Shown: positions 1-64,000 of the stretch, piece after piece | Layout: every line of letters starts with the position of its first letter | How positions within the stretch are numbered: the first letter of the stretch is position 1 | DNA from: Candidatus Enterousia sp. | Lineage (GTDB): Bacteria > Pseudomonadota > Alphaproteobacteria > Rs-D84 | NCBI GenBank assembly: GCA_045587125.1 | Contig: JAZNBN010000020.1 | Location: 1,796 to 65,795, forward strand | Length of the DNA: 64,000 bases | Direction: 5' to 3' | The notes under the pieces: model-generated | Databases searched by the model: none | What the model saw: the letters and a program-made list of their open reading frames with translations, nothing else | Told to the model about the DNA's origin: nothing | Translations under genes and position numbers: made by a program

Positions 1-1452
1 AATCCATTTAATGGCCGTGAAATTCCGGTCTTTATATCGGACTATGTATTGGCGGATTATGGGTTTGGTGCAATTATGGCTGTGCCGGCACATGACGGTC
101 GTGATTGGGATTTTGCAAAAAAATTCGGGTTGGATATTATTCCGGTCTTGGCCGGGGGTGAGCCTGATAAAGTATGGGAAGGCGACGGGTTGCATATAAA
201 TTCGTCTTTCTTGGACGGTATGAATAAAACAGACGCAATTGCCGCCGCAATTAAGTATGGTTCAGAACACGGTTTTGCGCGTGCAACAACAAAATATAAA
301 TTAAAAGATTGGGGTTTTTCACGCCAGATGTATTGGGGTGAACCAATCCCATTGGTGCATTGTGAAAAATGTGGTTGGGTGCCTGTGCCTGAATCTGAAT
401 TGCCATTGATGCAACCATATATGTCTGATTATCGCCCAACAGATGATGGCGAAGGTCCATTGGCCCGTGCCACAGATTGGGTAAATACAACATGTCCATG
501 TTGCGGGGCACCGGCAAAGCGTGAAACAGATACTATGCCACAATGGGCTGGGTCTTCGTGGTATTTCTTGCGTTATTTAGATGCACATAATAATGATGCG
601 TTTTGTAATCGTGACCAATTGGATAAATGGATGCCAATTGACCACTATAACGGCGGTATGGAACATACAACACGACATGTTTTGTATTCCAGATTCTGGT
701 ACAAGGTTTTACATGACCTGGGGTTTGTGTCGGGCGTGGAACCATATAAAAAACGTACCAGTAACGGTTTGATTATGGCGGCTGATGGCACAAAAATGTC
801 TAAATCACGTGGGAATACAGTGCCAAGTTCCGATGTCGTAGAACGCAGTGGTGCGGATGCATGCCGTATGGCTATATTATATCTGGGACCATGGGAACAA
901 AGTGCAAATTGGTCCGAAGATACTTTGCGTGGTATTGAACGCTTCTTGAAACGTGTGGAAAATTTGTCTGGTAATTTAACCGATGAACCAATGACACCAG
1001 CCCAGGAAAAATTACAACACCGTTTAATCGCAGATGTTACAGACAGATTGGAAAACATGAAGTTTAACACGGCAATTTCTGCAATGATGGAATATATAAA
1101 TGCGTTTGGTGGTTCTATGCCCCGCCCTGCGTATGAAACGTTGTTACAGATGCTGAATCCGTTTGCACCGCATTTGACCGAAGAAATGTGGGAAACATTA
1201 GGACATGCGGACATGATGGTGTTTGAACCATGGCCAACATTTGATTCTGATAAATTGGTGGACAGTGAAGTAACAATGGTTGTTTCAATTAATGGTAAAC
1301 GTACCGCAGAATTTGTTGCACCGGCAGATGCAGATGAAAATACTGTTGTTACCATGGCAAAACAAGCCGCAGGTGCAAAATTAAACGGTTCAGAAATTAT
1401 AAAAACAATCGTTGTGCCAAAGAAATTGGTGAATTTGGTTGTTAAAAAGTAA
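1..1452 (+). CDS. leuS: leucyl-tRNA synthetase, C-terminal part (5' end lies outside window)
   Basis: Frame of ORF 49..1452 is open back to nt 1. Translation has the class I KMSKS motif (GTKMSKSRGN) and LeuRS-like editing and anticodon-binding regions. Confidence 0.9.
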   Translation, partial: NPFNGREIPVFISDYVLADYGFGAIMAVPAHDGRDWDFAKKFGLDIIPVLAGGEPDKVWEGDGLHINSSFLDGMNKTDAIAAAIKYGSEHGFARATTKYKLKDWGFSRQMYWGEPIPLVHCEKCGWVPVPESELPLMQPYMSDYRPTDDGEGPLARATDWVNTTCPCCGAPAKRETDTMPQWAGSSWYFLRYLDAHNNDAFCNRDQLDKWMPIDHYNGGMEHTTRHVLYSRFWYKVLHDLGFVSGVEPYKKRTSNGLIMAADGTKMSKSRGNTVPSSDVVERSGADACRMAILYLGPWEQSANWSEDTLRGIERFLKRVENLSGNLTDEPMTPAQEKLQHRLIADVTDRLENMKFNTAISAMMEYINAFGGSMPRPAYETLLQMLNPFAPHLTEEMWETLGHADMMVFEPWPTFDSDKLVDSEVTMVVSINGKRTAEFVAPADADENTVVTMAKQAAGAKLNGSEIIKTIVVPKKLVNLVVKK

Positions 1453-1486
1453 TAAAAAATCCCGCATTTGCGGGATTTTTTATTTT
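1453..1486. terminator. bidirectional rho-independent terminator between leuS (+) and bamD (-)
   Basis: Hairpin ATCCCGCAtttGCGGGAT flanked by A-run and T-run. Confidence 0.6.
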
Positions 1487-1492
1487 GGATTT

Positions 1493-2212
1493 TTATTTTA
1501 ACTTTTTTGTCCATTCGTTATCTGGAAAATTTAATTTCAACATTTCTGAATATCCGTATGCCTGCTCTGGTAATCCAATTGCAGTATAACATTCTGTCAG
1601 ACGATATAATGCCTCGGGCGTCATGGCTGTTTCTTGGGCGTCTTGGATAATGGATTGCAATCTGTTTATTGCGCTGGTCCAATTTTCTTTGTGCATATCA
1701 TTACGTGCAGAATACATTACTTTGCCCGCAATATAATTTTTCAAGATAATAATTTTGTTTTCTGCATTTTTTGCATATTCACTGGTTGGGAAACGTTTGG
1801 TCAAACTTTCAAATTGTTGTAATGCGTATGCAGCCATTCCAGGTTCACGTCTGGCGTCACTGACCTGGCGATAATATGACATGCCGCGTAAATACATTAC
1901 ATATGGTGCATCTTTGTGCCCTGGGTGAAAACGCATAAATCTGTCGGTTACCAGTAATGTTCCGGCAAAATCCCCGTCCATGTAATATGAATATGCCGCC
2001 ATAACCAGTGCATCTGGGGCCCATGCACTGGCCGGGTATTGGGTTTCTGCCTTGGTAAATTCATTGGCGGCGGCTTCGTAATTTTCATCGTTAAATTCAG
2101 AATATGCGTTTGCGTATATTTCTGGTAATGGCATTTCAGTAACAATTTCTGTTTCCGATGCACAACCCATCAGTCCCCCTGTGCAAGCCAATATAATAAA
2201 AAGTTTTTTCAT
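1493..2212 (-). CDS. bamD: outer membrane protein assembly factor BamD-like lipoprotein
   Basis: Signal peptide with lipobox (LMGCAS), TPR-like helical repeats, size about 239 aa typical of BamD/YfiO/ComL. Confidence 0.75.
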   Translation of the reverse strand: MKKLFIILACTGGLMGCASETEIVTEMPLPEIYANAYSEFNDENYEAAANEFTKAETQYPASAWAPDALVMAAYSYYMDGDFAGTLLVTDRFMRFHPGHKDAPYVMYLRGMSYYRQVSDARREPGMAAYALQQFESLTKRFPTSEYAKNAENKIIILKNYIAGKVMYSARNDMHKENWTSAINRLQSIIQDAQETAMTPEALYRLTECYTAIGLPEQAYGYSEMLKLNFPDNEWTKKLK

Positions 2213-2263
2213 AATTATATTCCTGTCTTGTATTTCTTTACATAACGCAGTATAATCTAAACT

Positions 2264-3736
2264 ATGAAACTAGGCAAACATATTTTCGGTGTAGGTGCAA
2301 TGACTGGTATCAGTCGCATCTTTGGTTTTATTCGTGACATGTTAATTGCACGTGTTCTGGGGGCGGGACGTGTGTCTGATATATTCTTGGCGGCGTTCAA
2401 ATTGCCGAATCTGTTCCGTGATTTACTTGGCGAAGGTGCATTATCTGCGATATTTATTCCAATGTATACAGATTCCAAGAAAGATGAAAATTTTGCACGT
2501 AATGTTTTTTCTTGGTTGATGGTGGTATTGCTGGGAATAACAATATTATTTGAAATATTTATGCCGTTTATTGTGTGGGTGTTGGCACCTGGGTTTGATG
2601 CAACCCCTGGTAAAATTGAAATGACAACGGTTATATCACGTATTATGTTTGTGTATGTGATATTTATATGTGGGGCTGCATTTTTATCTGCCATATTAAA
2701 TGCGTTTTCAAAGTTTATTTTGGCGGCTTTTATGCCGGTTTTGCTAAATATAATGCTGATTTGTGCATTGTTATTTGCGATGATGTTTGGAACAACGCAT
2801 ATTTTATACCTGATGGCGGGAACGGTTGTTTTGTCTGGAATAATCCAATTCGGTGTTTTGTGGTCCCGTATTCGCAGTCGTCATTTTGGTTTGCGTTTGA
2901 TTGTGCCGCATTGGACCCCACGTATCAAAAGTATGTTTCAACGTCTGGGGGTCAGTATTATTGGTAATGGGTTTTATCAAATCACTATCATAGTTGGCAC
3001 TATGGTGGCCAGTTTCCAAAGTGGTGCTGTGTCTTGGTTATATTACTCAGACAGAATTGTTCAATTGCCATTTGCAATGATAGGTTTGGCGGTTGGAACG
3101 GTTTTAATGTCTTCTATATCAAATGCGATATCTAATAACAATATGCGCAGTGTTTATATTCAACAAAATTCATCTATGCGTCGTTCTATGATGCTGATAT
3201 TGCCGTGTGTTGTTGGGCTGTTTGTGTTGGCAGAACCAATTATAAAGTTTTTGTTTGAATATGGGGCATGGACATCTGCATCTACGATTGCGGTTGCACA
3301 TGCGATAATGATTCAAACGTTGGTATTGCCCGCAATGTTGGTCAGTCAGATTTACAATAAAACATTGTACGCAACCCAAGATGTCAAAACACCTGTTAAA
3401 ACCAGTATGATTTCTTTAAGTGTTGCGGCAATTTTATATGTTGTACTGTTCCCGATTGTTGGGTATTTGGCAATTCCAATCGGTATTGTAATCAGTGGGT
3501 ATTTAAAGAATTATCTGTTGGCACGTGCGTGTCGTAAACGTAATTTGATTCAGCATGATAAACGTACAACGTTGGCAATAATTATGTTTGGTGTGTGGGC
3601 GATAATATTAGGAATTGGTTTGGCAAAGGTAAATATAACAAACATTTTTGTATTGGGATTATCTATTGCCGTGTATGGTATTATATACCTGCCTGTTTCA
3701 TACATAATTGACCGTAGAATATTTTCACGAAAATAA
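2264..3736 (+). CDS. murJ: lipid II flippase MurJ (MviN family)
   Basis: 490 aa polytopic membrane protein; N-terminus (GISRIFGFIRDMLIARVLGAG) and overall pattern typical of MurJ/MviN. Confidence 0.85.
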   Translation: MKLGKHIFGVGAMTGISRIFGFIRDMLIARVLGAGRVSDIFLAAFKLPNLFRDLLGEGALSAIFIPMYTDSKKDENFARNVFSWLMVVLLGITILFEIFMPFIVWVLAPGFDATPGKIEMTTVISRIMFVYVIFICGAAFLSAILNAFSKFILAAFMPVLLNIMLICALLFAMMFGTTHILYLMAGTVVLSGIIQFGVLWSRIRSRHFGLRLIVPHWTPRIKSMFQRLGVSIIGNGFYQITIIVGTMVASFQSGAVSWLYYSDRIVQLPFAMIGLAVGTVLMSSISNAISNNNMRSVYIQQNSSMRRSMMLILPCVVGLFVLAEPIIKFLFEYGAWTSASTIAVAHAIMIQTLVLPAMLVSQIYNKTLYATQDVKTPVKTSMISLSVAAILYVVLFPIVGYLAIPIGIVISGYLKNYLLARACRKRNLIQHDKRTTLAIIMFGVWAIILGIGLAKVNITNIFVLGLSIAVYGIIYLPVSYIIDRRIFSRK

Positions 3737-3800
3737 ATTTGAAAAATGCCCTTTTTTATGATAAAATGTAATTATAAATAACTGGAAGGAGTCATTAACC

Positions 3801-4682
3801 ATGAACAAAATAATATCTTTTGCTGTGCTGACGGCTGTATTGGCTGGCTGTACAGATCTTAGTCAGGTTGGCACAGGTGCCGCTACATATGGTACACCGG
3901 TGATGACCGAAGAGCCATTGGTTGCAACACAACAGCCAACACTGAATGACGCATATTTATTGGCGGCTGCACCGAAATATTACATCGGTAACGCGTACAA
4001 GGTTGATGATGTTCAATATATCCCAGTTGAAGATTTAACATATAATCAAACTGGTGTTGCGGGTGTTATTCCAACAGAATTGAACGGTACAAAAACCAGC
4101 AATGGTGAAGTATTTGATGTTAACCAAATGGTCGCAACCAGTAAAACATTACCATTGCCAACAATTGCACGTGTAACAAATTTGGATAATGGTATGTCTG
4201 TGGTTGTTCGTGTAAATAATCGTGGACCATTTGTAAATACTCGTTTGATGGATTTGTCACCTGCGGCGGCACAACAAATTGGTTTTAATGGCCAGGGTAA
4301 AATTCAGATTCAGGTATTGGGTGATCAAACAATGGCTGTTAAAAATGCAACATTGGGCGTAGTTACACCTCAGCCTGTACAACCACAACCTGTTGTAACA
4401 ACAACTGTGACAGAGGCACCTGTGGCTGCGGCACCTGCAACCGGTGCATACAGTTTGCAATTGGCTGCATTTTATGCCCAAGACAGTGCTGATGCATTGG
4501 CGAATCGTATGAAACAATATGGTGATGCCGTTGTTGTTAACGAAGATGATATGTTCAAGGTTCGTATTATAAACATGGATGCATCTCAGGCACGCAGTGT
4601 AATTGATACATTACGTTCAACTGAAGGTATGGCCCCAGGATTGTTAAAAGACGGTCGTTGGGTCAATCCAGACAGTATTTAA
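3801..4682 (+). CDS. rlpA: septal ring lytic transglycosylase RlpA-family lipoprotein (DPBB plus C-terminal SPOR domain)
   Basis: Lipobox LAGCTD. DPBB block (ARVTNLDNGMSVVVRVNNRGPFVNTRLMDLSPAAAQQIGF). C-terminal SPOR-like segment (YSLQLAAFYAQDSADALANRM...FKVRIINMDASQARSV). Confidence 0.75.
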   Translation: MNKIISFAVLTAVLAGCTDLSQVGTGAATYGTPVMTEEPLVATQQPTLNDAYLLAAAPKYYIGNAYKVDDVQYIPVEDLTYNQTGVAGVIPTELNGTKTSNGEVFDVNQMVATSKTLPLPTIARVTNLDNGMSVVVRVNNRGPFVNTRLMDLSPAAAQQIGFNGQGKIQIQVLGDQTMAVKNATLGVVTPQPVQPQPVVTTTVTEAPVAAAPATGAYSLQLAAFYAQDSADALANRMKQYGDAVVVNEDDMFKVRIINMDASQARSVIDTLRSTEGMAPGLLKDGRWVNPDSI

Positions 4683-4710
4683 AAAAATGCCCGTTTGGGC
4701 ATTTTTTTTA
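4683..4710. terminator. bidirectional rho-independent terminator (rlpA / rpiB)
   Basis: Hairpin ATGCCCGtttGGGCAT flanked by A-run and T-run. Confidence 0.6.
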
Positions 4711-5154
4711 TGATATTTTTTGTACACGTCTGATACGTCGTTCACAGTCGTCAAATGGGCTTTCTAAAAATGTCTGGGCACATAAAAATGCAACTTCTAT
4801 ATCTATATCATCGGCCGCCAATGCCAAAACATTTATGTCGTCATGAAATCTGTCATCACGTGCCTGATTCGGTGTGTTGCAACGTGATGCACGAATATGG
4901 CGATATCTGTTGGCGGCAATCATTACCCCTGCCCCTGTGCCACAAATTATAATGCCACGTGATTGTGGGTCGTTCGCCATGGCATCTGCCAATGTGGCAG
5001 CAACGTCTGGATAATCAACCGAGGTGTTCGGGTCATCAACACCCAGATTAACAATTGTATATCCAGATGCAGCCAGCATTTCTATTAAATATAATTTTAA
5101 CCCAACACCACGATGATCAGATGCAATATAAACTTTGGTTACAGATTTATTCAT
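4708..5154 (-). CDS. rpiB: ribose-5-phosphate isomerase B
   Basis: RpiB/LacAB family motifs (IASDHRGVGLK, IIICGTGAGV). Start chosen at MNKSVTKVYIASDH inside ORF 4708..5187. Confidence 0.85.
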   Translation of the reverse strand: MNKSVTKVYIASDHRGVGLKLYLIEMLAASGYTIVNLGVDDPNTSVDYPDVAATLADAMANDPQSRGIIICGTGAGVMIAANRYRHIRASRCNTPNQARDDRFHDDINVLALAADDIDIEVAFLCAQTFLESPFDDCERRIRRVQKIS

Positions 5155-5501
5155 TTGGATTTGTCCTTTCTTTTGGTTAATTTGCATTCCAGGCCTGTGT
5201 TTCCTGTGATGTTTAATGTGCGGTATGACAAAGTGCCTGTCATTTTGGCGGCACTAAACATATTGGCGGTATTTACCTCGGCGGAACCATCCAGTGTCCC
5301 ATGCAAGAACAATGTTGGTGTTTTTATTTCACCGACAACCAATCCACCACGTCCAATAACAATCGTAGTTGCGATGATATTACCGACAACTTCACCGTGT
5401 ATTTGGACAGTATGATCTGTAACAATGTCCCCTGTAAATTTGCAACCTGCCCCAATAATGGTTGGAGATTGCTTTTCAGTTGAATTTGTAAATGCCAGCA
5501 T
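5151..5501 (-). CDS. bactofilin (polymer-forming cytoskeletal protein)
   Basis: 116 aa with a beta-helical repeat pattern of Gly/Val/Ile every few residues (IHGEVVGNIIATTIVIGRGGLVVGEI), typical of the bactofilin DUF583 fold. Confidence 0.75.
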   Translation of the reverse strand: MLAFTNSTEKQSPTIIGAGCKFTGDIVTDHTVQIHGEVVGNIIATTIVIGRGGLVVGEIKTPTLFLHGTLDGSAEVNTANMFSAAKMTGTLSYRTLNITGNTGLECKLTKRKDKSK

Positions 5502-5503
5502 GT

Positions 5504-6781
5504 CTATTCCTCTTTTATGAATTTTGTTGGGTCAAATGGTGCACCTTTGTATCTGATTTCATAATGCAGATGTGGGCCTGTGGAACGACCAGATGATCCC
5601 GCCAATCCGATAACAGTTCCCGGACGGACCCAGTCACCACGTGATACCAATATCTGTGACAGATGGGCGTACAATGTTGTAAATCCCAGCCCATGATCAA
5701 TTTCAACAGTTGTTCCATAACCAACACGTTCCCCCGCAGATACAACACGACCAGGTGCCACGGCCAATAATTCTGTGCCTATTTTGCCCGCAAAGTCAAT
5801 TCCGCGATGTTTTTTCGGTTTGCCTGTAAATGGATCGTTTCGTGTGCCGTATTCAGATGTAACCCTGGAATTTACAGGTTTACCCAGTGGTAATACATCG
5901 TTTAACTTTTTCAGACCGTTCCAACGTTCCAAACCGTCTGCCAATTTTTTATATTTATCATTTATGTTTTTATCCAATTCAATCGGTGTAAATACAGATC
6001 CAACAATTGGATTTGAATATTTGTTTACATCCCGTATTAATGTTTTTTCAGTTAAACCTAATGATATTAATGTGCTGTTTATCTTTTTGATATTTTGATG
6101 CAAAGAATCTGTGTTTTCTTTGATTAATGTAGAAACGCCGTCTACAATTTGATTATCTGCATCTGCAATTTCTATCATAGATTCCAGTAATAAATTATTA
6201 CGTTTTTTCAGTTCGTCATTTTCAGCACGTGTTAATTCATATTCTGCGGATAATTCGGATAATTTATAATATTCTGGCGAAAATTCTTCGTTTTTAAGCA
6301 TTTCTGATATACGGGTGTGCAAGAAGTCTAGTTCTCCCCATGTTTTTATGCGACTGTTCATCAATTTTTCTTTGGATTTATCGTCTAAATCTTTGTCATT
6401 TAACACTTTGTCATCTATTACATTTAAATCGCGTACTAATTCATTATATTTTGCAAGGTATGTTTGTAAATCACTCATGTGACGTGCGTGTGTGTCGCGA
6501 ACTTCTTCAAGTTGTTGTGTGCGTTTCTGCAACAAAGGACGATGATATACAAATACATATGTTGACCATGTCGCCCATATAATTAAGCCAACTTTGCCAC
6601 AAAAACGGGTGAAACGCCAAAAACTGCTTTGGTCATATGTGTAAACATTGCCACGTGGTGTGTCCATTACGGTAAATTGACGCGGTGGAAATATACGTAC
6701 GACAACACGCCAAACAGCACGAAATGGTGATGTTATAAATGCCCACAGCGATGTAAAATATCTTGTTATAAAGTTTATCAT
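5504..6781 (-). CDS. membrane-anchored M23 (LytM-type) peptidoglycan endopeptidase with coiled-coil linker
   Basis: N-terminal transmembrane segment, long coiled-coil, C-terminal M23 motifs (HRGIDFAG...TTVEIDHGLGFTTLYAHL...GSSGRSTGPHLHYE). Confidence 0.8.
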   Translation of the reverse strand: MINFITRYFTSLWAFITSPFRAVWRVVVRIFPPRQFTVMDTPRGNVYTYDQSSFWRFTRFCGKVGLIIWATWSTYVFVYHRPLLQKRTQQLEEVRDTHARHMSDLQTYLAKYNELVRDLNVIDDKVLNDKDLDDKSKEKLMNSRIKTWGELDFLHTRISEMLKNEEFSPEYYKLSELSAEYELTRAENDELKKRNNLLLESMIEIADADNQIVDGVSTLIKENTDSLHQNIKKINSTLISLGLTEKTLIRDVNKYSNPIVGSVFTPIELDKNINDKYKKLADGLERWNGLKKLNDVLPLGKPVNSRVTSEYGTRNDPFTGKPKKHRGIDFAGKIGTELLAVAPGRVVSAGERVGYGTTVEIDHGLGFTTLYAHLSQILVSRGDWVRPGTVIGLAGSSGRSTGPHLHYEIRYKGAPFDPTKFIKEE

Positions 6782-7461
6782 TTCTGGTCCAGTTTAGACA
6801 ATATGTCATAAATAGTCAAGCCATCACGTAAAACAGGTTCGTAATTCATTGTAAGTCCTTGGTATATTTTTGAAACACCTTTGGTTCCCAGACGGCCTGA
6901 TATTAAAACGCGTTCTGCGGTATTTTTTGCACCAAATAATGGTAATATTGTGATGTCGCCTAATTTCTTGGACATTTCAGAAATAACAGTTCCGATTGTT
7001 GCGGCATCTGTGATGATGCAAAATGTTCCCATTGGTCGTACGCGTGATATGCACTTTGAAACCCATAGATGTAAATTTGTATTGTGGTGTGCATTATGTT
7101 TTGCAGGTGTACCATAAAAATATGGTGGGTTTGTTACAACCAAATCAAATGTTTTATCTGTTCGCCATGTCGTAATGTCGGCATTTATTAAATCAATATC
7201 TATGTTGTTTAATTCGGCATTATCTTTGCATGCCTGTAACATAGTGTCAGACGTATCAATACCTGTGATTTTTGCGTTTGGATTGTTGGCAGATATACAT
7301 AATGATACACCGCCACTGCCGATGCCTACATCTAAAATATTACGGGCGTTCTGTGGTGTAAATGCGGCCAACCATACTGCGTCAGATGTTGGATTATATG
7401 TTCCCCGACGCATTTTAATACGGCCACCCATCAAAGTAAAAATGTCTTGTTTTGAATTCAT
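6778..7461 (-). CDS. class I SAM-dependent N6-adenine-type methyltransferase (NPPY motif; TrmN6/YfiC-like)
   Basis: SAM-binding motif DVGIGSGGVSL and catalytic VVTNPPYF. Overlaps downstream gene by 4 nt (operon). Confidence 0.6.
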   Translation of the reverse strand: MNSKQDIFTLMGGRIKMRRGTYNPTSDAVWLAAFTPQNARNILDVGIGSGGVSLCISANNPNAKITGIDTSDTMLQACKDNAELNNIDIDLINADITTWRTDKTFDLVVTNPPYFYGTPAKHNAHHNTNLHLWVSKCISRVRPMGTFCIITDAATIGTVISEMSKKLGDITILPLFGAKNTAERVLISGRLGTKGVSKIYQGLTMNYEPVLRDGLTIYDILSKLDQK

Positions 7462-7501
7462 ATATTCTTATAATAGAACATCTAAAACAAAAGGCAAGTT
7501 T

Positions 7502-8491
7502 ATGTTGAATGAAATGATTATAGTACAAACAGCGGTTAGTGCTTTTAATAATGCGGCATTGTGGACCCCCGCTTTTTTATGGTGGGCGATATTGTCTTTA
7601 CCTTTGTTTGTATCTGTGTATTTCATGGGAAATGTTTTCTTGCGTCGTTGCGGTTGGAATAAAAGTAATATATTACAAAATATAACAAATTGGAATGCAG
7701 GGTTGGTTTTATTATGGGTTGTTATGTTTGGTGGCAACTATGCTGTGTTGCGGGATGAAATGTCTTTGTTGCCCATGTTGACGGCACTTATAATATTTTT
7801 GACATCTTTGTTCGTTTCTTCTTATGTGCGTACATTACCGCATTGGGTACATGGGTGGAAAAAATGGTTGGCGATATGTTTGTTGTTGGGATTTGTTGCG
7901 CAATCTGGTGGAAGTGTTTGGTGGGTTGTTGTTTTGCAGTTATGTGCGTTGTTGTTTGGGTGTGTACTGGGACGTGTTGCCGATGGACAAATGCGTCCGA
8001 TTGGTGGCAGTGTGTTGATAATTTTAACGACTGTGTCGGCAATTTTAATGCAGCCTGAATATTTCAGATTTGGACAATTAGGCAGTTTGACATTTTTTCA
8101 CTTAATTGCGATTTTGGCGGTTGGAATATTTGCTGTTATGGCATTTGCGTTATTTAATTTCAAACCACATGGGTTTATCTATAACAGTGCATATGTGAAA
8201 TTGAAATGGTTGGGACGTGTTATTTGTGTGTTGGGGGGTGCACTGTTCTTGTTAACAGAAGCGGTGCCTGTGTTCTTGGGGACTTTGGTGGCTGTGTTGG
8301 CAATGGTTTGGTTGTCCATAGCACATGCACAAACATTTGAAGTGGAAACGTTGGGCCATAAAGTTTTTGCCATACTGTTGATGTTATTTGGTGTGATTTT
8401 GGTAATGCCTGTAATTACATGCCTTGGGATTTTGTATTGGGTACATACGCCACAGATTATGTTTTGGTCAGAATGTAAAAGGTTGTTATAA
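7502..8491 (+). CDS. polytopic inner-membrane protein, function unknown
   Basis: About 329 aa with 8 or more hydrophobic helices. Start moved to MLNEM (7502) because the longer ORF (from 7175) overlaps the convergent methyltransferase gene. Confidence 0.5.
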   Translation: MLNEMIIVQTAVSAFNNAALWTPAFLWWAILSLPLFVSVYFMGNVFLRRCGWNKSNILQNITNWNAGLVLLWVVMFGGNYAVLRDEMSLLPMLTALIIFLTSLFVSSYVRTLPHWVHGWKKWLAICLLLGFVAQSGGSVWWVVVLQLCALLFGCVLGRVADGQMRPIGGSVLIILTTVSAILMQPEYFRFGQLGSLTFFHLIAILAVGIFAVMAFALFNFKPHGFIYNSAYVKLKWLGRVICVLGGALFLLTEAVPVFLGTLVAVLAMVWLSIAHAQTFEVETLGHKVFAILLMLFGVILVMPVITCLGILYWVHTPQIMFWSECKRLL

Positions 8492-8576
8492 TTGGTTATA
8501 TTTATTTAATAACAATTATTGCCAGAATAAAGTAATATTCAGTATCGTTAAATTATAAAAAAAAGTGAGTTTTATT

Positions 8577-9374
8577 ATGGCAATACATCCAACAGCAATT
8601 ATTCATGAAGGTGCAAAATTAGGTGCAGATTGTAAAATTGGACCATATTGTATAGTCGGCCCAAATGTTGTATTGGGCGACCGTGTAGAATTGATTTCTA
8701 ATGTTGTTATAGAAGGAAAAACATCTATTGGTGATGATTCTATTGTGTACCCTTTTGCGGTTTTGGGCGTGATGAGTCAGGATCTTAAATGGCAAGATGA
8801 AAATACTATGACAGGTTTGCGTATCGGTAAACGTTGTAAAATTCGTGAATATGTTACCATTCATTCTGGAACACCTGCATCAGATGGTACGGTTATTGGT
8901 GATGATTGCCAGATTATGGTAAATGCACACGTTGGGCATGATTGCAAGGTTGGGAACAGCGTTGTTATGTCTAATTTAGTTCAGGTTGCCGGACATGTTG
9001 AAATAGAAGATTTTGTGATTCTGTCGGGTGGTGTGATGGTTTTACAATTTGCACGTATTGGACGTAATGCGTTCGTTGGCGGTATGTCTGGGGTTGGAAA
9101 TGATGTGTTGCCATATGCAATCTATGATGGGGCACGTGCTGTTTATCGTACAATAAATCGCGTAGGATTAATGCGTCATGGGTTCACAAATGAAGATATG
9201 CACGCAATACATTCTGTGTATTCTGCGGTGTTCCGTGATGGTGAAGGTACTGTGTCAGATCGTTTGGTCAAAGTACGCAAAGAAGTAAAGAATAATAAAT
9301 ATGCAATGGATGCCATAGATTTTATTGAAAATCGTTCAAAGCGTGGAATTGGTACTTCTAAGAATGCAGAATAA
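8577..9374 (+). CDS. lpxA: acyl-ACP--UDP-N-acetylglucosamine O-acyltransferase
   Basis: Left-handed beta-helix hexapeptide repeats. N-terminus MAIHPTAIIHEGAKLG typical of LpxA. An alternative start lies at 8565. Confidence 0.9.
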   Translation: MAIHPTAIIHEGAKLGADCKIGPYCIVGPNVVLGDRVELISNVVIEGKTSIGDDSIVYPFAVLGVMSQDLKWQDENTMTGLRIGKRCKIREYVTIHSGTPASDGTVIGDDCQIMVNAHVGHDCKVGNSVVMSNLVQVAGHVEIEDFVILSGGVMVLQFARIGRNAFVGGMSGVGNDVLPYAIYDGARAVYRTINRVGLMRHGFTNEDMHAIHSVYSAVFRDGEGTVSDRLVKVRKEVKNNKYAMDAIDFIENRSKRGIGTSKNAE

Positions 9375-9378
9375 AAAA

Positions 9379-10509
9379 ATGAAAATCTTTATCATTGCCG
9401 GCGAGGTTTCTGGTGATGTTTTAGGTGGACGTATTATGTCCGAAATGCCAGATGCTGAATTTGTTGGTATTGGCGGCGAAAATATGCAGTCCACAGGATT
9501 GAAAACCCTGTTCCCAATGTCTGATTTGTCTGTTATGGGTATATTAGAGGTTGTTGCACATGCAAAGACACTAACAAAACGTATTAAACAGACTGTGAAT
9601 GCGATTTTAGAAGAAAAGCCAGATATAATTTTAACGATTGATTCCCCTGGTTTCGCCAAAAGTGTTATAAAACAGATTAAAAAATCAGAATCGGGTAAAA
9701 AACTGATAAAACAAGGTTTGCGTTTTCATCATGTTGTTGCCCCCCAGGTTTGGGCATGGCGGTCAGGACGTGCAAAAAAATATGCACGTACGTTTGATAA
9801 ACTGTATGCGTTTTTTGATTTTGAAGTGCCCTATTTTACTAAATATGGATTGGATACGGTTGCGGTTGGTCATCCAATTGCAGATGGTATAATTGGCAGG
9901 TTCAAGGCGACCACAAATGAAGATGCGGAAAAAATAATAACATTGGTCCCAGGCAGCCGTATGTCAGAGGTAAAACGTTTGTTGCCGTTGATGCGTGATG
10001 TTATTGATATGATGTATCGTAATGGATATATGGGGTACAAATTTGTAATTCCTGTGGTGGAAACTACGGCGGAATATATTGCTGGGGAAATAAAAAATTG
10101 GCCTGTTAAGCCAATGTTGGTGCCCGCAAATCAGCGTTACGATGTTTATTCCAAAACCTATGTCGCAATTGTGGCCAGTGGAACTGTGTCCGCTGAGTTA
10201 GCAATGATGCATGTGCCAACGATTGTTGTTTACAAGATGAATCCGATAACAACATGGATTGGGCGTAGATTGATAAAAGTAAAATGGGTTTCTTTGGTAA
10301 ATATTTTATTAAATCGTGGTGTTTATCCTGAATTTTTGGGTGGTGATGCCGTGCCGGAAAAGGTTATGAACGAATTACAATTATTAACTATACCATCTAA
10401 GCGTCAGAAAATGATTGCAGATTTAGAATCTGCAGATATTCTTTGGCAAAAAGATAGTGGTGGTGCAGGCAAGAAAATCGCAATGGAAATACAAAAAATG
10501 CTTAGATAA
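9379..10509 (+). CDS. lpxB: lipid-A-disaccharide synthase
   Basis: N-terminus MKIFIIAGEVSGD and GT19-family pattern throughout. Start chosen at the internal ATG of ORF 9325..10509, which overlaps lpxA by a few nt. Confidence 0.85.
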   Translation: MKIFIIAGEVSGDVLGGRIMSEMPDAEFVGIGGENMQSTGLKTLFPMSDLSVMGILEVVAHAKTLTKRIKQTVNAILEEKPDIILTIDSPGFAKSVIKQIKKSESGKKLIKQGLRFHHVVAPQVWAWRSGRAKKYARTFDKLYAFFDFEVPYFTKYGLDTVAVGHPIADGIIGRFKATTNEDAEKIITLVPGSRMSEVKRLLPLMRDVIDMMYRNGYMGYKFVIPVVETTAEYIAGEIKNWPVKPMLVPANQRYDVYSKTYVAIVASGTVSAELAMMHVPTIVVYKMNPITTWIGRRLIKVKWVSLVNILLNRGVYPEFLGGDAVPEKVMNELQLLTIPSKRQKMIADLESADILWQKDSGGAGKKIAMEIQKMLR

Positions 10510-10528
10510 AAAATCTAAGCATTTTTAA

Positions 10529-12973
10529 TTATTCATCTGTTTTGGTATATATCCCTTGGGGCAATAATGGTGCGGATAATATGGCCTTTTCTGATGTTAA
10601 GCATTTGCCCTTTTTGGTATTGTCCATGAAAATACATACCTGGTTTTCATCAGAAAATCCAATCGCGTCTTTCCATTTTGTATCATAATATATGGTTTCG
10701 CATTTTGTAGATTTACCATTTTGACTGCGACGTGCACCATTTTCCCAACATGAACACATGCCCCATGATTCAATATCTACAGACAGTCCATAATCACGTG
10801 GACACATGTTTTCGTTTGTCTTATCATCTGACTGGAATATGCCATATGTACTGATGATTTCTTTATGTTCATTTTTGGTACTTACTGTATAGATACATTT
10901 ATTATCTGGGTTATAATTGCCAGATATAAATTGTGGTTCAATAAAACGACCCTGCAGGTTATTACATTGTGTTGATAATACAGACAGGATTTGATTATAT
11001 ATTTCTGTTGCAATACCTGTTGGACGTAGGTAACGTTGGTTGAATGATAATGATGTATCGTCATTTAAAATACCGTATTTAAGTTGACCTGTTGAGTTGT
11101 AACTTAAACTGTCACCGGTACCCGAGACAGGGACTTTGTCAAGACCACCAAACGTCTGTTCTATTATATCCTTGCATGCTTCTATATTGTCTAATTGTTT
11201 CGCACATGGAGAAGTAATATTTTTTATTTGTTGTCCGGATTCTTCTGTGTATGTGTACAATGTGAACCAATCTGGGGCATTGCCAGGCAGGAAAAGTCCA
11301 CTGTATGGGTAATAAAAATTCTCGTAATTGGTACCGCCGTATTTATCAAAGCATTGTTGTGCAACCGCACGGCATGCGGTTAAATTATCAGTTTCCGTTT
11401 GGGTGTTAATGTATTCTGCGATGATGTCGCCAGCAAACAGATTGTTGCAAGAATCTACATAATCTGTGCACATTTGTGTACTAAGTTTTATTTGTTCTGG
11501 TTTGATAACAATGTTATTATTACCCGTCAAAGTAGCCATTGCGTTTGTTATGGCTTTGTTACTGTTTATATAGCAATTGGATACAAAGTCAAAACATCCC
11601 TGTTTAATTTCGGCAACTTTATCTTTTTGTGCGTAATATATATCCAACATCGCTTTGTCCAGATATTCAGCCCATACATAATCTGCATTTTCTGTACACT
11701 TATCCAATGCGGGTTCTGCAAACTTTTTAACACGACTTTCAAAATTAGAAACGAATGTTCTGTTGCCACTGATTTTAGATAGTTGTTGATTTTGTAAATC
11801 TTTATCGGTACTGAATGTTAACAATTTTTCCAGATTGTAAAAATCTTTGACACCTGCGATTGGGGCACCGGTTGTTATATCTATGTATTCGCCATTGTCA
11901 AGACATCTGTGATAATTTGCACCACAGACTTCTTCACTAAGTATTGCCATTTCAACTTCGTTTATACACGTTGTTATATCAGAAGAGTTATGTTTTTTTC
12001 TGTTTTCTACACGTGCTAAATCCAACATGGCACTGCCCTCGCGGATGGCGGATTTTAATTGTTTTTGTGTCGTTTCAATTGCAGTTTGAACCGTGTTGCA
12101 ATCTTGTTCAACCGCCATCAGATATGCAGTAATGGCACGTTGTAATGATGCGTCGCTGCAGACATCTTTGACCGCCTGACGACATTGTGGGTATACCGCT
12201 TGATATAATGCCTGGCCATTATATGTTGCGATTACTTGACCGGAATCCGTCATCCCAAATGCATTCGCGGTATCAAAAGATATATTTATACTGTTTAAAT
12301 CAGAATATTTACCGCCAACATTTGTGTCTTCGCCACGTATGGAATTCATGATTGCCTGTAATAACGCCTTGGATGCGGATTTATCAGATGTTAACGCGGC
12401 TTCGCCTTCGGATTCTTGACGCATTGCAGATGCCTGGGCATATGTCATGCCGACAACTTCCAGATTTTCATTGAACGCTTGTAATTGGGTATTTGCATCC
12501 TGTAAAGTATCGCGCATTTTTATCATGTCAAATACGCGATCGTTACAAGAGCAACGACGATAATCGTCATTTTTTAACGTGCAAAATTGATCCATACATG
12601 TAAAATACGCGGTTTTGCATTGTTCATATGCGGCACCTGTTTTTGTTGTTGGTGTTGTATTGTCGGTTGTTGCACGTGCCTTGATTTTTTGTTGTGTTTG
12701 ATTTTGTTTTATTGCACTGCGTTCATTTATGTTTCGGTTGGGTTGTTTTTTATTGATTGCACGAACATTGGTTTCCGGCCCAATGGATGCACTGCGTGGT
12801 GTTAATATCGTTGCGTTTCTGGATGAAACAGATGTGCGTTTTTGCACAGAAGATACGCGGCTTTGTTGTTGTGGTTTTGCGGTTCTGGATAATGCGTTGC
12901 CATCACGGACCGCTGCATCGGCAATGCCGATACAGAACAAGAAATTCGCAATATAAACAAGAATTTTCTTCAT
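10529..12973 (-). CDS. secreted cysteine-rich protein, paralogue A of a lineage-specific ~810-aa family (CMDQFC...YRRC core)
   Basis: Signal peptide MKKILVYIANFLFCIGIADA, then a basic Ser/Thr/Asn-rich low-complexity segment, then a ~650-aa Cys-rich domain. Alignable by eye along its length with the 44653..47091 product. Confidence 0.7.
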   Translation of the reverse strand: MKKILVYIANFLFCIGIADAAVRDGNALSRTAKPQQQSRVSSVQKRTSVSSRNATILTPRSASIGPETNVRAINKKQPNRNINERSAIKQNQTQQKIKARATTDNTTPTTKTGAAYEQCKTAYFTCMDQFCTLKNDDYRRCSCNDRVFDMIKMRDTLQDANTQLQAFNENLEVVGMTYAQASAMRQESEGEAALTSDKSASKALLQAIMNSIRGEDTNVGGKYSDLNSINISFDTANAFGMTDSGQVIATYNGQALYQAVYPQCRQAVKDVCSDASLQRAITAYLMAVEQDCNTVQTAIETTQKQLKSAIREGSAMLDLARVENRKKHNSSDITTCINEVEMAILSEEVCGANYHRCLDNGEYIDITTGAPIAGVKDFYNLEKLLTFSTDKDLQNQQLSKISGNRTFVSNFESRVKKFAEPALDKCTENADYVWAEYLDKAMLDIYYAQKDKVAEIKQGCFDFVSNCYINSNKAITNAMATLTGNNNIVIKPEQIKLSTQMCTDYVDSCNNLFAGDIIAEYINTQTETDNLTACRAVAQQCFDKYGGTNYENFYYPYSGLFLPGNAPDWFTLYTYTEESGQQIKNITSPCAKQLDNIEACKDIIEQTFGGLDKVPVSGTGDSLSYNSTGQLKYGILNDDTSLSFNQRYLRPTGIATEIYNQILSVLSTQCNNLQGRFIEPQFISGNYNPDNKCIYTVSTKNEHKEIISTYGIFQSDDKTNENMCPRDYGLSVDIESWGMCSCWENGARRSQNGKSTKCETIYYDTKWKDAIGFSDENQVCIFMDNTKKGKCLTSEKAILSAPLLPQGIYTKTDE

Positions 12974-13108
12974 CTCTGGGTTAATCTTAGCAAAATTGTA
13001 AAATACGGTGCAAGTGAATAATAGGGTTAAAAAATAAAATTTATATGCATAAATAAATTTTTCTTGTTGCAATTATGTTGAAATTGGGTTATATTTCTTT
13101 GGCTTTAT

Positions 13109-13195
13109 GGGCATATGGCGGAATTGGTAGACGCGCTAGTTTCAGGTACTAGTGGTAGCGATACCTTGGAAGTTCGAGTCTTCTTATGCCCACCA
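13109..13195 (+). tRNA. tRNA-Leu (anticodon CAG)
   Basis: Cloverleaf with acceptor GGGCATA/TATGCCC, long variable arm, anticodon loop TTCAGGT, T-loop GTTCGAGTC, encoded CCA. Confidence 0.8.
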
Positions 13196-13205
13196 GAAGT
13201 TTTTT

Positions 13206-13281
13206 GGGGTTGTAGCTCAGCTGATAGAGCGCTACGTTCGCATCGTAGAGGTCGTGGGTTTGAGTCCCATCAGCTCCACCA
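13206..13281 (+). tRNA. tRNA-Ala (anticodon CGC)
   Basis: GGGGTTGTAGCTCAGC...; G3:U70 Ala identity pair; anticodon loop TTCGCAT; T-loop TTTGAGT; encoded CCA. Confidence 0.8.
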
Positions 13282-13301
13282 ATTTTGATAAAAAAGTCTT
13301 C

Positions 13302-13388
13302 GGGGATATGGCGGAATGGTAGACGCTGAGGACTTAAAATCCTTTGGTCATTGCGACCGTGTGGGTTCGAGTCCCACTATCCCCACCA
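13302..13388 (+). tRNA. tRNA-Leu (anticodon TAA)
   Basis: GGGGATATGGCGGAATGGTAGACGC..., long variable arm, anticodon loop CTTAAAA, T-loop GTTCGAGTC, encoded CCA. Confidence 0.8.
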
Positions 13389-13392
13389 GAAA

Positions 13393-13421
13393 TTAAAAAT
13401 GCCCGAATGGGCATTTTTTTA
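13393..13421. terminator. bidirectional rho-independent terminator after the tRNA cluster
   Basis: Hairpin ATGCCCGaatGGGCAT followed by T-run. Confidence 0.6.
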
Positions 13422-14546
13422 CTTGGTATGTTTCATATGTTGTTGCATAACCATTTTTTTGATTTTTGGATTCAGTTCATATACGCCACTTTTTTCCAAG
13501 AATTCAAACAGGTAATCGCGTCTTAGGTATAAGGTGATTTTTGGACCGCGTCTTTTATATTCAATCGCACCCGCAGGTAATTTAGATTGCATTTCTTTAA
13601 ACAATTGTGGCATTTGGCGAACATGGGTATGAAACATTTCTTCTATTTCACGTGCAGCAATCCAATTTTTATCGTCTTTGGTGTCGTATATATACAGACC
13701 TGTTATTGCACAAAAATCGTTCATGTATTCTTGATTCAGGCACAGGTGTGTTTTTGGACCGCTTTTTCTGAATTCAATTGCACCATTGGGCATTTGACTG
13801 CGCAGTTCGTGCAACATTGTTGGCAGATTGTTTAGTCTACGCTTTGTTTTTTGTCGGATTTCTTTGGCAGACAGCCAATTGTTATCTTTTTTTGGGATGG
13901 TTTGCAGTTTCGCAGCGGTTACAAAATCTTGAAGATAATCTTTGTGTAGGTATATTGTTGTAACTTTACCGCAAAGTCTTTTTTGTAATATAGATTTTGG
14001 TAATGTACCCTGGGTATACAAATCATTTAATATAGATGGTATTTTGTCATGTCTTATATGTAATTGTTGGGCGATTTCATGACTGTTTAGCCATTCTGGC
14101 GTTTTTAGAATTGATTTTTGTATTCCGGCGATTTCACAAAACATATCCAAGAAGTCTTTGTGTAAAACAAGTATATATTTGTTTGTATGTTTTTGTAATT
14201 GAATTGCACCTGGGGGCATTGTATGTTGGTATTGTGTTAATAATCCATATATTTGGCTGTGGTGTGAATGTAATATGTGGGCAATGTTCGTTGCGGTTAA
14301 GTAATTAGAATCAGCGGTAAAAGATTTTGATATTTGTGCCAGTTTGCAAAATTGTGGCAAATATTTGCGTTTCAGAATTAATATGCGGGGACCACAACGT
14401 CCAATCGGAGACAGTGTTGTTGCGTCCGGTGGTAACATGTCTTTGAAATGGCGTAATTTATCACGTACAGTGCGTGCACGGATGTTGAACATTTTTGATA
14501 TTGTATCAGGAAAAATGAAAGTATCATTGTTTTCCATGTTTTTCAT
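13419..14546 (-). CDS. protein built of five tandem ~65-aa excisionase/MerR-like (HTH_17-like) repeats; putative DNA-binding protein
   Basis: Five repeats with spacing W(L/I)xAxEI...LPxGAI(E/Q)xxKxGPKxxLxLxx(D/E)Y(L/M)xDF. The repeat tail resembles excisionase-type HTH (LPAxKIGxRWRIxxxDLxxFL). The ORF extends to 14567 with a TTG start; the ATG at 14546 is more plausible. Confidence 0.6.
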   Translation of the reverse strand: MKNMENNDTFIFPDTISKMFNIRARTVRDKLRHFKDMLPPDATTLSPIGRCGPRILILKRKYLPQFCKLAQISKSFTADSNYLTATNIAHILHSHHSQIYGLLTQYQHTMPPGAIQLQKHTNKYILVLHKDFLDMFCEIAGIQKSILKTPEWLNSHEIAQQLHIRHDKIPSILNDLYTQGTLPKSILQKRLCGKVTTIYLHKDYLQDFVTAAKLQTIPKKDNNWLSAKEIRQKTKRRLNNLPTMLHELRSQMPNGAIEFRKSGPKTHLCLNQEYMNDFCAITGLYIYDTKDDKNWIAAREIEEMFHTHVRQMPQLFKEMQSKLPAGAIEYKRRGPKITLYLRRDYLFEFLEKSGVYELNPKIKKMVMQQHMKHTK

Positions 14547-14560
14547 GTTTAGTCCTTTTG

Positions 14561-14595
14561 TTGACAAATTATAATGTAAAACTATCGTTTGTCAA
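14561..14595 (-). promoter_or_regulatory. consensus sigma70-type promoter (TTGACA-N16-TATAAT, minus strand) bracketed by an 8-bp inverted repeat TTGACAAA...TTTGTCAA
   Basis: Minus-strand read TTGACAAACGATAGTTTTACATTATAATTTGTCAA lies just upstream of the start of the HTH-repeat gene. The inverted repeat spans -35 through +1. Confidence 0.5.
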
Positions 14596-14675
14596 TATGT
14601 ATTGTTGATAAAAAATAATGCTAGATAGATATATCATTTTGTGGTATAATGTAGTGCGTAAAGGAATGTAGAAAA

Positions 14676-15029
14676 ATGAAAAATATCGTGAAATTTTTAT
14701 TCTTTTCGGTTATTTTTATAGGGGTATCAGGTCCCACAATGGCAGAGGATACAACTGTACCTGCGGTTGTTGAAACAGAAACGGAAACAGAAACAGTGGT
14801 TGGGGATGTTCTGACGGTTACCAGTCAGGATTACGTTGACACATTGTTTGAAGAAACACATAGTGCGGCAAATATTACCAGGGATACATTGGATACGGCA
14901 CGTTTGAATGTCGGACGTGAGGCAAATACTGTTGCCGCCGGTGATGATGGACGTTTTGATACAATGGTAATTGGTCAGCCTGATAAAGAGGCAGAAGAAG
15001 GTCGTGTGTTGGTATGGGTTGAACCATAA
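14676..15029 (+). CDS. small secreted acidic protein, unknown function
   Basis: Signal peptide (MKNIVKFLFFSVIFIGVSGPTMA), ETETETET repeat. Preceded by extended -10 TGGTATAAT and an AAGGA ribosome-binding site. Confidence 0.5.
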   Translation: MKNIVKFLFFSVIFIGVSGPTMAEDTTVPAVVETETETETVVGDVLTVTSQDYVDTLFEETHSAANITRDTLDTARLNVGREANTVAAGDDGRFDTMVIGQPDKEAEEGRVLVWVEP

Positions 15030-15044
15030 AGACAAAAGGGTTTA

Positions 15045-15078
15045 TAAAAAACGTCTGATTGTATCAGACGTTTTTTTG
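15045..15078. terminator. bidirectional rho-independent terminator
   Basis: Hairpin AACGTCTGATtgtATCAGACGTT followed by T-run. Confidence 0.6.
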
Positions 15079-15091
15079 TTATATTAATTTT

Positions 15092-15409
15092 TTATCGCAA
15101 TCCTTTTGATCGACAACATCCAGATGCGGCGGCACGCCAATCAGAATATTCTTTGTTTGGGTTACGCAGGTCACGCCATGGTTGCCAACCACTGCAACGT
15201 TTGTTTGAACCTGTGCCAGAACATTTTGCATAACGACGCAGTGAACATGTTTGATTTGAAACTTTGCCTGTATCGGTTGTGCATTTTACAACAACATTTT
15301 GATTTTTTGCATCATTTTTACCCAATTCTTTGGACGATAAAACCTGATACGCGTTTGCGGTGCAAATTGTGCTGGTAGCCATAATAATTGCAAGTAGTAT
15401 TTTTTTCAT
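15092..15409 (-). CDS. small secreted cysteine-rich protein (105 aa), unknown function
   Basis: Signal peptide MKKILLAIIMATSTICTANA and 8 Cys in about 85 mature residues. Confidence 0.5.
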   Translation of the reverse strand: MKKILLAIIMATSTICTANAYQVLSSKELGKNDAKNQNVVVKCTTDTGKVSNQTCSLRRYAKCSGTGSNKRCSGWQPWRDLRNPNKEYSDWRAAASGCCRSKGLR

Positions 15410-15475
15410 ATTGGTGCCCCCTGCTTTGATTTCATAACTATTATAAAAAAATATCAGATAAAAAACAATGGGATT

Positions 15476-17140
15476 TTATTGGGGGTTGGTTGACCATGGT
15501 ATATCGTTCATAATCAGATAATATAATTCCGCATTATCTTGGCCTGGGTTACGTAATACGGGGCGTACAACAAATATATCGACATTACATGGTGTGTTTG
15601 TATTATCTTGGACTTCGGTTAAATCCTCATAAAACTTAGCAGCAAAATCCATGACTTGCAGATATGCGGCGTCGTCGTCGGTTGCATTGGTTGAATTGCC
15701 CATCCACATTAGCCACATACCATAATTTATGGTATCTTCTTGGCCAGCAATATCGTCTGCGGACAGCAATAACAAAGGCTTAAAATCGACACCACTGGTA
15801 AATTCGTCGGTACTGGTTTCTGTAAAGTCCCAAAACAGACCGCCAATTGTGCCCAATGCACCAAATGCCAGACTGCCTATGGTTTCTAATTTTGCCAATG
15901 CACCTGCATTTCTTAGTGTAGAATGAAACAGGTAATCACGAATTTGACCGGACAGTTTACTGCTGCGTCCCAGTTTGGCCGCTTTGTTTATTAATTTATT
16001 TCCTGAAAATGCTGCTTTGACACCCTTGCCTACACGTACAGTGCGTGCAAATATGTTTCCACGTTGTGCGATTTTGTGTAACGAGTTTACGCCACGCAGT
16101 TCATGTCTATATTTGTTTAATTCAGAATATGTTTTACTGGCTTCTTTATATTTTTTTACATCATCACTGTTTTCCAGTGTTTTTAATGTATCGTTTATTT
16201 TATTCAGTTCACGTTGTTTGTCTGCGATTTTTGCTGCGTCTTTTACTTTATCTAATGTTTTTATTTCATCGGCTAATTTAGCAGCTTGTCCGGATATCTT
16301 TATGTGATCACGGACAGCGTCAACGTTACGAAGTTGTTTTAATGTGGTTCGTAGACCTTTTAATGCACGTGCGGCACGTGGCGCCTTGGTGGCCCCCAAT
16401 ACAACTGTGCCAGTCCCAGCTGTTAATACAGTGATGGCGACATCCAGTGCTATTTCTGCATATCCAACCCATTCCAGGTTTTTATTGCCTGCAACGTAGT
16501 AATCGTTGGAATCATCTTTGATACTGACTGTTTGTATCATTGCACGATTTATTGCGTCTCCGTCACCTGTCCAGGCAGTTTCACTGGTGCAACTTAGACC
16601 ACGCGGATAAAAACTGTCGAAATTATCATTTATATATTTCATTGAAATTGTGTTGTTTTTATCAGGACCAACAAATTCATCCAGTGTGCCTGATTCAACA
16701 ACCATAATACCGTACCATGCAGGATCTGTATTTGTCCAAACAGTATCGCCATCTTCACCAATTTTTGGGTTGGGGTCACTGGACGGCAGACTTCGTTTTT
16801 GTCCCAATGTCAGCCGTTGTTTTAGAATTTTTGGTTGTGTTTCGTAATTTACAATTATTTCACGACCACCTGGGAAAGTGTATTTTATTGGTGCGAATTT
16901 AATTGTTTCTGTTTCCGGAACAGATGATATTTCTGGACAATTTAAAACCGATGATAAAACTTTGTGATTGTAAAAAGTTTTATATATCCATTCTTTGATT
17001 ACGTCTGGTTCGTCTTGTTCGGTAACTGTGTCGGCTGTTTGTGCCAAAGCGTTCGCAAAAATCTGTGAGGCACAAGGTGTGGCATTTGCGTTTGTAAATA
17101 TCATCAGAAAAAAAACAAAAAATATTAAATTTTTTTTCAT
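15476..17140 (-). CDS. secreted protein with central coiled-coil and glycine-zipper-like hydrophobic segments, unknown function
   Basis: Signal peptide MKKNLIFFVFFLMIFTNANA. Segments AITVLTAGTGTVVLGATKA and SLAFGALGTIGGLFW. Lys-rich coiled-coil. Confidence 0.6.
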   Translation of the reverse strand: MKKNLIFFVFFLMIFTNANATPCASQIFANALAQTADTVTEQDEPDVIKEWIYKTFYNHKVLSSVLNCPEISSVPETETIKFAPIKYTFPGGREIIVNYETQPKILKQRLTLGQKRSLPSSDPNPKIGEDGDTVWTNTDPAWYGIMVVESGTLDEFVGPDKNNTISMKYINDNFDSFYPRGLSCTSETAWTGDGDAINRAMIQTVSIKDDSNDYYVAGNKNLEWVGYAEIALDVAITVLTAGTGTVVLGATKAPRAARALKGLRTTLKQLRNVDAVRDHIKISGQAAKLADEIKTLDKVKDAAKIADKQRELNKINDTLKTLENSDDVKKYKEASKTYSELNKYRHELRGVNSLHKIAQRGNIFARTVRVGKGVKAAFSGNKLINKAAKLGRSSKLSGQIRDYLFHSTLRNAGALAKLETIGSLAFGALGTIGGLFWDFTETSTDEFTSGVDFKPLLLLSADDIAGQEDTINYGMWLMWMGNSTNATDDDAAYLQVMDFAAKFYEDLTEVQDNTNTPCNVDIFVVRPVLRNPGQDNAELYYLIMNDIPWSTNPQ

Positions 17141-18480
17141 TGTATTAAACTGTCGCATTGTTGTTGCAAAATAGTTATTTCATTTTGAATGCGTTGTATT
17201 AATGCAGGGTATGGGTCGTTTGGAACAGAACTGTCCCCGTTTATTAGACGCCAATTATAGCAAAAATTTTGTGTGTCTGGGATATATTCCACATATGCAT
17301 TTGCAGGTGGTTCACCGTTACAATATCTGGTGACGCATTCTGGCGCCCATGCATCATCTTTCCATAATCCATCCCACCATGATGCAGGTTTGTCCGAACC
17401 ACCCTGTAAACATTGACGAACCCCCGGACGTTTTACAGTCATTTTGCCATCTGATGATTCAACACCACAAAACATATATTCACCTATTTGTGCCTGGCGT
17501 TGACCCTTGTTAAAGGCGGTATTACAACATGTAAATAGACCAGTTTCTGGATCGTGCAAACAATCTGTTTCCGAGAATAATTGTGAACCTGCGATTACTG
17601 TACCAAGGACTGTGCCAACAATTGCACCAACACCATTACCAATTACAGGTACAGCGGTACCAATTGCCATACCTGTTGTTAAACCGCCAACTGCACCTGC
17701 AAAAAGATTGCCTACGCTGTGTTTGTCTTTGCCTGTGACGGTAGAGGCAACAGTCAAAACGCCCCCAACCCCTGCAACAGCTGTACCAACTTTTGCGGCT
17801 GTACTCATACCTTTCCAACCCTGGGGTGTAGTGTTTGCAGGTGCCTGATTAGTTGATTGGTTTGTGCCAGCACCTGTTTGAGTTGCAGCTTGATTCGTAC
17901 CTGCGCCCGTTTGAGTCGCTGCTTGATTTGTACCTGCACCCGTTTGAGTCGCTGCTTGATTCGTACCAGCACCTGTTTGAGTCGCTGCTTGATTCGTACC
18001 TGCGCCAGTATTTGTCCCATTTGGTGGTGTTGCTGATGACGGTGTTGTTCCACTTGGAAATGCTGTGCCGGATGTCGTAACATTAGGAGTTGTTGGTGTT
18101 GGCGCAGATGTTGTGGCAAATTGATTCGTACCTGCGCCAGTATTTGTACCATTTGGTGGTGTTGCTGATGACGTTGTTGTCCAACTTGGAAATGCTGTGC
18201 CGGATGTCGTAACATTAGGAGTTGTTGATGTTGGCGCAGATGTTGTGGCAAATGGTGTAATTGGAATTGGTGTAGAAGTTGGTGGCATATTTCTGATGTG
18301 GTCTGGCATTCCTGTGGTGCTAACGAATTGACCATTTACTGCGTTACGAAATCTGTTGTCTGGTGTTCTTATCAGTTGTACATCTGGATCATTCCATGCG
18401 GCACATAATGCGCTGTTTGTTGTCATCGCAACAAAACAAGAAAGCGCAATATTAAAAAGAAGATATTTTTTGTGTATCAT
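17137..18480 (-). CDS. secreted Thr/Pro-rich repeat protein with Gly-rich hydrophobic region and Cys-rich C-terminal domain
   Basis: Signal peptide. Tandem peptide repeats (QAATQTGAGTN x5 and a ~43-aa unit x2). GxxxG-rich segment AVGGLTTGMAIGTAVPVIGNGVGAIVGTVLG. C-terminal domain with about 10 Cys. Overlaps flanking genes by 4 nt. Confidence 0.6.
   Translation of the reverse strand: MIHKKYLLFNIALSCFVAMTTNSALCAAWNDPDVQLIRTPDNRFRNAVNGQFVSTTGMPDHIRNMPPTSTPIPITPFATTSAPTSTTPNVTTSGTAFPSWTTTSSATPPNGTNTGAGTNQFATTSAPTPTTPNVTTSGTAFPSGTTPSSATPPNGTNTGAGTNQAATQTGAGTNQAATQTGAGTNQAATQTGAGTNQAATQTGAGTNQSTNQAPANTTPQGWKGMSTAAKVGTAVAGVGGVLTVASTVTGKDKHSVGNLFAGAVGGLTTGMAIGTAVPVIGNGVGAIVGTVLGTVIAGSQLFSETDCLHDPETGLFTCCNTAFNKGQRQAQIGEYMFCGVESSDGKMTVKRPGVRQCLQGGSDKPASWWDGLWKDDAWAPECVTRYCNGEPPANAYVEYIPDTQNFCYNWRLINGDSSVPNDPYPALIQRIQNEITILQQQCDSLIQ
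17861..18250. repeat. nested in-frame tandem DNA repeats (about 33 bp x5 followed by about 130 bp x2) inside the Thr/Pro-rich gene
   Basis: Direct repeats visible in the sequence (e.g. cctgtttgagtcgctgcttgattcgtacctgcgcc recurring). The second block is duplicated nearly identically at about 17998 and 18128. Confidence 0.75.
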
Positions 18481-19367
18481 AAATATGTTCCCTTTAATTT
18501 GCATTTTGATAATTCAATATTTTGTTGCTGACATTGTTGCAGTGTTTTCAAATCTTCAACCAATATTTGATATTTTGCATTGGAATTTGTGCAATAAGCA
18601 TTTTTTTGTTGTTCAACTCGCTTGCGACGTGTAAGAAATTCTTCCTCTGATTCTATTTCAATTTCTGTGTATGCACGACTGTCTTTATATGGTTCATAGC
18701 CCTTGGTTTCGTTTGCGATGCGTTCCGCAAATGACAAATCTGCGTATGTGGCTGGAAAACTGGCACGTTGCAGGCCAACGTTGTTTGCACCATTTTGGTT
18801 TTGTAATGATTCCAGTTCGTTTTTGCGTTCCTGCATTTCTTTGGCCCATTCAGGAACATTTGGGGCAAATGGATTTGGAATGTTTATTCCCGAATCGTAT
18901 GCGTTCGGATTTGGTGCGGTTGCATTTGGAAAAGCAACATGCCCAGACGGACCAGATGTTGTATAGTTTGCCTTGTATTGTTCAAATGCACTGTCCAAAT
19001 ATCCAGAACATGACGATATATAATTGCCATCAGATATTCGTGACAGTTGTAATAACACAGCAGGTCTAATGTCGTTTAATGTGGTGCTGGCACAATTGTT
19101 TAACAGTGCACACTGGGAAATAATTAAATTATAAACGATTGTTTGACAATCTTCTGAATCAATCTTGGGACCAGTGGCGTATACAGGTTGTGGCATACGC
19201 ATGTTGTATGGCCCATTTGGATCGTATCCAGGTTGGGTCGAATATTTTTGTACGTTTTGAATAACGCCGTATTGTGAAAATGGTGATGGAGATGAGGCAC
19301 GTGACGAATATGTGCAAAAAATGCAACCTGTCAATAATGCTAAAATACTGGGGTTATTCACTCTCAT
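18477..19367 (-). CDS. lipoprotein, unknown function
   Basis: Signal peptide with lipobox LLTGC. Ser/Pro-rich linker. Acidic coiled C-terminus. Confidence 0.55.
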   Translation of the reverse strand: MRVNNPSILALLTGCIFCTYSSRASSPSPFSQYGVIQNVQKYSTQPGYDPNGPYNMRMPQPVYATGPKIDSEDCQTIVYNLIISQCALLNNCASTTLNDIRPAVLLQLSRISDGNYISSCSGYLDSAFEQYKANYTTSGPSGHVAFPNATAPNPNAYDSGINIPNPFAPNVPEWAKEMQERKNELESLQNQNGANNVGLQRASFPATYADLSFAERIANETKGYEPYKDSRAYTEIEIESEEEFLTRRKRVEQQKNAYCTNSNAKYQILVEDLKTLQQCQQQNIELSKCKLKGTYL

Positions 19368-19398
19368 CTTTCCTTAATTGATTCCCTGTTTTGATTTA

Positions 19399-19869
19399 TT
19401 ATAACAAAAATATGTTTGTAATCAAAGATAAAAATCCCCCAAATAAAAAGAAAGGTGCAAATGGAATAAATTTTTGCCTTTTTATGTTTGCCCAAATTGC
19501 ACCTGTGATACATGCAATGATCAATGCGGTTGCCATGCCGGTTATCCCCAACCAAATGCCACCTACCCCCATTAATTTTATGTCACCCATGCCAATTGGA
19601 GATTCTGAATTTGGATTTTTTTTGCGTAAAATAATGTCAAATATAAAACCGATTAAAACGGACATTGTGTACCCAAATATTGCGCCAATAACCGCGTCTG
19701 TAATTGGAATTGGAAATGCGTAAAATGTAGTTAATGTCAGACCGCACAGCATCAGTGGAAATAAATATGCATCTGGAATAATTCTGCGGCGAAAATCAGC
19801 AATTGAAATCAAAACAGAACATAATATGGCCAATATTAATAAAAATATAAAAAATATGTATGAAATCAT
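19399..19869 (-). CDS. A24-family prepilin peptidase, short CpaA/TadV type (no methyltransferase domain)
   Basis: 156 aa polytopic protein with the two catalytic Asp contexts (ADFRRRIIPD and GMGDIKLMG). Confidence 0.7.
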   Translation of the reverse strand: MISYIFFIFLLILAILCSVLISIADFRRRIIPDAYLFPLMLCGLTLTTFYAFPIPITDAVIGAIFGYTMSVLIGFIFDIILRKKNPNSESPIGMGDIKLMGVGGIWLGITGMATALIIACITGAIWANIKRQKFIPFAPFFLFGGFLSLITNIFLL

Positions 19870-19942
19870 GTTTTTCTCCCTTGCGTTTCGAATCGGATTT
19901 ATGATAGAATCTTATTATAATGTATAACAAAGGTTTTGTAAA

Positions 19943-20590
19943 ATGAGTAAAGGTTGGGATAACGCAACGCTTAAAAAACTGAAAGCATTAACGTGCAAGG
20001 GGTTATCTACTTCTGAAATTGGTAAGCGTTTGGGGATGTCTAAAAACGCCATTGTTGGCAAACTGAATCGTCTGGGTTGGAATGCCAAGGCTGGTGGTGC
20101 CGCGGCGGCTGAGGTTAAAGATGTTGAAACAAAAAAGACAGCCACAGCAAAAAATACAAAGACAACCAAAGTGGTCAAGGTTGCAAAGTCTGTTAAGAAA
20201 ACAGCAACGTCAAAGGTTGCGGCAACTAAAAAAACTGTTAAGGCACCTAAGGTCGCTGCGACAAAGAAGGTAACAGAAAAGGCTGTTAAAACAACCAAGG
20301 GTGCAACAAAGACAAAAAGTGTAAAAGTGGCGACACCCAAGGGTGCGGATAAAAAGTCTGCTAAGGGAAAAGATGTAAAATCCAGTGCTAAAAATTTGGC
20401 GGTTCATCAACGTATTATTCAACATTCTTTGGAAATGGCGAATTTAAAACCGAATCAGTGCCGTTGGCCAATTGGGGATCCGGATTCTGAACATTTTCAT
20501 TTTTGTGGTGAAACGGTATTTGTTGGTAAACCTTATTGCTATGAACATTGTAAACAGGCGTATCAGTTTACCCCGCCAAAAAAGAAATAA
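19943..20590 (+). CDS. gcrA: cell-cycle transcriptional regulator GcrA with a long Lys/Ala/Thr-rich linker
   Basis: N-terminal DNA-binding domain (W..A.L..L...GLS.SEIGKRLGMSKNAIVGKLNRLG) and C-terminal GcrA signature (CRWPIGDP...FCGE...GKPYC.EHC..AY). Confidence 0.8.
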   Translation: MSKGWDNATLKKLKALTCKGLSTSEIGKRLGMSKNAIVGKLNRLGWNAKAGGAAAAEVKDVETKKTATAKNTKTTKVVKVAKSVKKTATSKVAATKKTVKAPKVAATKKVTEKAVKTTKGATKTKSVKVATPKGADKKSAKGKDVKSSAKNLAVHQRIIQHSLEMANLKPNQCRWPIGDPDSEHFHFCGETVFVGKPYCYEHCKQAYQFTPPKKK

Positions 20591-20609
20591 AAAAAGGGAC
20601 GCATAGCGT

Positions 20610-22859
20610 ATGCAAAACGAGAGAGAAAATATTTTTCAGCCACTGACCGCGATTGATTATGATATCGCAGGTAATTCTTTTCGGGCGTATTATGATTCGG
20701 ATAATAAACTGGTTTTTGTTATTGATTTCGTAACCAATGCCATTAAGCCTAATGTTTTGTTGGTTATAAATCCTGATGGTGACAGAAAGTGGGACGATAT
20801 TTTAATGAACGATTACGGGGTTGATTTAGAAACCGTTCGTCCAAAGCAAGACAATAAATATCAAAAGTTGGATATAGAGTATACCGGTTTGTCTGTTTAT
20901 GATAATTTAATTCAGGTCTATAATAATGGTGATGATATATCAGACGAAATTTCGTATTTAGATGCATTTCATCATGATGCGGCGTATCGTGCCGCCCAAG
21001 AACGCTTTGAAGCCGCAGAAATGACGGCGGACCGTACCCGTGAAACAATTGACAGAACGATGGGGGTTATTGCAGAGTTGCAGGCACGTTTAAAAGTTCT
21101 GCGTTCCAAATTGGCTTTGCAACGTAAATCTATTGGTAAAGAACCAACCAAGAAATCTGCGTCCAAGATTTTGCGTACTGAATCACAAATAGACGCAACA
21201 AATGAAAAACTGATGCGTGCAAAAAAACGTCTGACAAATGCAAAACGCAGGTTGGTCGTTGCCGAAGAGGATTCAGAGGTTGCACGTTCAATACTAAATA
21301 AATTAGGTGGTGTTTCAGAATTGCCTGCAAAACCGTTAAACACAGCGGTCGCGGTGAAACAAAACCCACCTGTCCCGGTAAAAAAACAAGATATCGAATA
21401 TACAGATACAACAATAGAGGCTGAAAAAATGGCTGATAATAACGAAGAAGTAAAACCTTTATTTGATACAGATCCTGAAATCATAGATGAAGATATTGCT
21501 TTTAAACCAATCGATTTTGGTTCAGGGTCAGATAGTAATGATGACGAATATCAAACAAATGTTCAAGTCGAAGAACAGCCCACGGTATCTTTTGAACCTA
21601 TCCCTGGGATTCCAGATGTGCCAAGTGCGGTTGAAACACCTGCGATTCAGCCTGTGGAATTTACACCACCGACCAGTTTTGAATCGTTTGAACCTTCTGA
21701 AAATACAGGAAATGAATATGGTATGCCTGGGGCATTTACCCCTGCCCCGATTGTGGAAGAAAATACTAATGAATATGAAACGTTGACTGGCTGGGGTGAT
21801 GACAATGCTGTCGTGCCAGATGTGAACACTTCATTTGGTAACACAGTAACATCGGAAACTTTGGCCGAAGAATTCCAAATGCCGATTACACCTGCACCGG
21901 TTGCCCCTGTGACACCTGTGGTTGATAATGAAAAAACTTTTTCAGAAATAGAACCTGCACCGGTGGATTCTGGTATGCGTCCCGTTTCCCCAATAACACC
22001 AGATGTTCCAGTTGCACCGTCTGATACAGATACGAATATAACAATTCAACGGTCCAGACCTTCGTTTGTTTACTATATTTTATTGATTTTATTGATTGGG
22101 TTGTCTGTATTTACTTTGTGGATGTATCAAAAATCTACAAATGGCAATTTGCCTGAATTGGGTGCGAAAACTCAGGTTGAAGAAACCATAACAGAACCTG
22201 TTGTGGCAGAACCAGAAGTACAGATTGTTGAACCTGTTGTGGCAGAACCTGTGGTTGTAGAACCGGAATACGTTGAACCAGAACCGGTTATAGAAGAACC
22301 AGTTGTGGAACCAGAACCCGTCATAGAAGAACCGGTCGTTGAACCAGAACCTGTTACAGAAGAACCAGTTGTGGAACCAGAACCAGAATTTGTGCCAGAT
22401 ACAACATCTGCATCTGTTATAAAGTCTTTGCGTTATACCGAAGAAGTGCCAGAACCTGTTGTTTTGGAAACGGAAGAAGAAATATTGGCTAAAAAGCCTG
22501 CGTATGGTGTTTCGCAAAACGAACAAATGTTTGTTTCAGAATATGAATCTGATGCAGATATGAATACAGAAATGGATTTTGTTGCATATGATACAGGTGT
22601 TATTACATATGATGAACCATCGGTTGTTACAACAACAACGTATGAATCAGAAGAAATTATTGCATACAATGAACCTGATGTTTATGCGGACGATGTTTTT
22701 GTAGAAGAAGTTGTAGAAGAAGATATTGAAATGTGTGCAGATGGCGGTTACCCAAGTCCAGAAGGTTGTTGTGCAGGGGAAGTTTATACGCATGTTGGAA
22801 ACGGCGAATATGTATGTTGTGTTCAATCAACAGGTGAATGTTTCCCGCCAATGCGTTAA
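20610..22859 (+). CDS. acidic coiled-coil/repeat protein with one transmembrane segment and a Cys-rich C-terminus, unknown function
   Basis: 749 aa. TM segment FVYYILLILLIGLSVFTLWMY. (EPVVEPEPV[IT]E)n repeats. C-terminal CADGGYPSPEGCCAGE...CCVQSTGEC. Confidence 0.55.
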   Translation: MQNERENIFQPLTAIDYDIAGNSFRAYYDSDNKLVFVIDFVTNAIKPNVLLVINPDGDRKWDDILMNDYGVDLETVRPKQDNKYQKLDIEYTGLSVYDNLIQVYNNGDDISDEISYLDAFHHDAAYRAAQERFEAAEMTADRTRETIDRTMGVIAELQARLKVLRSKLALQRKSIGKEPTKKSASKILRTESQIDATNEKLMRAKKRLTNAKRRLVVAEEDSEVARSILNKLGGVSELPAKPLNTAVAVKQNPPVPVKKQDIEYTDTTIEAEKMADNNEEVKPLFDTDPEIIDEDIAFKPIDFGSGSDSNDDEYQTNVQVEEQPTVSFEPIPGIPDVPSAVETPAIQPVEFTPPTSFESFEPSENTGNEYGMPGAFTPAPIVEENTNEYETLTGWGDDNAVVPDVNTSFGNTVTSETLAEEFQMPITPAPVAPVTPVVDNEKTFSEIEPAPVDSGMRPVSPITPDVPVAPSDTDTNITIQRSRPSFVYYILLILLIGLSVFTLWMYQKSTNGNLPELGAKTQVEETITEPVVAEPEVQIVEPVVAEPVVVEPEYVEPEPVIEEPVVEPEPVIEEPVVEPEPVTEEPVVEPEPEFVPDTTSASVIKSLRYTEEVPEPVVLETEEEILAKKPAYGVSQNEQMFVSEYESDADMNTEMDFVAYDTGVITYDEPSVVTTTTYESEEIIAYNEPDVYADDVFVEEVVEEDIEMCADGGYPSPEGCCAGEVYTHVGNGEYVCCVQSTGECFPPMR
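22193..22400. repeat. in-frame tandem repeats of about 30 bp encoding EPVVEPEPVIE units
   Basis: Repeated gaaccagttgtggaaccagaaccc... units visible in the sequence. Confidence 0.6.
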
Positions 22860-22878
22860 AATAAATATGGCTTAGTAT

Positions 22879-25227
22879 ATGAGAGTGATATTAAGTTTTT
22901 TTGCTGTGTTGTTGTTCATGTCTTTTGATATGGGGGCGTATGCTGCCCTTAATGCATCGGGAAATAGCAGTTCACCTGCATGTGCGGGTAAAGATAAAGC
23001 GGTTACATTAACGGATCGTTGCCCCAGTGTTCCACAGTTGAAATTGCTTGGGAATCAATCTTTAAAAGATAACGAATTTTTATACGCTAGTTACAGTACA
23101 TACGAATCTTTGCAAAAAGAATATAATAAAAGACCTGCGGCGTGCAGAACATATTTTAGTACCAATCAAGCCAATGGTGTTTATGAGTGTGATAAAGATT
23201 ATTGTGGCAGATATACTGTATTGATAATGGATAAAAATCACGGTTTTAATGGAAAGACAGTGGCTGATAAACGTGCATATATATGTGATACTAATGTTGA
23301 TGATAGATGGATTCCATATTCACATAACATATCTGAATGCACAAAAGGTCAGATGGATACAAAGTCTTATACAAAAATCAAGGGACTGGACGGTTTACAA
23401 TACAGATATAAAAAAGATGCTACAAGAATTACTTCTATATGTCAGGTTCCTCAGGATAAATCAAATGTTCAACAAACAGGCGATAATACGGTATCTAAAA
23501 CCGGTACTCAGGGGGCGACACGTTCGGAAACAAAACCAGATGGTGAAACAACAGAAGATAAAACGCCCAAAAAAAATACGGTAGAGAAACCACAACCAGA
23601 ACAATCAACAAATAAAACACAACATGAAAATGTGGGTGATGAAAAAATTGGTCAGCCTTGTACGACAGAAAATGCAAAAAAGGCTGTTTGGCAAAAAATT
23701 GATAAAGAAATCAAATGTGTTGCCAAAGAATGTAATCAGGACAGATATTTGGTTGTGAATAGTAAAGGTGAATCTCAAGGGTACTGTATTGCGAATACTT
23801 GCAAGGCACCAAAAACATTAAATATTATTGACGGAACAAAAACTGATAAAAGGTGCGTTGACCCCGCTGCATCGGAAATTGCAGAAGAAACAATCGAAGA
23901 AGATGTTGAAGAAGAATTACCAACTGTGCCATTCAGACCAGATTTACAAATTAACCAGCCATGTGCACAAGGTTTTTTGACGATATTAAACGCAAAGACC
24001 GGTAAATATGCTAAGCATGCAGGTTCTGATGATATTTATTGTGATATAACAGAATGTAATGAAAATTTTGTGAAAGTATCACGAAATCAAGGTGAAACGT
24101 ATGATGATTATAATGGAGTGAATTTGTACGAAATATGTGAATGTCCTAGTGAAACTCATACTATAAATAATGAAGGTAAATGTGTTGCAAATACGAATGG
24201 TGTGCCTGCAACGGATAGAACACCTGCTGAAGCTAATGTTAGTATAACAGTACAAGGCACGATTAACGATAGCGCAGGTAATTGTCTTGCGAATGCAGAG
24301 ATTGTATTTCCAGATGGTGCATATATAAATCAAGAGGGTTGTAACTTTACTGTTGGATTACAAGAATCTGGCGAAATTACTTTTTCATTTGATGGTTATG
24401 AATCTGTATCCAAGAGTTATAGTGAAAGTGTATATAATGAAATAATTGTTTTGACAAAGTCTGCAACAGATGTTGCGGTTGATGAAGGTAACGAAGCAGT
24501 TGTGCCAGATGAAGGTTTAGAAGAACAGGATAAAGAACCAATTGATAAAGAAGACGATAAAATCCAAGAATTACGTGATAAAGCTGATGCGGCACATGAA
24601 CGCGAAAATTCAATGGCGAATAAAATGTTGGGTGCGGCCGGTATCGGTGCGACCGGTATTGGTGGAATGATGCTGATGCAGGGATTGTCTGAACAAAAGG
24701 CGGATAACAATGCCCAGGAACAAATGCGCGCATATTTGTCCACATTTATGTGCAGATTTGGTGATGGCCGTGCCACGGGCGGTGAATCTGATATTGAATT
24801 GCCGGGTGCAAACGCATTATTACCACTTTATGCCGAATATGTAACATTGGCAAATGAAACCAAGGCTATGAAGACAGAACTGGATTTAAAACCAGGTATA
24901 GAATCTGAAAGTATCTTGGATAACGCAACATCTGGTTTGTATGATGATGAAAATACTGGCAAAACATCTGGTGCATTTGCTTCATTGGCACGTGCATTAC
25001 AAAACCCAGATGGCGAAGATGCGAAAAAATGGGCCGAACAAACTGAAAAAGCATCTAAGAACATAAAAACAGGTGCGATTACTGCGGGTGCCGGTGCGGT
25101 TGGCGGATTGGTTGGTCATATTACTGAAAGTGCGGTTTATAAAAAGAAGGCTGAAAAAGGTAATGAAGATTCAGACGATGAATCTGAAGATAAAAAATAT
25201 AAACCTAAAAAACGTGGAAGAAGTTAA
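22879..25227 (+). CDS. secreted cysteine-rich protein (782 aa) with C-terminal Gly-zipper hydrophobic segment and Lys/Glu-rich tail
   Basis: Signal peptide MRVILSFFAVLLFMSFDMGAYA. About 50 Cys. Segment MLGAAGIGATGIGGMMLMQGL. No recognisable enzymatic motif. Confidence 0.55.
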   Translation: MRVILSFFAVLLFMSFDMGAYAALNASGNSSSPACAGKDKAVTLTDRCPSVPQLKLLGNQSLKDNEFLYASYSTYESLQKEYNKRPAACRTYFSTNQANGVYECDKDYCGRYTVLIMDKNHGFNGKTVADKRAYICDTNVDDRWIPYSHNISECTKGQMDTKSYTKIKGLDGLQYRYKKDATRITSICQVPQDKSNVQQTGDNTVSKTGTQGATRSETKPDGETTEDKTPKKNTVEKPQPEQSTNKTQHENVGDEKIGQPCTTENAKKAVWQKIDKEIKCVAKECNQDRYLVVNSKGESQGYCIANTCKAPKTLNIIDGTKTDKRCVDPAASEIAEETIEEDVEEELPTVPFRPDLQINQPCAQGFLTILNAKTGKYAKHAGSDDIYCDITECNENFVKVSRNQGETYDDYNGVNLYEICECPSETHTINNEGKCVANTNGVPATDRTPAEANVSITVQGTINDSAGNCLANAEIVFPDGAYINQEGCNFTVGLQESGEITFSFDGYESVSKSYSESVYNEIIVLTKSATDVAVDEGNEAVVPDEGLEEQDKEPIDKEDDKIQELRDKADAAHERENSMANKMLGAAGIGATGIGGMMLMQGLSEQKADNNAQEQMRAYLSTFMCRFGDGRATGGESDIELPGANALLPLYAEYVTLANETKAMKTELDLKPGIESESILDNATSGLYDDENTGKTSGAFASLARALQNPDGEDAKKWAEQTEKASKNIKTGAITAGAGAVGGLVGHITESAVYKKKAEKGNEDSDDESEDKKYKPKKRGRS

Positions 25228-25235
25228 TACGTTTA

Positions 25236-25267
25236 TTAAATCCCCATATGTTGGGGATTATTTTTTA
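25236..25267. terminator. bidirectional rho-independent terminator
   Basis: Hairpin ATCCCCATAtgTTGGGGAT followed by T-run. Confidence 0.6.
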
Positions 25268-26260
25268 ACGCATACGGGTTATTTTTGCAATTTGTATTTG
25301 CGCTTGAATACGTTCAAAATCGTGGGCTTGTTTTGCCTTTTGTTGTAGTTGTTTTTGTGTTTCATGTATTGTTTTAAGTGTTCCAATATATTTATTTGTA
25401 TGTTTTACACGTTGATTAAAATGTTCCTGATTTAATCGCTGGAATTCGGCAAAGGTTTCAGCCGTTGATAATTCTTTGTTTTGTGTATTTAATAGTTGTT
25501 TATGTTGAATATTATATGTTTGTTCAAGTACATCGACTCTGTTATTTATTTGTGTAATTTCGTTTGATAAGTTTTCTTGGATTTTTTTGCGTTTTTCGCA
25601 TGCGGTGGCGACCATATTAAAATTGGTTGCCAATTTATATTCGTACAACATATCCAAAGAACCTGATGTATGTTCGGGTGATGTGTTGTTTTGCATGGTG
25701 CATATTGTACATATTGAAATCAGTTTTAATATTTCATTGTATATTGATTCCAGTGCGACAATTCTTTTGTTTGTTGATGTGTTCGTTTTATTAAACAAAG
25801 AATTATTTTGTTGGACTGATTGGATTGTTCGCGTAATAGTATCAATTTGATGGGCAAATTGTTGTGATTTTTTGCGTGCCGGTTTAATTATACGCATATA
25901 TGTATTTGGATGACGAAATTGTCTTGATTTTTTATCTATTACACCGTGCAAATATTTGGGGATTTTTTTATATTCTGAATCGTCTGGTGTAATTGTGTAC
26001 AGTGGTGCATATACTTCGTTTATATATGTTGTTTCATTATAAGATTGATGGCATGTGTCTGTGTAATATAACAAAAAAGTCAAAAACAGATTTAATATAT
26101 TGATAAATTGGTCGTATTCAGAAATTTTTTTTCTATTTTTTAAGTATGGTGAATTAGTCAGAACACGGAAATCCAATTGTGTATCTGCATCCATGTTGGC
26201 GGTCATGTTTGCCAACATGTTTTGTATATTAAAATAATCGTATATTTTATTGTGTTTCAT
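25265..26260 (-). CDS. hypothetical Asn/Gln-rich coiled-coil protein (331 aa), no signal peptide
   Basis: Long ORF in a very AT-rich stretch, flanked by terminators on both sides. No motif recognised. Confidence 0.45.
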   Translation of the reverse strand: MKHNKIYDYFNIQNMLANMTANMDADTQLDFRVLTNSPYLKNRKKISEYDQFINILNLFLTFLLYYTDTCHQSYNETTYINEVYAPLYTITPDDSEYKKIPKYLHGVIDKKSRQFRHPNTYMRIIKPARKKSQQFAHQIDTITRTIQSVQQNNSLFNKTNTSTNKRIVALESIYNEILKLISICTICTMQNNTSPEHTSGSLDMLYEYKLATNFNMVATACEKRKKIQENLSNEITQINNRVDVLEQTYNIQHKQLLNTQNKELSTAETFAEFQRLNQEHFNQRVKHTNKYIGTLKTIHETQKQLQQKAKQAHDFERIQAQIQIAKITRMR

Positions 26261-26305
26261 ATCGAGTTAATATATTAGTACAAAAACATACAAATGTCAA
26301 ACTGT

Positions 26306-26346
26306 GTAAAAAAAACGCCCAGAAATGGGCGTATTTATTTTTTTTG
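26306..26346. terminator. bidirectional rho-independent terminator downstream of tig
   Basis: Hairpin ACGCCCAgaaaTGGGCGT flanked by A-run and T-run. Confidence 0.6.
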
Positions 26347-26351
26347 TATAA

Positions 26352-27659
26352 TTATCTGACAGATGCCTGTTTAAACAAATCGTCTGCAGATACTTTCTTT
26401 TCTTTTGTTTTTACGTGGGTCAACATTGCATCCAAAGCCTTGCGTTCAAACAGCATTCCACGTAACATTGCCAACGCATTTTGATTCTTGTTATAGAATT
26501 CAAATACTTGTTTTGGATCTGGGTATCTTGACGCTTCGGCCCAGATGGCGTGTTGCATGTCATCACGTGTGATTTCTACTTTGTTTTGTGTGCCCCACTC
26601 TGCCAATATCAGACCTAATTTTACGCGACGTTCTGCTTCTTTGCGTTCTTGTTTTTCGTCCCATTTGTGTTCGCATTTTGCATCATGGCAATGTGCATGT
26701 GAACGGTCAAATTCTGCCTTGGCCATTTCCAGTTCCTGGGCAACCAATGATTCTGGCAAATCTAATTTGACTTTATCGGTCAATACATCCAACAATTCAT
26801 TACGCATATCACGTTGTGCTGCATCTGCGTATTGTTCATTCAAGATGTTGCGAATGTGTTGTTTTAATGCCTCGACTGATTCTTGACCAACTGTTTTTGC
26901 CAATTCATCGTTTAATTCTGGCAAAATATGTTTACGAATTTCGTGGATTTCAACAGCAAAACGTGCATCTTTGCCAGCCAAGTTTTCTGCATGATATTCA
27001 GATGGGAATTTTACGTTTACATCAAATTTATCACCAACCTTGTGTCCGATGATTTGGTCTTCAAAACCTGGGATAAATGCCCCAGAACCCAAAATCAGAT
27101 GATGTTTTTTTGCTTCGCCGCCTTCAAATGCTTCGTCACCAACAAAGCCTTTGAAGTCAATAACCGCTACGTCCCCATTGGCGGCCTTGTACTTTGCGTC
27201 CTGTTTTTCAGCAGTGCTGCGGCTTTTACGGATGTTTTCCAATGCAGTATCAACTTCTTTTTCGTCCAGTTCAGCAACTTTTTTAGTAACTGTGATTTTT
27301 TCTAAATCAATTGCAGGCAATGTTGGCAAAATATCAAATTCCAATGAATATTCCGCATCTTTGCCAATTTCCCAACCTGCCAAGTCAGCTTTTGGGGCGC
27401 CCGCCAGACGGATTTTTTTATCAGCAATATAGTTATTCAAATCTTGGTTCATTAATTTATCAATTGCTTCGCCATATGCAGATACATTGTATTTTTGACG
27501 CAAAATGGATAATGGAATTTTTCCAGTACGAAAACCAGGCATTTTTGCCTTTTTGCCGTATTCTAATAATATTTCATCGGCCGCTGCCTGTAAATCAGAT
27601 GCAGGGATTGTGCCGGTTACTGAATAATGTAAATCTTTGATTTTTTCTTTTGTGAACAT
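26352..27659 (-). CDS. tig: trigger factor
   Basis: 435 aa. N-terminal ribosome-binding region (GFRTGKIP), central PPIase domain, C-terminal arm. Confidence 0.9.
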   Translation of the reverse strand: MFTKEKIKDLHYSVTGTIPASDLQAAADEILLEYGKKAKMPGFRTGKIPLSILRQKYNVSAYGEAIDKLMNQDLNNYIADKKIRLAGAPKADLAGWEIGKDAEYSLEFDILPTLPAIDLEKITVTKKVAELDEKEVDTALENIRKSRSTAEKQDAKYKAANGDVAVIDFKGFVGDEAFEGGEAKKHHLILGSGAFIPGFEDQIIGHKVGDKFDVNVKFPSEYHAENLAGKDARFAVEIHEIRKHILPELNDELAKTVGQESVEALKQHIRNILNEQYADAAQRDMRNELLDVLTDKVKLDLPESLVAQELEMAKAEFDRSHAHCHDAKCEHKWDEKQERKEAERRVKLGLILAEWGTQNKVEITRDDMQHAIWAEASRYPDPKQVFEFYNKNQNALAMLRGMLFERKALDAMLTHVKTKEKKVSADDLFKQASVR

Positions 27660-27740
27660 AGTTTCTTTCCTATTGTGTTTTTTAGATTTGCCCGATGATT
27701 ATACAACGTTTTATAATGAAAGCAATAATAAAAAATCCCC

Positions 27741-27914
27741 ATCGTGGGGATTTTTTTTGTTTTCCAAACGATATTAACGTTTGGAAATTCCGTTTCCGTG
27801 CGTACCGCACGCCCGGAATGACAAATTGCACCGTTATTATGATAACGTTGCAATAAAAAATCGCCCCAAAAGGACGATTTTTTCGTTTCCCAAACGATAT
27901 TAACGTTTGGAAAA
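27741..27914. repeat. two direct copies of a composite element (terminator-like hairpin plus palindrome TTCCAAACG-N7-CGTTTGGAA), with a further hairpin between them
   Basis: Copy 1 is about 27741..27789 (aaaaaatccccatcgtggggattttttttgttttccaaacgatattaacgtttggaaa). Copy 2 is about 27855..27914 (aaaaaatcgccccaaaaggacgattttttcgtttcccaaacgatattaacgtttggaaa). Intervening palindrome ATTCCGtttcCGTGCGtacCGCACGccCGGAAT. Confidence 0.7.
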
Positions 27915-28385
27915 CTGTGTGGAACGACGAGCCTTGCGGTAACCATAGTGTTTACGTTCAACAACACGGCTATCGCGTGTCAAGAAGCCTGCGGACTTCA
28001 ATACAGCACGCAATTCTGGTTCAATTCTTTCCAATGCTTTGGAAATACCGTGTTTAACGGCACCCGCCTGACCTGACAAACCGCCGCCTTCTACCATGGC
28101 GATGATGTCGTATGCAGTTTCACGTTTTGTAACGGCAAATGGTTGTGCGATAATCATTTGTAATACAGCACGACGGAAGTATTCAGATGATGATTTGCCA
28201 TTTACAGTGATGTTGCCTTTGCCAGGAACCAAGTATACGCGTGCAACGGAATCTTTACGTTTACCAGTTGCGTATGTTGCGTTTGCCAATTTTGGTGTTG
28301 CAACAGTGGCTGCCTTGGCGGTTGTTTTTTTTGCAGGGGCAGCTTTTTTAACTGTCTTTGTTGTTGTTTTTTTTGCTTCTGCCAT
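27900..28385 (-). CDS. rpsI: 30S ribosomal protein S9 with N-terminal Lys/Ala/Thr-rich extension
   Basis: C-terminus ...[19 protein letters not shown] is an S9 signature. About 30 extra N-terminal residues ([25 protein letters not shown]). Confidence 0.9.
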
Positions 28386-28388
28386 GAT

Positions 28389-28859
28389 TTAGCCCCTTTT
28401 GTTCTTGCGGTTCAAGCCTGCGAAATCAATAACTTCTGGTTTCTGGGCTTCGTGTTTATGTTCGCTGCCTGCGTAAACGTGCAGTTTTGTCAGACGTTGG
28501 TTTGCCAATGCAACCGCTGTGCGACGACCCATCATACGTTTAACAGCATTAAATACCAATTTTTCTGGTTTTTCGTCACGCATTTGACCCAATGTGCGTG
28601 ATTTTAAAGAACCTGTCCACAAAGAATGCCAAAAGAAATGGTCTTTTTCTGCTTTGTGACCAGACAATGCAACCTTGTCAGCATTGATGATGATTACATG
28701 ATCACCGCAATCCATGTTTGGTGTCCATGTTGGTTTGTGTTTCCCACGCAAGATGTTTGCAGTATATGCCGCCAAACGTCCCAGCGTGCAATCAGTTGCG
28801 TCAATCAGATACCATTTGGCATCCAATTCGCATTTTTTTAACGATTTTGTCGCTGCCAT
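28389..28859 (-). CDS. rplM: 50S ribosomal protein L13
   Basis: L13 motifs (KWYLIDA..LGRLA...LRGKHKP.WTP..D.GD.VI..NA). Confidence 0.9.
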   Translation of the reverse strand: MAATKSLKKCELDAKWYLIDATDCTLGRLAAYTANILRGKHKPTWTPNMDCGDHVIIINADKVALSGHKAEKDHFFWHSLWTGSLKSRTLGQMRDEKPEKLVFNAVKRMMGRRTAVALANQRLTKLHVYAGSEHKHEAQKPEVIDFAGLNRKNKRG

Positions 28860-28955
28860 TTTATTTTACCCTTGGTTTTATAAATTAAAGCGACGTTATT
28901 ATTACGCAAACCCGCATAAAAGTCAAGAAAAAACAATACGGTATTATTGTACCAT

Positions 28956-28987
28956 AGATGATAGAATAAAAAATCCCCTTGGGTGGG
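28956..28987. terminator. bidirectional rho-independent terminator separating the kinase/regulator operon from rplM-rpsI
   Basis: Hairpin ATCCCCttgggtGGGGAT flanked by A-run and T-run. Confidence 0.6.
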
Positions 28988-28994
28988 GATTTTT

Positions 28995-30275
28995 TTATAT
29001 CGGCAAAACAACCCTGACCTTTAAACCGCCCATATCGCTGTCTTCCAAGAATATTTGACCACCGTGGTTTTCAATCAGCGTTTGTGCAATAGATAATCCA
29101 AGACCTGTACCGCCTGTATCCGTGCCACGTGCATCGTCCAAACGTACAAATGGTCGCATTGCGTCTTTTTTGCGTTCATCTGGAATACCAGGGCCATCAT
29201 CTTCTATGATGATTTCAATCTGTTCAGATGTGTCATTTTCGGTTATTTTGATTTTCTTTTTGGCGTATCTGGCGGCGTTTTCAATTATATTACTGAATGC
29301 ACGTGCCAATGCCATTGGACGGGCGTAAAACTGTTTTGGGGTGTCCGGAAAGTTTGTTTCTATTTTTTTATCAGGTGCTGCATCACGTGCAATCCGTATC
29401 AACATAGGGGGTAATTCTGTGGCCTGCTCTATTTCTGGGGCTTCGCCACGTGCAAATGCCAGATATCCATTAATCATTTCTGTCATTCTGTCGATATCAT
29501 GTATTAAATCTGTGTTATTTGCAGTATCTGTTTCAATGGCCAACCGCATGCGGGTCAGTGGTGCTTTCAGGTCATGACTGACCGCGTTCAGCATATCTGT
29601 ACGTGTGCGATTATATCTGTCCAGACGTTCCTTCATTGTTATCATAGAGTTTGCAGCCTCACGGATTTCTTTGGATCCAGTTGGAACAAAACCAGGGGCA
29701 TCTAATCCGCGACCAAAACGACTGGCTGCACGTGCAATGCGACGAATACTGCGGGTGTGCATTATAATAAAAGGACTGATTAATATGGACACAAGTAAAA
29801 ATGAACCAATCAGCCAGATTAAGAATACTTCTGTACTGGTTGAATAAATTCTGTATAAAGATGTGCCAAATGTCGCGATTTTGTTATCTTTTGTTGGAAC
29901 ATCAATAAATACCAAACGTTTACCACGGTCCATGTAAATTTTTGCCGGTCTTTGCAGGCGTTTTGACAATTCATGTGCCAATTTCCCGGTTTCACGTGCA
30001 TGGTTGTCGTTATGTTTAGGTCTGTTTAATTCATTATTTATGCTGAAATTTACCTTGATTCCATCTGCGATTTGTTTCGCAGCATCTGTTTTGCCGGAAT
30101 CTATGAAATTGGTCATAGTTGTTATTTCGCCCGCCAATGTACGTGCCAAAGTATCATGTACGCGCGACCAGTGATTTCCAAAAAAAGCATTTGCAACAAT
30201 CACCTGGGTAATAACCAGTGGAATTAAAATCATTAAAATTGTTCGCCATAAAAAACTGCGTGGTATCAATCTCAT
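28995..30275 (-). CDS. sensor histidine kinase (EnvZ-like: 2 TM, HAMP, HisKA, HATPase_c)
   Basis: H-box (LNAVSHDLKAPLTRM), N-box (NIIENAARYA), G-boxes (DDGPGIP, GTGLGLSI). Overlaps the regulator gene by 4 nt. Confidence 0.8.
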   Translation of the reverse strand: MRLIPRSFLWRTILMILIPLVITQVIVANAFFGNHWSRVHDTLARTLAGEITTMTNFIDSGKTDAAKQIADGIKVNFSINNELNRPKHNDNHARETGKLAHELSKRLQRPAKIYMDRGKRLVFIDVPTKDNKIATFGTSLYRIYSTSTEVFLIWLIGSFLLVSILISPFIIMHTRSIRRIARAASRFGRGLDAPGFVPTGSKEIREAANSMITMKERLDRYNRTRTDMLNAVSHDLKAPLTRMRLAIETDTANNTDLIHDIDRMTEMINGYLAFARGEAPEIEQATELPPMLIRIARDAAPDKKIETNFPDTPKQFYARPMALARAFSNIIENAARYAKKKIKITENDTSEQIEIIIEDDGPGIPDERKKDAMRPFVRLDDARGTDTGGTGLGLSIAQTLIENHGGQIFLEDSDMGGLKVRVVLPI

Positions 30276-30931
30276 GCAATATCACCATTTTTGTTGTCGG
30301 GTGTGGAATTTAAATCAATCAATTTATATCCGTGGCCCCGTATTGTTACTATATCTATATTGGATAATACTATATTTAATTTCTGACGCAAGCGTTTTGC
30401 GACCATTGGTGCCGCAGATACAATATTGCCCACAGGATGTGTCAAAGATTGCAGTAATCTTTTTTCTTCGCCGGACAGTGTTAATAACCGTGATTCATCA
30501 GAATTTTTAACAAAGAATTCATTATCTATAAGTGCCAAACCATGCGGCATTTTGTTGTCAGACAGTGGACTGGATTTTATTATATTGTTTAATCGTAAAA
30601 TTAATTCACGTATTTGAAATGGTTTTGCCAGATAATCGTTCGCACCATTTGCCAACCCGTCAATAGTATTTTCTGCCCCTGTCATTGCGGTCAGCATTAA
30701 TACAGGTGTTTGATTCCCACTTGCACGGATTGTTTTTAAAAACGTTAATCCATCCATGCCAACCATCATTCTGTCCAGAATAATTGCATCAACCGATATG
30801 CGGTCCAGAACTTTAAATGCGTCTTCGGCAGATTTTGATGTAATGATATTAAAATTATCTGTGCGTAACCCTTTGGCCAAGGCGTTGCGTAAGATATCAT
30901 CATCGTCAATAATTAAAACAGTTCTTTTCAT
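30272..30931 (-). CDS. OmpR-family response regulator (receiver plus winged-helix)
   Basis: Receiver motifs (LIIDDD...ILDRMMVGMDG...LMLTA). C-terminal trans_reg_C-like segment (RGHGYKL). Start chosen at MKRTVLIIDDD inside ORF 30272..30961. Confidence 0.8.
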   Translation of the reverse strand: MKRTVLIIDDDDILRNALAKGLRTDNFNIITSKSAEDAFKVLDRISVDAIILDRMMVGMDGLTFLKTIRASGNQTPVLMLTAMTGAENTIDGLANGANDYLAKPFQIRELILRLNNIIKSSPLSDNKMPHGLALIDNEFFVKNSDESRLLTLSGEEKRLLQSLTHPVGNIVSAAPMVAKRLRQKLNIVLSNIDIVTIRGHGYKLIDLNSTPDNKNGDIA

Positions 30932-30991
30932 TGGCGTTATAGGTTGTTTGTCAGCAATCATTTGTTACGGACAATGAAATACTGACGGTGT

Positions 30992-31909
30992 TTATCTTCT
31001 TAATGGCTCAACAGCGTATTCGCCAGGTTGAATTGCTAGTGCGTTACCTTCTATGTCACCGTTGGCGACAGCACGGAATTGCATGCTGCCCGGTGCAAAT
31101 TCTGTTTTGAACAGTGCATAACCTGTGGCACCACCTGTTGTTGGTCCCTGCATCCCCAGCGAGTAATAACCACCCAGGATGCCGTAATCCAAGTCAATAT
31201 AATCAATGCTTAGTATCAGGGATATACTGCTGATACCATCACTGGTCATATTGCATGCAAATTCACGATTGGATAATAACGCTTCGGAATTTACAGGAAC
31301 AACAATATCCATAATTGTTGGTTCGCATTTGCGTTCAATACCGTTTACCAAGAAATCATATGTCATACCAACAGTCGCCTTGGATAATCCAGTAGTTAGA
31401 CTGACCTGAGAAATTGTGGCCTTGGGTATTTTGACCATTGCATTTGCGATGCCACTGCGTACCGGGAAAGAAAGCCCAGATTGCAGGCAATCACGTGAAA
31501 ATGGGTCTGCTTCACAGATAAATACACGAGAATGTGCATTCATCATGAACATATTAGACAGGCTGTTAAACAAGAATGTACGTGTTATTCTGTCATTCAG
31601 ACGTGTGCAACCAAAGTTACGGCATATAACCATTGGACGATTTGCAAACATGACCCCAGGATGCATGTCTGATTCCATCGTACGCATGTATTCTATGTTT
31701 TCATCATAGTTAAAACTGTCATCACGTTGCATAAATTCGTTTTCAGGAATAAAATTCGGATCATCCGGGTATGCATAATAAGATTGCACAGGTGTTTCTG
31801 TGTAAATTGTTTCATGTGTTGTGTACATCATCATGTCTTGGGCATATTGTCCGTACGCCGCAAAAGTGCACAAAACTGCGAAAATTGGTAAAAAAATCTT
31901 TTTATACAT
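30992..31909 (-). CDS. secreted protein of unknown function (about 305 aa)
   Basis: Signal peptide MYKKIFLPIFAVLCTFAAYGQ. Lies upstream of the two-component operon on the same strand. Confidence 0.5.
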   Translation of the reverse strand: MYKKIFLPIFAVLCTFAAYGQYAQDMMMYTTHETIYTETPVQSYYAYPDDPNFIPENEFMQRDDSFNYDENIEYMRTMESDMHPGVMFANRPMVICRNFGCTRLNDRITRTFLFNSLSNMFMMNAHSRVFICEADPFSRDCLQSGLSFPVRSGIANAMVKIPKATISQVSLTTGLSKATVGMTYDFLVNGIERKCEPTIMDIVVPVNSEALLSNREFACNMTSDGISSISLILSIDYIDLDYGILGGYYSLGMQGPTTGGATGYALFKTEFAPGSMQFRAVANGDIEGNALAIQPGEYAVEPLRR

Positions 31910-32044
31910 GGTATGACCTTTGGTTCTCTCGTACAAATCTTAGAACATTTTAGATAATTGTGTCAAAACAAAAATATTTTTATTGAAATTTATGTCTGGT
32001 TTGTTCTAACGTATGGGCATAAATAAGAAAAGAAAGGTGTTGTA

Positions 32045-32704
32045 ATGGTTGATATTGTAATATCTGGTGATGCTGGTAAATTACATGCGGTTTATCATAA
32101 ATCTGCCCAAGAGGCGGCTCCGTTGGCGGTTATATTGTCCGGCAACCCAAGACAAAAGTATCATATGAATGATCGTGTGTCGTATGCAATGTTTCGTGCA
32201 TTTATGGATATTGGTTTTTCTGTTGTTCGTTTTAACTATCGTGGTGTCGGGGATTCCGAAGGTACGATTGGGACAACTGCGGATAACATGTTAGATATCG
32301 CAACGGTTATTGATTGGATTCAAAATCATAATGAAGACAGTGATAAAATATGGTTGGCCGGGCATCAGTTGGGTTGTTGGTATGTATTACAGGCAATGAT
32401 GCGTAGACCAGAAGTGTCTGGATTTGCGTTGGTGTCACCTGATGCGTCTGTGTCTGATTATGCGTTTTTATCACCACGTCCAAATCGTGGGTTGTTGTTA
32501 CAGGGTGCAAATGAAACAGATGATGCACGTGCGTTCGCAACGCACTTAACCCAGATTTTGAAAAAACAGGCACAAATTGATTTGGAAACTATTCGTGTCA
32601 AAGGTGCAGATGCTTCGTACGGTCAACCCGCAGATTTGCGTCAAATGTATAATGATTTAAAGGCCTATGTTGGTCGTGAAAATGCAGAAGACAAGTTGTT
32701 ATAA
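32045..32704 (+). CDS. alpha/beta-hydrolase-fold protein with atypical nucleophile elbow (GHQLG instead of GxSxG)
   Basis: 219 aa. Motif RFNYRGVGDSEG typical of the small alpha/beta-hydrolase family. The position expected for the Ser nucleophile reads AGHQLGCW. Confidence 0.6.
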   Translation: MVDIVISGDAGKLHAVYHKSAQEAAPLAVILSGNPRQKYHMNDRVSYAMFRAFMDIGFSVVRFNYRGVGDSEGTIGTTADNMLDIATVIDWIQNHNEDSDKIWLAGHQLGCWYVLQAMMRRPEVSGFALVSPDASVSDYAFLSPRPNRGLLLQGANETDDARAFATHLTQILKKQAQIDLETIRVKGADASYGQPADLRQMYNDLKAYVGRENAEDKLL

Positions 32705-32707
32705 GTA

Positions 32708-33697
32708 ATGATGAACAAAGAACGTTTTTTAGATGCAAATATACCAGATGATATGGCGGCAACAATTCGTCCACGCAGTTTGTCTGATTTTATTGGACAT
32801 GACAGTTTGAAACAGAATTTGTCTGTGTTTATATCTGGTGCACGCAATCGTGGCGAATCGATGGACCATGTGTTGTTGTATGGTCCCCCAGGGTTGGGAA
32901 AAACAACGTTGGCACATATTGTTGCAAATGAATTGGGCACTAATTTCCGTGCAACGGCTGCACCAATGTTGACCAAGCAAGGTGATTTGGCAGCAATATT
33001 AACTGCGCTGGAACCAATGGATGTATTGTTCATAGATGAAATTCATCGTTTGCCGACTGCAATAGAAGAAGTATTGTATTCTGCAATGGAAGATTTTAAA
33101 TTGGATATCATGTTGGGCGAAGGGCCCAGTGCAAAAAGTGTGCGTATCGACCTGCCCCCGTTTACATTGGTGGGTGCAACAACGCGTACAGGGTTGCTAT
33201 CAAATCCATTGCGTGACAGGTTTGGTATTGATTTACGTTTAACATTCTATTCCCCCGAAGATTTGGCAAAAATTATTATGCGAAGTGCTAATATTTTGGG
33301 AACGCCGATTGATAATGATGGGGCACTGATGCTGGCAAAATCTGCACGTGGAACACCGCGTATTGCAAACAGATTATTAAAGCGTGCACGTGATTTTGCA
33401 GGGGCGTTGGGAAAAAATCAGATAACAGCCGATACAATTAAAACAACATTGGTACAATTGCATATTGATGAATGTGGATTGGACGAAATTGACCGTGAAT
33501 ATATGAATATGATTGTAAAGTTTTATGCAGGTGGTCCAGTTGGAATTGAAAATTTGGCGGCTGCACTGTCTGAGCCCAGTGATACAATTGAAGATGTTAT
33601 TGAACCTTATTTGATGCAGTTGGGCTTTGTTCAACGTACCCCACGTGGACGTGTTATTACCGATGCAGGTTATAAGCATTTAGGGCTGGAAAAATAA
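32708..33697 (+). CDS. ruvB: Holliday junction branch-migration ATPase RuvB
   Basis: Walker [12 protein letters not shown], Walker [11 protein letters not shown], sensor motifs, C-terminal winged helix. Confidence 0.9.
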
Positions 33698-33702
33698 TTA
33701 GC

Positions 33703-34311
33703 ATGGAAAATATTGTTGATTTCTTTGAAATTGCAGAAAAATTGGAATGCGAATATCGTCTGACACGAATGAGTGATGGTACGCCTCAATCGGTTGCGTC
33801 ACATTCGTGGAATATGGCGATGATGGCGATGGTCTTAAAACCATATCTGAAAAATCCAGTAAATATGGAACGTGTGTACGAATTGTGTTTGTTGCATGAT
33901 TTGCCTGAGGCAATTGCACACGACGTGCCACTGCATAAACAAACAGATGTTGTACGTGCACAAAAACATGTGAATGAATGTGCAGCAATTGGTCAGATTG
34001 TAGATTTGTTAAAAAGTGATGAAATTCGTACGCGATTCAATGAATATGATATACGCGAAAGCTATGAATCAAAACTGGTCAAGGCGTTGGATGTTCTGGA
34101 TACGGCGGTTCAACATATGTGTGCCAAAGATTTGTCGTATATTGGTGAATATGCAGATAATTTTTATTGGAAAATGTTTTTTAGCAATGATTTTGCCAAA
34201 ATGTTTGATTTTGAACCTGCTGTACGGGGTGTCTTTGATGTTATTAAACAGCGTGTCGCAGAAAGGTTGAAATGTGAGTTAGATATAGATGTGGGGGATT
34301 TTGTAAAATGA
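33703..34311 (+). CDS. HD-domain phosphohydrolase (YfbR-like 5'-deoxynucleotidase family)
   Basis: HD motif (HSWNMAMMAM...LLHDLPEAIAHDVP). Confidence 0.7.
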   Translation: MENIVDFFEIAEKLECEYRLTRMSDGTPQSVASHSWNMAMMAMVLKPYLKNPVNMERVYELCLLHDLPEAIAHDVPLHKQTDVVRAQKHVNECAAIGQIVDLLKSDEIRTRFNEYDIRESYESKLVKALDVLDTAVQHMCAKDLSYIGEYADNFYWKMFFSNDFAKMFDFEPAVRGVFDVIKQRVAERLKCELDIDVGDFVK

Positions 34312-34682
34312 AAGTACATAAATTTCCATTTACAATTGCATATGCCGATACAGATGCCGAAGGCATAGTTTATCATGCACGATATCTGGAAATTGCAGAG
34401 CGTGCCCGTATGAATTGGTTGCGGGGACATATGTTTAATGGTGATGATATTGGTTTTGTTGTACGTGAATTAAATATAAAATATTTACAACCACTTAGGG
34501 CGGCTGATGAGTGTGTGGTTGAAACGGTTTTAACGGATGTTGGAATGGCGTCTGTTCGTGTCGAACAAAAAGTTATGAAAGATAATCAAATTTGTGCTAT
34601 AATAAATCTTAAGGTTGCGTATTTGGGTGCAGATATGCGTCCAAAGCAGATACCACAGGATTTTATACAGCAGTTGGTGTAA
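34308..34682 (+). CDS. ybgC: Tol-Pal-associated acyl-CoA thioesterase (4HBT hot-dog fold)
   Basis: 124 aa with motif DTDAEGIVYHARYLE; position directly upstream of tolQ. Confidence 0.75.
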   Translation: MKVHKFPFTIAYADTDAEGIVYHARYLEIAERARMNWLRGHMFNGDDIGFVVRELNIKYLQPLRAADECVVETVLTDVGMASVRVEQKVMKDNQICAIINLKVAYLGADMRPKQIPQDFIQQLV

Positions 34683-34711
34683 AAAAAACAAAGCAAAAGG
34701 AAGGAAAAATC

Positions 34712-35200
34712 ATGGAAAATAATTTTTCATTATTAAATTTATTTATGAGTGATCTGATGACATTTATTGTGTCGGTTGTATTGGTGGTGTTTAGTGTGTT
34801 GTCGTGGACGATAATTGTTGAAAAAATTCGTTTGTGGCATATGGTAAAAAGAAATCCAATTATGGTTGCGGATACTGATAATCTGGATACAGTTGCAGAT
34901 GTAAAAGTGCGTCCTTTTGATAAAAATTTGTGGTTTTTGTCTATGGTGGCATATATTTCGCCTTTTATTGGTCTGTTTGGTACTGTGTGGGGCGTTATGG
35001 ATTCTTTTGCGTCAATTGGCGTAAATCAATCGGTCAGTATCGGTGTTATTGCACCAGGTTTGGCGGTGGCACTGGGTACAACTGCGTTGGGGTTAATTGC
35101 GGCAATACCTGCGGCAATCGCCCAGCAGATTTTTGCCAAAAAAGCAGATGATTTGTACGATAGATTGGTGGCCGAAGTTCGTAATAAAAAACGTTTCTAA
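34712..35200 (+). CDS. tolQ: TolQ (MotA/TolQ/ExbB proton-channel family), short form
   Basis: Three TM helices and conserved C-terminal helix pair (GLFGTVWGVM....APGLAVALGTTALGLIAAIPA). Preceded by AAGGAAGG ribosome-binding site. Confidence 0.75.
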   Translation: MENNFSLLNLFMSDLMTFIVSVVLVVFSVLSWTIIVEKIRLWHMVKRNPIMVADTDNLDTVADVKVRPFDKNLWFLSMVAYISPFIGLFGTVWGVMDSFASIGVNQSVSIGVIAPGLAVALGTTALGLIAAIPAAIAQQIFAKKADDLYDRLVAEVRNKKRF

Positions 35201-35220
35201 GATTAAAAGAGGTTCTAAGA

Positions 35221-35619
35221 ATGTCCAGATTCAGACGCAGACAATCAGATGGTGGGATTCAATTAACACCAATGATTGACGTTATGACAGTGTTGTTGGC
35301 TGTGTTTATGGTTACAACACCTATGATGACCACGGGTATTGATTTAGAGTTGCCGCGTGCGGGTGTGTCTGCGATGACGGGTGCAGATCATGCAATTCAG
35401 ATAAGTGTGGATTCCAAAGGGAATTATTATCTGGCGGATACGCAATTATCACGTGACGAAATTGTAAAACGTGCAATTGCAATGCGTGGCGAAAATCCGG
35501 CATTGACCATAATGATAAGTGGTGATGCACATGCTGATTATGGTGCGGTTATGTCTATGATGGGTAAATTAAAAGATTCAGGTTTTCAAAAGGTTGGATT
35601 GCGGACCCGGCCGGAGTAA
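35221..35619 (+). CDS. tolR: TolR (ExbD/TolR family)
   Basis: LTPMIDVMTVLLAVFMV TM helix; 132 aa. Confidence 0.8.
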   Translation: MSRFRRRQSDGGIQLTPMIDVMTVLLAVFMVTTPMMTTGIDLELPRAGVSAMTGADHAIQISVDSKGNYYLADTQLSRDEIVKRAIAMRGENPALTIMISGDAHADYGAVMSMMGKLKDSGFQKVGLRTRPE

Positions 35620-35622
35620 TAG

Positions 35623-36384
35623 ATGCAAAAAAAATGGTGGAAACAATTTTCGGCGGAAAATTTATTGATGTCTGTTTGTGGGCATTTGTTTTTGGTGGCG
35701 ATAATTGTTACTTCGGTGGCTTTTTTTGTGGAACGTACAAAATTGGTTGCACCAGACAGAATCCAAATTGTTGAAATTGATTTAGATGATGTTACTGTTT
35801 CCGGCAAAGAAACAAAACTGTATAATATTTCTGAGACCAAGGCGGAAAAACCAAAACCAGAACCAAAAAAAGAAGAAGTAAAACCAAAACCAGAACCAAA
35901 GGCAGAAGAACCTAAGAAAGAAATAGATGCAACATCTTTGGTAGAAGAAGAAAAGAAAGAAGAAAAAAAAGAAGAAGTGATTGAAAAAAAGCCTGAACAG
36001 AAACCAGAACCAACACCAAAGAAAAAGCGGGTTGTTCGGGTAAATCGTGAAGTTTTATCAATTGATAGAAAATTGACTGTATCTGTGGTTGATGCGTTAC
36101 GTGTTGCAATGACGCGTTGTTGGAATATTGATACAACGCGTCCTGATATCGCGGATATTCGGGCGGTTGCACATTTAACAATGTCAAGAAATGGAACCGT
36201 TCAAAGATTATGGTTTGAATCCGAGGCGTTGGCTGAAACAGATTCTGCATTTGCATATGTCTTAGACACCATACGTGAGGCGATTTCTGTATGTCAACCG
36301 TTTAAAATGTTGCCTGTTGATGAATATGAAGATTGGCGACAGATTCAATTGAATTTCTATCCGACCCAAGGCAAAGTTATGTAA
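35623..36384 (+). CDS. tolA: TolA-like protein (TM anchor, Lys/Glu/Pro-rich spacer, C-terminal TolA domain)
   Basis: Domain architecture and position after tolR. Confidence 0.65.
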   Translation: MQKKWWKQFSAENLLMSVCGHLFLVAIIVTSVAFFVERTKLVAPDRIQIVEIDLDDVTVSGKETKLYNISETKAEKPKPEPKKEEVKPKPEPKAEEPKKEIDATSLVEEEKKEEKKEEVIEKKPEQKPEPTPKKKRVVRVNREVLSIDRKLTVSVVDALRVAMTRCWNIDTTRPDIADIRAVAHLTMSRNGTVQRLWFESEALAETDSAFAYVLDTIREAISVCQPFKMLPVDEYEDWRQIQLNFYPTQGKVM

Positions 36385-36416
36385 AAAAATATGCACAATA
36401 TGTGCATATTTTTGTT
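36384..36416. terminator. bidirectional rho-independent terminator shared by tolA (+) and rnpB (-)
   Basis: Hairpin ATATGCACAatATGTGCATAT flanked by A-run and T-run. Confidence 0.65.
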
Positions 36417-36745
36417 TCAGATTCACATGTAAGCCGGGTTCTGTTCTGCCGTTCCCAGTATAATGATTTATACCAAATAACGGTAGTGGACATGATTAAT
36501 CTGCATATTGCATTACTGCATATGTCAAGCCTTCTACCCGCCCCCGATGCGGGACACATATATGGGGGCCTATTTGAAGTTGCTGCACGTAGAGATTGCC
36601 CGTTTCACCCGAATTTAATCGTATCGTCACTGTTGCTCTAATCGTCAGGTCACCCTGCCCGGTATATTAGCCGGTACGCTGTCCCGTGCAGCCCGGACTT
36701 TCCTCTGATTGCTCAGCCATGTCCCGTGCTTCTGATGTATGGTAT
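36408..36745 (-). ncRNA. rnpB: RNase P RNA (bacterial type A), boundaries approximate
   Basis: Reverse complement contains universally conserved P4 strands GAGGAAAGTCCGGGCTGCACGGGACAGCG (5' half) and ACAGAACCCGGCTTA (3' half) in the correct order. GC-rich compared with surroundings. Candidate promoter TTGAAA-N17-TATTAT on the minus strand near 36750..36781. Confidence 0.8.
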
Positions 36746-36786
36746 AATATCACGAATTTGTGTGATTTCAATATGTTTGTGTGGTA

Positions 36787-37002
36787 TTAGTGTTTTTCGC
36801 CCATATGTTTTGCTGAGGTTAATGCGTGCCGCAGTGCTTGTTCCGCAATTTTACGAATTTTTGGGGCAAATGTTCGCATGTTCATTGTATCAGCAACGGC
36901 TTTTCCAAAAATATGGGATATATATTCTATTTGTGTCGGTGCAATAACAAAAACTTCGCTGGTTATATCGTCTGTATTTAGTGTTTGTACTGGTTCGCGC
37001 AT
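36787..37002 (-). CDS. possible small protein (71 aa), unknown function
   Basis: ORF just upstream of the rnpB promoter on the same strand. No motif recognised; could be spurious. Confidence 0.3.
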   Translation of the reverse strand: MREPVQTLNTDDITSEVFVIAPTQIEYISHIFGKAVADTMNMRTFAPKIRKIAEQALRHALTSAKHMGEKH

Positions 37003-37091
37003 GATAATTATCTCCCGTTTTTATGCATATATGAATATTTTTGTGTTTTTTAGCACTTGTTTAATGTTACATTCATCATTATATCATAAAG

Positions 37092-37126
37092 TAACTTGAC
37101 CGCAAGTTACAAAATTGCTATAAATC
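37092..37126 (+). promoter_or_regulatory. candidate secA promoter (TTGACC-N18-TATAAA) overlapped by perfect 8-bp-arm palindrome GTAACTTG-accgc-AAGTTAC
   Basis: Sequence agtaacttgaccgcaagttacaaaattgctataaat lies about 30 nt upstream of the AAGGAAG ribosome-binding site and the secA start. Confidence 0.45.
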
Positions 37127-37145
37127 TTTTGATAAAAGTAAGGAA

Positions 37146-39764
37146 GTGTACGAAATGAAAAATATTATTGGTAAATTATTAGGGTCTGCAAATGACAGAT
37201 TGGTAAAAAGTTATAATAAAACGGTTTCTTTGATAAATGATTTAGAACCAAAATATCACGCAATGTCTGATGAAGAATTACGCAGTCAAACAGATGTTTT
37301 GCGTGCAAAATTGGCGGCGGGTGCGTCTGAAAAAGATATTTTGCCAGATGCATTTGCTGTGGTACGTGAAGCATCCATTCGTACAATTGGTTTGCGACAC
37401 TTTGACGTTCAAATGATTGGGGGAATGGTTCTGAATAATGGTCAGATTTCAGAAATGAAAACCGGTGAAGGTAAAACATTGGTCGCAACATTGGCAATGT
37501 ATTTAAAGGCGTTGCATGGCAAGGGTGCACATTTGATTACTGTGAATGATTATTTGGCATCTCGTGATGCGATGTGGATGGGGGCAATTTATAAATTTTT
37601 AGGTATGTCGGTTGGTATTATTCAACATGATATGACGGACGAAGAAAGACGTGAAATGTATGCATGTGATATAACATATGTGACTAATTCAGAATTGGGT
37701 TTTGATTATCTGCGTGATAATATGAAGTTTTCAAAACAACAACAGGTTTTGCGTCCTTTCTTTTATGCGATTGTTGACGAAGTGGACAGTATTTTAATTG
37801 ACGAGGCACGTACACCTTTGATTATTTCAGGACCTGCAGAAGATACCAGTGAACTGTATAACAAAGTAGATAGTGTTGTTGCACAATTTAAAGATTCTGA
37901 TTTCAAAAAAGATGAAAAAGACAGACATGTAACACTAACAGAAAGTGGCGTTGATACGGCAACAAATTTATTAAAAGAAGCCGGTTTGTTGATTGGTGAT
38001 AATTTATATGCGTCTGAAAATGCAGCATTGGTTATGCATATTCAGCAATCTTTGTTGGCACACCACTTGTACCAGAAAAATGTAAATTATGTGGTACGTA
38101 ATGGCGAAATATTGATTGTTGATGAATTTACAGGACGTGTTATGTCGGGCCGCAGATTCGGCAAAGGATTGCATCAGGCAATCGAGGCCAAAGAACATGT
38201 AACAGTTCAGCCTGAAAATCAGACAGTGTCCAGTATTTCTTATCAGAATTTGTTCCGTTTGTACCCTACTTTGTCTGGTATGACTGGGACTGCTATGACC
38301 GAGGCGGCGGAATTTGAAGAAATATATAAATTGCGTGTCGTGTCAATCCCAACAAATCGTCCGGTTGCACGTGTTGATCATCATGATGAAATATATCGCA
38401 ACAAAGAAGAAAAATATAATGCGATATTAAAACAGATTGCGGATTGTGTTGAACGTAAACAGCCTGTGTTGGTTGGAACGGTTTCTATTGAAAAATCAGA
38501 AGAATTGGCGGCGGTTGTTCGTAAAACATTGGGTATTGATCCGGCGGTTTTGAATGCAAAACACCATGAATCCGAAGCAAAAATTGTTGCGCAGGCAGGT
38601 GCACCGGGGGCGGTGACAATTGCGACAAATATGGCCGGTCGTGGTACTGATATTAAACTGGGTGGAAATGCCGAAGAATTGATTGCAGAATTAGATGCAA
38701 ATGCCCCAGATTATGAAGACAAAAAGAAAGAAATCTATTCCAGAATAGAAGCCCAAAAGAGACAAGTTTTGGATGCGGGTGGATTGTATGTTATCGGTAC
38801 GGAACGTCATGAATCGCGTCGTATTGATAATCAGTTGCGTGGACGTTCCGGTCGTCAAGGTGACCCAGGTGATTCAAAGTTCTTTTTGGCATTGGATGAT
38901 GATTTAATGCGTATTTTTGGTGCGTCTAGATTGCAGGGAATGTTGACGACATTGGGATTGAAACCAGGTGAAGCAATCACTCACCCATGGATTACCAAGG
39001 CTTTGGAAAAGGCACAAAAACGTGTAGAGGCACGATATTTTGAGGCACGTAAAGAATTGCTGAAATATGATGACGTTATGAATGAACAACGTGGCGTTAT
39101 TTATAAACAGCGTGATGATTTAATGGTGTCCAAAGATTTAACTCAATTGGCACATGAAATGATTGGGGATGTTGTTGAAATTATTTGTGAAAACAGTATC
39201 CCAGAAAAAGCATTGCCTGCGGATTGGAATTTGGATGCAATTCATAATGCGATGATGCGTGTGTTTGCGTTGGATATCACAGATATTGAAAAATGGAAAT
39301 CAGATGAAAAAATTACAGAACGCAAAGCATACGATACATTGTTAAGTTTGGCAATGCGTAGATATTCAACCCAGGCGACAAAGTATGGCCCAGAATTGAT
39401 GCAAATGGCATCAAGACAGATGATGTTGGGTGCTTTGGATGCAGTATGGAAAAAGCATTTGCAACAGATGGATTATCTGCAAAGTGCAATTGGATTGCGT
39501 GGTTATGCCCAGAAAAATCCACTTTATGAATATAAACGTGAAGCATTGGAATTGTTTAAAAATACGGTAAATAATTTCAAAATAATGTCGATTTCTTATA
39601 TTTGTCGTATGGAATTGACACGTGAAGATGTTGCTGCAACAGAAGCAGAACGTACAAAACACGATGAAAGATTAAATCAAGCCACAGGTAATGAACGTCG
39701 TAATTCGCCATGTCCATGTGGTTCTGGGTTAAAGTTTAAGCATTGTTGTGGCAAATTAAACTGA
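37146..39764 (+). CDS. secA: preprotein translocase ATPase SecA
   Basis: 872 aa. N-terminus ...LLGSANDRLVKSY. DEAD motor motifs. C-terminal zinc-binding CPCGSGLKFKHCCG. First codon in the track appears to be GTG; the ATG (MKNIIGK) lies 9 nt further in. Confidence 0.9.
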   Translation: MYEMKNIIGKLLGSANDRLVKSYNKTVSLINDLEPKYHAMSDEELRSQTDVLRAKLAAGASEKDILPDAFAVVREASIRTIGLRHFDVQMIGGMVLNNGQISEMKTGEGKTLVATLAMYLKALHGKGAHLITVNDYLASRDAMWMGAIYKFLGMSVGIIQHDMTDEERREMYACDITYVTNSELGFDYLRDNMKFSKQQQVLRPFFYAIVDEVDSILIDEARTPLIISGPAEDTSELYNKVDSVVAQFKDSDFKKDEKDRHVTLTESGVDTATNLLKEAGLLIGDNLYASENAALVMHIQQSLLAHHLYQKNVNYVVRNGEILIVDEFTGRVMSGRRFGKGLHQAIEAKEHVTVQPENQTVSSISYQNLFRLYPTLSGMTGTAMTEAAEFEEIYKLRVVSIPTNRPVARVDHHDEIYRNKEEKYNAILKQIADCVERKQPVLVGTVSIEKSEELAAVVRKTLGIDPAVLNAKHHESEAKIVAQAGAPGAVTIATNMAGRGTDIKLGGNAEELIAELDANAPDYEDKKKEIYSRIEAQKRQVLDAGGLYVIGTERHESRRIDNQLRGRSGRQGDPGDSKFFLALDDDLMRIFGASRLQGMLTTLGLKPGEAITHPWITKALEKAQKRVEARYFEARKELLKYDDVMNEQRGVIYKQRDDLMVSKDLTQLAHEMIGDVVEIICENSIPEKALPADWNLDAIHNAMMRVFALDITDIEKWKSDEKITERKAYDTLLSLAMRRYSTQATKYGPELMQMASRQMMLGALDAVWKKHLQQMDYLQSAIGLRGYAQKNPLYEYKREALELFKNTVNNFKIMSISYICRMELTREDVAATEAERTKHDERLNQATGNERRNSPCPCGSGLKFKHCCGKLN

Positions 39765-39845
39765 TACGTATTGTGTGCGTATGTTTGTGGGTTATGATGT
39801 CCGCCAAAATGGCGGACCAATGAAAGGTAAAGGATTTAAGGGGTC

Positions 39846-42800
39846 ATGCAACAGTTTATTCATCTTCGTACTCATTCACGATTTTCGGTTGGTGCCAGTA
39901 CATTGACTATTAAAAAAATTCCGGAATTATGTTTGGCTGCGAATATGCCTGCGTGTGCGTTGACGGATACTAATTTGATGTCGGGGTGTGCGGAATTTTC
40001 AGATGTGATGCCTAAAAATAAACTGCAACCCATAATTGGTATAGAAATATCTTTGAATCATCATAATGCAGATCCAAAGATTTTACGTTCAGAATCATTG
40101 TCTAAGATTGTGTTGTTGGCACAAAATCATTCAGGATATCTGCATTTATGTGATTTAAACCGTATAATGTATATGCGTACGGAAAATCATCATTTGGGAC
40201 CTTATATTTCGTTCAGTGAATTGGAACAACATTCAGACGGTTTAATTTGTTTGTCTGGGGCACATACAGGACCAATAGGTATGGCATTGTTAAACAATCA
40301 AGAAGAACAGGCGAATATATATGCTAAAAAATTCTTGGATATATTCGGGGACAGGTTTTATATAGAAATTCAGCGTCATGGTTTGGAAGAAGAGATAAAA
40401 ACAGAACCTGGTTTTTTAAAGATAGCACGTGATTTAAATATTCCAATTGTTGCAACAAATGATGCGTGTTTCGCAACAGATACAGATTACGAGGCCGCAG
40501 ATGCTTTGGGTTGTGTGTTGGGACAGACCAAAGTTATTGATCCTGAAAGAGCACGCAAATCATCAGAACAATATTTTAAATCTTATGAACAAATGTCGGA
40601 AATATTTTCTGACCTGCCCGAGGCGATAGAAAATACAGTTGTTATATCACAGCGTTGTGGATTTATGGTGAATGTACATGAAAAACCACTTTTGCCACGA
40701 TTTGGTGATGATTTAGAGACAGAATGTCAGATGTTGCGTGATAATACCATGAATGGGTTAAAACGCAGATTGGAACAACATGGTATCACAGACACAAAAC
40801 CGTATTATGAACAGGCGGAATTTGAACTGGGGGTCATTATTGGTATGGGATTCCCTGGGTATTTTCTGATTGTTGCAGATTATATTGATTGGTGTCGTAA
40901 AAATGATGTTTTAACAGGCCCAGGTCGTGGTTCGGGGGCGGGTTCAATCGTTGCGTGGGCATTGGGTATTACAAATGTAGATCCGTTAAAGTATGGGTTG
41001 TTGTTTGAACGTTTCTTGAACCCAGATCGTATTTCTATGCCGGATTTTGACGTGGATTTTGAACCAACCGGGATTGAAAGAGTATTGGCGTATATTTGTG
41101 ATAAATATGGTCATGATTCTGTGTGCAGAATTATTACATTTGGCAGTTTGCAGGCCCGTGGTGCAATTCGTGATATTGGACGTGTGTATGGGTTGCCCTA
41201 TTCTAAATCTGATAGATTATCTAAATTGATACCCCAAGATGCCAAAACATTGAAAGACGCAGTTGGTATGTCAACGGAAATTCAGGATATATTAAATAAC
41301 GACCAAGACTTAAACAAAGTTGTAACTGTTGCCGAAGAATTAGAAGGTTCTTTACGAAATCTGGGACAGCATGCGTGTGGTGTTGTTATTGGGGACAGAC
41401 CCACAACCAAGATTGCACCTGTGTATCGTGATCCGGCCAACCAATTGCCATCTTGTCAATATGATGGTCATTATTTGGAAAGTGCAGGATTGATTAAGTT
41501 TGACTTTCTGGGATTGGAAACGTTGGTTGTATTAAAGTACGCAACCAGATTGATACAACAAACACGCGGAATAAATATAGATTTGGATAAAATCCCAACC
41601 GATGATGAAAAGACAATGAAATTATGGCAGGCTGGATTGACCGAAGGTATATTCCAGTTTGATGCCCCGTTTGTTCAACAGACTTTGCGCAAGATGCACC
41701 CAACCAGTTTTTTGGAAATTTCTGCATTAAATGCTTTGAATCGACCTGGGCCTATTGCGTTTATCCCACAATTTATTGCACGTATGCATGGTGAAGAAGA
41801 AATTGAATATGTGCACCCCAAGGCAGAACCAATCCTAAAAGAAACATATGGTATTATTGTGTATCAGGAACAGGTTATGCAACTTACGCGTGCGTTGGCT
41901 GGGTTTACACGTGGGCAATCTGATAACGTGCGTAAAGCGATGGGTAAAAAAATCATCAAGATGTTGGATGAATTAGAAGGTAAATTTTACGAAGGTTGTG
42001 AACAAGAACAGACTTTGGATCGTGCGACTGCCAAAGATTTGTGGGAAAAATTTAAAGAATTTGCAAAATATGCGTTTAATAAATCACATGCGATTGCGTA
42101 TTCTATTGTTGCAAATCAATGTGCGTATTTAAAAGCCAACTATACTCCGGAATTTTTGGCTGCATCCATGTCCAGTAATTTGAATGATACAGACCAATTG
42201 GCGATATTCGTTGATGATGCCAAGACGAATTTTGGTATTCAGATTGTGGCGCCTGATATTAATCAAAGTGAATCTTTGTTCACTGTGCGTGATGGAAAAA
42301 TTGTTTACGGATTGGCGGCGTTAAAAGGTGTTGGTGCGGTTGCAACCGATGCGATTGTGGCAGAGCGTAATGCAAATGGTAAATTTAAAAATTTAACAGA
42401 TTTTGCAAAACGTTGTGCATCAATTATGAATAAAAGAATTTTAGAAGCGTTCGCAAAAACAGGCGTGTTGGATTCTTTGGAACCAAATCGTGCAAAAATT
42501 TATTTAAATGCAGATGCGATTTTGGCTTATGCGGCTAAGTCTCGTGACGGGGCCGGTATGTTGTCTTTGTTTGCAAATACAGTTGAAGATGATGTGGATG
42601 AAGACAGACTTCAAAAGAATTTACCAGATACAACGCCATGGACTTTTTCACAAAAATTAGAAAACGAATTGTCTGCTTTGGGGCTTTATATTTCGGCCCA
42701 TCCATTGGATCAGTATAAACATTTGATAAAAAAGCACAAATTAATAACAAGTGCTACGTTAGCAAGTGTGGGTGACCGTAAACCGGTACAGGTTGCCGTG

Positions 42801-43253
42801 AATGTGAACTCTTTTGGACGCCGTAGAACCAAGACGGGCAAGGAAATGTTGACTGTAAATGCATCAGATAGTTATGGAAATATTGATGCGGTCGCCTTTG
42901 GTGATGCTGCGATTGAATTTTCGCAGATTTTGGCAAATGAAACAGTGGTTTTAATATCGGGTAAGTCGTCAAATCGTGATGACAGGGTGTCGATTTTTAT
43001 TGATTCTATTACACCGTTGACCCAATGGGTGGCAAAAATTGCCAAGAAATTAACATTGGATATCCGGGATAAGTCTGTTTTGCAGGATGTAAAAAAGGCT
43101 TTGGTGTCATTGCCACCTGGATATACAACTGTTGAATTGGTGTTACATGGTGCTGAAAAGGTCGCAACGATTGCATTACCTGGGGGTGTTGAATTGGGGG
43201 CGACAACTGTGGCTGATTTGACGGCTTTGGGACTGCGTGCAGAGGTGGAATAA
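39846..43253 (+). CDS. dnaE: DNA polymerase III alpha subunit
   Basis: 1135 aa with PHP domain N-terminus, polymerase core motifs (GLLKFDFLGL), OB-fold C-terminus. Confidence 0.9.
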   Translation: MQQFIHLRTHSRFSVGASTLTIKKIPELCLAANMPACALTDTNLMSGCAEFSDVMPKNKLQPIIGIEISLNHHNADPKILRSESLSKIVLLAQNHSGYLHLCDLNRIMYMRTENHHLGPYISFSELEQHSDGLICLSGAHTGPIGMALLNNQEEQANIYAKKFLDIFGDRFYIEIQRHGLEEEIKTEPGFLKIARDLNIPIVATNDACFATDTDYEAADALGCVLGQTKVIDPERARKSSEQYFKSYEQMSEIFSDLPEAIENTVVISQRCGFMVNVHEKPLLPRFGDDLETECQMLRDNTMNGLKRRLEQHGITDTKPYYEQAEFELGVIIGMGFPGYFLIVADYIDWCRKNDVLTGPGRGSGAGSIVAWALGITNVDPLKYGLLFERFLNPDRISMPDFDVDFEPTGIERVLAYICDKYGHDSVCRIITFGSLQARGAIRDIGRVYGLPYSKSDRLSKLIPQDAKTLKDAVGMSTEIQDILNNDQDLNKVVTVAEELEGSLRNLGQHACGVVIGDRPTTKIAPVYRDPANQLPSCQYDGHYLESAGLIKFDFLGLETLVVLKYATRLIQQTRGINIDLDKIPTDDEKTMKLWQAGLTEGIFQFDAPFVQQTLRKMHPTSFLEISALNALNRPGPIAFIPQFIARMHGEEEIEYVHPKAEPILKETYGIIVYQEQVMQLTRALAGFTRGQSDNVRKAMGKKIIKMLDELEGKFYEGCEQEQTLDRATAKDLWEKFKEFAKYAFNKSHAIAYSIVANQCAYLKANYTPEFLAASMSSNLNDTDQLAIFVDDAKTNFGIQIVAPDINQSESLFTVRDGKIVYGLAALKGVGAVATDAIVAERNANGKFKNLTDFAKRCASIMNKRILEAFAKTGVLDSLEPNRAKIYLNADAILAYAAKSRDGAGMLSLFANTVEDDVDEDRLQKNLPDTTPWTFSQKLENELSALGLYISAHPLDQYKHLIKKHKLITSATLASVGDRKPVQVAVNVNSFGRRRTKTGKEMLTVNASDSYGNIDAVAFGDAAIEFSQILANETVVLISGKSSNRDDRVSIFIDSITPLTQWVAKIAKKLTLDIRDKSVLQDVKKALVSLPPGYTTVELVLHGAEKVATIALPGGVELGATTVADLTALGLRAEVE

Positions 43254-43254
43254 C

Positions 43255-44100
43255 ATGAAACATATACCTGTATTATTAGACAGTGTTTTGAATGCCTTAG
43301 ATGACATTTGTAATAAAACGGTTATAGATTGTACATTTGGTGCAGGTGGGTATTCGCGTGCCTTTTTAGAACGTGGTGCGAATGTTATTGCCTTTGACAG
43401 GGATCCCAGTGTCGCAGATGATGCGAACAAGTTAAAACAACAATATGGTGAAAAATTTAAGTTTATTCAAAGTGCTTTTTCAGAAATATCACAAATTGAT
43501 ACAACTGTTGATGCGGTTGTTTTTGATCTTGGGATTTCTTCTATGCAGATTGATATCCCAGAACGTGGTTTTTCATTCCGTTTTGATGCACCACTGGATA
43601 TGCGTATGGCCAGCGATGGTATGACGGCGGCGGAATATATTGCCCAGGTGGATGCGGGTGAATTAACCCGTGTGTTACGTGAATATGGTGATATGAAAAA
43701 TGCGGGTGGAATTGTACGTGCGATAAAGGCCGCCCTGCCCAAGACTACGTTTCAATTACGTGATTTGATACATAATCCGCATGATTACGCACCTGTATTT
43801 CAGGCGTTACGTATTGCGGTTAATGATGAAATGGGACAATTGGAACGTGCTTTGGCGGCGGTGCCTGGGTTGTTAAAGGTTGGTGGAATGTGTTTGTGTG
43901 TAACGTTTCATTCTTTGGAAGACCGGATTGTTAAGAATACTTTTCGTGATTGGACAACTGTGCCAGGGGATCCGCGTATACCAATTGTTGCAGATGCCCC
44001 GTTCAAGTTGGTGCGTGTCGCACAACCGTCTGCGGAAGAAATTGCTGAAAATCCCCGTGCTCGGTCGGCACATATGCGTGGTGTTATAAAATCATATTGA
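43255..44100 (+). CDS. rsmH: 16S rRNA (cytosine1402-N4)-methyltransferase RsmH (MraW)
   Basis: Motifs HIPVLL, DCTFGAGGYS, FDRD, GISSMQID, RGFSFRFDAPLDMRM, FHSLEDRIVK, NPRARSA. The longer ORF from 43237 overlaps the dnaE end by 17 nt. Confidence 0.85.
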   Translation: MKHIPVLLDSVLNALDDICNKTVIDCTFGAGGYSRAFLERGANVIAFDRDPSVADDANKLKQQYGEKFKFIQSAFSEISQIDTTVDAVVFDLGISSMQIDIPERGFSFRFDAPLDMRMASDGMTAAEYIAQVDAGELTRVLREYGDMKNAGGIVRAIKAALPKTTFQLRDLIHNPHDYAPVFQALRIAVNDEMGQLERALAAVPGLLKVGGMCLCVTFHSLEDRIVKNTFRDWTTVPGDPRIPIVADAPFKLVRVAQPSAEEIAENPRARSAHMRGVIKSY

Positions 44101-44144
44101 CCGAATGTATGCGATTTTTGTAGTGTTTAACCAAAGGAAAGGCT

Positions 44145-44585
44145 GTGTTTATGTTTTTTAAAAGAAAAAATAAGTTAAAACATGCGGTTATAGATGCAGA
44201 TAATGCGAAAAAAGTCAATCCATTGGATTTGTCGGCAGACCAAGATTTGACAATTGCTATTATGAATTTAATTAAATTAGAAAAATTATTAGATGGTGTT
44301 GATACGTCTGGCGGGTACGATATGTGTGGTGCAATTCGTGATATGCGGCATCGTTTGATGGGGCGTGTTGTATCCGATACAGACGGTGATTTATGGAATA
44401 TGTCGTTGTATTTACTGGGGTTGGCAACTGATTTTATGGAACGCGGATTTATGACAACTGGTGCGTCGGCGTACGAAATGTTTGATAAATCGTACGAGGT
44501 TTATTCTTTGTTTTGGGGACTGAATATGGGGCTGATAACGGTTTCAGATGTGGCCCAGGATATTGAAAAACAAAAAAACATATAA
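44145..44585 (+). CDS. hypothetical protein (146 aa)
   Basis: ORF with plausible spacing to neighbours; no motif recognised. Confidence 0.4.
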   Translation: MFMFFKRKNKLKHAVIDADNAKKVNPLDLSADQDLTIAIMNLIKLEKLLDGVDTSGGYDMCGAIRDMRHRLMGRVVSDTDGDLWNMSLYLLGLATDFMERGFMTTGASAYEMFDKSYEVYSLFWGLNMGLITVSDVAQDIEKQKNI

Positions 44586-44652
44586 CGTGTAAAATTTGCT
44601 ATTGCGTTGCATGGGTAAAAAATGATAAAATGCAAAAAAGAGAGAAAGAAAA

Positions 44653-47091
44653 GTGAAAGGTCTTTTTAAACATTTTGGCAAGGTTTCTGCGATACTGACA
44701 ATGTGTGTTGGTGTTGGCAATTTGTATGCGGCCCAGGCACCAAATCCGCGTGGTGCATCGCATTCTGATGTTCGTTCCGATGTACGCAGTGGTGTACGTG
44801 GTGATGGTAGTTCTGCAAATGTTGTTTCCCGTGGTGCAACGAATCGTAGTGTGGTAAGTAATGGGCGTGGTACGGCGGCACGTACGGCGGTGGCCCCTGC
44901 CCGTGCTACGACGGCGCGCACTGCCACAAATACCAAGGTTGTTGCAATTCCGAAACGCACAAATGCGACCAATGTTCGCAGTGCTGTTCCTGCGACGACT
45001 GCACGCAGTGCGGTTGCGGGGGTAAAAACTGGACGTAATTCTGGAAATATCAAAATAACCAAGGCTGGGTTGGGACGTGCGGCACGTGCAACGGCTGTGT
45101 TTTCTGATATTTCAAAAATTGGTGGTGGTTATGGTCAATGTCGTGATTCGTATGCTACATGTATGGACCAGTTTTGTGCAAACGCAAATGATACATACCG
45201 TCGTTGTTTTTGTAGTGGGCGTTTTACAGAATTTCGTGACACAGAATTGGCGTTGGGCGAAGCCAAGGTTTTATTACAGAAATTTGAAGATAATAATTTA
45301 AATGCAGTTGATAAAACTGCGGCTGAGGTTAATGCAATGTACACCGCCACGATTGGCGAGGCTGCAATTAAAAATGACGTCAGTGGTGCCCAGTCTATAT
45401 TAAATGAAATTGGTGATTTGTTGTCTGGTAAAAAGAAGGCGGGGCAGCAACAGGAAAGCCAAACAATGGATTTAGGGTCTTTGGATTTTACTGTTAATAT
45501 TGATGATATTTGGGGGAGTTCTAATTCCATGTTTGATTCTGGTGGGCGTAGCGGTCCAAATATGGCAGAATTAGAAGGTAAATCATTATATAACGAAGCC
45601 AGCAAGCAATGCTTGGAATTGACATCGGATGCATGTACCAGTAGTGCTGTGTTAAACATGGCGACCAGTGCATATGACATTATGATTACCCAGGATTGTA
45701 ATTTGTACGAAAAAAAGATTGATTCCCAACGTGAAGCGGTTATGAAAACAGTGCGCGAGGCTGAAAAGATTCTGCGTGAAGCACGTCTGGAAGAATATCG
45801 TTCCCATAATTCTGCGGACGTAAACGAATGTATTACAAAGGTAAAAGCTGCTATATTACAGGATACAGCCTGTGGTGAAGATTATAAACGTTGTTTAGAT
45901 TATTCTGGTGTATATGTTAATCAGACAACGGGCGAACCAATTTATTCACCACGTTTGTTTGAAATGAATAAATTAATAGAACTGGAAGGTGCAACAGGTA
46001 ACCTGGATGTTTTGGGACAAAACAAAGCGTTTAATGATTTCTTGGATTCTAAGCGTGTGTTTGCAGAGACAGCATTAGATTCATGCCGTGGTATTGCGGA
46101 TACAGCATGGACAGAATTTAAGCGTACTGCCCTGATTGAAATTGCCCAGGCCCAAGATGAAAAAATAGAAGAAGTCAAAAATTCATGCGTTGAAACAATG
46201 GCAGAATGTTATGATGCACAGTCTGGTGCATTGAAATCATTTGATAATACTAAATCACAATACACGGGTGCGTTATCCGTTGCAGCGGCTAAGAATATGT
46301 GCCAGGACAAAGTGACGGCATGTGCGGCATTGTATGGAAATAATACAGCTTGTAAGATTGATGGTAATGGCAAGATTACAAATCCAAAGGAATGTGGGGT
46401 TGGAGAATTGTTGACCTTTGTGGATACTGTTGATACGATTAAAATGAATGAAGGCTGTGCTGAGGCATTAACAAACTATGTAACCAAAGATTTGTGTGTC
46501 CCATTGGCTAGCGAGGCAAATCGTGCATATCCGTGGGGATGTCGCAATTTAAGTCAGGAAGATTTGCGGTCGTCTATTATGGCACGTGCCAAAGAATATT
46601 GTGTGAATGTGCCAGATACTGGTTGTGAAGAGGAGATTAATTCCACAACATTTGATTCAAGTTCTTCGGATTGCGTAACAGTTAATAATTTGATTGAAAA
46701 TGTTAAATCTGAAATGTCATATATGTTTAGTGATGAATGTACAAATTTGGGCGGTATTTGGATTGATAATGAAGATGGCGCTTTCGGCGCAGCTGGAAAT
46801 TATGTGTCGACGGTTAATATTGGCGGTACGGGGCTGACAGAGTTTTATCTGGCGATGAATGCGGGTACGATGCAAGAAAGTGAGAAGTCGATTGGTATAT
46901 ACGGAAATTGTTATCAAAATTCAGTGAAAACACAGTGTGAATTATATGGAACAGATTCGGGTGCAACATATAATGAAACAACCGGACAATGTGATTTTGA
47001 TGATACGTGGTATGAAGCGCAATGTGCATTATTGGGTGGGTATTTTGAAGGGAATACATGTTATTATGATAAGGAATCACAACAAAAATAG
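44653..47091 (+). CDS. secreted cysteine-rich protein, paralogue B of the ~810-aa family (CMDQFC...YRRC core)
   Basis: Signal peptide MKGLFKHFGKVSAILTMCVGVGNLYAAQA, then a basic Arg/Ser/Thr-rich low-complexity region, then a Cys-rich domain co-linear with the 10529..12973 product. Confidence 0.7.
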   Translation: MKGLFKHFGKVSAILTMCVGVGNLYAAQAPNPRGASHSDVRSDVRSGVRGDGSSANVVSRGATNRSVVSNGRGTAARTAVAPARATTARTATNTKVVAIPKRTNATNVRSAVPATTARSAVAGVKTGRNSGNIKITKAGLGRAARATAVFSDISKIGGGYGQCRDSYATCMDQFCANANDTYRRCFCSGRFTEFRDTELALGEAKVLLQKFEDNNLNAVDKTAAEVNAMYTATIGEAAIKNDVSGAQSILNEIGDLLSGKKKAGQQQESQTMDLGSLDFTVNIDDIWGSSNSMFDSGGRSGPNMAELEGKSLYNEASKQCLELTSDACTSSAVLNMATSAYDIMITQDCNLYEKKIDSQREAVMKTVREAEKILREARLEEYRSHNSADVNECITKVKAAILQDTACGEDYKRCLDYSGVYVNQTTGEPIYSPRLFEMNKLIELEGATGNLDVLGQNKAFNDFLDSKRVFAETALDSCRGIADTAWTEFKRTALIEIAQAQDEKIEEVKNSCVETMAECYDAQSGALKSFDNTKSQYTGALSVAAAKNMCQDKVTACAALYGNNTACKIDGNGKITNPKECGVGELLTFVDTVDTIKMNEGCAEALTNYVTKDLCVPLASEANRAYPWGCRNLSQEDLRSSIMARAKEYCVNVPDTGCEEEINSTTFDSSSSDCVTVNNLIENVKSEMSYMFSDECTNLGGIWIDNEDGAFGAAGNYVSTVNIGGTGLTEFYLAMNAGTMQESEKSIGIYGNCYQNSVKTQCELYGTDSGATYNETTGQCDFDDTWYEAQCALLGGYFEGNTCYYDKESQQK

Positions 47092-47118
47092 AGAAAGCTC
47101 TTCTGAAAGGTGGACAGA

Positions 47119-48541
47119 TATGAAAAGAATGATGTTGTTTTTGATGATGTTTGTGTATATAACGCCATTGTTTGCACAAAGTAAGGGTGATGGTGCGTTG
47201 TATTACAATGATTGGGTTGTTAGTGACTCTATTCCTGATGATGCGTGTGATGTAAAGTCAAAAGATATGGGGTTGACAAAGCTCGCCGTTGAATGTAATG
47301 CAACTAGAATGACGGTGGCTACTGTTGTAAATGATAATTATATAGGTTATAAGGGGCAAGAGTATGTTGCACGTGAAATTAATCGATATGGTGCCAAGTT
47401 TTGCAAAACGGTTATAGGTGGTTATCGTAAAAATTGTCATTTTATGTCATATACCAGATATTTTGAGCCAGAGGTTCAGGATTGTTTTTGGTTGTGTAAG
47501 GAAGGGTATTATGGTGAATCATGCATGTCAACCGCATTGACCAGTGTGACCCCCCAGATACCGATGGAGCAATTTTTAATTAAAAAGCCGAAAGACGGTG
47601 TTGGTGCGTTGGCACCTTTTGGTACATCTGGGGATAATATAGAGGAACAAATCCCTATGTTTAGAGCGAATGAAGGGATAGATTGTTGGGATTGGAAAAA
47701 TCGTGCAGGTAGTTCATGTGACTATACAGATCATTTTGAAGATCTATATTCCGATGATCCAGAAGAACACGATATGATTTTGGCTGTGCAAAGTATAGGA
47801 AGTACGGATTCAAAATTCCAAATAAAGGTTCAACCATTGCTTTTACGTGCAGGCGCATCACAATATTGCTCTGGCAATGAAGCGGCATGGAATGCATGGC
47901 CGATGATGAAATTTGTAGGAAAACCAATATCTGTTTGCCCGTCTGATTATAAACAGGAAAAAAACAGTGATGGTACCATTAATTGTATAGATCCAGAAGC
48001 GCTGTCAAGACAAGAAAAGGCAAGTGTAGAAGCCTTAAAGGCTGATAAGCTGTCGCATTTATGTTCGTCTGATGGTTATCAATCTTCGTTATTCAAGGAT
48101 GAAATACATAATTTGGTGGTTGTTGATAAAGATACCAAGCAAATCAAGAAAGAGGGAGAGCAGCCAACGTTAGATGACGTTTATGATTGGTATGATAAGA
48201 ATGCGTGTGCTATATACAAGTGTAAATCGGAAGGTTTGGCATTTAAATCGGATTGGAAAACATCTGGCGATATGGGGTGTTATGATTGTACGGGGGGTAC
48301 TGGACGTTTTGGTATAGATAAACTGGGGGTGTGTATAAAATGTGATGATGGTCAGATTTTCATTGATGGCGAGTGTAAAGTAGCCAGCACGTTGTCAAAA
48401 ACTGATATGTTATATGGGATGGGTAAAACTTCTTCGACTAGCTTAGCTGATATGTGTTGGACCGAGACTAACCCTACATTATATAAATGTTGTGTTTCGA
48501 ATAACCAGATACCTGGTGCTGCTGCGTGTAACAACAAATAA
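47119..48541 (+). CDS. secreted cysteine-rich protein (about 474 aa), unknown function
   Basis: Signal peptide MKRMMLFLMMFVYITPLFAQS and about 36 Cys. Start 28 nt after the paralogue B stop. The longer ORF from 46937 overlaps the upstream gene. Confidence 0.55.
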
Positions 48542-48543
48542 AT

Positions 48544-48572
48544 AAAAAAATCCCCGAAATGGGGATTTTTTA
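48544..48572. terminator. bidirectional rho-independent terminator
   Basis: Hairpin ATCCCCgaaatGGGGAT flanked by A-run and T-run. Confidence 0.6.
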
Positions 48573-48603
48573 TAGCAAAACAAAAAAGTTTATTGATAAT
48601 TTA

Positions 48604-49023
48604 TTAGTCTTGACCGTTTAATGCCTTTAACATTTTCATAACCGCTTCGCGTTGGCTGTCAGTGGCCAATTTCCAATACAGGTTCACCAATTGTAATGAT
48701 TCGTTCTTGGATAACGGATCGTCTGGTTTTTGGTCACCAACGTTAACCTTGGGTAGACGGCCATTACGCGGTTCGCGTTCAATATGCCCGGGCAATCCAG
48801 AAAAGAAAAATGATACAGGGGTTTGTAAGGCCGCACTTAATTCAAATAAACGTGATGCAGATATGCGGTTGCCTGCACATTCGTATTTTTGAATCTGTTG
48901 AAATGTTACACCGCATATTTGTGCCAAATCTTTCTGAGACATGCCCAACATTACACGGCGCAGTTGCATGCGACGACCAATGTGTTCATCAATGTGTGAT
49001 GGTGTGTATGGTTTTCCACTCAT
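48604..49023 (-). CDS. XRE-family helix-turn-helix transcriptional regulator
   Basis: HTH_3-like segment (LGMSQKDLAQICGVTFQQIQKYECAGNRISASRLFELSAAL). Confidence 0.7.
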   Translation of the reverse strand: MSGKPYTPSHIDEHIGRRMQLRRVMLGMSQKDLAQICGVTFQQIQKYECAGNRISASRLFELSAALQTPVSFFFSGLPGHIEREPRNGRLPKVNVGDQKPDDPLSKNESLQLVNLYWKLATDSQREAVMKMLKALNGQD

Positions 49024-49157
49024 TTTGTCAGCCCCCCTTGGGTTTAAAATAAGATATTGTTCATATTTTTATGTATAATTTATACAATTTTTCTTTTGTT
49101 TTTGCAATCAAAAAACACTTGTGATACTATGTGTCCGTAAAGTAAAGGATTGTTGTT

Positions 49158-50630
49158 ATGATTAAACCAATTGTGTTGTGTATTATGGACGGAGTCGGTA
49201 TCCGCAAAAATCAACAAAATAATGCTGTGGCAATGGCAAATATGCCCTTTTTTGATGAATTATTGAAAACGTGCCCGCATTCGGAACTGGACGCCAGCGG
49301 TGTGGCGGTTGGGTTACCAGATGGTACAATGGGAAATTCCGAGGTTGGACATATTACAATCGGTGCAGGACGCGTCGTAAATCAATTTTTGCGTAGATTT
49401 CAAATCGAAGATTGGACACAAAATAAAAAATTAAATGATTTTATCGCAGGTGTGAAAAAATCAGGCGGAATTGTACATGTTGCAGGTCTGATGTCTGATG
49501 GACGTGTGCATTCTGATGTTAATGACATATTGGTTATAGCAAAATATGTGATGAATGCAGGATTGCGTGTTTGTATTCACTTTATCGCAGATGGCCGTGA
49601 TACACCACCAAAATCAGCCGGACAATATATTGAATTAATTCAAGAAAAATTGTCTGAATATTTCGCAGATGGACGTGCGTTTTGGGGAACTTTGTCGGGG
49701 CGGTACTATGCAATGGACCGTAACCAAAATATGGACCGTACACAATTGGCAATTGATGCAATCGCAAATGCAAAATCACAATATCATGCCGCGTCTGTCA
49801 CAGATGCACTGAATATGGCATACGAACGTGGCGAAACCGATGAATTTATTATGCCAACTGTTATTGACGGCGATGTGCCAATCACAGATAAAGATGGATT
49901 CTTGTTCGGAAATTACCGCAGTGACCGTGCCAGACAAATTATGCGTGAAATACTGAAAACACACGCACGTGTGCTGTGTTTTTCACAATATGGCGAGGGT
50001 TTGAATGAATTGTGCCCTGCACTGTTGGATGACGAAGTTATTGAAAATACGTTGGGTGATGTTTTGGCAGAAAAAGGCATATCACAGTTGCGTATCGCAG
50101 AAACAGAAAAATATAATCATGTAACGTATTTCTTTGATGCAGAAAGAAATATAGACTTTAAGGCGGAAAAAAAGATTTTGGTGCCGTCACCAGATGTGCC
50201 GACATTTGATATGAAACCAGAAATGTCCGCAATAGAAGTAACAGATGAATTGTTAAAGGTTTTGCCTGAATATGACGTTGTAATACTGAATTGGGCAAAT
50301 GGTGATATGGTCGGACATACCGGAAATATGAATGCAGCGGTCCAGGCTATGCAGGTATTAGACGAACAATTAAAACGGGTTGTTACGGCTGTGCGTGCAT
50401 TGGGTGGCGTGGTTTTAATCACCGCAGATCATGGAAATGCAGAACAAATGTGGGACGAAAAAAATAATGCACCATGGACTGCACATACGACAAATCCTGT
50501 GAATTTGATTGTTGTGGGCGGTGATGTTACGCATGTGGCAAATGGTGGGCTGTCTGATATTGCACCGACAATGTTGAAATTGTTGGGAATTACGCAGCCA
50601 AAAGAAATGACAGGACACAGTTTGATATAA
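49158..50630 (+). CDS. gpmI: 2,3-bisphosphoglycerate-independent phosphoglycerate mutase
   Basis: 490 aa. iPGM motifs (LCIMDGVG, GNSEVGH, HFIADGRDTPP, GDMVGHTG, ITADHGN). Confidence 0.9.
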   Translation: MIKPIVLCIMDGVGIRKNQQNNAVAMANMPFFDELLKTCPHSELDASGVAVGLPDGTMGNSEVGHITIGAGRVVNQFLRRFQIEDWTQNKKLNDFIAGVKKSGGIVHVAGLMSDGRVHSDVNDILVIAKYVMNAGLRVCIHFIADGRDTPPKSAGQYIELIQEKLSEYFADGRAFWGTLSGRYYAMDRNQNMDRTQLAIDAIANAKSQYHAASVTDALNMAYERGETDEFIMPTVIDGDVPITDKDGFLFGNYRSDRARQIMREILKTHARVLCFSQYGEGLNELCPALLDDEVIENTLGDVLAEKGISQLRIAETEKYNHVTYFFDAERNIDFKAEKKILVPSPDVPTFDMKPEMSAIEVTDELLKVLPEYDVVILNWANGDMVGHTGNMNAAVQAMQVLDEQLKRVVTAVRALGGVVLITADHGNAEQMWDEKNNAPWTAHTTNPVNLIVVGGDVTHVANGGLSDIAPTMLKLLGITQPKEMTGHSLI

Positions 50631-50660
50631 AAAAATCGGCGTTTTGCCGATTTTTATTTC
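50629..50660. terminator. bidirectional rho-independent terminator (gpmI / tadA)
   Basis: Hairpin ATCGGCgttttGCCGAT flanked by A-run and T-run. Confidence 0.6.
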
Positions 50661-51100
50661 TTTCTGCGGATTTTGAAAAAATCACGTAATAATTGTGCGG
50701 ATTCGTCCGCAAATTCTGGTAATTGATGGACGGTTGGTTTCCATAAATGTGAATCATTATCATAAATTTTCGCATTTGATGTAATGCCCCCGCCCTTTTC
50801 ATCCGAGGCCGCAAAATATATGTTTTTTATGCGGGCAAAAGATATGGCTGTTGCACACATTGCACATGGTTCCAGTGTTACGTATATATCACAGTTGTCC
50901 AAGAATTTTTGCCCCAGTTTTTTACATGCACGGTTTATTGCCACGATTTCTGCGTGTAATGTTGGGTTTTTCTTTAATTGAACCTGATTTTCACCACGGG
51001 CAATGATTTTTCCATCATGAACAATAACTGCACCGATTGGTACATCGTCATGTGCAAATGCACGGCGGGCAGAAACAAAGGCTTGCGTCATAAATTTCAT
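50654..51100 (-). CDS. tadA: tRNA-specific adenosine-34 deaminase
   Basis: CDA zinc motifs (HAE...PCAMC). Confidence 0.85.
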   Translation of the reverse strand: MKFMTQAFVSARRAFAHDDVPIGAVIVHDGKIIARGENQVQLKKNPTLHAEIVAINRACKKLGQKFLDNCDIYVTLEPCAMCATAISFARIKNIYFAASDEKGGGITSNAKIYDNDSHLWKPTVHQLPEFADESAQLLRDFFKIRRKK

Positions 51101-51117
51101 GGTGTATAGTGTAATAC

Positions 51118-51684
51118 ATGGATTCTAAATTGCAAATTATTTCTGGAATGTATCGTGGGCGAAAATTAGATTTGCCACGTGGGGCACGACCTACGCAAAA
51201 TCGGGCCAGAATTGCGTTGTTCAATATGCTGGAATCTGGAATTATTCAACCAAATGAAAAAATAAAAGTTTGGGATACGTTTGCAGGCAGTGGTGCGTTC
51301 GGAATTGAATGCCTGTCAAGATATCCAAATGCTGTCGCAACGTTTACAGATATTGCAAATGATTCTATTAAAACTGTGCGTAATAATTTGGCGAAAATTG
51401 ATACAGGACCACGTGCCAGTGTTGTTCAACATGATGCGATAAACGCTGTGCAAAAATTCGGTGCAGATGTTGATTTAGTGTTTTTAGATCCACCATATGC
51501 GACACCTGAACTGGGGGCCAGTTTTGTGCAAAAGTTTGGACGAATTGCAAAAACTGGCGCAATATTGATATGGGAACAAGATTCTGCTCAGGCGATGGAC
51601 GCCAATCCAAATGTTTGGGAAATTCTGCGTGATAAGCAATATGGACGGGCCCGTTTTTTAATTTTACGCAAAATTGGTGAATAA
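51118..51684 (+). CDS. rsmD: 16S rRNA (guanine966-N2)-methyltransferase RsmD
   Basis: Motifs GMYRGRKL, RPTQNRARIALFN, DTFAGSGAFGIE, FLDPPY. Confidence 0.8.
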   Translation: MDSKLQIISGMYRGRKLDLPRGARPTQNRARIALFNMLESGIIQPNEKIKVWDTFAGSGAFGIECLSRYPNAVATFTDIANDSIKTVRNNLAKIDTGPRASVVQHDAINAVQKFGADVDLVFLDPPYATPELGASFVQKFGRIAKTGAILIWEQDSAQAMDANPNVWEILRDKQYGRARFLILRKIGE

Positions 51685-51782
51685 AACCCTTGATTTTTCA
51701 AAGCTTTTAAGTAATAATAGGCCGGCGCAGCACCCTTGGAGGCTGCCAAAAACTTAAAATAACGCTATAAAAGGATTATAAA

Positions 51783-52391
51783 ATGGCAATAAACTTAAAC
51801 GCAGAAATTCGCAATGTTGCTGGCAAGGGGGCCGCACGTAGCATCCGCAATAACAAAAATGTCCCTGCTGTTATCTATGGGGAAAAGAAAGCCCCTGTTG
51901 CAATTGAATTAAATGGTCGTGAATTCGATATGCTGTTGCAAACACCAGGTTTGCGGACTAAATTGTTCCAAATTAAAACAGCCGAAGGTACAGAAGACGC
52001 AATGTTGATGGACGTACAATATCACCCAGTAAGTGATGCTGTTATCCACGCAGACTTTAAACGTATTGATGTTAAAAAGCCTGTTAACGTTGTTGTGCCG
52101 GTTGAAGTTATCAATGCAGATATATCACGTGGTTTGAAATTGGGTGGTACATTGAACTTTGCGGTACGTAAAGTTGCATTGCGTGGCTTGGTTGATGTTA
52201 TCCCAGAAAAAATTGTTATTGATTTGGCATCTTTGACAATTGGTGACGTGGTTCACGGTACTGATTTGGTATTGCCAGCAGGTGTTGAATTGGGCTTGCA
52301 TCAGGCTGAATTGGCATTCGCAATCATCGGTGGTAAAATGCCTGCCGAAGATGGTGCAGAAGCTGCAAAAGCGGCTGCCGCGAAAAAATAA
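51783..52391 (+). CDS. rplY: 50S ribosomal protein L25 (general stress protein Ctc form)
   Basis: N-terminus MAINLNAEIRNVAGKGAARSIRNNKNVPAVIYG; 202 aa with a C-terminal extension typical of the Ctc form. Confidence 0.85.
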   Translation: MAINLNAEIRNVAGKGAARSIRNNKNVPAVIYGEKKAPVAIELNGREFDMLLQTPGLRTKLFQIKTAEGTEDAMLMDVQYHPVSDAVIHADFKRIDVKKPVNVVVPVEVINADISRGLKLGGTLNFAVRKVALRGLVDVIPEKIVIDLASLTIGDVVHGTDLVLPAGVELGLHQAELAFAIIGGKMPAEDGAEAAKAAAAKK

Positions 52392-52397
52392 TTTTTT

Positions 52398-52451
52398 TCT
52401 GTTTAGAAAAAAACAGGAGAAAAATTACACCCCATTTGGGGTGTTTTTTTG
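52398..52451 (+). terminator. rho-independent terminator(s) after rplY
   Basis: Hairpins TCTGTTTagaaaaaaACAGGA and ACACCCCatttGGGGTGT followed by T-run. Confidence 0.6.
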
Positions 52452-52512
52452 TTGTGTAAAGGTGATGTAATTTGGTAAAATAATCCTATGTGATTAAAAC
52501 AATGGGGTTGTT

Positions 52513-53445
52513 ATGGCTGTTGGTAAATTTAGAAAGAAATTTGCACATTTAATAACGTCTTTGATTCCTTTTAGACGTCCCAGAACATTTGTTTATCATT
52601 TGATATGTAATCCAGATTTGTCCGGACGTTGGCACAGGTTTGTTCAGGGACGTAAAATGTGGGCCGATGAAAAACAGCGTAGAAAAAGCGGTGTTAAATA
52701 TCCGTATAAATTGTCTGTTGTTGCAATTATGAAAAACGAAGGTCCGTATTTGCGGGAATGGATTGAGTATCATAAATTAGTTGGTGTGGAAAAATTTTAT
52801 CTGTATAACAATGACAGTACCGATGATACAGTTAAAATACTGGCACCGTATGTTAAAAGTGGTTTGGTTGAATTAATTGATTTCCCAGGCGAAAAGAAAC
52901 AAATTCCTGCGTATAACGATTGTGTGGCACGTCATAAAATGGATACAAAATGGTTGGCTTTGATTGATTTAGATGAATTTATCGTGCCTGATTCTGGTGG
53001 GGATAAAGTAACAGATATCTTGGATAAGTTGTCAAAACATATATCTCAGATTTGGATAAGGTGGGTCTTTTATGGTTCAAATGGCCATATAACAAAACCT
53101 GATGGATTGGTAACGGAAAGTTATACAAAACGTGCCAAGAAACAAACGTGGCATTATAAATCTATTGTAAATCCCAGGTTGGTATTTTCAACAGGCTGTC
53201 ATGAACAGGTTGTTGCAAAGCGTACAAAACAAATGCCAACCAAGGTTATTCGTATAAATCACTATTTTTGTAAGTCTTGGGAAGAGTTTTCTAAACGTGC
53301 GGGTCGTGGTGATGCGTTTAATGGGACTCAGTTTGGAATTAAAAGATATACCAGACAATTCTTTGATTCACGTGATAAAAATGATGTTGAAGACAGAATT
53401 ATGGATAAATACCTGGCTCAATTACGTAAAAATTTAAGAAAATAA
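52513..53445 (+). CDS. GT-A-fold glycosyltransferase (family 92-like; DxD = DLDEF)
   Basis: Motifs LSVVAIMKNEGPYLREWIEYH, YLYNNDSTDDT, WLALIDLDEFIVP. The true start may be the internal ATG near 52657. Confidence 0.55.
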   Translation: MAVGKFRKKFAHLITSLIPFRRPRTFVYHLICNPDLSGRWHRFVQGRKMWADEKQRRKSGVKYPYKLSVVAIMKNEGPYLREWIEYHKLVGVEKFYLYNNDSTDDTVKILAPYVKSGLVELIDFPGEKKQIPAYNDCVARHKMDTKWLALIDLDEFIVPDSGGDKVTDILDKLSKHISQIWIRWVFYGSNGHITKPDGLVTESYTKRAKKQTWHYKSIVNPRLVFSTGCHEQVVAKRTKQMPTKVIRINHYFCKSWEEFSKRAGRGDAFNGTQFGIKRYTRQFFDSRDKNDVEDRIMDKYLAQLRKNLRK

Positions 53446-53455
53446 GTTTATTGCC

Positions 53456-53486
53456 CCTTGAAAAGATTTTTTGCATAACTATATGG
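53456..53486 (+). promoter_or_regulatory. candidate RpoH (sigma32)-type heat-shock promoter upstream of dnaK
   Basis: cccCTTGAAAagattttttgcataACTATATgg resembles the sigma32 consensus CTTGAAA-N13-14-CCCCATnT. Confidence 0.35.
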
Positions 53487-53519
53487 TGGGTAAGCAAAAA
53501 AATTTAAGGAGTGAATATT

Positions 53520-55415
53520 ATGGGAAAAGTATTAGGTATTGATTTGGGTACAACTAATTCAGCCATGGCTTTTATGGATGGAAATGAACCAAAAATCATT
53601 GAAAATGCCGAAGGACAACGTACAACACCATCTGTGGTGGCGTTGACATCGGGTGGTGAACAATTGGTTGGTATTACAGCCAAGAATCAGGCCGTAACAA
53701 ATCCAGAAAATACAATTTATGAAATCAAACGTTTGATGGGATTGCGCTTTGATAGCCCTGCGGTCAAAGAAATCGCTGCACGTGTGCCATATAAAATTGT
53801 TTCGGGTGATAATGGTGACGCATGGGTGGAAATGGACGGCAAAAAATATGCCCCATCTCAGATTTCTGCTATGATTTTGGCAAAATTGAAAAAAGATGCA
53901 GAAAGTTATTTGGGTGAAACGGTAACTGATGCTGTTATTACGGTGCCTGCATACTTTAATGACTCACAACGTCAGGCAACCAAAGATGCCGGTCGTATTG
54001 CAGGTCTGAATGTTTTGCGTATTGTTAATGAACCAACCGCCGCAGCGTTGGCATATGGTTTAGACAAAGGTAAAGATGGCGTTATCGCTGTGTATGACTT
54101 GGGTGGTGGTACATTTGACGTTTCTATTTTGGAAATCGTAGATGGTGTATTTGAAGTTAAATCAACAAATGGTGATACGGCATTGGGCGGTTCTGACTTT
54201 GACGCACGTATTTTGGAACATTTGATTGCAGAATTTAAATCACAGACAGGTATTGATTTGTCTGGTGATAAATTGGCTTTGCAACGTTTGAAAGAAGCAG
54301 CTGAAAAAGCAAAAATTGAATTGTCGTCTAAGACATCAACAGATATCAATTTGCCTTTCTTGACGGCAGATGCATCTGGTCCAAAGCATTTCAATACAAC
54401 ACTGACACGTGCAAAATTGGAATCTTTGGTTGCGGATTTGATTGAACGAACAATTGAACCTTGCAAAAAGGCTTTGAAAGACGCAGGTTTGGAAAAATCT
54501 CAGATTAACGAAGTTATCTTGGTTGGTGGTCAAACACGTATGCCAAAGGTTGCAGAAACAGTAAAAGAATTCTTTGGTCGTGAACCACACAAAGGTGTTA
54601 ACCCAGACGAAGTTGTTGGTATGGGGGCTGCAATTCAAGGCGGTGTATTAAAAGGCGATGTAAAAGACGTTCTGTTGTTGGACGTTACGCCATTGTCTTT
54701 GGGTATTGAAACATTGGGTGGTGTATTTACACGTTTGATTGACAGAAATACAACAATCCCAACCAAAAAATCTCAGGTTTTCAGTACAGCAGAAGATAAT
54801 CAATCTGCGGTAACTATTCGCGTATTCCAAGGTGAACGTGATATGGCGGCTGATAACAAATTGTTGGGTCAATTTAATCTGGAAGGTATTGCAGCTGCTC
54901 CACGTGGTATGCCACAAATTGAAGTTTCTTTTGATATTGACGCAAACGGTATCGTTCACGTATCTGCAAAAGATAAAGGCACCGGTAAAGAACAGGCAAT
55001 TTCAATTAAATCTGATGGTGGATTGTCCGAAGATGAAATCAAACGCATGGTTGATGAAGCCGCTGCAAATGCCGAAGCCGATAAAAAGAAACGTGAATTG
55101 GTCGAAGCGAAAAATACGGCTGAAACAGCAATCTTTACAATTGAAAAGTCTTTGAAAGAACATGGCGATAAAATCAGTGAAGATGAAAAGAAAGCAATTG
55201 AAGAAGCAAAACAGGCATTAAGTGATGAACTGGCCAAAGCAGATGCAACTGTTGAATCTTTGAAAGAAAAAACTGATGCGTTATCAGAAAAAGCAATGAA
55301 ATTGGGCGAAGCCGTTTATAAAGCAGCCCAAGCAGAACAAGCCACATCAGATGGTGAACAGCCAAAGAAAAATGATGATGGCACAGTTGATGCAGACTTT
55401 TCTGAAAAGAAATAA
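53520..55415 (+). CDS. dnaK: molecular chaperone DnaK (Hsp70)
   Basis: N-terminus [22 protein letters not shown], full substrate-binding domain and acidic C-terminal tail. The longer ORF starts 9 nt upstream (track 53511). Confidence 0.95.
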
Positions 55416-55446
55416 AAAAATCCCCCCGTTTGGGGGATTTTTTTTA
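55414..55446 (+). terminator. rho-independent terminator after dnaK
   Basis: Hairpin ATCCCCCCgtttGGGGGAT followed by T-run. Confidence 0.65.
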
Positions 55447-55526
55447 TGATTAAACCCCAAAGAATATTATTGACAATTGTTTGTTTGGTATAGTATTATT
55501 ATAATGACTAATATAGGGGTTATACA

Positions 55527-55940
55527 ATGAATATCAAAAAAACAGTTAAAGATATCTTGGCACGTGAATATAACTTAAAGTCTGTTGAAGAATATATGGT
55601 ATTTTCGACTGACTTAAAGTTTCGTAATTTGGATATGGTTGTATTTATGATGTTGTTGGAACAGGAGTTGGGGTATGGTTTGCCTCGTGAAATATCCACT
55701 GGGTTCAGTTTGGGATCCAAAATGACAGTTGGTGATTTGATTAAAAAGGTAGAGTCCTATCCTGTTGCTGGATTATATAGGGTGGTTGATGGTAATGCTA
55801 TATGTTGTCTGAGTGATAAAAAATGTTCAAAAATATCAAAAAAAGAAGTTGCTCAGAATAAGGATTTTGATAATTTATGCGCACAACGTAAATGTGTGTT
55901 GGAATGTAATTTTCAAAGATTAAAACAAATAATAAAATAA
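55527..55940 (+). CDS. acyl-carrier-protein-like domain (attachment Ser replaced by Asn) fused to Cys-rich C-terminal extension
   Basis: Residues about 10-80 align with the ACP helix II region: STDLKFRNLDMVVFMMLLEQELGYGLPRE versus [30 protein letters not shown]. Consensus promoter TTGACA-N18-TATTAT upstream. Confidence 0.5.
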   Translation: MNIKKTVKDILAREYNLKSVEEYMVFSTDLKFRNLDMVVFMMLLEQELGYGLPREISTGFSLGSKMTVGDLIKKVESYPVAGLYRVVDGNAICCLSDKKCSKISKKEVAQNKDFDNLCAQRKCVLECNFQRLKQIIK

Positions 55941-55949
55941 GGATAAAAA

Positions 55950-56660
55950 ATGACTATTGCAGATAAAGTTAAATCTTTTTTGAAAAATGATTTGGCTTGC
56001 CAAAATGTAACAGATGCTATGTTGTTAAAGGCAAATCTGAAACTGGACGAATTAGATGTTTATGAATTGATACATGCGATTGAATGTCAATTTAAAATTT
56101 CTTTGCCAGATTCAATTGGAAAAGATTATGCCAAAGGTGTTGATTGCACAGTTGCTGAGTTAATACGGAAAATAGAAAATGGTGCGAATAAAAATATGAC
56201 GCAGACTGTGGTCGGTCAACCATCAAAAATAAAATCTGTTGTTTTAAATAAAACAGAAATAACAGACAGACATTATATTGTAGAATTTTATAACCCTTGG
56301 TGGGGACGTTTTGCGATTGATTTTAAATATGATAATGCGTCACATGCAGAACATAATATGTTGAATATAATGCGTGTTGGGGATTATTTTATGGTCAAAG
56401 GTAAACCCAGTAATGCAGAGGTAAATGACGTTTGTGAATTTAGTGTCGTTAGATATATGCGTCAGGAAACAGAAGCAGCACGCAAATCAGGACGTGAATT
56501 GAATATTCCAAATATGTCTGTTCGTGAAATGGATAATTTGGCAGATAATATATTGGATATGTTGAATCAATATAAAAAGCAAGAATTTGCCGATATTCAA
56601 AATGAAAAACAGAATTTTTTAAGTAAAATAAAACAAAAAATTTTAGGTTTAGGCAAATAA
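55950..56660 (+). CDS. second ACP-like domain protein (attachment Ser replaced by Glu) with ~155-aa C-terminal domain of unknown function
   Basis: ANLKLDELDVYELIHAIECQFKISLPD aligns with the ACP DSLD-helix II region. Starts 10 nt after the previous gene. Confidence 0.5.
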   Translation: MTIADKVKSFLKNDLACQNVTDAMLLKANLKLDELDVYELIHAIECQFKISLPDSIGKDYAKGVDCTVAELIRKIENGANKNMTQTVVGQPSKIKSVVLNKTEITDRHYIVEFYNPWWGRFAIDFKYDNASHAEHNMLNIMRVGDYFMVKGKPSNAEVNDVCEFSVVRYMRQETEAARKSGRELNIPNMSVREMDNLADNILDMLNQYKKQEFADIQNEKQNFLSKIKQKILGLGK

Positions 56661-56690
56661 AAAATCCCCATATTGGGGATTTTTTATTTC
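56659..56690. terminator. bidirectional rho-independent terminator
   Basis: Hairpin ATCCCCAtattGGGGAT flanked by A-run and T-run. Confidence 0.6.
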
Positions 56691-57763
56691 TGTTCGCCGA
56701 TGTAAATTCCCATGTCATACGCAACGTCCAGCAAAGGATTGTCTGGTGATACGTATGCGTTTGATGTCATTAAATTCGGAATTTTTGGATCACGGACGAC
56801 TTCGCCAGATTCAATCATTTCAGATAATGCAACTGTTTTGCATTCATCGCCAATCAATGCAGTCATAACGTTTGTTTCGTTGTTTTCAATTGCATGTAAT
56901 GCACAGTCTGCGAAACGTGTCGCCAATATACGATCTGCGGCGGTTGTGTCCCCTGCCCGTTGGGTGTGTTCTGGAAATGCGGTTCTGTTTACAATTCCGG
57001 CGGCGGTTAATTTACGCGATATCATGTCGGCAGGTTTGCCGGAATGTCCACGTAATGTTATGCCTTCGGATACCATGATAATTCCATAATCTGGCTTAGA
57101 TTTTTTTATATGTTTTACCAATGCGTCTATATCAAATTTAATTTCGGGTATCAATATCGCAGATGCACCAGTCGCAACCCCGGCGTACAATGCCAGATTT
57201 CCACAATCGCGTCCCATGGCTTGGACTACAAACCATCTGTGATGACTGCGTGCGGTCAGTATTAATTGGTCGCAATATGATGTCAATTGTTGAACAGCGG
57301 TATCAAATCCAATTGTACGGTCAGTCAGTGGAATGTCCATATCAATTGTTTTTGGAATACATATTAATTGCAAGTCTTTATATATTTGTTTGTTGTCCCA
57401 TGCCAAAGAAATACTGCCGTTGCCACCGATTAAAATTAACGCATCCAGTTTCAATTCAGACAAAGATTGGTGTAATTTTTTGTTAAATGCGGCAATGCGT
57501 CCACGTTCCAATGCGGTTTCAAAGTTTAATGCGTTTGCGTATCCGTTGTGCAGAAAACTGCCCGCCAGACGTGCGTTTTCAATAGGTATCATTAAATCAT
57601 TTAATAAAACCGCCGCAGGTGGCGTTGTACACAGTCCGTCTGTGCCGTCTAAGATACCCCAAACCTGCCATTTACGTAGTGTGGCACCACGGACAATACG
57701 TTGAATTGCGGTGTTTAATCCACTGCAATCACCCCCCGTTGTCATAATTCCAATCTTTTTCAT
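56684..57763 (-). CDS. pfkA: 6-phosphofructokinase (PfkA family)
   Basis: Motifs GIMTTGGDCSGLN (cf. GGDAPGMNA), LILIGGNGS (cf. GGDGS), PKTIDMD, AMGRDCG. Confidence 0.8.
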   Translation of the reverse strand: MKKIGIMTTGGDCSGLNTAIQRIVRGATLRKWQVWGILDGTDGLCTTPPAAVLLNDLMIPIENARLAGSFLHNGYANALNFETALERGRIAAFNKKLHQSLSELKLDALILIGGNGSISLAWDNKQIYKDLQLICIPKTIDMDIPLTDRTIGFDTAVQQLTSYCDQLILTARSHHRWFVVQAMGRDCGNLALYAGVATGASAILIPEIKFDIDALVKHIKKSKPDYGIIMVSEGITLRGHSGKPADMISRKLTAAGIVNRTAFPEHTQRAGDTTAADRILATRFADCALHAIENNETNVMTALIGDECKTVALSEMIESGEVVRDPKIPNLMTSNAYVSPDNPLLDVAYDMGIYIGEQK

Positions 57764-57865
57764 ATTCTCCCCTATTTTTCTGTTACATTATATCACAAAT
57801 AAATTGACAAAGAAATATTATTTGCAATAATTTGTCCAAGATATAAAAATAAATACCAAAAGGCA

Positions 57866-59026
57866 TTGGAAATGGCAAAAAATGATAAGCAAAATATGGG
57901 TAAAACTAAACGTTCCACAGATGATTTAATCAATGATGCAATTAATAAACAAAACGATTGGTTGGAAAATCGTCGTGAATATACTCGTGGATTTTTAAAG
58001 TCTTTGAATATGTTTGCGAAAAAGTCTGACAAGAAATCTGAAAAAGTATTGTCTGCAAAGACAGAAGAACAACCTGTTGCGGAAAAGAAATCACGCGGTG
58101 TATTGTCTTTTTGGTTCCCAATGTTGTGTGTGGTTGTTTGTGTGATAATTGCTGCTTGGACTGTGTTTGTACGCCCTATTCCACAGCCACGTATTGCAAT
58201 TGTTCCTGATGTACCGGCGCCAGTTGTAAAAAAAGTTGTACATAATATTAAAATGCCTGAATTTGATATTGTGCGTATTGATAAAACAGGTCATGTGATT
58301 ATCGCAGGTCGTTGGTCTCCGAATAAAAATATTTCTGTGGTTGTAAATGGTAAAATCATTGCAACAGAATTAACAAATGAATATGGCGAATTTGCATATT
58401 CTTCTGTACGTCCATGGGATGCAGGTAATTATACAATCGCACTGTTGGGCGCAGATCCAGAAATTAAATCAAACGATAAAGTATTCGTATATGTTTCTGG
58501 ACGTGGCGCACATAATTCTGTGTCTTTGTTGATGACCAAAGATGGCAGTACTGTATTACAGGCCCCATCTGTGTTGTATGATGGTGATTTAGTGGTCAGC
58601 AAAATAGACTATTTATCAGGTGGCCGTGTTGTTGTAACAGGTAATGCGTTGCCCAGATTGCGTGTGTCTTTGACATTAAATGGTAAATATATGGGTTTTG
58701 CACGTGTATCAGATCATAAACATTTTGGTTTGGGTGCAGATATTGGCGAATTAGAACCAGGTAAAGAATACGAATTAGCTATTCGTTTACATGACGGTGA
58801 TGGACGTACAATATCACATGTTGCACGTAAATTCGTTATGCCAGAAATGACAGGCGATGAAGATACTTATTACACAGTACGTCGTGGCGATTGTTTGTGG
58901 ATTATTGCACGTAACTTTATGCGCCGTGGTATTTTGTTCAGCATTATTGCAGAACGTAATAATATCAAAAATCCTGATTTGATTTTCCCAAAGCAAAGAT
59001 TACAAATCCCAGTCGGCGCAAAATAA
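57866..59026 (+). CDS. membrane-anchored periplasmic protein with C-terminal LysM domain
   Basis: Cytoplasmic Lys-rich N-terminus, TM (FWFPMLCVVVCVIIAAWTVFV), beta-rich repeats, C-terminal LysM (YYTVRRGDCLWIIARNF...NPDLIFPKQRLQIP). Confidence 0.65.
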   Translation: MEMAKNDKQNMGKTKRSTDDLINDAINKQNDWLENRREYTRGFLKSLNMFAKKSDKKSEKVLSAKTEEQPVAEKKSRGVLSFWFPMLCVVVCVIIAAWTVFVRPIPQPRIAIVPDVPAPVVKKVVHNIKMPEFDIVRIDKTGHVIIAGRWSPNKNISVVVNGKIIATELTNEYGEFAYSSVRPWDAGNYTIALLGADPEIKSNDKVFVYVSGRGAHNSVSLLMTKDGSTVLQAPSVLYDGDLVVSKIDYLSGGRVVVTGNALPRLRVSLTLNGKYMGFARVSDHKHFGLGADIGELEPGKEYELAIRLHDGDGRTISHVARKFVMPEMTGDEDTYYTVRRGDCLWIIARNFMRRGILFSIIAERNNIKNPDLIFPKQRLQIPVGAK

Positions 59027-59044
59027 ACGCAAGAGGAAATACTT

Positions 59045-60772
59045 ATGGCAGAAAAATTTACACTGGCATTGTCAGAACAAGAATTATTAGAACGTACAAA
59101 TCCAGCTGCCTTTACACCATATAAAATGTTGGGGGCGGATGCACCGGAATACATGGCACTGTCTGAAAATGATAAAAAGGCACTGAAACATTTGGTTCGT
59201 GCGTCCGATATCATAGATCGTGTGGCGTTGCGAATGGATCATCATTATAACATTCGATTTGAAAACTTTTTAACCCAAAAAATCAAGTTGGGGGACGAAC
59301 GTGCAAAGATGACTATGGATTTATTTCGTGGACAACGTGGTATATTTGGTCATGAAAGAAATGGTAATACTGTTGCATTGGCGTCTGGTGTACGGGCCTG
59401 TCCAGGGCGCGGGTTTTATCCATATGATTTATCTGTGCCTGAATTTCATGATATTTTAATTGATATGTTGAACAATGGCCAAGATGCCCAGGTCAAAGAT
59501 ATATTAAATCAAAGAACGGTTGTTAAACGTCATGGTGCACAGTTAGTGGCACAAGATTATACAGTCGCATTTCAAGACTATTTTCGTACGGCGGCGGTAT
59601 GTTTAGAGGTTGCTGCACATCATGCAACAGATTTGAACTTTAAAGAGTATTTAAAAATGCAATCTGCGGCATTAACAAATAATGCACCTTTGTTAGATTG
59701 TCGGGCTGATAAAAAATGGGCAACGTTGCAAAGCGGGCCATTGGAATTTACGCTGGGGCGTGAAAGTTATGATGATGCGATGACACCAACTGTGTTAAAT
59801 AATCCAAAATTAAAAGCAATGTTGGACGAACGTGGAATTGTGCCCTATGCAAAAGACAGTTTGGGTGCAACAGTTGGTATTATTGATAAATCCGGAACTG
59901 ATTATCTGTTGGAAATAAAAGATTATTTACCAATACTGGCGGCGCAAATGCCACGTAAATCTGAATATGAACAGAATATAACCCAAGATACCAAACAAAC
60001 AATGGTTGATGTTGATTTGGTCGCGGTCAGTGGACATTATGCCGCATATCGTGGCGGAATATCGTTGGCATTTAATTTGCCGAATGCAGATAAATTAGCG
60101 GTACAAACTGGTGGTGGACACAGAACTGTTTATTTAAAGCAAATGCGTCAGTCTAAATATGCGACGGCCCTGCCTGAAAAATTAAACGCATTGTTGGCAC
60201 CAGCGTTCCATAAATATTTTTCTGTGTCTGCATTGCATGATTTTACGATACTGCATGAAAATATGCATTCGTTGGGGCCGAAAAAAGGTTTGGAATCGTT
60301 GGGCGAATATAAAAATATTATAGAAGAACACAAGGCCGATGCAGGATCGGTTGCGATGCTGGATATATTGGTGCATTGCGGATTCTTTACGCCACAGCAA
60401 AGGGAAGAAATAATAACGTCATGGTTGGTTGCGTATTTGTATCCGGCGGCAAATTTCAAAACCGCACATTCAAAGCGTAATATTATGCAACATAACATGT
60501 TATTTGAAAACGATGCAATTAAATTAGATAACGCGGGTCGTATGGTGATTGATTTTAATCGTGTAACGGAACGTGGTTATAAAATGTTGTCAGATGCGAT
60601 TGATATTCAATTGTCTGGCAATCCAGATATGGCACGCAAGTATATTGAAAAATATGCGGTTTGGTCGCCCCAATTACAGGTGTTGGGCAAAAAATTGTCT
60701 GCGGTTGATAAACAACGTAATTCATATATTGTTGAACCGTTGGCGGATATGTTACGAAATAAAACCAGATAA
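59045..60772 (+). CDS. DPP III-like (M49-type) zinc metallopeptidase family protein
   Basis: HExxH-type motif HENMHSLGP, followed about 25 residues later by EEHKADAGSV (cf. M49 EExR/KAE/D second zinc-ligand motif); 575 aa. Confidence 0.6.
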   Translation: MAEKFTLALSEQELLERTNPAAFTPYKMLGADAPEYMALSENDKKALKHLVRASDIIDRVALRMDHHYNIRFENFLTQKIKLGDERAKMTMDLFRGQRGIFGHERNGNTVALASGVRACPGRGFYPYDLSVPEFHDILIDMLNNGQDAQVKDILNQRTVVKRHGAQLVAQDYTVAFQDYFRTAAVCLEVAAHHATDLNFKEYLKMQSAALTNNAPLLDCRADKKWATLQSGPLEFTLGRESYDDAMTPTVLNNPKLKAMLDERGIVPYAKDSLGATVGIIDKSGTDYLLEIKDYLPILAAQMPRKSEYEQNITQDTKQTMVDVDLVAVSGHYAAYRGGISLAFNLPNADKLAVQTGGGHRTVYLKQMRQSKYATALPEKLNALLAPAFHKYFSVSALHDFTILHENMHSLGPKKGLESLGEYKNIIEEHKADAGSVAMLDILVHCGFFTPQQREEIITSWLVAYLYPAANFKTAHSKRNIMQHNMLFENDAIKLDNAGRMVIDFNRVTERGYKMLSDAIDIQLSGNPDMARKYIEKYAVWSPQLQVLGKKLSAVDKQRNSYIVEPLADMLRNKTR

Positions 60773-60800
60773 AAAATGTCCCAAATGGGACATTTTTTTA
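60771..60800. terminator. bidirectional rho-independent terminator
   Basis: Hairpin ATGTCCCaaaTGGGACAT flanked by A-run and T-run. Confidence 0.6.
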
Positions 60801-62165
60801 TTCAACCAATTTCCAACCCGTAAATGTATAACCTGGTTTAACTGGGTCAGCTGGGATTGCAATACCTTGATCATAAAAACACATGCCTTGGAGACCCATT
60901 TCACCGTTGTCAGGATTCCAATTAATATTTATCTTGTTGTTTTTACAATAGGTTATTTCGCCGTATGCTTCTGCGATTGAACTACTTGATGTCCAGAACG
61001 GAGTAAAACCAACGTCGTCAACAAAATCGAATTCTTCGGCAGACATTGGAGATTTGATCCATATATTATTAAATGGTATAGACTTATAACTGGCTATAAG
61101 CAGTAAAGTCCAATTATTTAACAATTCTGGATTATTCATAATTTTTGCGCTAGATTCTGTACTTACCATATTCAACACAAATTCAATTTGTTCTTGTTCT
61201 GTCAAATCATTTGGTATATTTATACTACCATTAGATATACCGTTTAGTATTTCTGTGTCGGCACTTGGTATCATTAAAGCAACCTGTCTTATCCACAGAT
61301 TATTTCCAGATTCTTCGTGCACAAAATTTTGGTTATAAGATATGCATTGTTTATGTTTGTCACAGTTTGTCATCGGCAAATCTGTACCATCCTGTTCGTT
61401 TTTAATAAGTTCATATAAAAACGCTTTCATGTCCGTTCTAAAAAACAAAACTTGTCCTGGTTTTAAAACTTGGCAAATGGATGAGTGTTCAGTCCATGGA
61501 TAGGAATTTCCTTGTATTCCGCGACCGTCCCAAGAACATGCAAACATTCCGACCAAATCTTCCTCTAAAACATCTGGTGTTTCGGGGTCATCTGGTTTAA
61601 ATATGTCTCTATTGGCGATTTCTTCGGCGGATATAGTTATTTTGGTATAACCGGCTTCGCATTCAAAATCTATGCTACAAAACTGTGGTATAGTATCACA
61701 TGTATTTTGACCATAAAACTGTTTACCATTACTGGTTGTTGTGCCATACGTACAATTTTGCGAATTTTCTGGGCATGCGTTTTGTATGCATGCTAATTCA
61801 CAGCCCATGTAACATTCGGATTCGGCGGTGGCGGCGGTGTCTGATGTATAATCGGCGGGGCATGCGTTTTTACTGTTATTTGCCTCGACTGTGAACACGC
61901 CGCCGGGACAATACGACCCGGTGGGGCATTCGGTGCAGTTCAGTGTCGTTTCATCCAGGTATTGCCCCGCCACGCATTCGTAACTGTTCAGCGACCATGT
62001 CGCAATTGTATTTGCCGTCGCATTATTGTCCGACACGCCCAGGACGTCAACCGTACATGTACCCGCCCCGCCCGTAATTTTTTTGTCTGTGGTGGCCGTA
62101 TCGTCCGCGAATGCGCTGTACACGGTCATAATAAATGCACTGGATAAAAACAAAAACTTTTTCAT
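60798..62165 (-). CDS. secreted cysteine-rich protein with ephrin-receptor-like (GCC2/GCC3-type) Cys repeats and a C-terminal Listeria-Bacteroides-type repeat
   Basis: Signal peptide MKKFLFLSSAFIMTVYSAFA. Repeats YECVAGQYLDETTLNCTECPTGSYCPGG...NACPADYTSD. C-terminal motif PGYTFTGWKL. Confidence 0.6.
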   Translation of the reverse strand: MKKFLFLSSAFIMTVYSAFADDTATTDKKITGGAGTCTVDVLGVSDNNATANTIATWSLNSYECVAGQYLDETTLNCTECPTGSYCPGGVFTVEANNSKNACPADYTSDTAATAESECYMGCELACIQNACPENSQNCTYGTTTSNGKQFYGQNTCDTIPQFCSIDFECEAGYTKITISAEEIANRDIFKPDDPETPDVLEEDLVGMFACSWDGRGIQGNSYPWTEHSSICQVLKPGQVLFFRTDMKAFLYELIKNEQDGTDLPMTNCDKHKQCISYNQNFVHEESGNNLWIRQVALMIPSADTEILNGISNGSINIPNDLTEQEQIEFVLNMVSTESSAKIMNNPELLNNWTLLLIASYKSIPFNNIWIKSPMSAEEFDFVDDVGFTPFWTSSSSIAEAYGEITYCKNNKININWNPDNGEMGLQGMCFYDQGIAIPADPVKPGYTFTGWKLVE

Positions 62166-62486
62166 GTGTGTTCTCCCCTTTCTTTGTAGTAAATATAAAA
62201 ACCGTCACTAAGTTTGACGGTCGGGGAGTTCACAAATCATTTCAACATTGATTCTGATGCTTTCGGGTTGTCCCTGTTGTATAACAATCAGCCCCCCGAC
62301 TGCGTATCAGTCAGGGATAATTAACGATGCAAAAAACATGGGTAAATATTGGACTTACGATGTTTGTATTTTGCACCGGTTGAAATAGGCTTGTGACAGC
62401 CCCGAACCGACATCCCTGTCAGTTCAATGTTTATTCTACTAAAATTTGGGATTTATTACAAGGGGATTTTTATTACTGTATTTTGT

Positions 62487-62516
62487 TGACAAATAAACGT
62501 CTTGTGTAATAATATA
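62487..62516 (+). promoter_or_regulatory. consensus sigma70-type promoter (TTGACA-N17/18-TAATAT) for the radical SAM gene
   Basis: ttgacaaataaacgtcttgtgtaataatat lies about 20 nt upstream of the AAGG ribosome-binding site and the ATG at 62538. Confidence 0.5.
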
Positions 62517-62537
62517 CTATATAAGGTATTAATTATT

Positions 62538-63383
62538 ATGAATCACGGTTGTAATAAAATTAGTTTTGCAATTAAAAACACAAATTGGTGCAATTTGCGT
62601 TGTGCACACTGTTGTGAAAACAGCAGTCCCAATGTTGTGCCAAATATTATGCCACTGAAATACGTTGAAAAATATATTGCTGAATTTAACGCAATGCCAT
62701 TGCCAAAGTGGGAACATATGGTTTTTACCGGTGGTGAAGCGATGGCACCCTATTTCCACAAAAGAATGGAATATATACCACAATGTCTGGATATTGCGTC
62801 ATCGTATGGCATGGTGCCATTTGTAAAAACAAATGGTGTTTGGGGTATGAATGATGAATTGCGTCACCGTATTTTGCGTGACTTTGCCAATGTTGCATAC
62901 AAAAACGACAAGATGATGTCTATGGATATTTCTGTGGATGCGTTTCATAATAATAACAATGCAGTTGTTCGTATTTTAAATGACGTTGTTCGCAGTGATT
63001 ATTTAGCACCGGCTGTACGTATTTCTTTGGTTGGTTTAAATGATACGAAATCTCGTGTGGTGTTTACGCATTTGTTGAACGAATTGCGTGCCAGTGGTTT
63101 GGATGTTGATATTGGTGATGACGGTAATTTAGTGCTGTGGGTGCCGTATGTGCGTGGTGTATCTGTGTGTTATGATTTAGGGGCAAATATCAACAAAATC
63201 GGACGTGCCGCAGAAAATAATTTAGGGCAAATTGTGCCAGATGGTCGTCCCCATATATCAGATGGTCATTGTTTGGAAATAGATAATAATGACGTTGCAA
63301 AATTAAACTATAAATATGCGACACCTGTTGCCGGCCGTCCTATGTTTGATGTTGTAAAAGAATTAATGTCAAAGGTAAGATAA
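62538..63383 (+). CDS. small radical SAM enzyme (about 281 aa), subfamily unassigned
   Basis: CX3CX2C cluster near the N-terminus (NWCNLRCAHCCEN). GGE-type SAM motif (FTGGEAMAPY). Start chosen at MNHGCNK inside ORF 62502..63383, because the upstream ATG lies inside the promoter. Confidence 0.7.
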   Translation: MNHGCNKISFAIKNTNWCNLRCAHCCENSSPNVVPNIMPLKYVEKYIAEFNAMPLPKWEHMVFTGGEAMAPYFHKRMEYIPQCLDIASSYGMVPFVKTNGVWGMNDELRHRILRDFANVAYKNDKMMSMDISVDAFHNNNNAVVRILNDVVRSDYLAPAVRISLVGLNDTKSRVVFTHLLNELRASGLDVDIGDDGNLVLWVPYVRGVSVCYDLGANINKIGRAAENNLGQIVPDGRPHISDGHCLEIDNNDVAKLNYKYATPVAGRPMFDVVKELMSKVR

Positions 63384-63415
63384 TAAAATGCCCCGTTCGG
63401 GGGCATTTTTTATTT
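63384..63415 (+). terminator. rho-independent terminator after the radical SAM gene
   Basis: Hairpin ATGCCCCgttcGGGGGCAT followed by T-run. Confidence 0.65.
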
Positions 63416-63426
63416 AGCCGATATAG

Positions 63427-63700
63427 TCTTGGTCGGGTTTTCTTCCAACGCCACAATCCAAAAATAAAACCGACCACAAGGGTCGGCTATATTTTTGGTG
63501 CGGGCGAAGGGAATGTCTGATTCCCATGTTCGTTTTCACTCCATGGGCCCCTTTCGCTACGTAAGACTCGAACTTCGTATTCACTTGTTCTCGTCAACTG
63601 ACGCCCCGAACCCTCTTGGTCGGGTTCTCTTCCAACGCCACAATCCAAAAATAAAACCGACCACAAGGGTCGGCTATATTTTTGGTGCGGGCGAAGGGAA
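63427..63700. repeat. direct duplication (about 88 bp x2, 190 bp apart) of the tRNA-Gly 3' end (19 nt) together with its terminator hairpin and flank
   Basis: Copy A about 63427..63514 and copy B about 63614..63700 share tcttggtcgggtt[t/c]tcttccaacgccacaatccaaaaataaaaccgaccacaagggtcggctatatttttggtgcgggcgaagggaat. Copy B continues into the intact tRNA-Gly; copy A is followed by unrelated sequence. Confidence 0.8.
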
Positions 63701-63756
63701 TCGAACCCTCGTCTTCAGCTTGGGAAGCTGACGTGCTGCCATTATACCACGCCCGC
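63683..63756 (-). tRNA. tRNA-Gly (anticodon CCC)
   Basis: Reverse complement GCGGGCGTGGTATAATGGCAGCACGTCAGCTTCCCAAGCTGAAGACGAGGGTTCGATTCCCTTCGCCCGCACCA. Anticodon loop TTCCCAA, T-loop TTCGATT, encoded CCA, followed by terminator hairpin CCGACCcttgtgGGTCGG and T-run. Confidence 0.8.
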
Positions 63757-63810
63757 AGATGCGAAAAATATTATATCAAATATCGTGTCATGTCCAGAAA
63801 ATAAAATGGT

Positions 63811-64000
63811 AATTATTCGCACAGTTCAACTGCGTAATATTTGCCAGATATTTTGTTGCCACAGAATAAACGGTAATTACATTTGTTGTTTTCAAAACCT
63901 AATTTCTTTTTTGTGGCGTATGGTATTATATTTACCAGACATTTATCGGATGTGATATACTGTTCAGGTTTTTCAATGGATAAAAAACGGGCTGTTTTGG
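63811..64000 (-). CDS. possible 3' end of a gene running off the window (C-terminal ~60 codons, Cys-containing)
   Basis: Minus-strand frame open from the window edge to TAA near 63811 (...CLVNIIPYATKKKLGFENNKCNYRLFCGNKISGKYYAVELCE*). No start within window. Confidence 0.25.

Follow-up and report, generated by a model that had tools for sequence, protein, structure and literature searches.

A hypervariable two-gene locus for cysteine-rich exported proteins in Candidatus Enterousia, possibly a surface recognition or antigen complex

Two adjacent genes of Candidatus Enterousia (order Rs-D84), termed here B and its partner, encode predicted exported, Cys-rich proteins, and comparison with related genomes indicates that the 3′ part of B and the whole of the partner form an allelic cassette moved by recombination between strains and even between species-level lineages. 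Because a fast-evolving block that strains exchange suggests a complex exposed at the cell surface, for recognition or as an antigen, we tentatively read B as a disulfide-stapled stalk with a variable head that, with the partner, would make up such a complex (probability about 0.45, from sequence analysis).

The host is an uncultured gut alphaproteobacterium with a genome of <1 Mb. In Rs-D84/Enterousia genomes, which are <1 Mb, respiration, the TCA cycle and most transporters are missing, and dependence on a partner organism via cell contact has been proposed (PMC12306168). The gut lineage is widespread, occurring in livestock, birds, humans and probably termites. The Enterousia/Rs-D84 literature consists of genome-level descriptions, and we found nothing published on these Cys-rich proteins. 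Coordinates below refer to the window, the 64,000-nucleotide stretch of DNA analysed, and L-numbers denote the loci of other genomes.

Two families of Cys-rich exported proteins

The features of the two proteins and of a paralogue of B, termed A, are as follows.

44653..47091, + strand: gene B (ORF call), GTG start, 812-aa exported Cys-rich protein
Residues 1-26, + strand: B signal peptide
44731..45123 (residues 27-157), + strand: B spacer, low-complexity and disordered, rich in Ala/Arg/Ser/Thr/Val, seven R[STGA]A motifs
Residues 158-812, + strand: B body, long helices, disulfide-rich, small alpha/beta C-terminal domain at the end
45124..45800 (about residues 158-383), + strand: B conserved core including TCMDQFC...YRRCFCS, aligned with A, part of the conserved backbone
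47106..47114, + strand: Shine-Dalgarno-like AAAGGTGGA, 5-6 nt ahead of the partner ATG at 47120, read from sequence
47120..48541, + strand: partner gene, 473-aa exported protein, 24 Cys, mixed beta-rich fold
10529..12973, - strand: paralogue A, 814 aa from an MKKILVY start, an ancient separate orthologous group of the B family

Both predicted proteins carry Sec-type signal peptides and even-numbered, conserved Cys frameworks. Cys makes up 3.8% of B and 5.1% of the partner, against 1.34% of the other window ORFs. Across 66 genomes, 28 of the 31 Cys of B are fully (100%) conserved, and the mature Cys count is even in 64/65 B proteins; in the partner, 15-16 of the 24 are conserved, the mature count is even in 60/66 proteins, and C43 and C189 are both present or both absent in 62/66 genomes. 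C18 of B occurs in just 14% of genomes, and no lipobox is conserved.

An earlier note on this DNA, made from the sequence alone, had given the partner 474 aa and about 36 Cys, which we correct to 473 and 24. Its other observations on the gene were borne out: the 28-nt gap (B stop TAG at 47089-47091, partner ATG at 47120), the signal-peptide-like N-terminus (MKRMMLFLMMFVYITPLFA, ahead of QS), the motifs CYDCTGGTG, CIKCDDGQ, GEC, CWTE and YKCC, and the lack of relationship to B (best E 2.8). That the downstream ORF is a genuine, translated gene is clear from its Shine-Dalgarno sequence, conserved Cys, dN/dS <1 and 364 family representatives. These representatives form one homologous family (~380-550 aa) and were recovered by an exhaustive HMMER search, a word-indexed profile search having returned just 15 proteins. 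Conserved motifs of the family are GAKFCKT, CFWLCxxGYYGxxC, QEHDxVLA, CxxCxG...CxxCxxGxxF...C and CW...P..YK.C. By eye, CFWLCxxGYYGxxC and CxxCxxGxxF...C resemble EGF/ephrin-receptor-like motifs; EGF, Ephrin_rec_like and related Pfam profiles gave no match to the partner at E ≤ 1.

The paralogy of B and A is upheld by BLASTP (30% identity over 504 aa, E 6e-63, including TCMDQFC...YRRC.C), and the N-terminus of B agrees with the family consensus. Mature B starts with a conserved (A)QAPNPR(G/S)A, and in the family consensus the spacer holds near-invariant Arg positions; R[STGA]A motifs number 760 family-wide, against 202 ± 13 in composition shuffles. The spacers had been described as Arg/Ser/Thr-rich in B and Asn/Gln/Lys-rich in A, which is only roughly right: Arg (12%), Thr (11%) and Ser (11%) are indeed frequent in B, but Ala leads at 20% and Val stands at 11%, while the Asn (10%), Gln (10%) and Lys (9%) of A are exceeded by Thr (15%) and Ser (11%), with Arg at 10%. 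AF2 models of moderate quality (pTM 0.55 and 0.60; the partner model built on 15 sequences) give B a disordered spacer (pLDDT <50), helices reaching 55 residues in length and, coinciding with the hypervariable blocks described below, a small alpha/beta domain at the C-terminus.

Relatives of B occur in at least 575 species genomes, and its family is near-universal in Rs-D84, with two ancient paralogues. The predicted families comprise >1200 clusters for B and >360 for the partner; both are order-wide, and neither has a known relative in sequence or fold. No known family was matched by B, A, the partner or the small ORF upstream of B: Pfam-A gave best E values of 0.12-0.22, with scores far below gathering cutoffs, NCBIfam and PADLOC gave no match, and PHROGs gave nothing beyond E 0.006-0.04 to unknown families. 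PDB sequence-profile searches (alignments A1 and A2) returned 0 matches at E ≤ 1, and neither B nor the partner had a fold match to any PDB entry. In neither protein did we recognise an outer-membrane anchor, beta-barrel, lipobox or known secretion-system signal.

Locus order and the convergent XRE gene

Three neighbours define the setting of the pair.

44151..44585, + strand: small ORF between rsmH and B, 144 aa, 1 Cys, without signal peptide, part of the conserved backbone
48545..48571, either strand: bidirectional intrinsic terminator AAAAAATCCCCGAAATGGGGATTTTTT, 11-bp stem, T-runs on both sides, -14.8 kcal/mol in context
48604..49023, - strand: XRE-family HTH gene (HTH_3 match, 2.2e-10), conserved-backbone neighbour

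Gene order is conserved as rsmH, small ORF, B and partner, with the synteny SecA-DnaE-RsmH-small-B-partner kept. The partner lies directly 3′ of B in 64/80 sampled species loci, which supports the earlier proposal of a two-gene module as genuine, its Cys-rich exported products being uncharacterised, and the small ORF, detected with an HMM from five orthologues, lies directly upstream of B in 65/80; it is 92-95% identical among same-species genomes. The earlier note had overlooked both this conserved ORF and the exchangeable, hypervariable nature of the B 3′ end and partner. The pair is not invariable: the partner is absent from lineages L067, L073, L074 and L087, where B is followed directly by XRE and gpmI, suggesting that B can function without it.

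We also sought a Cys-rich companion for copy A, and this window holds none. A is convergent with lpxB and preceded by a gene for a 382-aa repeat protein, and the other Cys-rich secreted ORFs of the window (22879..25227, 60798..62165, 15092..15409 and 17137..18504) show no BLASTP relation to B or the partner. In L005, L009, L010 and L011, orthologues of A (58-61% identity) lie directly after the partner in convergent orientation.

It had further been proposed that the pair is an autonomous operon between terminators, expressed divergently from the XRE gene as its dedicated regulator. The XRE gene does adjoin the pair in most loci examined and encodes a bona fide HTH_3 protein; however, it faces the partner tail-to-tail (convergent) and diverges from gpmI (49158), which makes 49024..49157 the XRE/gpmI intergenic region and not the promoter region of the pair. 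At this locus, then, XRE is not a divergent regulator sharing a promoter region with its target. It is also 97-98% nt identical (99-100% aa) in genomes with unrelated, replaced cassettes, stays beside gpmI in the four lineages that lack the partner, and is absent from the locus in L006. It therefore bears no mark of a dedicated regulator. As for the terminators, the one at the 3′ side stands and is common to the partner (+) and the XRE gene (-), but upstream of B there is none: the only hairpin in 44586..44652 is weak (-7.6 kcal/mol) and lacks a T-run. We regard the autonomous, XRE-controlled operon as very improbable; expression would probably begin upstream, at rsmH or the small ORF, pass through B and the partner and end at the terminator (48545-48571).

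The hypervariable cassette and its exchange

Sequence comparison divides B into a slowly evolving 5′ two-fifths, predicted to comprise the spacer and the A-like helical core, and a fast-evolving 3′ part. Among same-species relatives, identity is 92-100% over residues 1-400 and only 10-25% over residues 650-750; the core is 92-100% aa identical with a dN/dS of 0.05-0.09, and variability peaks at about residues 651-750 (46,603-46,902). ENA and NCBI contigs supplied these within-species alleles; scanning JGI metagenomes for further ones yielded only relatives ≤56% identical. The variable block was delimited as follows.

46220..48588, + strand: hypervariable exchangeable cassette (3′ part of B, entire partner and terminator)

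Relative to L001 and L002, the cassette is 42-60% identical in nucleotides and its flanks 95-100%. Its left edge is graded (45,800-46,220) and differs between comparisons, and its right edge is sharp, at about 48,575-48,588, at the terminator. L089, the backbone of which is merely 67% identical, carries 46,735..48,541 at 90-95% identity. Cassette alleles are common to the window and L089 (89%) and to L001 and L156 (94%), with similar ones in L155 and L158 (75%), and so cut across backbone clades; between L001 and L156, dS is 0.15 for the partner and 0.31-0.56 for backbone genes. The GC and GC3 of the cassette equal the genome values, indicating exchange within the lineage, and a tblastn search of the 64-kb window found no silent donor cassettes for either the B C-terminus or the partner.

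No other sequence in the neighbourhood evolves as fast or recombines as much as the B C-terminal and partner block. Across species, identity to the window has a median of 73.5% for GpmI, 66% for RsmH, 50% for B and 25% for the partner. Cassette dN/dS amounts to 0.30-0.56, against 0.05-0.12 for the backbone; gene-wide values stay below 1, and relaxed constraint plus recombination could yield the same numbers as positive selection. The locus thereby combines allelic hypervariability, recombinational exchange and a dN/dS above that of its flanks, traits to be expected of a variable, surface-exposed antigen or adhesin locus.

The same divergence could reflect weak constraint if B, A and the partner were non-exposed, periplasmic or inner-leaflet proteins, cross-linked by disulfides into a scaffold that stiffens the envelope of a reduced-genome cell, functionally analogous to the Cys-rich outer membrane complex of chlamydiae. 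Such a role would suit Cys-rich exported proteins in a host-dependent, reduced-genome bacterium, a family near-universal in its order with two ancient paralogues, the lack of a recognisable outer-membrane export signal, and dN/dS <1. Weak constraint, however, leaves unexplained the identical cassettes in divergent backbones, the different ones in near-identical backbones and the partner dS below backbone dS; the sharp right edge at the terminator also argues against it, and there is no OmcA/OmcB homology (Pfam). In addition, genes in the window specify an ordinary diderm envelope with peptidoglycan (BamD, MurJ, RlpA-like, M23 peptidase, LpxA/B and TolQ), and MreB, RodA and MrdA are reported for Rs-D84 genomes, so there is no obvious need for a peptidoglycan substitute. 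We consider the scaffold unlikely. A chlamydia-like peptidoglycan substitute was rejected as a necessity given these same genes.

Partner distances correlate with those of the B C-terminus (r = 0.75; partial r 0.67 controlling for the B N-domain, permutation p = 0.001; reverse partial r = 0.12), although this correlation may just mirror the physical linkage of adjacent DNA in recombination. Nor is the coupling absolute: in L001/L002 and L088/L089, the B 3′ ends are alike (85-88%) and the partners are not (59-60%).

A conserved N-terminal part, a variable C-terminal part and a co-varying gene immediately downstream are also what a polymorphic toxin-immunity-like module would present, with B as a secreted effector that delivers a toxin C-terminus to competitors, the partner as its cognate periplasmic immunity protein and cassettes exchanged in CDI/Rhs style. 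The partial correlation, the transfer of C-terminus and downstream gene across lineages (L089), their co-transfer in the window/L089 and L001/L156 pairs, and two tandem partner-like genes in L157, reminiscent of extra immunity genes, could be taken in its favour. Against it, Pfam, NCBIfam and PADLOC scans detected no trafficking, pre-toxin or toxin domains; all B C-terminal alleles are homologous with invariant C696, C753, C762, C780, C791 and C803, whereas polymorphic-toxin C-termini have unrelated folds; and the partner, at ~380-550 aa, exceeds the variable domain of B in size and is an exported, disulfide-rich protein of one family. The graded left edge offers no sharp demarcation motif, and the intact B of L067, L073, L074 and L087 would, if a toxin, be suicidal in the absence of a partner. 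A toxin-immunity module is, in our view, improbable.

Proposed function and comparison with known systems

In the surface-complex reading that we favour, the locus would specify a fully disulfide-bonded, exported two-protein assembly in the Enterousia cell envelope. The conserved N-terminal half of B, with its Arg-rich spacer of R-S/T-A repeats and its long-helix bundle, would anchor or assemble the protein in the envelope, and the variable C-terminal alpha/beta head would bind the partner. The distal head-partner complex would be surface-exposed and recognise a variable ligand, either the surface of the cell on which this metabolically dependent bacterium lives or the host mucosa; alternatively, it may itself be the target of phage or antibody. 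Surface exposure would bring diversifying or balancing selection and allele exchange, and dense disulfides might confer protease resistance in the gut.

A more specific version, which we hold to be doubtful, is that the B head and partner constitute a previously undescribed, exchangeable, disulfide-rich specificity cassette that sets the target cell for attachment or kin recognition. If true, it would represent a new fold class of bacterial cell-cell recognition receptor with alleles moving between species; the target cell could be bacterial, protist or host epithelial, and paralogues A and B would have a conserved stalk/anchor in common.

That a genome of <1 Mb spends some 3.9 kb on two disulfide-rich exported orphan proteins suggests that the locus is likely central to Enterousia biology. 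Hundreds of species keep the proteins, but nothing in the neighbourhood evolves faster or recombines more than their distal parts, which makes the locus a candidate surface structure for interaction with partner or host, or a candidate phage or IgA target, and usable as a strain-typing marker. They also represent two protein families currently without a Pfam entry, annotation or structural relative.

Of the known systems, TraA/TraB of Myxococcus xanthus is a polymorphic cell-surface receptor for outer-membrane exchange, in which a variable domain sets recognition specificity; this domain, PA14-like, lies near the N-terminus of TraA, which also bears a MYXO-CTERM sorting tag, and TraB contains an OmpA domain. 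The likeness lies in a two-gene module, a Cys-rich exported protein and a strain-polymorphic domain, and in a cell-cell contact biology that would fit the proposed partner-dependent lifestyle. There is, however, no sequence or profile similarity, PA14-like and OmpA domains and a MYXO-CTERM tag are absent here, and the variable part is the B C-terminus plus the whole second gene.

Chlamydial omcA-omcB likewise lie side by side, encode Cys-rich exported proteins of the envelope and belong to a diderm that has a reduced genome and depends on another organism, and disulfides are likely central to function in both. In contrast, the Enterousia proteins have no Chlam_OMP6/DUF11 or other Pfam match and no conserved lipobox (OmcA is a small Cys-rich lipoprotein); OmcB is beta-rich and conserved, whereas B consists mainly of long helices and the Enterousia genes lie on a hypervariable cassette; and Enterousia keeps peptidoglycan and normal envelope genes.

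CdiA-CT/CdiI and Rhs-CT/RhsI have in common with the locus a conserved N-terminal part, a variable C-terminal part, a co-varying downstream gene and cassette exchange between lineages. They differ in that delivery and toxin domains are missing here, the variable domains are homologous with one Cys framework, and the downstream protein is large, exported, disulfide-rich and dispensable in some lineages.

Hypervariable surface antigens with conserved flanks include Anaplasma Msp2/P44, the central domains of flagellin and the Cys-rich VSPs of Giardia. Although there is no homology to these, the variable unit here spans two genes, the 64-kb window holds no silent donor cassettes and the variation documented is that between genomes, the locus resembles them in having conserved flanks around a hypervariable segment replaced by recombination and, as in the Giardia VSPs, a Cys-rich scaffold that may give protease resistance in the gut.

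Two orphan Cys-rich exported proteins encoded side by side

Gene B, which encodes a Cys-rich exported protein, and the partner gene directly 3′ of it lie on the same strand, with a gene for an HTH regulator (XRE) beside them on the other strand:

44653..47091 (+), gene B, GTG start, 812 aa (ORF list)
44731..45123 (+), B spacer (residues 27-157), disordered low-complexity N-terminal region
47120..48541 (+), partner gene, ATG at 47120, 473-aa product (ORF list)
48604..49023 (-), XRE gene, Pfam HTH_3 match (E value 2.2e-10)

The TAG stop of B (47089-47091) is followed by a 28-nt gap, which contains AAAGGTGGA at 47106-47114, 5-6 nt 5′ of the partner ATG. Each product begins with a signal-peptide-like segment (MKGLFKHFGKVSAILTMCVGVGNLYA in B, predicted cleavage before AQ; MKRMMLFLMMFVYITPLFA in the partner, predicted cleavage before QS). 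Cys makes up 3.8 % of B (31 Cys), 5.1 % of the partner (24 Cys) and 3.6 % of A, the paralogue of B encoded at 10529..12973 (-), the mean for the other 48 ORFs of the window being 1.34 %. A and B align over 504 residues (30 % identity, E value 6e-63), and the aligned part takes in TCMDQFC...YRRC.C, bearing out the paralogy and the shared CMDQFC...YRRC core proposed in an earlier note on this DNA. Sequence comparison found no relationship between the partner and B; the note's second, unrelated Cys-rich signal-peptide protein 28 nt after B is therefore confirmed, and its count of about 36 Cys was too high.

A strong bidirectional terminator is located 3′ of the partner gene (48545..48571), and a scan of the interval between the small ORF 5′ of B (44151..44585, +) and B revealed nothing terminator-like; the pair, described earlier as bounded by terminators, is thus bounded on its 3′ side only. 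The XRE gene is convergent with the partner gene and divergent from gpmI (49158), and the claim of divergent expression of the locus and XRE came from a strand error. An operon bounded by terminators and controlled by XRE, as first proposed, is contradicted by this orientation, by the absence of the upstream terminator and by the behaviour of the XRE gene as part of the conserved backbone (the flanking genes and the 5′ part of B); we regard this reading as highly improbable. The earlier observation erred on the number of Cys, on a terminator 5′ of B and on the direction of XRE; otherwise it was largely correct in substance, and its interpretation of the gene pair is partly supported.

A profile match to a known family, which the note had named as evidence against its reading, was not found: B, A, the partner and the 144-aa product of the small ORF returned no match with a meaningful score in Pfam, NCBIfam, PHROGs or PADLOC, and profile searches against all PDB sequences gave zero matches. 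B and the partner are real exported, disulfide-rich proteins of orphan families. Homologues of B form at least 1222 clusters, each unnamed or annotated as 'hypothetical' and all from uncultured Alphaproteobacteria, and a scan of species-representative genomes returned at least 575 with a B relative; the best 80 of these belong either to Candidatus Enterousia or to unclassified alphaproteobacterial MAGs from the gut of ruminants, chicken, humans and further hosts. For the partner, word-indexed searches returned 14-15 matches, and an exhaustive profile search returned 364 representatives at 50 % clustering (317 with E value ≤1e-10).

Enterousia (order Rs-D84) genomes are ~0.75-1.0 Mb and lack the TCA cycle, respiration, flagella and standard transporters, retaining MreB, RodA and MrdA; dependence on a partner organism has been proposed (PMC12306168). 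The window encodes BamD, MurJ, an RlpA-like protein, an M23 peptidase, LpxA/B and TolQ, indicating that the envelope is of the normal diderm type and contains peptidoglycan. A homologue of the cell-cycle regulator GcrA is also kept in this reduced genome (19943..20590, +, Pfam E value 1e-27).

Further Cys-rich ORFs were observed in the window. The product of 22879..25227 (+) is 782 aa long with a signal peptide and 23 Cys; its N-terminal half is Cys-rich, its middle is acidic and of low complexity, and a Gly/Ala-rich hydrophobic segment lies near its C-terminus. No Pfam family matched it, and it showed no relationship to A, B or the partner. Another orphan, a 455-aa signal-peptide protein with 20 Cys (60798..62165, -), gave weak sub-threshold matches to Flg_new (Listeria-Bacteroides repeat), DUF7631 and Ephrin_rec_like. 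Two exported, Cys-enriched products have no family match (15092..15409, -, 105 aa, 7 Cys; 17137..18504, -, 455 aa, 11 Cys). These data suggest that an unusually large share of the 64-kb window codes for orphan disulfide-rich secreted proteins. Directly upstream of A, on the same strand, an ORF of 382 aa (13419..14567, -) is built of some four internal repeats and matched DUF5997 and DnaD_N-like (HTH-like) profiles weakly.

Conserved gene order and its exceptions

The adjacency of B and the partner is conserved. The order SecA-DnaE-RsmH-small ORF-B-partner was found in all long contigs examined, usually followed by XRE (-) and gpmI. Across 80 species loci, counted with HMMs made in this analysis, the partner gene is immediately 3′ of B in 64 and the small ORF immediately 5′ of B in 65; five of the 16 loci without a partner directly after B are truncated contigs. 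XRE and gpmI come straight after B, with the partner absent, in L067, L073, L074 and L087, a shorter Cys-rich secreted ORF occupies the partner position in L062 and L071, and L157 (6583-9723) carries a tandem of two partner-like genes (528 and 516 aa) after B. In L006 (12741-18619), the place of XRE and gpmI after the partner gene is taken by a giant gene of >3500 aa that contains Flg_new repeats.

rsmH (mraW) is usually the first gene of the division and cell-wall (dcw) cluster. Here, rsmH (43237..44100) comes after dnaE, and next to it on the 3′ side are the small ORF, B and the partner gene, in place of ftsL and ftsI; this arrangement is order-wide.

In the window, A is 32 kb from the B-partner pair. 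The three genes are clustered in four other loci, where a convergent A orthologue comes right after the partner gene:

L005, 12019-14694 (-), A orthologue
L009, 8086-10374 (-), A orthologue
L010, 8013-10295 (-), A orthologue
L011, 8045-10384 (-), A orthologue

These orthologues are 58-61 % identical to A and about 30 % identical to B, which makes A and B paralogues of ancient origin that have each been conserved separately.

An allelic cassette spanning the end of B and the partner gene

Compared with the related genomes L001 and L002, the window is 93-100 % identical at the nucleotide level in dnaE, rsmH, XRE, gpmI and the downstream genes; identity is 70-85 % from about 45,800 and 42-60 % from about 46,220, and jumps back to 100 % at about 48,588, immediately beyond the terminator. 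In the B proteins of same-species relatives (P0008-P0013), identity is 92-100 % over residues 1-400, 50-80 % over residues 400-650 and only 10-25 % over residues 650-750. In the metagenome contig L089, the small ORF and the 5′ region of B are only 48-74 % identical to the window, identity is 90-100 % between about 46,735 and the 3′ end of B, and the partner gene is 89 % identical overall (78-95 % in 300-nt windows). Taken across species, identity to the window has a median of 25 % in the partner, 50 % in B and 66-74 % in the housekeeping neighbours.

An allele matrix of nine genomes (window, L001, L002, L088, L089, L155, L156, L157 and L158) revealed partner allele groups (window with L089, 89 %; L001 with L156, 94 %; L155 with L158, 75 %; L002, L157 and L088 each with an allele of its own) that are incongruent with the backbone clades (window, L001 and L002; L155, L156 and L158; L088 and L089). 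Between L001 and L156, dS is 0.15 in the partner gene, half or less of the backbone values (0.31-0.56). dN/dS is 0.30-0.56 in the partner gene and the 3′ end of B, versus 0.05-0.12 in the 5′ end of B, rsmH, gpmI and XRE. The B tail and the partner gene thus form an allelic cassette with recombinational exchange and a dN/dS 3-6-fold above the backbone, and the 5′ part of B is conserved and common to A. The GC and GC3 of the cassette equal the genome values, which argues for exchange among Enterousia genomes; a search within the 64-kb window found no silent cassette copies. Structural envelope proteins, non-exposed and under relaxed constraint, would fit the Cys-rich composition and the reduced genome but would leave the incongruent allele sharing and the low dS of shared cassettes unexplained, and we consider this explanation unlikely.

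Partner distances correlate with those of the last 190 residues of B (r = 0.75, 65 genomes), and the correlation of the partner with the B C-terminus persists when the B N-domain is controlled for (partial r 0.67, permutation p = 0.001; reverse partial r 0.12). The coupling is not absolute, as L001/L002 and L088/L089 share the 3′ end of B (85-88 %) with partner genes about 60 % identical. A module resembling polymorphic toxin-immunity systems would match the locus architecture and the tandem partners of L157; however, the C-terminal domains of the B alleles are all homologous, the partner is large and exported, some lineages have no partner, and no toxin or delivery domain was found using Pfam, NCBIfam and PADLOC, making such a module rather less plausible still than non-exposed structural proteins.

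Disulfides, the B spacer and a putative role

Across 66 genomes, 28 Cys of B are 100 % conserved; the partner has 15-16 conserved Cys, its others being allele-specific. The window allele of B has an extra Cys pair, C658 and C674 (46624..46626 and 46672..46674), in the most variable segment, found in only about 2 % of the 66 genomes, and the window partner has six allele-specific Cys, an even number; this suggests that entire disulfides are acquired and lost among alleles. The mature form contains an even number of Cys in 64 of 65 B proteins and in 60 of 66 partner proteins, and partner residues C43 and C189 are both present in 42 genomes, both absent in 20 and discordant in 4. Such conservation, parity and co-occurrence would be expected if each protein formed obligatory disulfides within its own chain in an oxidising compartment outside the cytoplasm.

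In the B family, the disordered N-terminal region (median 132 aa) has a high content of Ala, Ser, Arg, Val and Thr, and the mature N-terminus with which it opens is conserved as (A)QAPNPR(S/G)A. R[STGA]A motifs, with near-invariant Arg positions, number a median of 7 per spacer and 760 in the family, versus 202 ± 13 in composition-preserving shuffles (3.75-fold over expectation). Our guess is that this spacer serves as an electrostatic anchor to the envelope.

We tentatively propose, with a probability of roughly 0.45 for the explanation as a whole, that the conserved spacer and helical core of B anchor or assemble it in the envelope and that its variable C-terminal head binds the partner. The distal head-partner complex would be surface-exposed and may recognise a variable ligand (partner cell or host) or be a target of phage or antibody, and its disulfides would give protease resistance in the gut. 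Such exposure would explain diversifying or balancing selection together with allele exchange.

The locus is more interesting than first described, because it places a strain-variable cassette in a conserved core locus, here that of an enigmatic reduced-genome gut lineage. In Myxococcus, TraA/TraB combines a polymorphic Cys-rich recognition receptor with a partner gene, and this system, chlamydial OmcA/OmcB and hypervariable surface antigens such as Anaplasma Msp2 and Giardia VSPs are, with polymorphic toxin cassettes, among the closest functional analogues. Membership in any of these systems is unsupported, since their defining domains were searched for with Pfam, NCBIfam and PADLOC and are absent. 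A hypervariable recombining locus for exported proteins is an already known kind of behaviour; what is new here is the protein families and the folds they adopt, as well as a variable unit that takes in the 3′ end of a gene and the whole of its downstream neighbour.

Follow-up and report, generated by a model that had tools for sequence, protein, structure and literature searches.

The question raised by this locus is what purpose can be served by two adjacent genes whose products resemble acyl carrier proteins (ACPs) and lack the Ser residue to which phosphopantetheine is attached. ACP is best known for its part in lipid synthesis, and the roles that it also plays by binding proteins, in mitochondrial complex I, with LYR proteins and with MukB, are poorly understood. 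The two genes lie on the + strand of the window (the whole 64-kb stretch of DNA that was analysed), at 55527..55940 (ORF1, a member of what we call family A) and 55950..56660 (ORF2), with a gap of 9 nt between them. They had been singled out in a first-pass annotation as a tandem pair, and both are real ORFs at these positions, of 137 and 236 amino acids; ORF1 combines an ACP-fold domain with a Cys-rich, basic tail, and in ORF2 an ACP domain with Glu at the attachment position, ACP(Glu), is joined to an orphan domain, here called X.

The likeness to ACP claimed for both N-terminal regions (ORF1 residues 1-78, 55527..55760, +; ORF2 residues 1-80, 55950..56189, +) was recovered as a weak and consistent similarity. 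The NCBIfam profile TIGR00517 matched ORF1 (E=6e-4, 19.7 bits) and ORF2 (E=4.9e-8, 32.7 bits) below its curated cut-off of 70.45, and PF00550 scored 12.1 bits for ORF2, below its threshold of 20.8, and gave no match in ORF1. When the PDB sequences were searched with the two proteins by phmmer, almost all matches were ACPs, the best one for ORF2 being a mitochondrial ACP (7ar7_T, E=4.5e-4). Moreover, a profile of the ORF1 family found canonical ACPs (E=6.7e-9, with 5.8 billion sequences searched), and a precomputed Pfam PP-binding match is present in many members of the family. In the predicted model of ORF1, whose helices span residues 3-15, 34-48, 54-59 and 68-76, pLDDT exceeds 90 over the greater part of the ACP domain (blocks of 10 residues range from 77 to 96), and the model's best 50 PDB matches are all ACPs (target-normalised TM-score of about 0.8 and rmsd of about 1.8 Å over about 78 residues); at the level of the predicted structure, the ACP fold of ORF1 is confirmed. 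For ORF2, the ACP(Glu) domain was modelled with helices at 3-14, 34-48, 55-61 and 68-83 (pLDDT 64-81), and a fold search with the whole model, which is of low confidence, gave no informative match. The structural check thus bore out the fold for ORF1 and gave for ORF2 a helix pattern, to be read together with its sequence, by which the N-terminal domain is homologous to ACP.

Neither domain has kept the attachment site. As first proposed, the Ser is replaced by Asn in ORF1 (RNLD) and by Glu in ORF2 (LDELD): in HMMER alignments, and in a MAFFT alignment with E. coli AcpP, Asn34 (codon AAT, 55626..55628, +) and Glu34 (codon GAA, 56049..56051, +) stand in the column of the DSLD serine. No alignment places a Ser in that column, which rules out phosphopantetheinylation at the canonical site. 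Within residues 20-52, ORF1 has Ser or Thr only at S27 and T28, six to seven residues upstream of the serine column, and ORF2 only at T21 and S51. The strongly acidic recognition surface of carrier proteins has gone as well, the net charge of the domain being 0 in ORF1 and -3 in ORF2, as compared with -15 in E. coli AcpP, -10 to -14 in two canonical ACPs and a mean of -8.8 in the family-A domains that bear the serine. Thus, most of the negative charge used by carrier proteins for docking to their enzymes has been lost in both domains.

The tail of ORF1 (residues 79-137, 55761..55937, +; pI 9.2) is Cys-rich, and the string quoted for it in the first-pass annotation matches the sequence, with six Cys residues at positions 93, 94, 100, 118, 123 and 127. 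Four of them, in the arrangement C93-x6-C100-x17-C118-x4-C123, are invariant throughout family A, as are Y84, E107, L117 and N128; the tail has 10 positions that are invariant across the whole family, and the four-Cys core and other tail residues are kept in proteins whose overall identity to ORF1 is 31-40%. The predicted model shows a beta-hairpin (84-93) and three short helices (from 105 on), at a pLDDT of 51-75. A profile of the tail matched nothing in the PDB sequences or in Pfam; judged as a Cys4 zinc ribbon or treble clef, the tail has atypical spacings (x6 and x4) along with its low pLDDT. To go by its Cys pattern, unusual as the spacing is, it is a putative metal-binding module. A J-domain or DnaJ-like assignment of ORF1 was rejected by eye, as there is neither an HPD motif nor any CxxCxGxG repeat.

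In ORF2, the ACP(Glu) domain is followed by a fusion linker (residues 81-92, 56190..56225, +), by domain X (residues 93-206, 56226..56567, +) and by a basic C-terminal segment (residues 207-236, 56568..56657, +; net charge +4) that ends in FLSKIKQKILGLGK. This C-terminal part of about 155 residues had been taken for an extension of unknown function added to an ACP. That it belongs to no known family holds, since it matched no Pfam, NCBIfam, PHROG or PADLOC family and, in a profile search, no PDB sequence; that it extends an ACP does not, because the ACP(Glu) and X genes are still separate in the close relatives L016 and L020, which makes ORF2 a fusion. The fused form is seen in the window, in L002, in L004 and in P0001, and the linker stands in place of the C-terminal basic helix found in the stand-alone ACP(Glu) proteins (L016, L018, L020). 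On this comparison of sequences, two genes that once stood alone, one for ACP(Glu) and one for the orphan X, were recently fused to give ORF2. In the distant relatives P0003-P0019 the order is reversed, X preceding a Ser-bearing ACP domain, so that fusion to an ACP module has happened to X twice, independently. Domain X has, in an alignment, 50 invariant positions (for example in EFYNP-WG-F, NM-N-MRVGDY, EFS and IPNMSVRE-LAD) and is modelled with a pLDDT below 60. An exhaustive profile search of 1.84 billion proteins returned seven matches, with about five genuine representative clusters; P0145 and P0146, also among the seven, were set aside as spurious repeat proteins. A 123-aa ORF of L002, considered as a possible divergent X, was compared with X by hhalign, at a probability of 39%. 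As for the C-terminal segment, the amphipathic motif FLSKIKQKILGLGK occurs in 7 of 29 proteins of the cassette and in 0 of the 50 other proteins of the window, and a C-terminal Lys is found in 23 of the 29; from this composition, the segment may dock to a membrane or to a partner protein.

The pair was held to form its own transcription unit, and the signals around it agree with this. The terminator hairpin of dnaK (AAAAAATCCCCCCGTTTGGGGGATTTTTTTT, 55415..55448, +; a member of repeat family D2) includes a terminator-like site with a T run at 55421-55436 and would insulate the pair from dnaK. It is followed by a sigma-70-like promoter (TTGACA-18 nt-TATTAT, 55470..55499, +), which matches the consensus at 11 of 12 positions and is assigned by that match; the homologous promoter, RBS and start region are duplicated before both family-A genes in L010 (repeat D2). 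At the 3' end of ORF2, a perfect 16-bp hairpin (AAATAAAAAATCCCCA / TGGGGATTTTTTATTT, 56655..56689, inverted repeat I5, 100% complementary) with T and A runs on its flanks is likely to serve as a terminator in both directions, for the pair and for the convergent pfk gene alike.

A search for orthologues and their neighbours showed that the pair stands at the serine-less end of a more extensive array of paralogues. The array, made up of ACP-derived genes, is lineage-specific and tandemly duplicating, always lies between dnaK and pfk, and is confined, as far as seen, to uncultured Alphaproteobacteria of the gut (Ca. Enterousia and its relatives). The DSLD serine is kept in 21 of 41 family-A representatives, which have an acidic domain too, and also in B- and C-type paralogues; because about half of family A keeps it, its loss is derived and recurrent, and the ancestors were probably true carriers. 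Across the paralogues, the position is otherwise taken by Asn, Asp, Glu, Tyr, Lys, Ala or Gly. It follows from this range that a negative charge at residue 34 is not a general requirement, whereas within its own subfamily Glu34 is kept throughout (L001, L002, L005, L016, L018, L020); the idea that Glu mimics a phosphorylated state is a proposal, and the residue is conserved and constrained there (dN/dS of about 0.2). Some small paralogues gave weak matches to DUF1493, a family for which nothing functional was found in the literature. Integron-like cassettes were ruled out, as no repeated recombination element was found at the ends of the genes, the repeats present being terminator hairpins and duplicated gene starts. 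An origin from a phage or other mobile element was likewise rejected, since 2.9 million viral contigs hold no relatives of X or of the Cys tail and an integrase is adjacent in one genome only. A study of these bacteria describes genomes of the Rs-D84 lineage as smaller than 1 Mbp and undergoing reduction, and reports pathways of lipid biosynthesis to be missing from each of the three lineages that it covers, Rs-D84 included (PMC12306168). Retention in genomes of such a size was counted in favour of function (PMC12306168).

Estimates of dN/dS, each based on 5-8 sequences with signs of recombination, were 0.18 for ACP(Glu), which denotes strong purifying selection, 0.26 for domain X, also under purifying selection, and 0.62 for ORF1 (0.85 in helix II), where constraint is relaxed and mosaic. 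An ACP fold without its attachment Ser has thus been retained under selection, clearly in the case of ACP(Glu) and less so in that of ORF1. We tentatively favour the view that ORF1 and ORF2, transcribed together and functional, descend from the ACP-derived array with loss of the serine, and that they serve as interaction modules independent of a prosthetic group. Their proteins would have given up acyl carriage for protein interaction, and no carrier-loading or acyl-handling enzyme is encoded among the neighbouring genes. The ACP(Glu) domain would bind domain X, or act with it in cis; the ACP-fold domain of ORF1 would be a scaffold for the basic, four-Cys, probably metal-binding tail; and the basic amphipathic C-termini common to these proteins could direct them to one site, either a membrane or a shared partner.

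The alternative that fares best is decay. If the array once consisted of specialised carriers of an acyl-transfer pathway that is now gone from the window's lineage, ORF1, and perhaps ORF2, would be drifting towards loss, and both the missing serines and the vanished acidity would follow, as would the fast evolution of ORF1, above all around helix II. The gene content of the slot varies in the same sense, X being absent in L018, while L010 has a shortened ACP(Glu) and L001 one that is joined to part of dnaK, and genome reduction in the lineage (PMC12306168) also points this way. Since ORF1 evolves fast and X can be absent, parts of the system may indeed be dispensable. However, ACP(Glu) and X are clearly constrained, the invariant positions of the ORF1 tail hold family-wide, ORFs are intact in many independent assemblies, and the pair has a strong promoter-like site of its own. 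Moreover, a coding density of about 90% is given for these genomes, with no accumulation of pseudogenes reported (PMC12306168). We regard decay as unlikely, if still worth serious consideration.

Somewhat less probable is a conflict or selfish module (toxin-antitoxin-like, for defence, or a factor in the interaction with partner cells) that sits in a recombination hotspot and diversifies in an arms race. The pair makes up a small unit of two genes that has a promoter to itself; its variable slot has an integrase, LRR-type surface proteins or a P-type ATPase in some genomes, an HsdR-like gene adjoins X elsewhere, the 3' end of dnaK is duplicated around the module, and the helix II-III segment of ORF1 comes in three allelic types with dN/dS near neutral. 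The host itself has been proposed to live in dependence on a partner (PMC12306168). Against this reading, PADLOC detected nothing significant among known defence families, its one TIR match being at chance level and in 1 of 19 members; the PHROG matches fall on the ACP part only, with no relative in the viral contigs; there is no recognisable toxin or nuclease domain, nor a signal peptide by eye; and the chromosomal slot is constant, as vertical descent predicts.

We consider it very improbable that DnaK, the neighbouring Hsp70, is what the proteins act on, as co-factors or regulators peculiar to the lineage that dock to it through their basic-hydrophobic C-terminal peptides. Peptides bound by DnaK generally have a hydrophobic core with flanking Lys or Arg, and the C-terminal motifs share this make-up; in addition, the array lies 3' of dnaK in every genome examined, including the distant L012, which has X alone, and no dnaJ follows dnaK here. 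But a strong terminator and a separate promoter stand between dnaK and ORF1, the J domain with its HPD motif is absent, and a duplication-prone hotspot at the 3' end of dnaK explains the adjacency equally well. It is barely credible that the two are working carriers, loaded at a non-canonical site, for the lipid A pathway of the same window, where LpxA and LpxB, which need acyl-ACP, are encoded at 8565-10509 and tblastn found no AcpP, AcpS or Sfp, for the N-terminus of helix II has no Ser in either protein, the nearest Ser and Thr being those listed above, the acidic recognition surface is gone, and a canonical acpP can easily lie elsewhere in a genome of which 64 kb is under a tenth.

A bolder form of the view that we favour, in which the pair consists of interaction modules, is one that we hold to be improbable as a whole. 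The ACP fold would here be a scaffold without prosthetic group, ACP(Glu) working with its orphan partner domain and a second module bearing a Zn or Fe-S four-Cys tail, as an alphaproteobacterial counterpart, independently evolved, of the non-lipid roles of mitochondrial ACP, in a gut symbiont of reduced genome that is reported to be without lipid synthesis. If this were true, the Ser-bearing and serine-less paralogues of neighbouring genomes would capture the transition in progress.

One clade with Ser, Glu, Asn, Ala and Gly versions of one domain, with partners fused or separate, makes up a natural series, which could reveal the route from carrier protein to pure interaction module. With X and the four-Cys tail, the locus has moreover yielded two orphan modules, both kept in genomes of less than 1 Mbp, where retention usually means use. 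Its practical value is limited at present, the hosts being uncultured.

A literature search on serine-less bacterial ACPs and on ACP-like immunity proteins found nothing specific. With the bacterial type II AcpP (TIGR00517, PF00550), the pair shares a homologous domain of about 78 residues, four-helix in the confident model of ORF1 and, by helix pattern, probably so in ORF2, and DSLD is retained in relatives from the same locus, which do reach the Pfam threshold. In contrast to AcpP, the pair has Asn and Glu in place of Ser, net charges of 0 and -3 instead of about -15 and scores far below the curated cut-offs; its domains continue into a four-Cys tail or into the orphan X, and no enzymes of fatty-acid, polyketide or non-ribosomal peptide synthesis adjoin it. 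Specialised extra ACPs are known in the Alphaproteobacteria, as AcpXL, NodF and RkpF. Like the array, they are additional paralogues beside a housekeeping ACP, each with a special task, and by this analogy the Ser-bearing members of the array may be of their kind. Others are IacP of Salmonella (PMC5279801) and the SPT-linked ACP (PMC9386255). All such proteins differ from the window's pair in that they keep the serine and have dedicated enzymes adjacent. Weak profile and structural matches were also obtained to phage ACP-like proteins (PHROG 5934 and 4154; carrier-domain proteins of BFVD), which are small ACP folds outside lipid synthesis operons as well; only the ACP part matches, however, X and the Cys tail being absent from the viral contigs.

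The mitochondrion is of alphaproteobacterial ancestry. The mitochondrial ACP of Plasmodium falciparum, which has no phosphopantetheine group, stabilises Isd11-Nfs1 and is essential (PMC8547962). It is a single essential gene, whereas ours is a multi-copy, rapidly rearranging array; and in place of a linked LYR-type partner or cysteine desulfurase, neither of which was seen among the window ORFs scanned, there are the orphan X and the Cys tail. What the two cases have in common is an ACP fold that has lost its prosthetic-group site, in Plasmodium in a lineage or compartment without fatty acid synthesis, and that has been retained all the same, which implies a structural or protein-binding role.

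ORF1 (55527-55940; 137 aa) and ORF2 (55950-56660; 236 aa) follow one another head to tail on the + strand with a 9-nt gap; dnaK lies upstream (53511-55415, + strand) and a convergent phosphofructokinase gene, pfk, on the other flank (56684-57763, - strand). A promoter-like sequence, TTGACA-18-TATTAT, with 11 of 12 consensus matches (55470-55499), precedes the pair; dnaK is followed by a G+C-rich hairpin and T run, and ORF2 by a perfect 16-bp hairpin (56655-56689). The arrangement fits a separate two-gene transcription unit, in agreement with the first-pass annotation; the promoter and terminator calls are consensus matches, and transcription itself is predicted from sequence alone.

The likeness of the single sequences to acyl carrier protein (ACP) is weak, and all of it points one way. 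Both match TIGR00517 (NCBIfam) far under its curated cut-off (E=6e-4 for ORF1, E=4.9e-8 for ORF2), and their matches among PDB sequences are nearly all ACPs, the best for ORF2 being a plant mitochondrial ACP (E=4.5e-4). An ORF1-family profile searched against 5.8 billion sequences recovered canonical ACPs at E=6.7e-9, and a precomputed Pfam PP-binding match exists for many members of the family. In the AlphaFold2 model of ORF1, built from a 41-sequence alignment, the four ACP helices are present with pLDDT >90 for most of the domain; a Foldseek search of the PDB gave ACPs for all of its 50 best matches (TM ~0.8, target-normalised, and rmsd ~1.8 A over ~78 residues). The ORF2 model is poor overall (pLDDT 54) and a fold search with the whole of it was uninformative; residues 1-80 (pLDDT 64-81) share ORF1's arrangement of helices. 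Thus, the ACP fold proposed earlier for both N-terminal regions stands for ORF1 on model, fold search and profile, and for ORF2 is a prediction from sequence homology and helix pattern. In HMMER alignments, and in a MAFFT alignment with E. coli AcpP, N34 of ORF1 (RNLD) and E34 of ORF2 (DELD) occupy the column of the phosphopantetheine-attachment Ser (DSLD), confirming the replacements first noticed by eye. Within residues 20-52, the only Ser/Thr residues are S27 and T28 in ORF1, and T21 and S51 in ORF2. The net charge of the ACP domain is 0 in ORF1 and -3 in ORF2, versus -15 in E. coli AcpP; both have lost carrier-protein acidity.

In every relative examined, the dnaK-pfk slot holds one to four small genes assembled from three modules (L numbers denote comparison loci, P numbers protein cluster representatives). 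Type A, the ORF1 family, consists of an ACP domain, a variable low-complexity linker and a Cys tail; of 41 cluster representatives, 21 have Ser in the serine column together with an acidic domain (mean net charge -8.8), and the remaining 20 have Asn, Asp, Glu, Tyr or Lys there; a copy from L021 has Ala. Type B has an orphan domain, X, followed by an ACP domain with an intact FDSLD, and type C is a stand-alone ACP of 90-128 aa, mostly with Ser (Gly in one copy, from L022). X also occurs alone, in one case (the more distant relative L012) as the sole occupant of the slot. Since many members keep the Ser, its loss is derived and repeated within the array. The type A linker grows by exact tandem duplications (L010, 10211-10354, in 72-nt units 96% identical; P0062, P0063 and P0056), and the resulting proteins, 143-230 aa long, share both end modules. 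Of 29 cassette proteins spanning different module types, 23 end in Lys, often in -QK(T/H)K, against 16 of 50 other window proteins; a hydrophobic-x-x-K-I-K-Q-K motif near the C-terminus (7/29 versus 0/50) was defined after viewing the sequences and is a lead rather than a test. This shared C-terminus could be an amphipathic membrane-targeting helix or a common docking peptide.

The ~155-aa extra domain described earlier in the second protein does lack a known family, but it reflects a fusion with X, a separate gene in relatives. In the close relatives L016 and L020, ACP(Glu) (102-110 aa, with a basic C-terminal helix of its own) and X (120-146 aa) are separate neighbouring genes; L018 is missing X. 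The fused form recurs in L002, L004 and cluster P0001 (19 member sequences) as well as in the window, and is therefore no assembly artefact; ORF2 is a gene fusion. X has become fused with an ACP module on two occasions, behind it in ORF2 and ahead of it in type B, which is classic indirect evidence that the two function together. X is extremely rare: its profile gave seven matches, about five genuine, among 1.84 billion representative proteins, and none in Pfam, NCBIfam, PHROGs, PADLOC or PDB sequences; its structure model is unreliable. X-like motifs (YNEKWGEFA...GLKQGDVV; AGDIIEYK) occur in small ORFs beside cassette genes (L002, 7437-7808; L015, 63-500), which may be very divergent stand-alone X paralogues, the L002 ORF matching X with an hhalign probability of only 39%. 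The Cys-rich tail of ORF1 noted at first pass proved to have an invariant core, C93, C100, C118 and C123 (C-x6-C-x17-C-x4-C), together with Y84, E107, L117 and N128, across family A proteins whose overall identity to ORF1 is only 31-40%. The tail is basic (pI 9.2), is modelled with modest confidence as a hairpin plus short helices, and had no sequence relatives among known families; we infer that it binds metal. Both X and the tail were absent from 2.9 million viral contigs.

What is secure is a real, conserved and co-located pair of ACP-derived proteins without the canonical attachment serine, joined to two orphan modules. We tentatively favour a role for both as prosthetic-group-independent interaction modules, with ACP(Glu) acting together with X, and the ACP fold of ORF1 serving as a scaffold that would bear a metal-binding tail. 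Pairwise Nei-Gojobori dN/dS, from small samples of 5-8 sequences, is 0.18 for the ACP(Glu) domain (0.22 around the Glu and helix II), 0.26 for X, 0.62 for the whole gene in the ORF1 clade and 0.85 for its serine site and helix II. Decay of a former carrier pathway fits ORF1 best, sits less well with the lower ratios of ACP(Glu) and X, and seems unlikely for the pair. In the ORF1 clade, the helix II-III segment comes in three allelic types and dS is unevenly low at either end, a pattern suggestive of recombination.

In some other genomes the dnaK-pfk slot additionally houses a tyrosine integrase, large repeat-containing LRR-type surface proteins (LRR/BspA-like by eye) or a P-type cation ATPase (L007, 233-1423 and 3031-4524; L008, 6452-7477; L020, 2874-5495), making it an insertion hotspot. 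That the pair itself is a conflict or hotspot module is rather improbable. A stand-alone X protein, P0144, follows dnaK in L012; in L013 (24-1112) and L014 the same protein lies directly behind a gene fragment of different base composition, restriction-enzyme or helicase-like by eye, either a strain variant or a chimeric assembly. A GT92/GT2-family glycosyltransferase gene (52513-53445) between the L25 gene and dnaK, present in the window, L016 and L018 and absent from L002, L005 and L010, is a further presence/absence difference beside the cassette.

A functional link to DnaK is very unlikely. Two loci have a second copy of the dnaK 3' end downstream of the serine-less module, forming an in-frame fusion with ACP(Glu). 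In L010 (9435-9570) only the first 27-28 codons of ACP(Glu) remain ahead of the copied dnaK 3' end and its terminator; in L001 (8466-8858) the ACP(Glu) domain is nearly complete and runs into a longer stretch of dnaK 3' coding sequence that lacks the terminator. Both are scars of duplication and recombination. L010 also has the promoter and start region duplicated ahead of both type A genes. The array thus expands and contracts through duplication and recombination events at the 3' end of dnaK.

Homologues were found only in human and animal gut MAGs labelled "Alphaproteobacteria bacterium" or Candidatus Enterousia. The latter, of the uncultured order Rs-D84, is described with genomes mostly <1 Mbp, ~90% coding density, no respiration and a proposed partner-dependent lifestyle, in a study whose abstract reports missing amino acid, nucleotide and lipid pathways (PMC12306168) and which supplied the MAG of L005. 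The remaining window genes are Gram-negative housekeeping genes (BamD, MurJ, LpxA, LpxB, SecA, DnaE, TolQ/R, trigger factor, GcrA, ribosomal proteins). Among them, lpxA (Hexapep + Acetyltransf_11) and lpxB (8565-10509) imply lipid A synthesis, which needs acyl-holo-ACP, in a lineage described without lipid biosynthesis; acpP and acpS were not found within the 64-kb window, and that the serine-less pair continues a carrier function for the LpxA pathway is scarcely credible. The ORF upstream of lpxA (7175-8491), at the usual place of lpxD or fabZ, has no Pfam match. Several long ORFs (450-850 aa) without Pfam match at E<=1e-5 (10529-13072, 15476-18504, 20610-25227, 44653-48541) are lineage-specific large proteins, which agrees with the many hypotheticals reported for Rs-D84. 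A compact cluster of three tRNAs (Leu-CAG, Ala-CGC, Leu-TAA; 13109-13388) and tRNA-Gly-CCC (63683-63756) are also present. GC skew is positive in almost all 2-kb bins of 1-64000 and cumulative skew climbs steadily, placing the whole window on one replichore without internal origin or terminus.

ACP homologues without the serine, like additional ACP paralogues, are already known kinds. New here are repeated loss of the serine within an array that rearranges, a Glu variant under constraint, two orphan partner modules and the double fusion of X with ACP. The locus is useful as an evolutionary case, in a lineage that is obscure and uncultured. The nearest documented functional analogue of the pair is the Plasmodium mitochondrial ACP, which lacks the prosthetic group and serves Fe-S cluster biogenesis as a structural subunit (PMC8547962); the Fe-S role is Plasmodium's, nothing in the locus showing a link to Fe-S assembly, and the likeness would lie in an ACP working without its prosthetic group.

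Follow-up and report, generated by a model that had tools for sequence, protein, structure and literature searches.

The 64-kb stretch of DNA analysed here (64,000 nucleotides at its full length, referred to as the window) bears on its minus strand a gene for a protein of 455 residues, preceded by a promoter-like site and a structured leader RNA (Table 1). The ORF is real, and its protein has 256 homologs at E ≤ 1e-3. The product begins with MKKFLFLSSAFIMTVYSAFA, followed by DD, which on direct reading of the sequence has the typical form of a Sec signal peptide, including an AxA cleavage site; the peptide is conserved across the family, and the prediction that the protein is secreted, made in an earlier sequence-only reading of this DNA, is supported. 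The conserved segment that follows the cleavage site is poorly modelled, with pLDDT below 50 across residues 1–57, although residues 21–57 are highly conserved. Where the gene ends, a terminator-like hairpin separates it from a convergent 575-aa ORF. Two other ORFs of the window (749 and 782 aa) gave no Pfam matches, and tblastn found no paralogs of the gene within the 64 kb. A Sec-exported, disulfide-rich, modular protein is the best explanation of these features, the conserved positions of the cysteines being consistent with disulfides, and the protein may serve to bind, either on the cell surface or extracellularly.

Table 1. Features of the locus (positions are those of the window)
Feature	Position	Strand	Basis
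Promoter-like site TTGTAA-17 nt-TAGAAT	62433..62461	-	promoter scan; cross-paralog conservation begins here
Structured 5' leader RNA, type A, 236 nt	62197..62432	-	fold, covariation in type-B relatives, type-B-only model
Leader H1	62425-62404	-	fold
Leader P1, long closing helix	62403-62379 with 62246-62223	-	fold
Leader inner hairpins	62378-62325	-	fold
Leader H4	62317-62293	-	fold
Leader H5	62291-62254	-	fold
Candidate switch segment CUCCCCGAC	62220..62228	-	end of P1 3' strand plus first 3 nt of terminator stem
Intrinsic terminator of leader (GACCGUCA...UGACGGUU plus U-run)	62197..62222	-	terminator scan, fold
Ribosome-binding site AAGGGGAG	62173..62180	-	7 nt before ATG; sequence
CDS, family member	60798..62165	-	455 aa plus stop, ATG start; ORF list, 256 homologs at E ≤ 1e-3
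Signal peptide, residues 1-20, MKKFLFLSSAFIMTVYSAFA, cleaved before DD	62106..62165	-	sequence reading; conserved across family
Conserved mature N-terminal segment, residues 21-57 (...TGGAGTCTVDVLGVSDNNATANTIATW)	61995..62105	-	family alignment
Cys-rich N-module, residues 58-175, 13 conserved Cys	61641..61994	-	sub-cut-off Pfam matches, thyroglobulin match
Single Ephrin_rec_like/DUF7631-type unit, residues 67-118	61812-61967	-	inside N-module
Hypervariable central domain, residues 176-405	60951..61640	-	paralog identity, structure model
Conserved C-terminal module, residues 406-455, truncated first-half Flg_new/InlB B-repeat	60801..60950	-	Pfam, InlB 2y5p
Terminator-like hairpin, 3' end of gene	60771..60798	-	terminator scan

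The protein ends in ...PGYTFTGWKLVE, which includes PGYTFTGWKL, and the chain stops right after the GW of the Flg_new signature, as GWKLVE. Residues 414–452 align with positions 3–39 of the 65-position Pfam profile Flg_new (PF09479; E 2.4e-4) at 21.6 bits, below the cut-off of 27 bits, and the NCBIfam model TIGR02543 (List_Bact_rpt) gives 15.3 bits against a cut-off of 20.95. The Flg_new match recurs in 53 of the 56 family members at E ≤ 0.01 (best E 2.2e-7), and some relatives pass the cut-off, such as P0121 at 28.1 bits. Among PDB sequences, the profile of the C-terminal module matches the InlB B-repeat 2y5p (residues 13–42 of 74, E 3.9e-3), and some relatives carry the NCBI label 'InlB B-repeat-containing protein'. 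The sequence-only reading had assigned a Listeria-Bacteroides-type repeat to this end of the protein; the motif is there, in a half-repeat that is truncated and scores below the cut-off, and not in a complete repeat of about 65 residues, a beta-grasp that usually comes in tandem copies; here it occurs once, and the protein ends 3 residues past the match. The module contains an invariant Cys pair (C407 and C429) and occupies the extreme C-terminus in 26 of the 38 representative proteins that bear it. A split Flg_new domain, made of this half-repeat and the mature N-terminus (...NTIATW), was considered and rejected: a chimera of the two parts reached 28.0 bits (25.6 for the C-module by itself), which is no gain over the 26.5 bits of a shuffled control, and the N-segment alone gave no match in the split-domain profile test. 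The C-terminal module has no secretion or anchoring system linked to it.

Sequence comparison places the window gene in a massively expanded secreted family of uncultured gut Alphaproteobacteria with reduced genomes. The relatives belong to Candidatus Enterousia, in the order Rs-D84; these are gut bacteria whose genomes measure 0.75–1.0 Mb and for which an obligately symbiotic or parasitic life is predicted, in agreement with the host-associated organism proposed from the sequence alone. At least 18 family loci are present in one Candidatus Enterousia MAG (GCA_045601765.1), several of them at contig ends, as expected for repeats. Every member has the signal peptide, the Cys-rich N-module and the C-terminal half Flg_new of about 50 residues, and the roughly 230 residues that lie between these blocks are hypervariable: within the MAG, paralogs share 83–90% identity in residues 26–125 and 75–84% in residues 426–455, against 9–26% in residues 176–400. 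In the closest ortholog, at 93% identity, the core is nearly unchanged, so it varies between paralogs and not between strains.

Such an organization brings to mind antigenic or phase variation, in which a conserved 5' block (leader and N-module) and a 3' block would serve to recombine variable cores into an expressed copy. The DNA of the paralogs is indeed conserved on both sides of cores that cannot be aligned (78–85% identity in the N-module, 75–94% in the upstream region), many copies are dispersed, some of them at contig ends, and members with swapped or duplicated middles exist. We nevertheless regard this explanation as unlikely, because each of the complete copies examined carries a signal peptide and a stop codon of its own, most have their own promoter and leader, and silent promoterless cassettes, the donors that would feed a single expression site, were not seen among the copies examined. 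The shared core of the 93% ortholog gives no sign of rapid switching, the identity at third codon positions of the conserved blocks is only 0.56–0.68, which argues against recent gene conversion, and no recombinase is consistently adjacent to the family genes.

Conservation between paralogs extends upstream of the coding sequence. The upstream DNA of the window gene is 90.6% identical over 276 nt to that of another family locus (L005), while the two proteins are about 45% identical, and the –35/–10 pair is conserved in all 24 leaders that were trimmed for analysis. The window leader folds with a minimum free energy of –85.1 kcal/mol, compared with –56.1 ± 4.4 for shuffled sequences (z = –6.6). 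In 25 of 31 leader matches a family gene with its own signal peptide lies directly downstream; no leader was detectable for P0086 in L032/L033, for P0025 in L037, or in L020. Compensatory double changes were found at 26 of the 47 predicted pairs in the alignment of 19 type-B leaders, in which 92.3% of paired cells can pair (81.6% in shuffles) and the covariation score is 0.384 (0.193 in shuffles, at most 0.107 in slid registers). None of 500 shuffles reached the observed value on any of five measures, a control that overstates significance because the type-B sequences are related, 13 of the 19 coming from one MAG. A shortened covariance model built from type B only finds the type-A leaders, that of the window at 31.3 bits (E 6e-7). 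The conserved secondary structure has covariation support, as in attenuating or riboswitch-like RNAs. No Rfam family reaches threshold on the leader, and a scan of JGI metagenomes for leaders gave 6 loci, one of them close. The leader is a previously undescribed structured RNA upstream of most family copies, including the window gene, and a well-supported candidate for a cis-regulatory RNA that Rfam lacks.

Other readings of the leader were tried and rejected. It is not a coding region: in other type-A copies 1-nt indels disrupt the 30-codon ORF of the window leader, and many type-B copies have GCG in place of the GUG that follows an SD-like AGGAGG. G.U pairs at conserved positions occur on the sense strand only, which favours RNA over an inverted repeat or recombination site in the DNA. 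The sequence-only reading mentioned neither this leader nor the multigene family and its hypervariable core.

The leader looks like an on/off transcription switch. An intrinsic terminator precedes the start codon by about 30 nt, and CUCCCCGAC, which spans the end of P1 and the start of the terminator stem, can pair alternatively with GUCGGGGGG in the 3' arm of H4 (62300-62292). This candidate antiterminator is a helix of 8–12 bp that overlaps P1 and the terminator arm, so that it and the terminator are mutually exclusive, and all three segments co-vary among leader variants. For the window leader, forcing the ON fold costs 17 kcal/mol in stability relative to the OFF fold. The junction sequences are not the same in leader types A and B, which argues against one conserved small-molecule pocket.

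What could be the role of the cores whose expression such a leader would control? The central domain is predicted with confidence (pLDDT about 85–90, residues 200–380) as a beta-sheet plus helical bundle that has no Foldseek match in PDB or BFVD, and neither a single-sequence search nor the family profile found a match among PDB sequences; it is therefore a target for structure determination. A search of 5.8 billion proteins with the divergent profile of the domain recovered only one member of the family itself and was thus uninformative, and no annotated homolog points to a function of the core. One proposal is that the proteins are periplasmic or secreted, capture nutrients with varied specificities in a transporter-poor organism and are co-regulated by a metabolite-sensing leader. 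Rs-D84 genomes, smaller than 1 Mb and predicted to belong to symbionts or parasites, lack the standard sugar, amino-acid and peptide transporters (PMC12306168), and a large family with a distinct core in each member and a shared leader that is OFF by default would suit such a role. Its probability seems low to us nonetheless: the core has no similarity to any solute-binding fold, transporter genes do not adjoin the family genes examined, and it is rather surface or adhesive proteins that typically have long Cys-rich stalks and giant multi-repeat relatives.

These relatives are connected to the window protein through the Cys-rich N-module, which contains the motif C64-VAGQY...C77-TE-C80-PTGSYC86-PGG. 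Two Pfam families match it. Ephrin_rec_like (PF07699) aligns over its full profile (1–48) with residues 67–118 (E 8.6e-3) at 16.3 bits, below its cut-off of 23.1 bits, and DUF7631 (PF24634) aligns through positions 3–19 of 50 with residues 74–90 (E 5.8e-4) at 20.7 bits, below its cut-off of 27 bits. At E ≤ 0.01, DUF7631 matches 49 of the 56 family members and Ephrin_rec_like 17 (best E 1.1e-3); the cut-off of the former is passed by two relatives (P0121, 57 bits; P0057, 29.9 bits) and that of the latter is reached by one distant relative (P0133, 23.2 bits). No mention of DUF7631 was found in the literature searched. The Cys repeats of the form CxxGxY...CxxCPxGxYCxGG described in the sequence-only reading are thus represented by their motif, in one unit of Ephrin_rec_like length and not in several repeats. 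The combination proposed there, in which a GCC2_GCC3/Ephrin_rec_like-type Cys motif and a Listeria-Bacteroides repeat motif occur in one protein, holds, and both of the Pfam domains named in that reading were recovered and recur in the family, below their gathering cut-offs in the window protein. An exhaustive profile search found the Cys module in 719 representative proteins, many of them, including the top matches, giant multi-repeat proteins encoded on metagenome contigs as long as 200 kb, and some of them with prepilin-type N-termini; up to 36 stretches of the module occur in the giant relatives, as against one unit in the window protein.

Similarity of the N-module to eukaryotic domains is marginal. 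The sole match of its family profile among PDB sequences at E ≤ 0.01 is thyroglobulin (residues 1455–1545, E 9e-4, which we take to be its GCC2_GCC3-type region), and ephrin receptors are absent from the matches. The model of the module (pLDDT 75.6) gave exclusively non-significant Foldseek matches (best E 3.8, TM ≤ 0.24), among them ELAPOR1, DR4/DR5 and EGFR/HER2. A chimera mimicking the host surface, with an ephrin-receptor/TNFR-like Cys module acquired from a eukaryote and engaging host receptors or ligands, could appeal to the full-length Ephrin_rec_like alignment, to thyroglobulin, to these weak fold matches and to the life of the organism in animal guts, but it is very improbable, given the sub-cut-off scores, the better fit and wider occurrence of the bacterial DUF7631, the presence of the module in prokaryote-type giants and prepilin-like proteins, and a motif so short and so dominated by Cys, Gly and Pro that convergence is plausible. 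Neither the eukaryotic origin of the module nor the host mimicry put forward in the sequence-only reading is supported by these comparisons.

We therefore favour, as the best explanation and one that we consider probable, a secreted hypervariable family whose members share a conserved promoter and an attenuating leader. We propose that the constant ends of the proteins could act as a scaffold, or as a targeting or anchoring device, and that the variable core could be the binding surface, each paralog recognizing a different ligand on the host, on partner cells or among nutrients. Expression would be set by the conserved promoter together with the structured leader of about 236 nt. In the predicted default fold, P1 closes the multi-stem junction and the intrinsic terminator forms just before the ribosome-binding site; a signal, which may be a small molecule, a protein or an RNA, would favour the alternative helix between the 3' arm of H4 and the place where P1 meets the terminator, dissolving the terminator and allowing transcription to read into the gene. 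Because the leader is common to them, many family members might be switched together. A more ambitious version, in which the leader represents a new class of RNA, either a riboswitch or an attenuator that depends on a factor, and gates in concert the whole hypervariable secreted repertoire of a gut bacterium obligately dependent on a partner, and the cores a new fold that recognizes host or partner cells, is possible and is offered tentatively. Rs-D84 bacteria, including Candidatus Enterousia, are widespread in human and animal guts, are uncultured and are thought to depend on other cells. If the genome has the size usual in the genus, this secreted family would take up about 3% of it and so be a strong candidate for serving as the molecular interface to host or partner, and the leader RNA would provide a testable handle on the signal that turns this interface on.

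How does this locus compare with known systems? With the Flg_new/Listeria-Bacteroides repeat (PF09479, TIGR02543) the family shares its C-terminal 40 residues and the P.dP..GYtFtGW signature, but it has a single partial copy, an extra invariant Cys pair and a location that, in this family, is invariably the extreme C-terminus. With the Ephrin_rec_like/GCC2_GCC3 and DUF7631 families the window protein has the CxxCPxGxYCxGG core motif in common; it differs from them in that all its scores lie below the cut-offs and its structural match is non-significant. The Msp2/P44 proteins of Anaplasma are multigene surface antigens with conserved ends and a hypervariable core, in which silent cassettes feed one expression site. 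Many paralogs, a small alphaproteobacterial genome and conserved blocks flanking a hypervariable middle are found in both systems; in contrast to Msp2/P44, with which no sequence homology was detected, copies of the present family mostly have their own promoters and leaders. The 3' half of the type-A leader matches the integron-associated sRNA-Xcc1 of Xanthomonas (RF02221) over its full length. The window leader scores 36.0 bits (E 1e-4) and that of L036 36.6 bits, neither of which reaches the gathering score of 53; type-B leaders do not match, and the leader precedes protein genes in an alphaproteobacterium, whereas sRNA-Xcc1 is a stand-alone sRNA. The closing helix P1 around a multi-stem domain, the intrinsic terminator directly after it and the exclusive alternative helix are those of terminator/antiterminator leaders and riboswitches, from which this candidate differs in having no Rfam match at threshold and different junctions in types A and B. 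In Clostridioides difficile, c-di-GMP riboswitches lie upstream of adhesin genes, and the leader described here shares with them its position upstream of genes for secreted or surface proteins.

Our results show that the 455-aa product of the gene under study is a Sec-targeted, Cys-rich protein and one of a very large set of paralogs, in which the ends are constant and the core, without fold match, is hypervariable. A search of 5.8 billion proteins returned 256 homologs, of which those that are named come from uncultured Alphaproteobacteria and are labelled 'hypothetical' or 'InlB B-repeat-containing protein'. When the matches were mapped onto the query, residues 1 to ~175 and 407–455 were common to nearly all homologs; the middle is divergent or replaced, and members of 750–790 aa have a second Cys module besides. 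When one genome was scanned for each species, at least 18 loci turned up in one MAG (Candidatus Enterousia sp. GCA_045601765.1), and further Enterousia MAGs had less closely related sequences, while no second copy was found within the 64-kb window. Candidatus Enterousia, of the order Rs-D84, has genomes of 0.75–1.0 Mb (PMC12306168), and at this size 18 copies of ~1.4 kb with their leaders would take up ~3% of the genome. Identities among the 13 complete paralogs of this MAG are given segment by segment in the table. Across the family, Flg_new was matched in 53 of 56 members, DUF7631 in 49 and Ephrin_rec_like in 17. Two tail forms occur among the paralogs, one ending in GWKLVE and the other in a short Thr-rich extension (...GWKLVETTTTE, ...EETTTE).

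Features of the family gene, its leader and their surroundings (Pfam scores in bits against the curated cut-off; identities among 13 complete paralogs of GCA_045601765.1)
Feature	Location	Strand	Details
Family gene	window 60798-62165	-	ATG start
Ribosome-binding site	7 nt 5' of ATG	-	AAGGGGAG
Flg_new match	residues 414-452		21.6 vs 27; E 2.4e-4; profile positions 3-39 of 65
DUF7631 match	residues 74-90		20.7 vs 27
Ephrin_rec_like match	residues 67-118		16.3 vs 23.1; full profile
Paralog identity	residues 26-125		aa 83-90%
Paralog identity	residues 126-175		aa ~50-57%
Paralog identity	residues 176-400		aa 9-26%; nucleotide 30-44%
Paralog identity	residues 426-455		aa 75-84%
Promoter and structured leader	window 62197-62461	-	~190-240 nt in family; also L002-L019, L031, L034, L035, L037 (other family loci)
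Promoter-like TTGTAA-17-TAGAAT	window 62461-62433	-	
Leader recovered by type-B model	window 62195-62401		31.3 bits, E 6e-7
H4 3' arm	window 62300-62292		
Switching segments, main type B			CUCCUGACC / GGUCAGGAGG / CCUCCUGACC
Switching segments, variant type B			CUCCAACC / GGUUGGAGG / CCUCCAACC
Switching segments, type A incl. window			UCCCUGAC / GUCGGGGGG / CUCCCCGAC
Leader class 5' of non-family genes	L005:23-209	+	
	L014:647-787	-	
	L010:2093-2372	-	
	L010:10227-10415	+	
	L001:20963-21096	-	
Large ORFs without Pfam family	window 10529-25227		847, 382, 560, 455, 296, 749, 782 aa
LysM protein	window 57866-59026	+	386 aa; LysM E 9e-12
Convergent neighbour	window 59045-60772	+	575 aa
Small radical-SAM protein	window 62502-63383	+	adjoins family gene
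Radical-SAM protein, Enterousia MAG	L001:13856-14710	-	two genes from 67% homolog
Prophage-like block	L031:737-7672		
Near-perfect hairpin	L018:9-92		84 nt

The ORF is real. Its product begins with a classical Sec signal peptide, as read from the sequence (MKKFLFLSSAFIMTVYSAFA followed by DD), has 14 of its 20 Cys within residues 37–169, including the motif C64-VAGQY...C77-xx-C80-PTGSYC86-PGG, and ends in ...PGYTFTGWKLVE. Three Pfam families match it, all under the curated cut-offs; in NCBIfam only TIGR02543 does so, weakly, and a PDB sequence search with the single protein gave no match. Since the ORF, the signal peptide, the motifs and the Pfam matches were all found, the motif description in the sequence-only reading, that of a secreted protein with a Cys motif and a Flg_new-type end, was accurate. 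Where it spoke of repeats, both motifs are there, but the Cys unit is single and Flg_new is represented by its truncated first half alone. A profile of this C-module (residues 406–455) aligned to residues 13–42 of the 74 of the InlB B-repeat (PDB sequences, E 3.9e-3), and it lies at most 12 residues from the C-terminus in 26 of 38 representative carriers, a position that would suit a scaffold or sorting function at the end of the protein. The mature N-terminus was considered as the missing Flg_new half and rejected, as the C-module by itself scored 25.6 bits, a chimera with a shuffled segment 26.5 and the chimera 28.0.

The full-length model has a mean pLDDT of 71, rising to ~85–90 in residues 200–380, and shows in the core a beta-sheet followed by a helical bundle. 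Foldseek found no match for the core in PDB (best E 0.19, TM at most 0.11) or in BFVD, and its sequence profile matched nothing among PDB sequences; a profile of the divergent core run on 5.8 billion proteins recovered only one of its own members and is thus uninformative. We propose that the cores could offer surfaces that bind the host, partner cells or nutrients, with the constant ends serving as scaffold or targeting devices. The members could possibly be nutrient-capture proteins, although neither fold nor gene context lends support to this.

Host mimicry by a eukaryote-derived domain, the interpretation first placed on the Cys-rich N-module (residues 58–175), is weakly supported. A profile of 16 N-module sequences matched among PDB sequences only thyroglobulin residues 1455–1545 (E 9e-4), its GCC2_GCC3-type region, and no ephrin receptor. 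The AlphaFold model of the module (pLDDT 75.6) had no significant PDB fold match (best E 3.8), its weak matches including ELAPOR1, DR4/DR5 and EGFR/HER2; in view of these and of the thyroglobulin match, the motif appears to belong to the GCC2_GCC3 / growth-factor-receptor Cys-rich type. The profile was also run on 1.84 billion representative proteins and found 719 at E ≤ 1e-3. Among the 719 are giant proteins in which as many as 36 stretches match; they come from metagenome contigs of up to 200 kb and have no functional name in the source records (one 'hypothetical protein'). Some carriers have prepilin-type N-termini. In one relative of 2,701 aa (P0121), DUF7631 reaches 57 bits, over its cut-off, and half a Flg_new again stands at the extreme C-terminus. 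The motif is a common bacterial extracellular building block, with no sign of recent eukaryotic origin: the 719 carriers, prokaryote-type giants and prepilin-like proteins among them, the missing ephrin receptor match and the lack of a significant fold match all speak against mimicry. The host association proposed together with it holds: the relatives, Candidatus Enterousia of order Rs-D84, are gut bacteria predicted to be obligate symbionts or parasites; they are fermentative and lack standard transporters (PMC12306168).

A covariation-supported leader RNA with a terminator/antiterminator design precedes the window gene. The ~300 nt 5' of family genes are 75–94% identical among paralogs; the upstream regions of the window and of locus L005 share 90.6% identity over 276 nt, with proteins only ~45% identical, and conservation starts exactly at the promoter-like sequence. 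Two classes were distinguished, type A (window, L005, L010, L015, L035) and type B (most other copies). In order, the leader comprises a 5' hairpin (H1), a long closing helix (P1), inner hairpins including H4, and an intrinsic terminator right after P1. RNAalifold predicted 47 pairs in 19 type-B leaders, 26 of them with compensatory double changes; one P1 pair is CG in 7, AU in 6, GC in 5 and UA in 1. Paired cells amounted to 92.3% vs 81.6% in shuffles, and the covariation score was 0.384 vs 0.193 in shuffles and at most 0.107 in slid registers; in each of five measures, the observed value was reached by none of 500 shuffles. G.U pairs at conserved positions occur on the sense strand only. A covariance model built from type-B leaders alone found the window's type-A leader at full length and also the remaining type-A copies. 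Compensatory P1 changes are already seen among five type-A copies. The window leader folds at -85.1 kcal/mol vs -56.1 ± 4.4 in shuffles (z = -6.6). No Rfam 15 family reached threshold; sRNA-Xcc1 matched below it in type-A leaders only (36–37 bits vs 53), with no match in type B. A coding role for the leader was rejected, since its ORF is disrupted by 1-nt indels that distinguish the copies.

The H4 3' arm has two possible partners: its own 5' arm, and a downstream copy of the latter that covers the last part of the P1 3' strand together with the initial 3–6 nt of the terminator stem. The three switching segments vary in concert across leader variants. The default state is predicted to be OFF, because in the window the P1 plus terminator fold is more stable than the forced antiterminator fold by 17 kcal/mol. 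In the H4 3' arm a perfect Shine-Dalgarno-like AGGAGG is seen (type B, GGUCAGGAGG; GGGGG in type A), both its partners contain CCUCC, which is anti-SD-like, and no conserved start codon follows the AGGAGG among the leaders. These motifs could reflect ribosome or 16S-like pairing, or merely strong pairing.

Of 31 nhmmer leader matches, 25 lie directly 5' of family genes, and the others mostly 5' of further signal-peptide ORFs, often Cys-rich. These non-family genes include a 414-aa Cys-rich, a 121-aa lipoprotein-like and a 154-aa Cys-rich protein, one starting GVKKQLFLLC and one of 56 aa without signal peptide, which points to a larger set of secreted proteins that share the leader. The leader might gate many family members upon one signal. 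Antigenic variation by cassettes is not favoured, since the copies each come with a signal peptide and, in most cases, with a promoter and leader as well, and since a 93% ortholog carries the same core.

The window is a normal chromosomal segment (LeuRS, MurJ, SecA, DnaE, DnaK, PFK, RNase P RNA, tRNAs) that also holds many ORFs without Pfam match. Besides the run of large ORFs without Pfam family at the thresholds used, others of 812, 438, 331 and 314 aa are likewise unassigned, a high share of unannotatable proteins for a reduced genome. The convergent neighbour has no Pfam match at E ≤ 0.01; its HExxH-like motif (ILHENMHSLGP) makes it a possible metallopeptidase that has escaped recognition. 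At L001, an M13 peptidase adjoins the 67% homolog. Radical-SAM genes near family members in two places, in unlike orientation, may represent loose synteny or chance. The protein with a C-terminal LysM domain, two genes from the family member, is probably cell-wall associated. On another metagenome contig, genes for terminase, capsid, nozzle and hydrolase form a prophage-like block ~2.3 kb 5' of a family gene. The hairpin at the start of contig L018, with spurious sub-threshold Rfam microRNA matches (mir-548, 67 bits), could be either a palindromic repeat or an artefact of assembly.

Of the sequence-only interpretation, host association stands and eukaryotic mimicry does not, and the family architecture with its leader is the more interesting content. 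Each ingredient has precedents: secreted proteins with Cys repeats or Flg_new, variable surface proteins encoded by multigene families, and leaders that act by attenuation. Neither Pfam nor Rfam nor the searchable literature describes the combination found here, which comprises a truncated terminal half-repeat, a core without fold match, expansion in a sub-megabase genome and an uncatalogued leader RNA.
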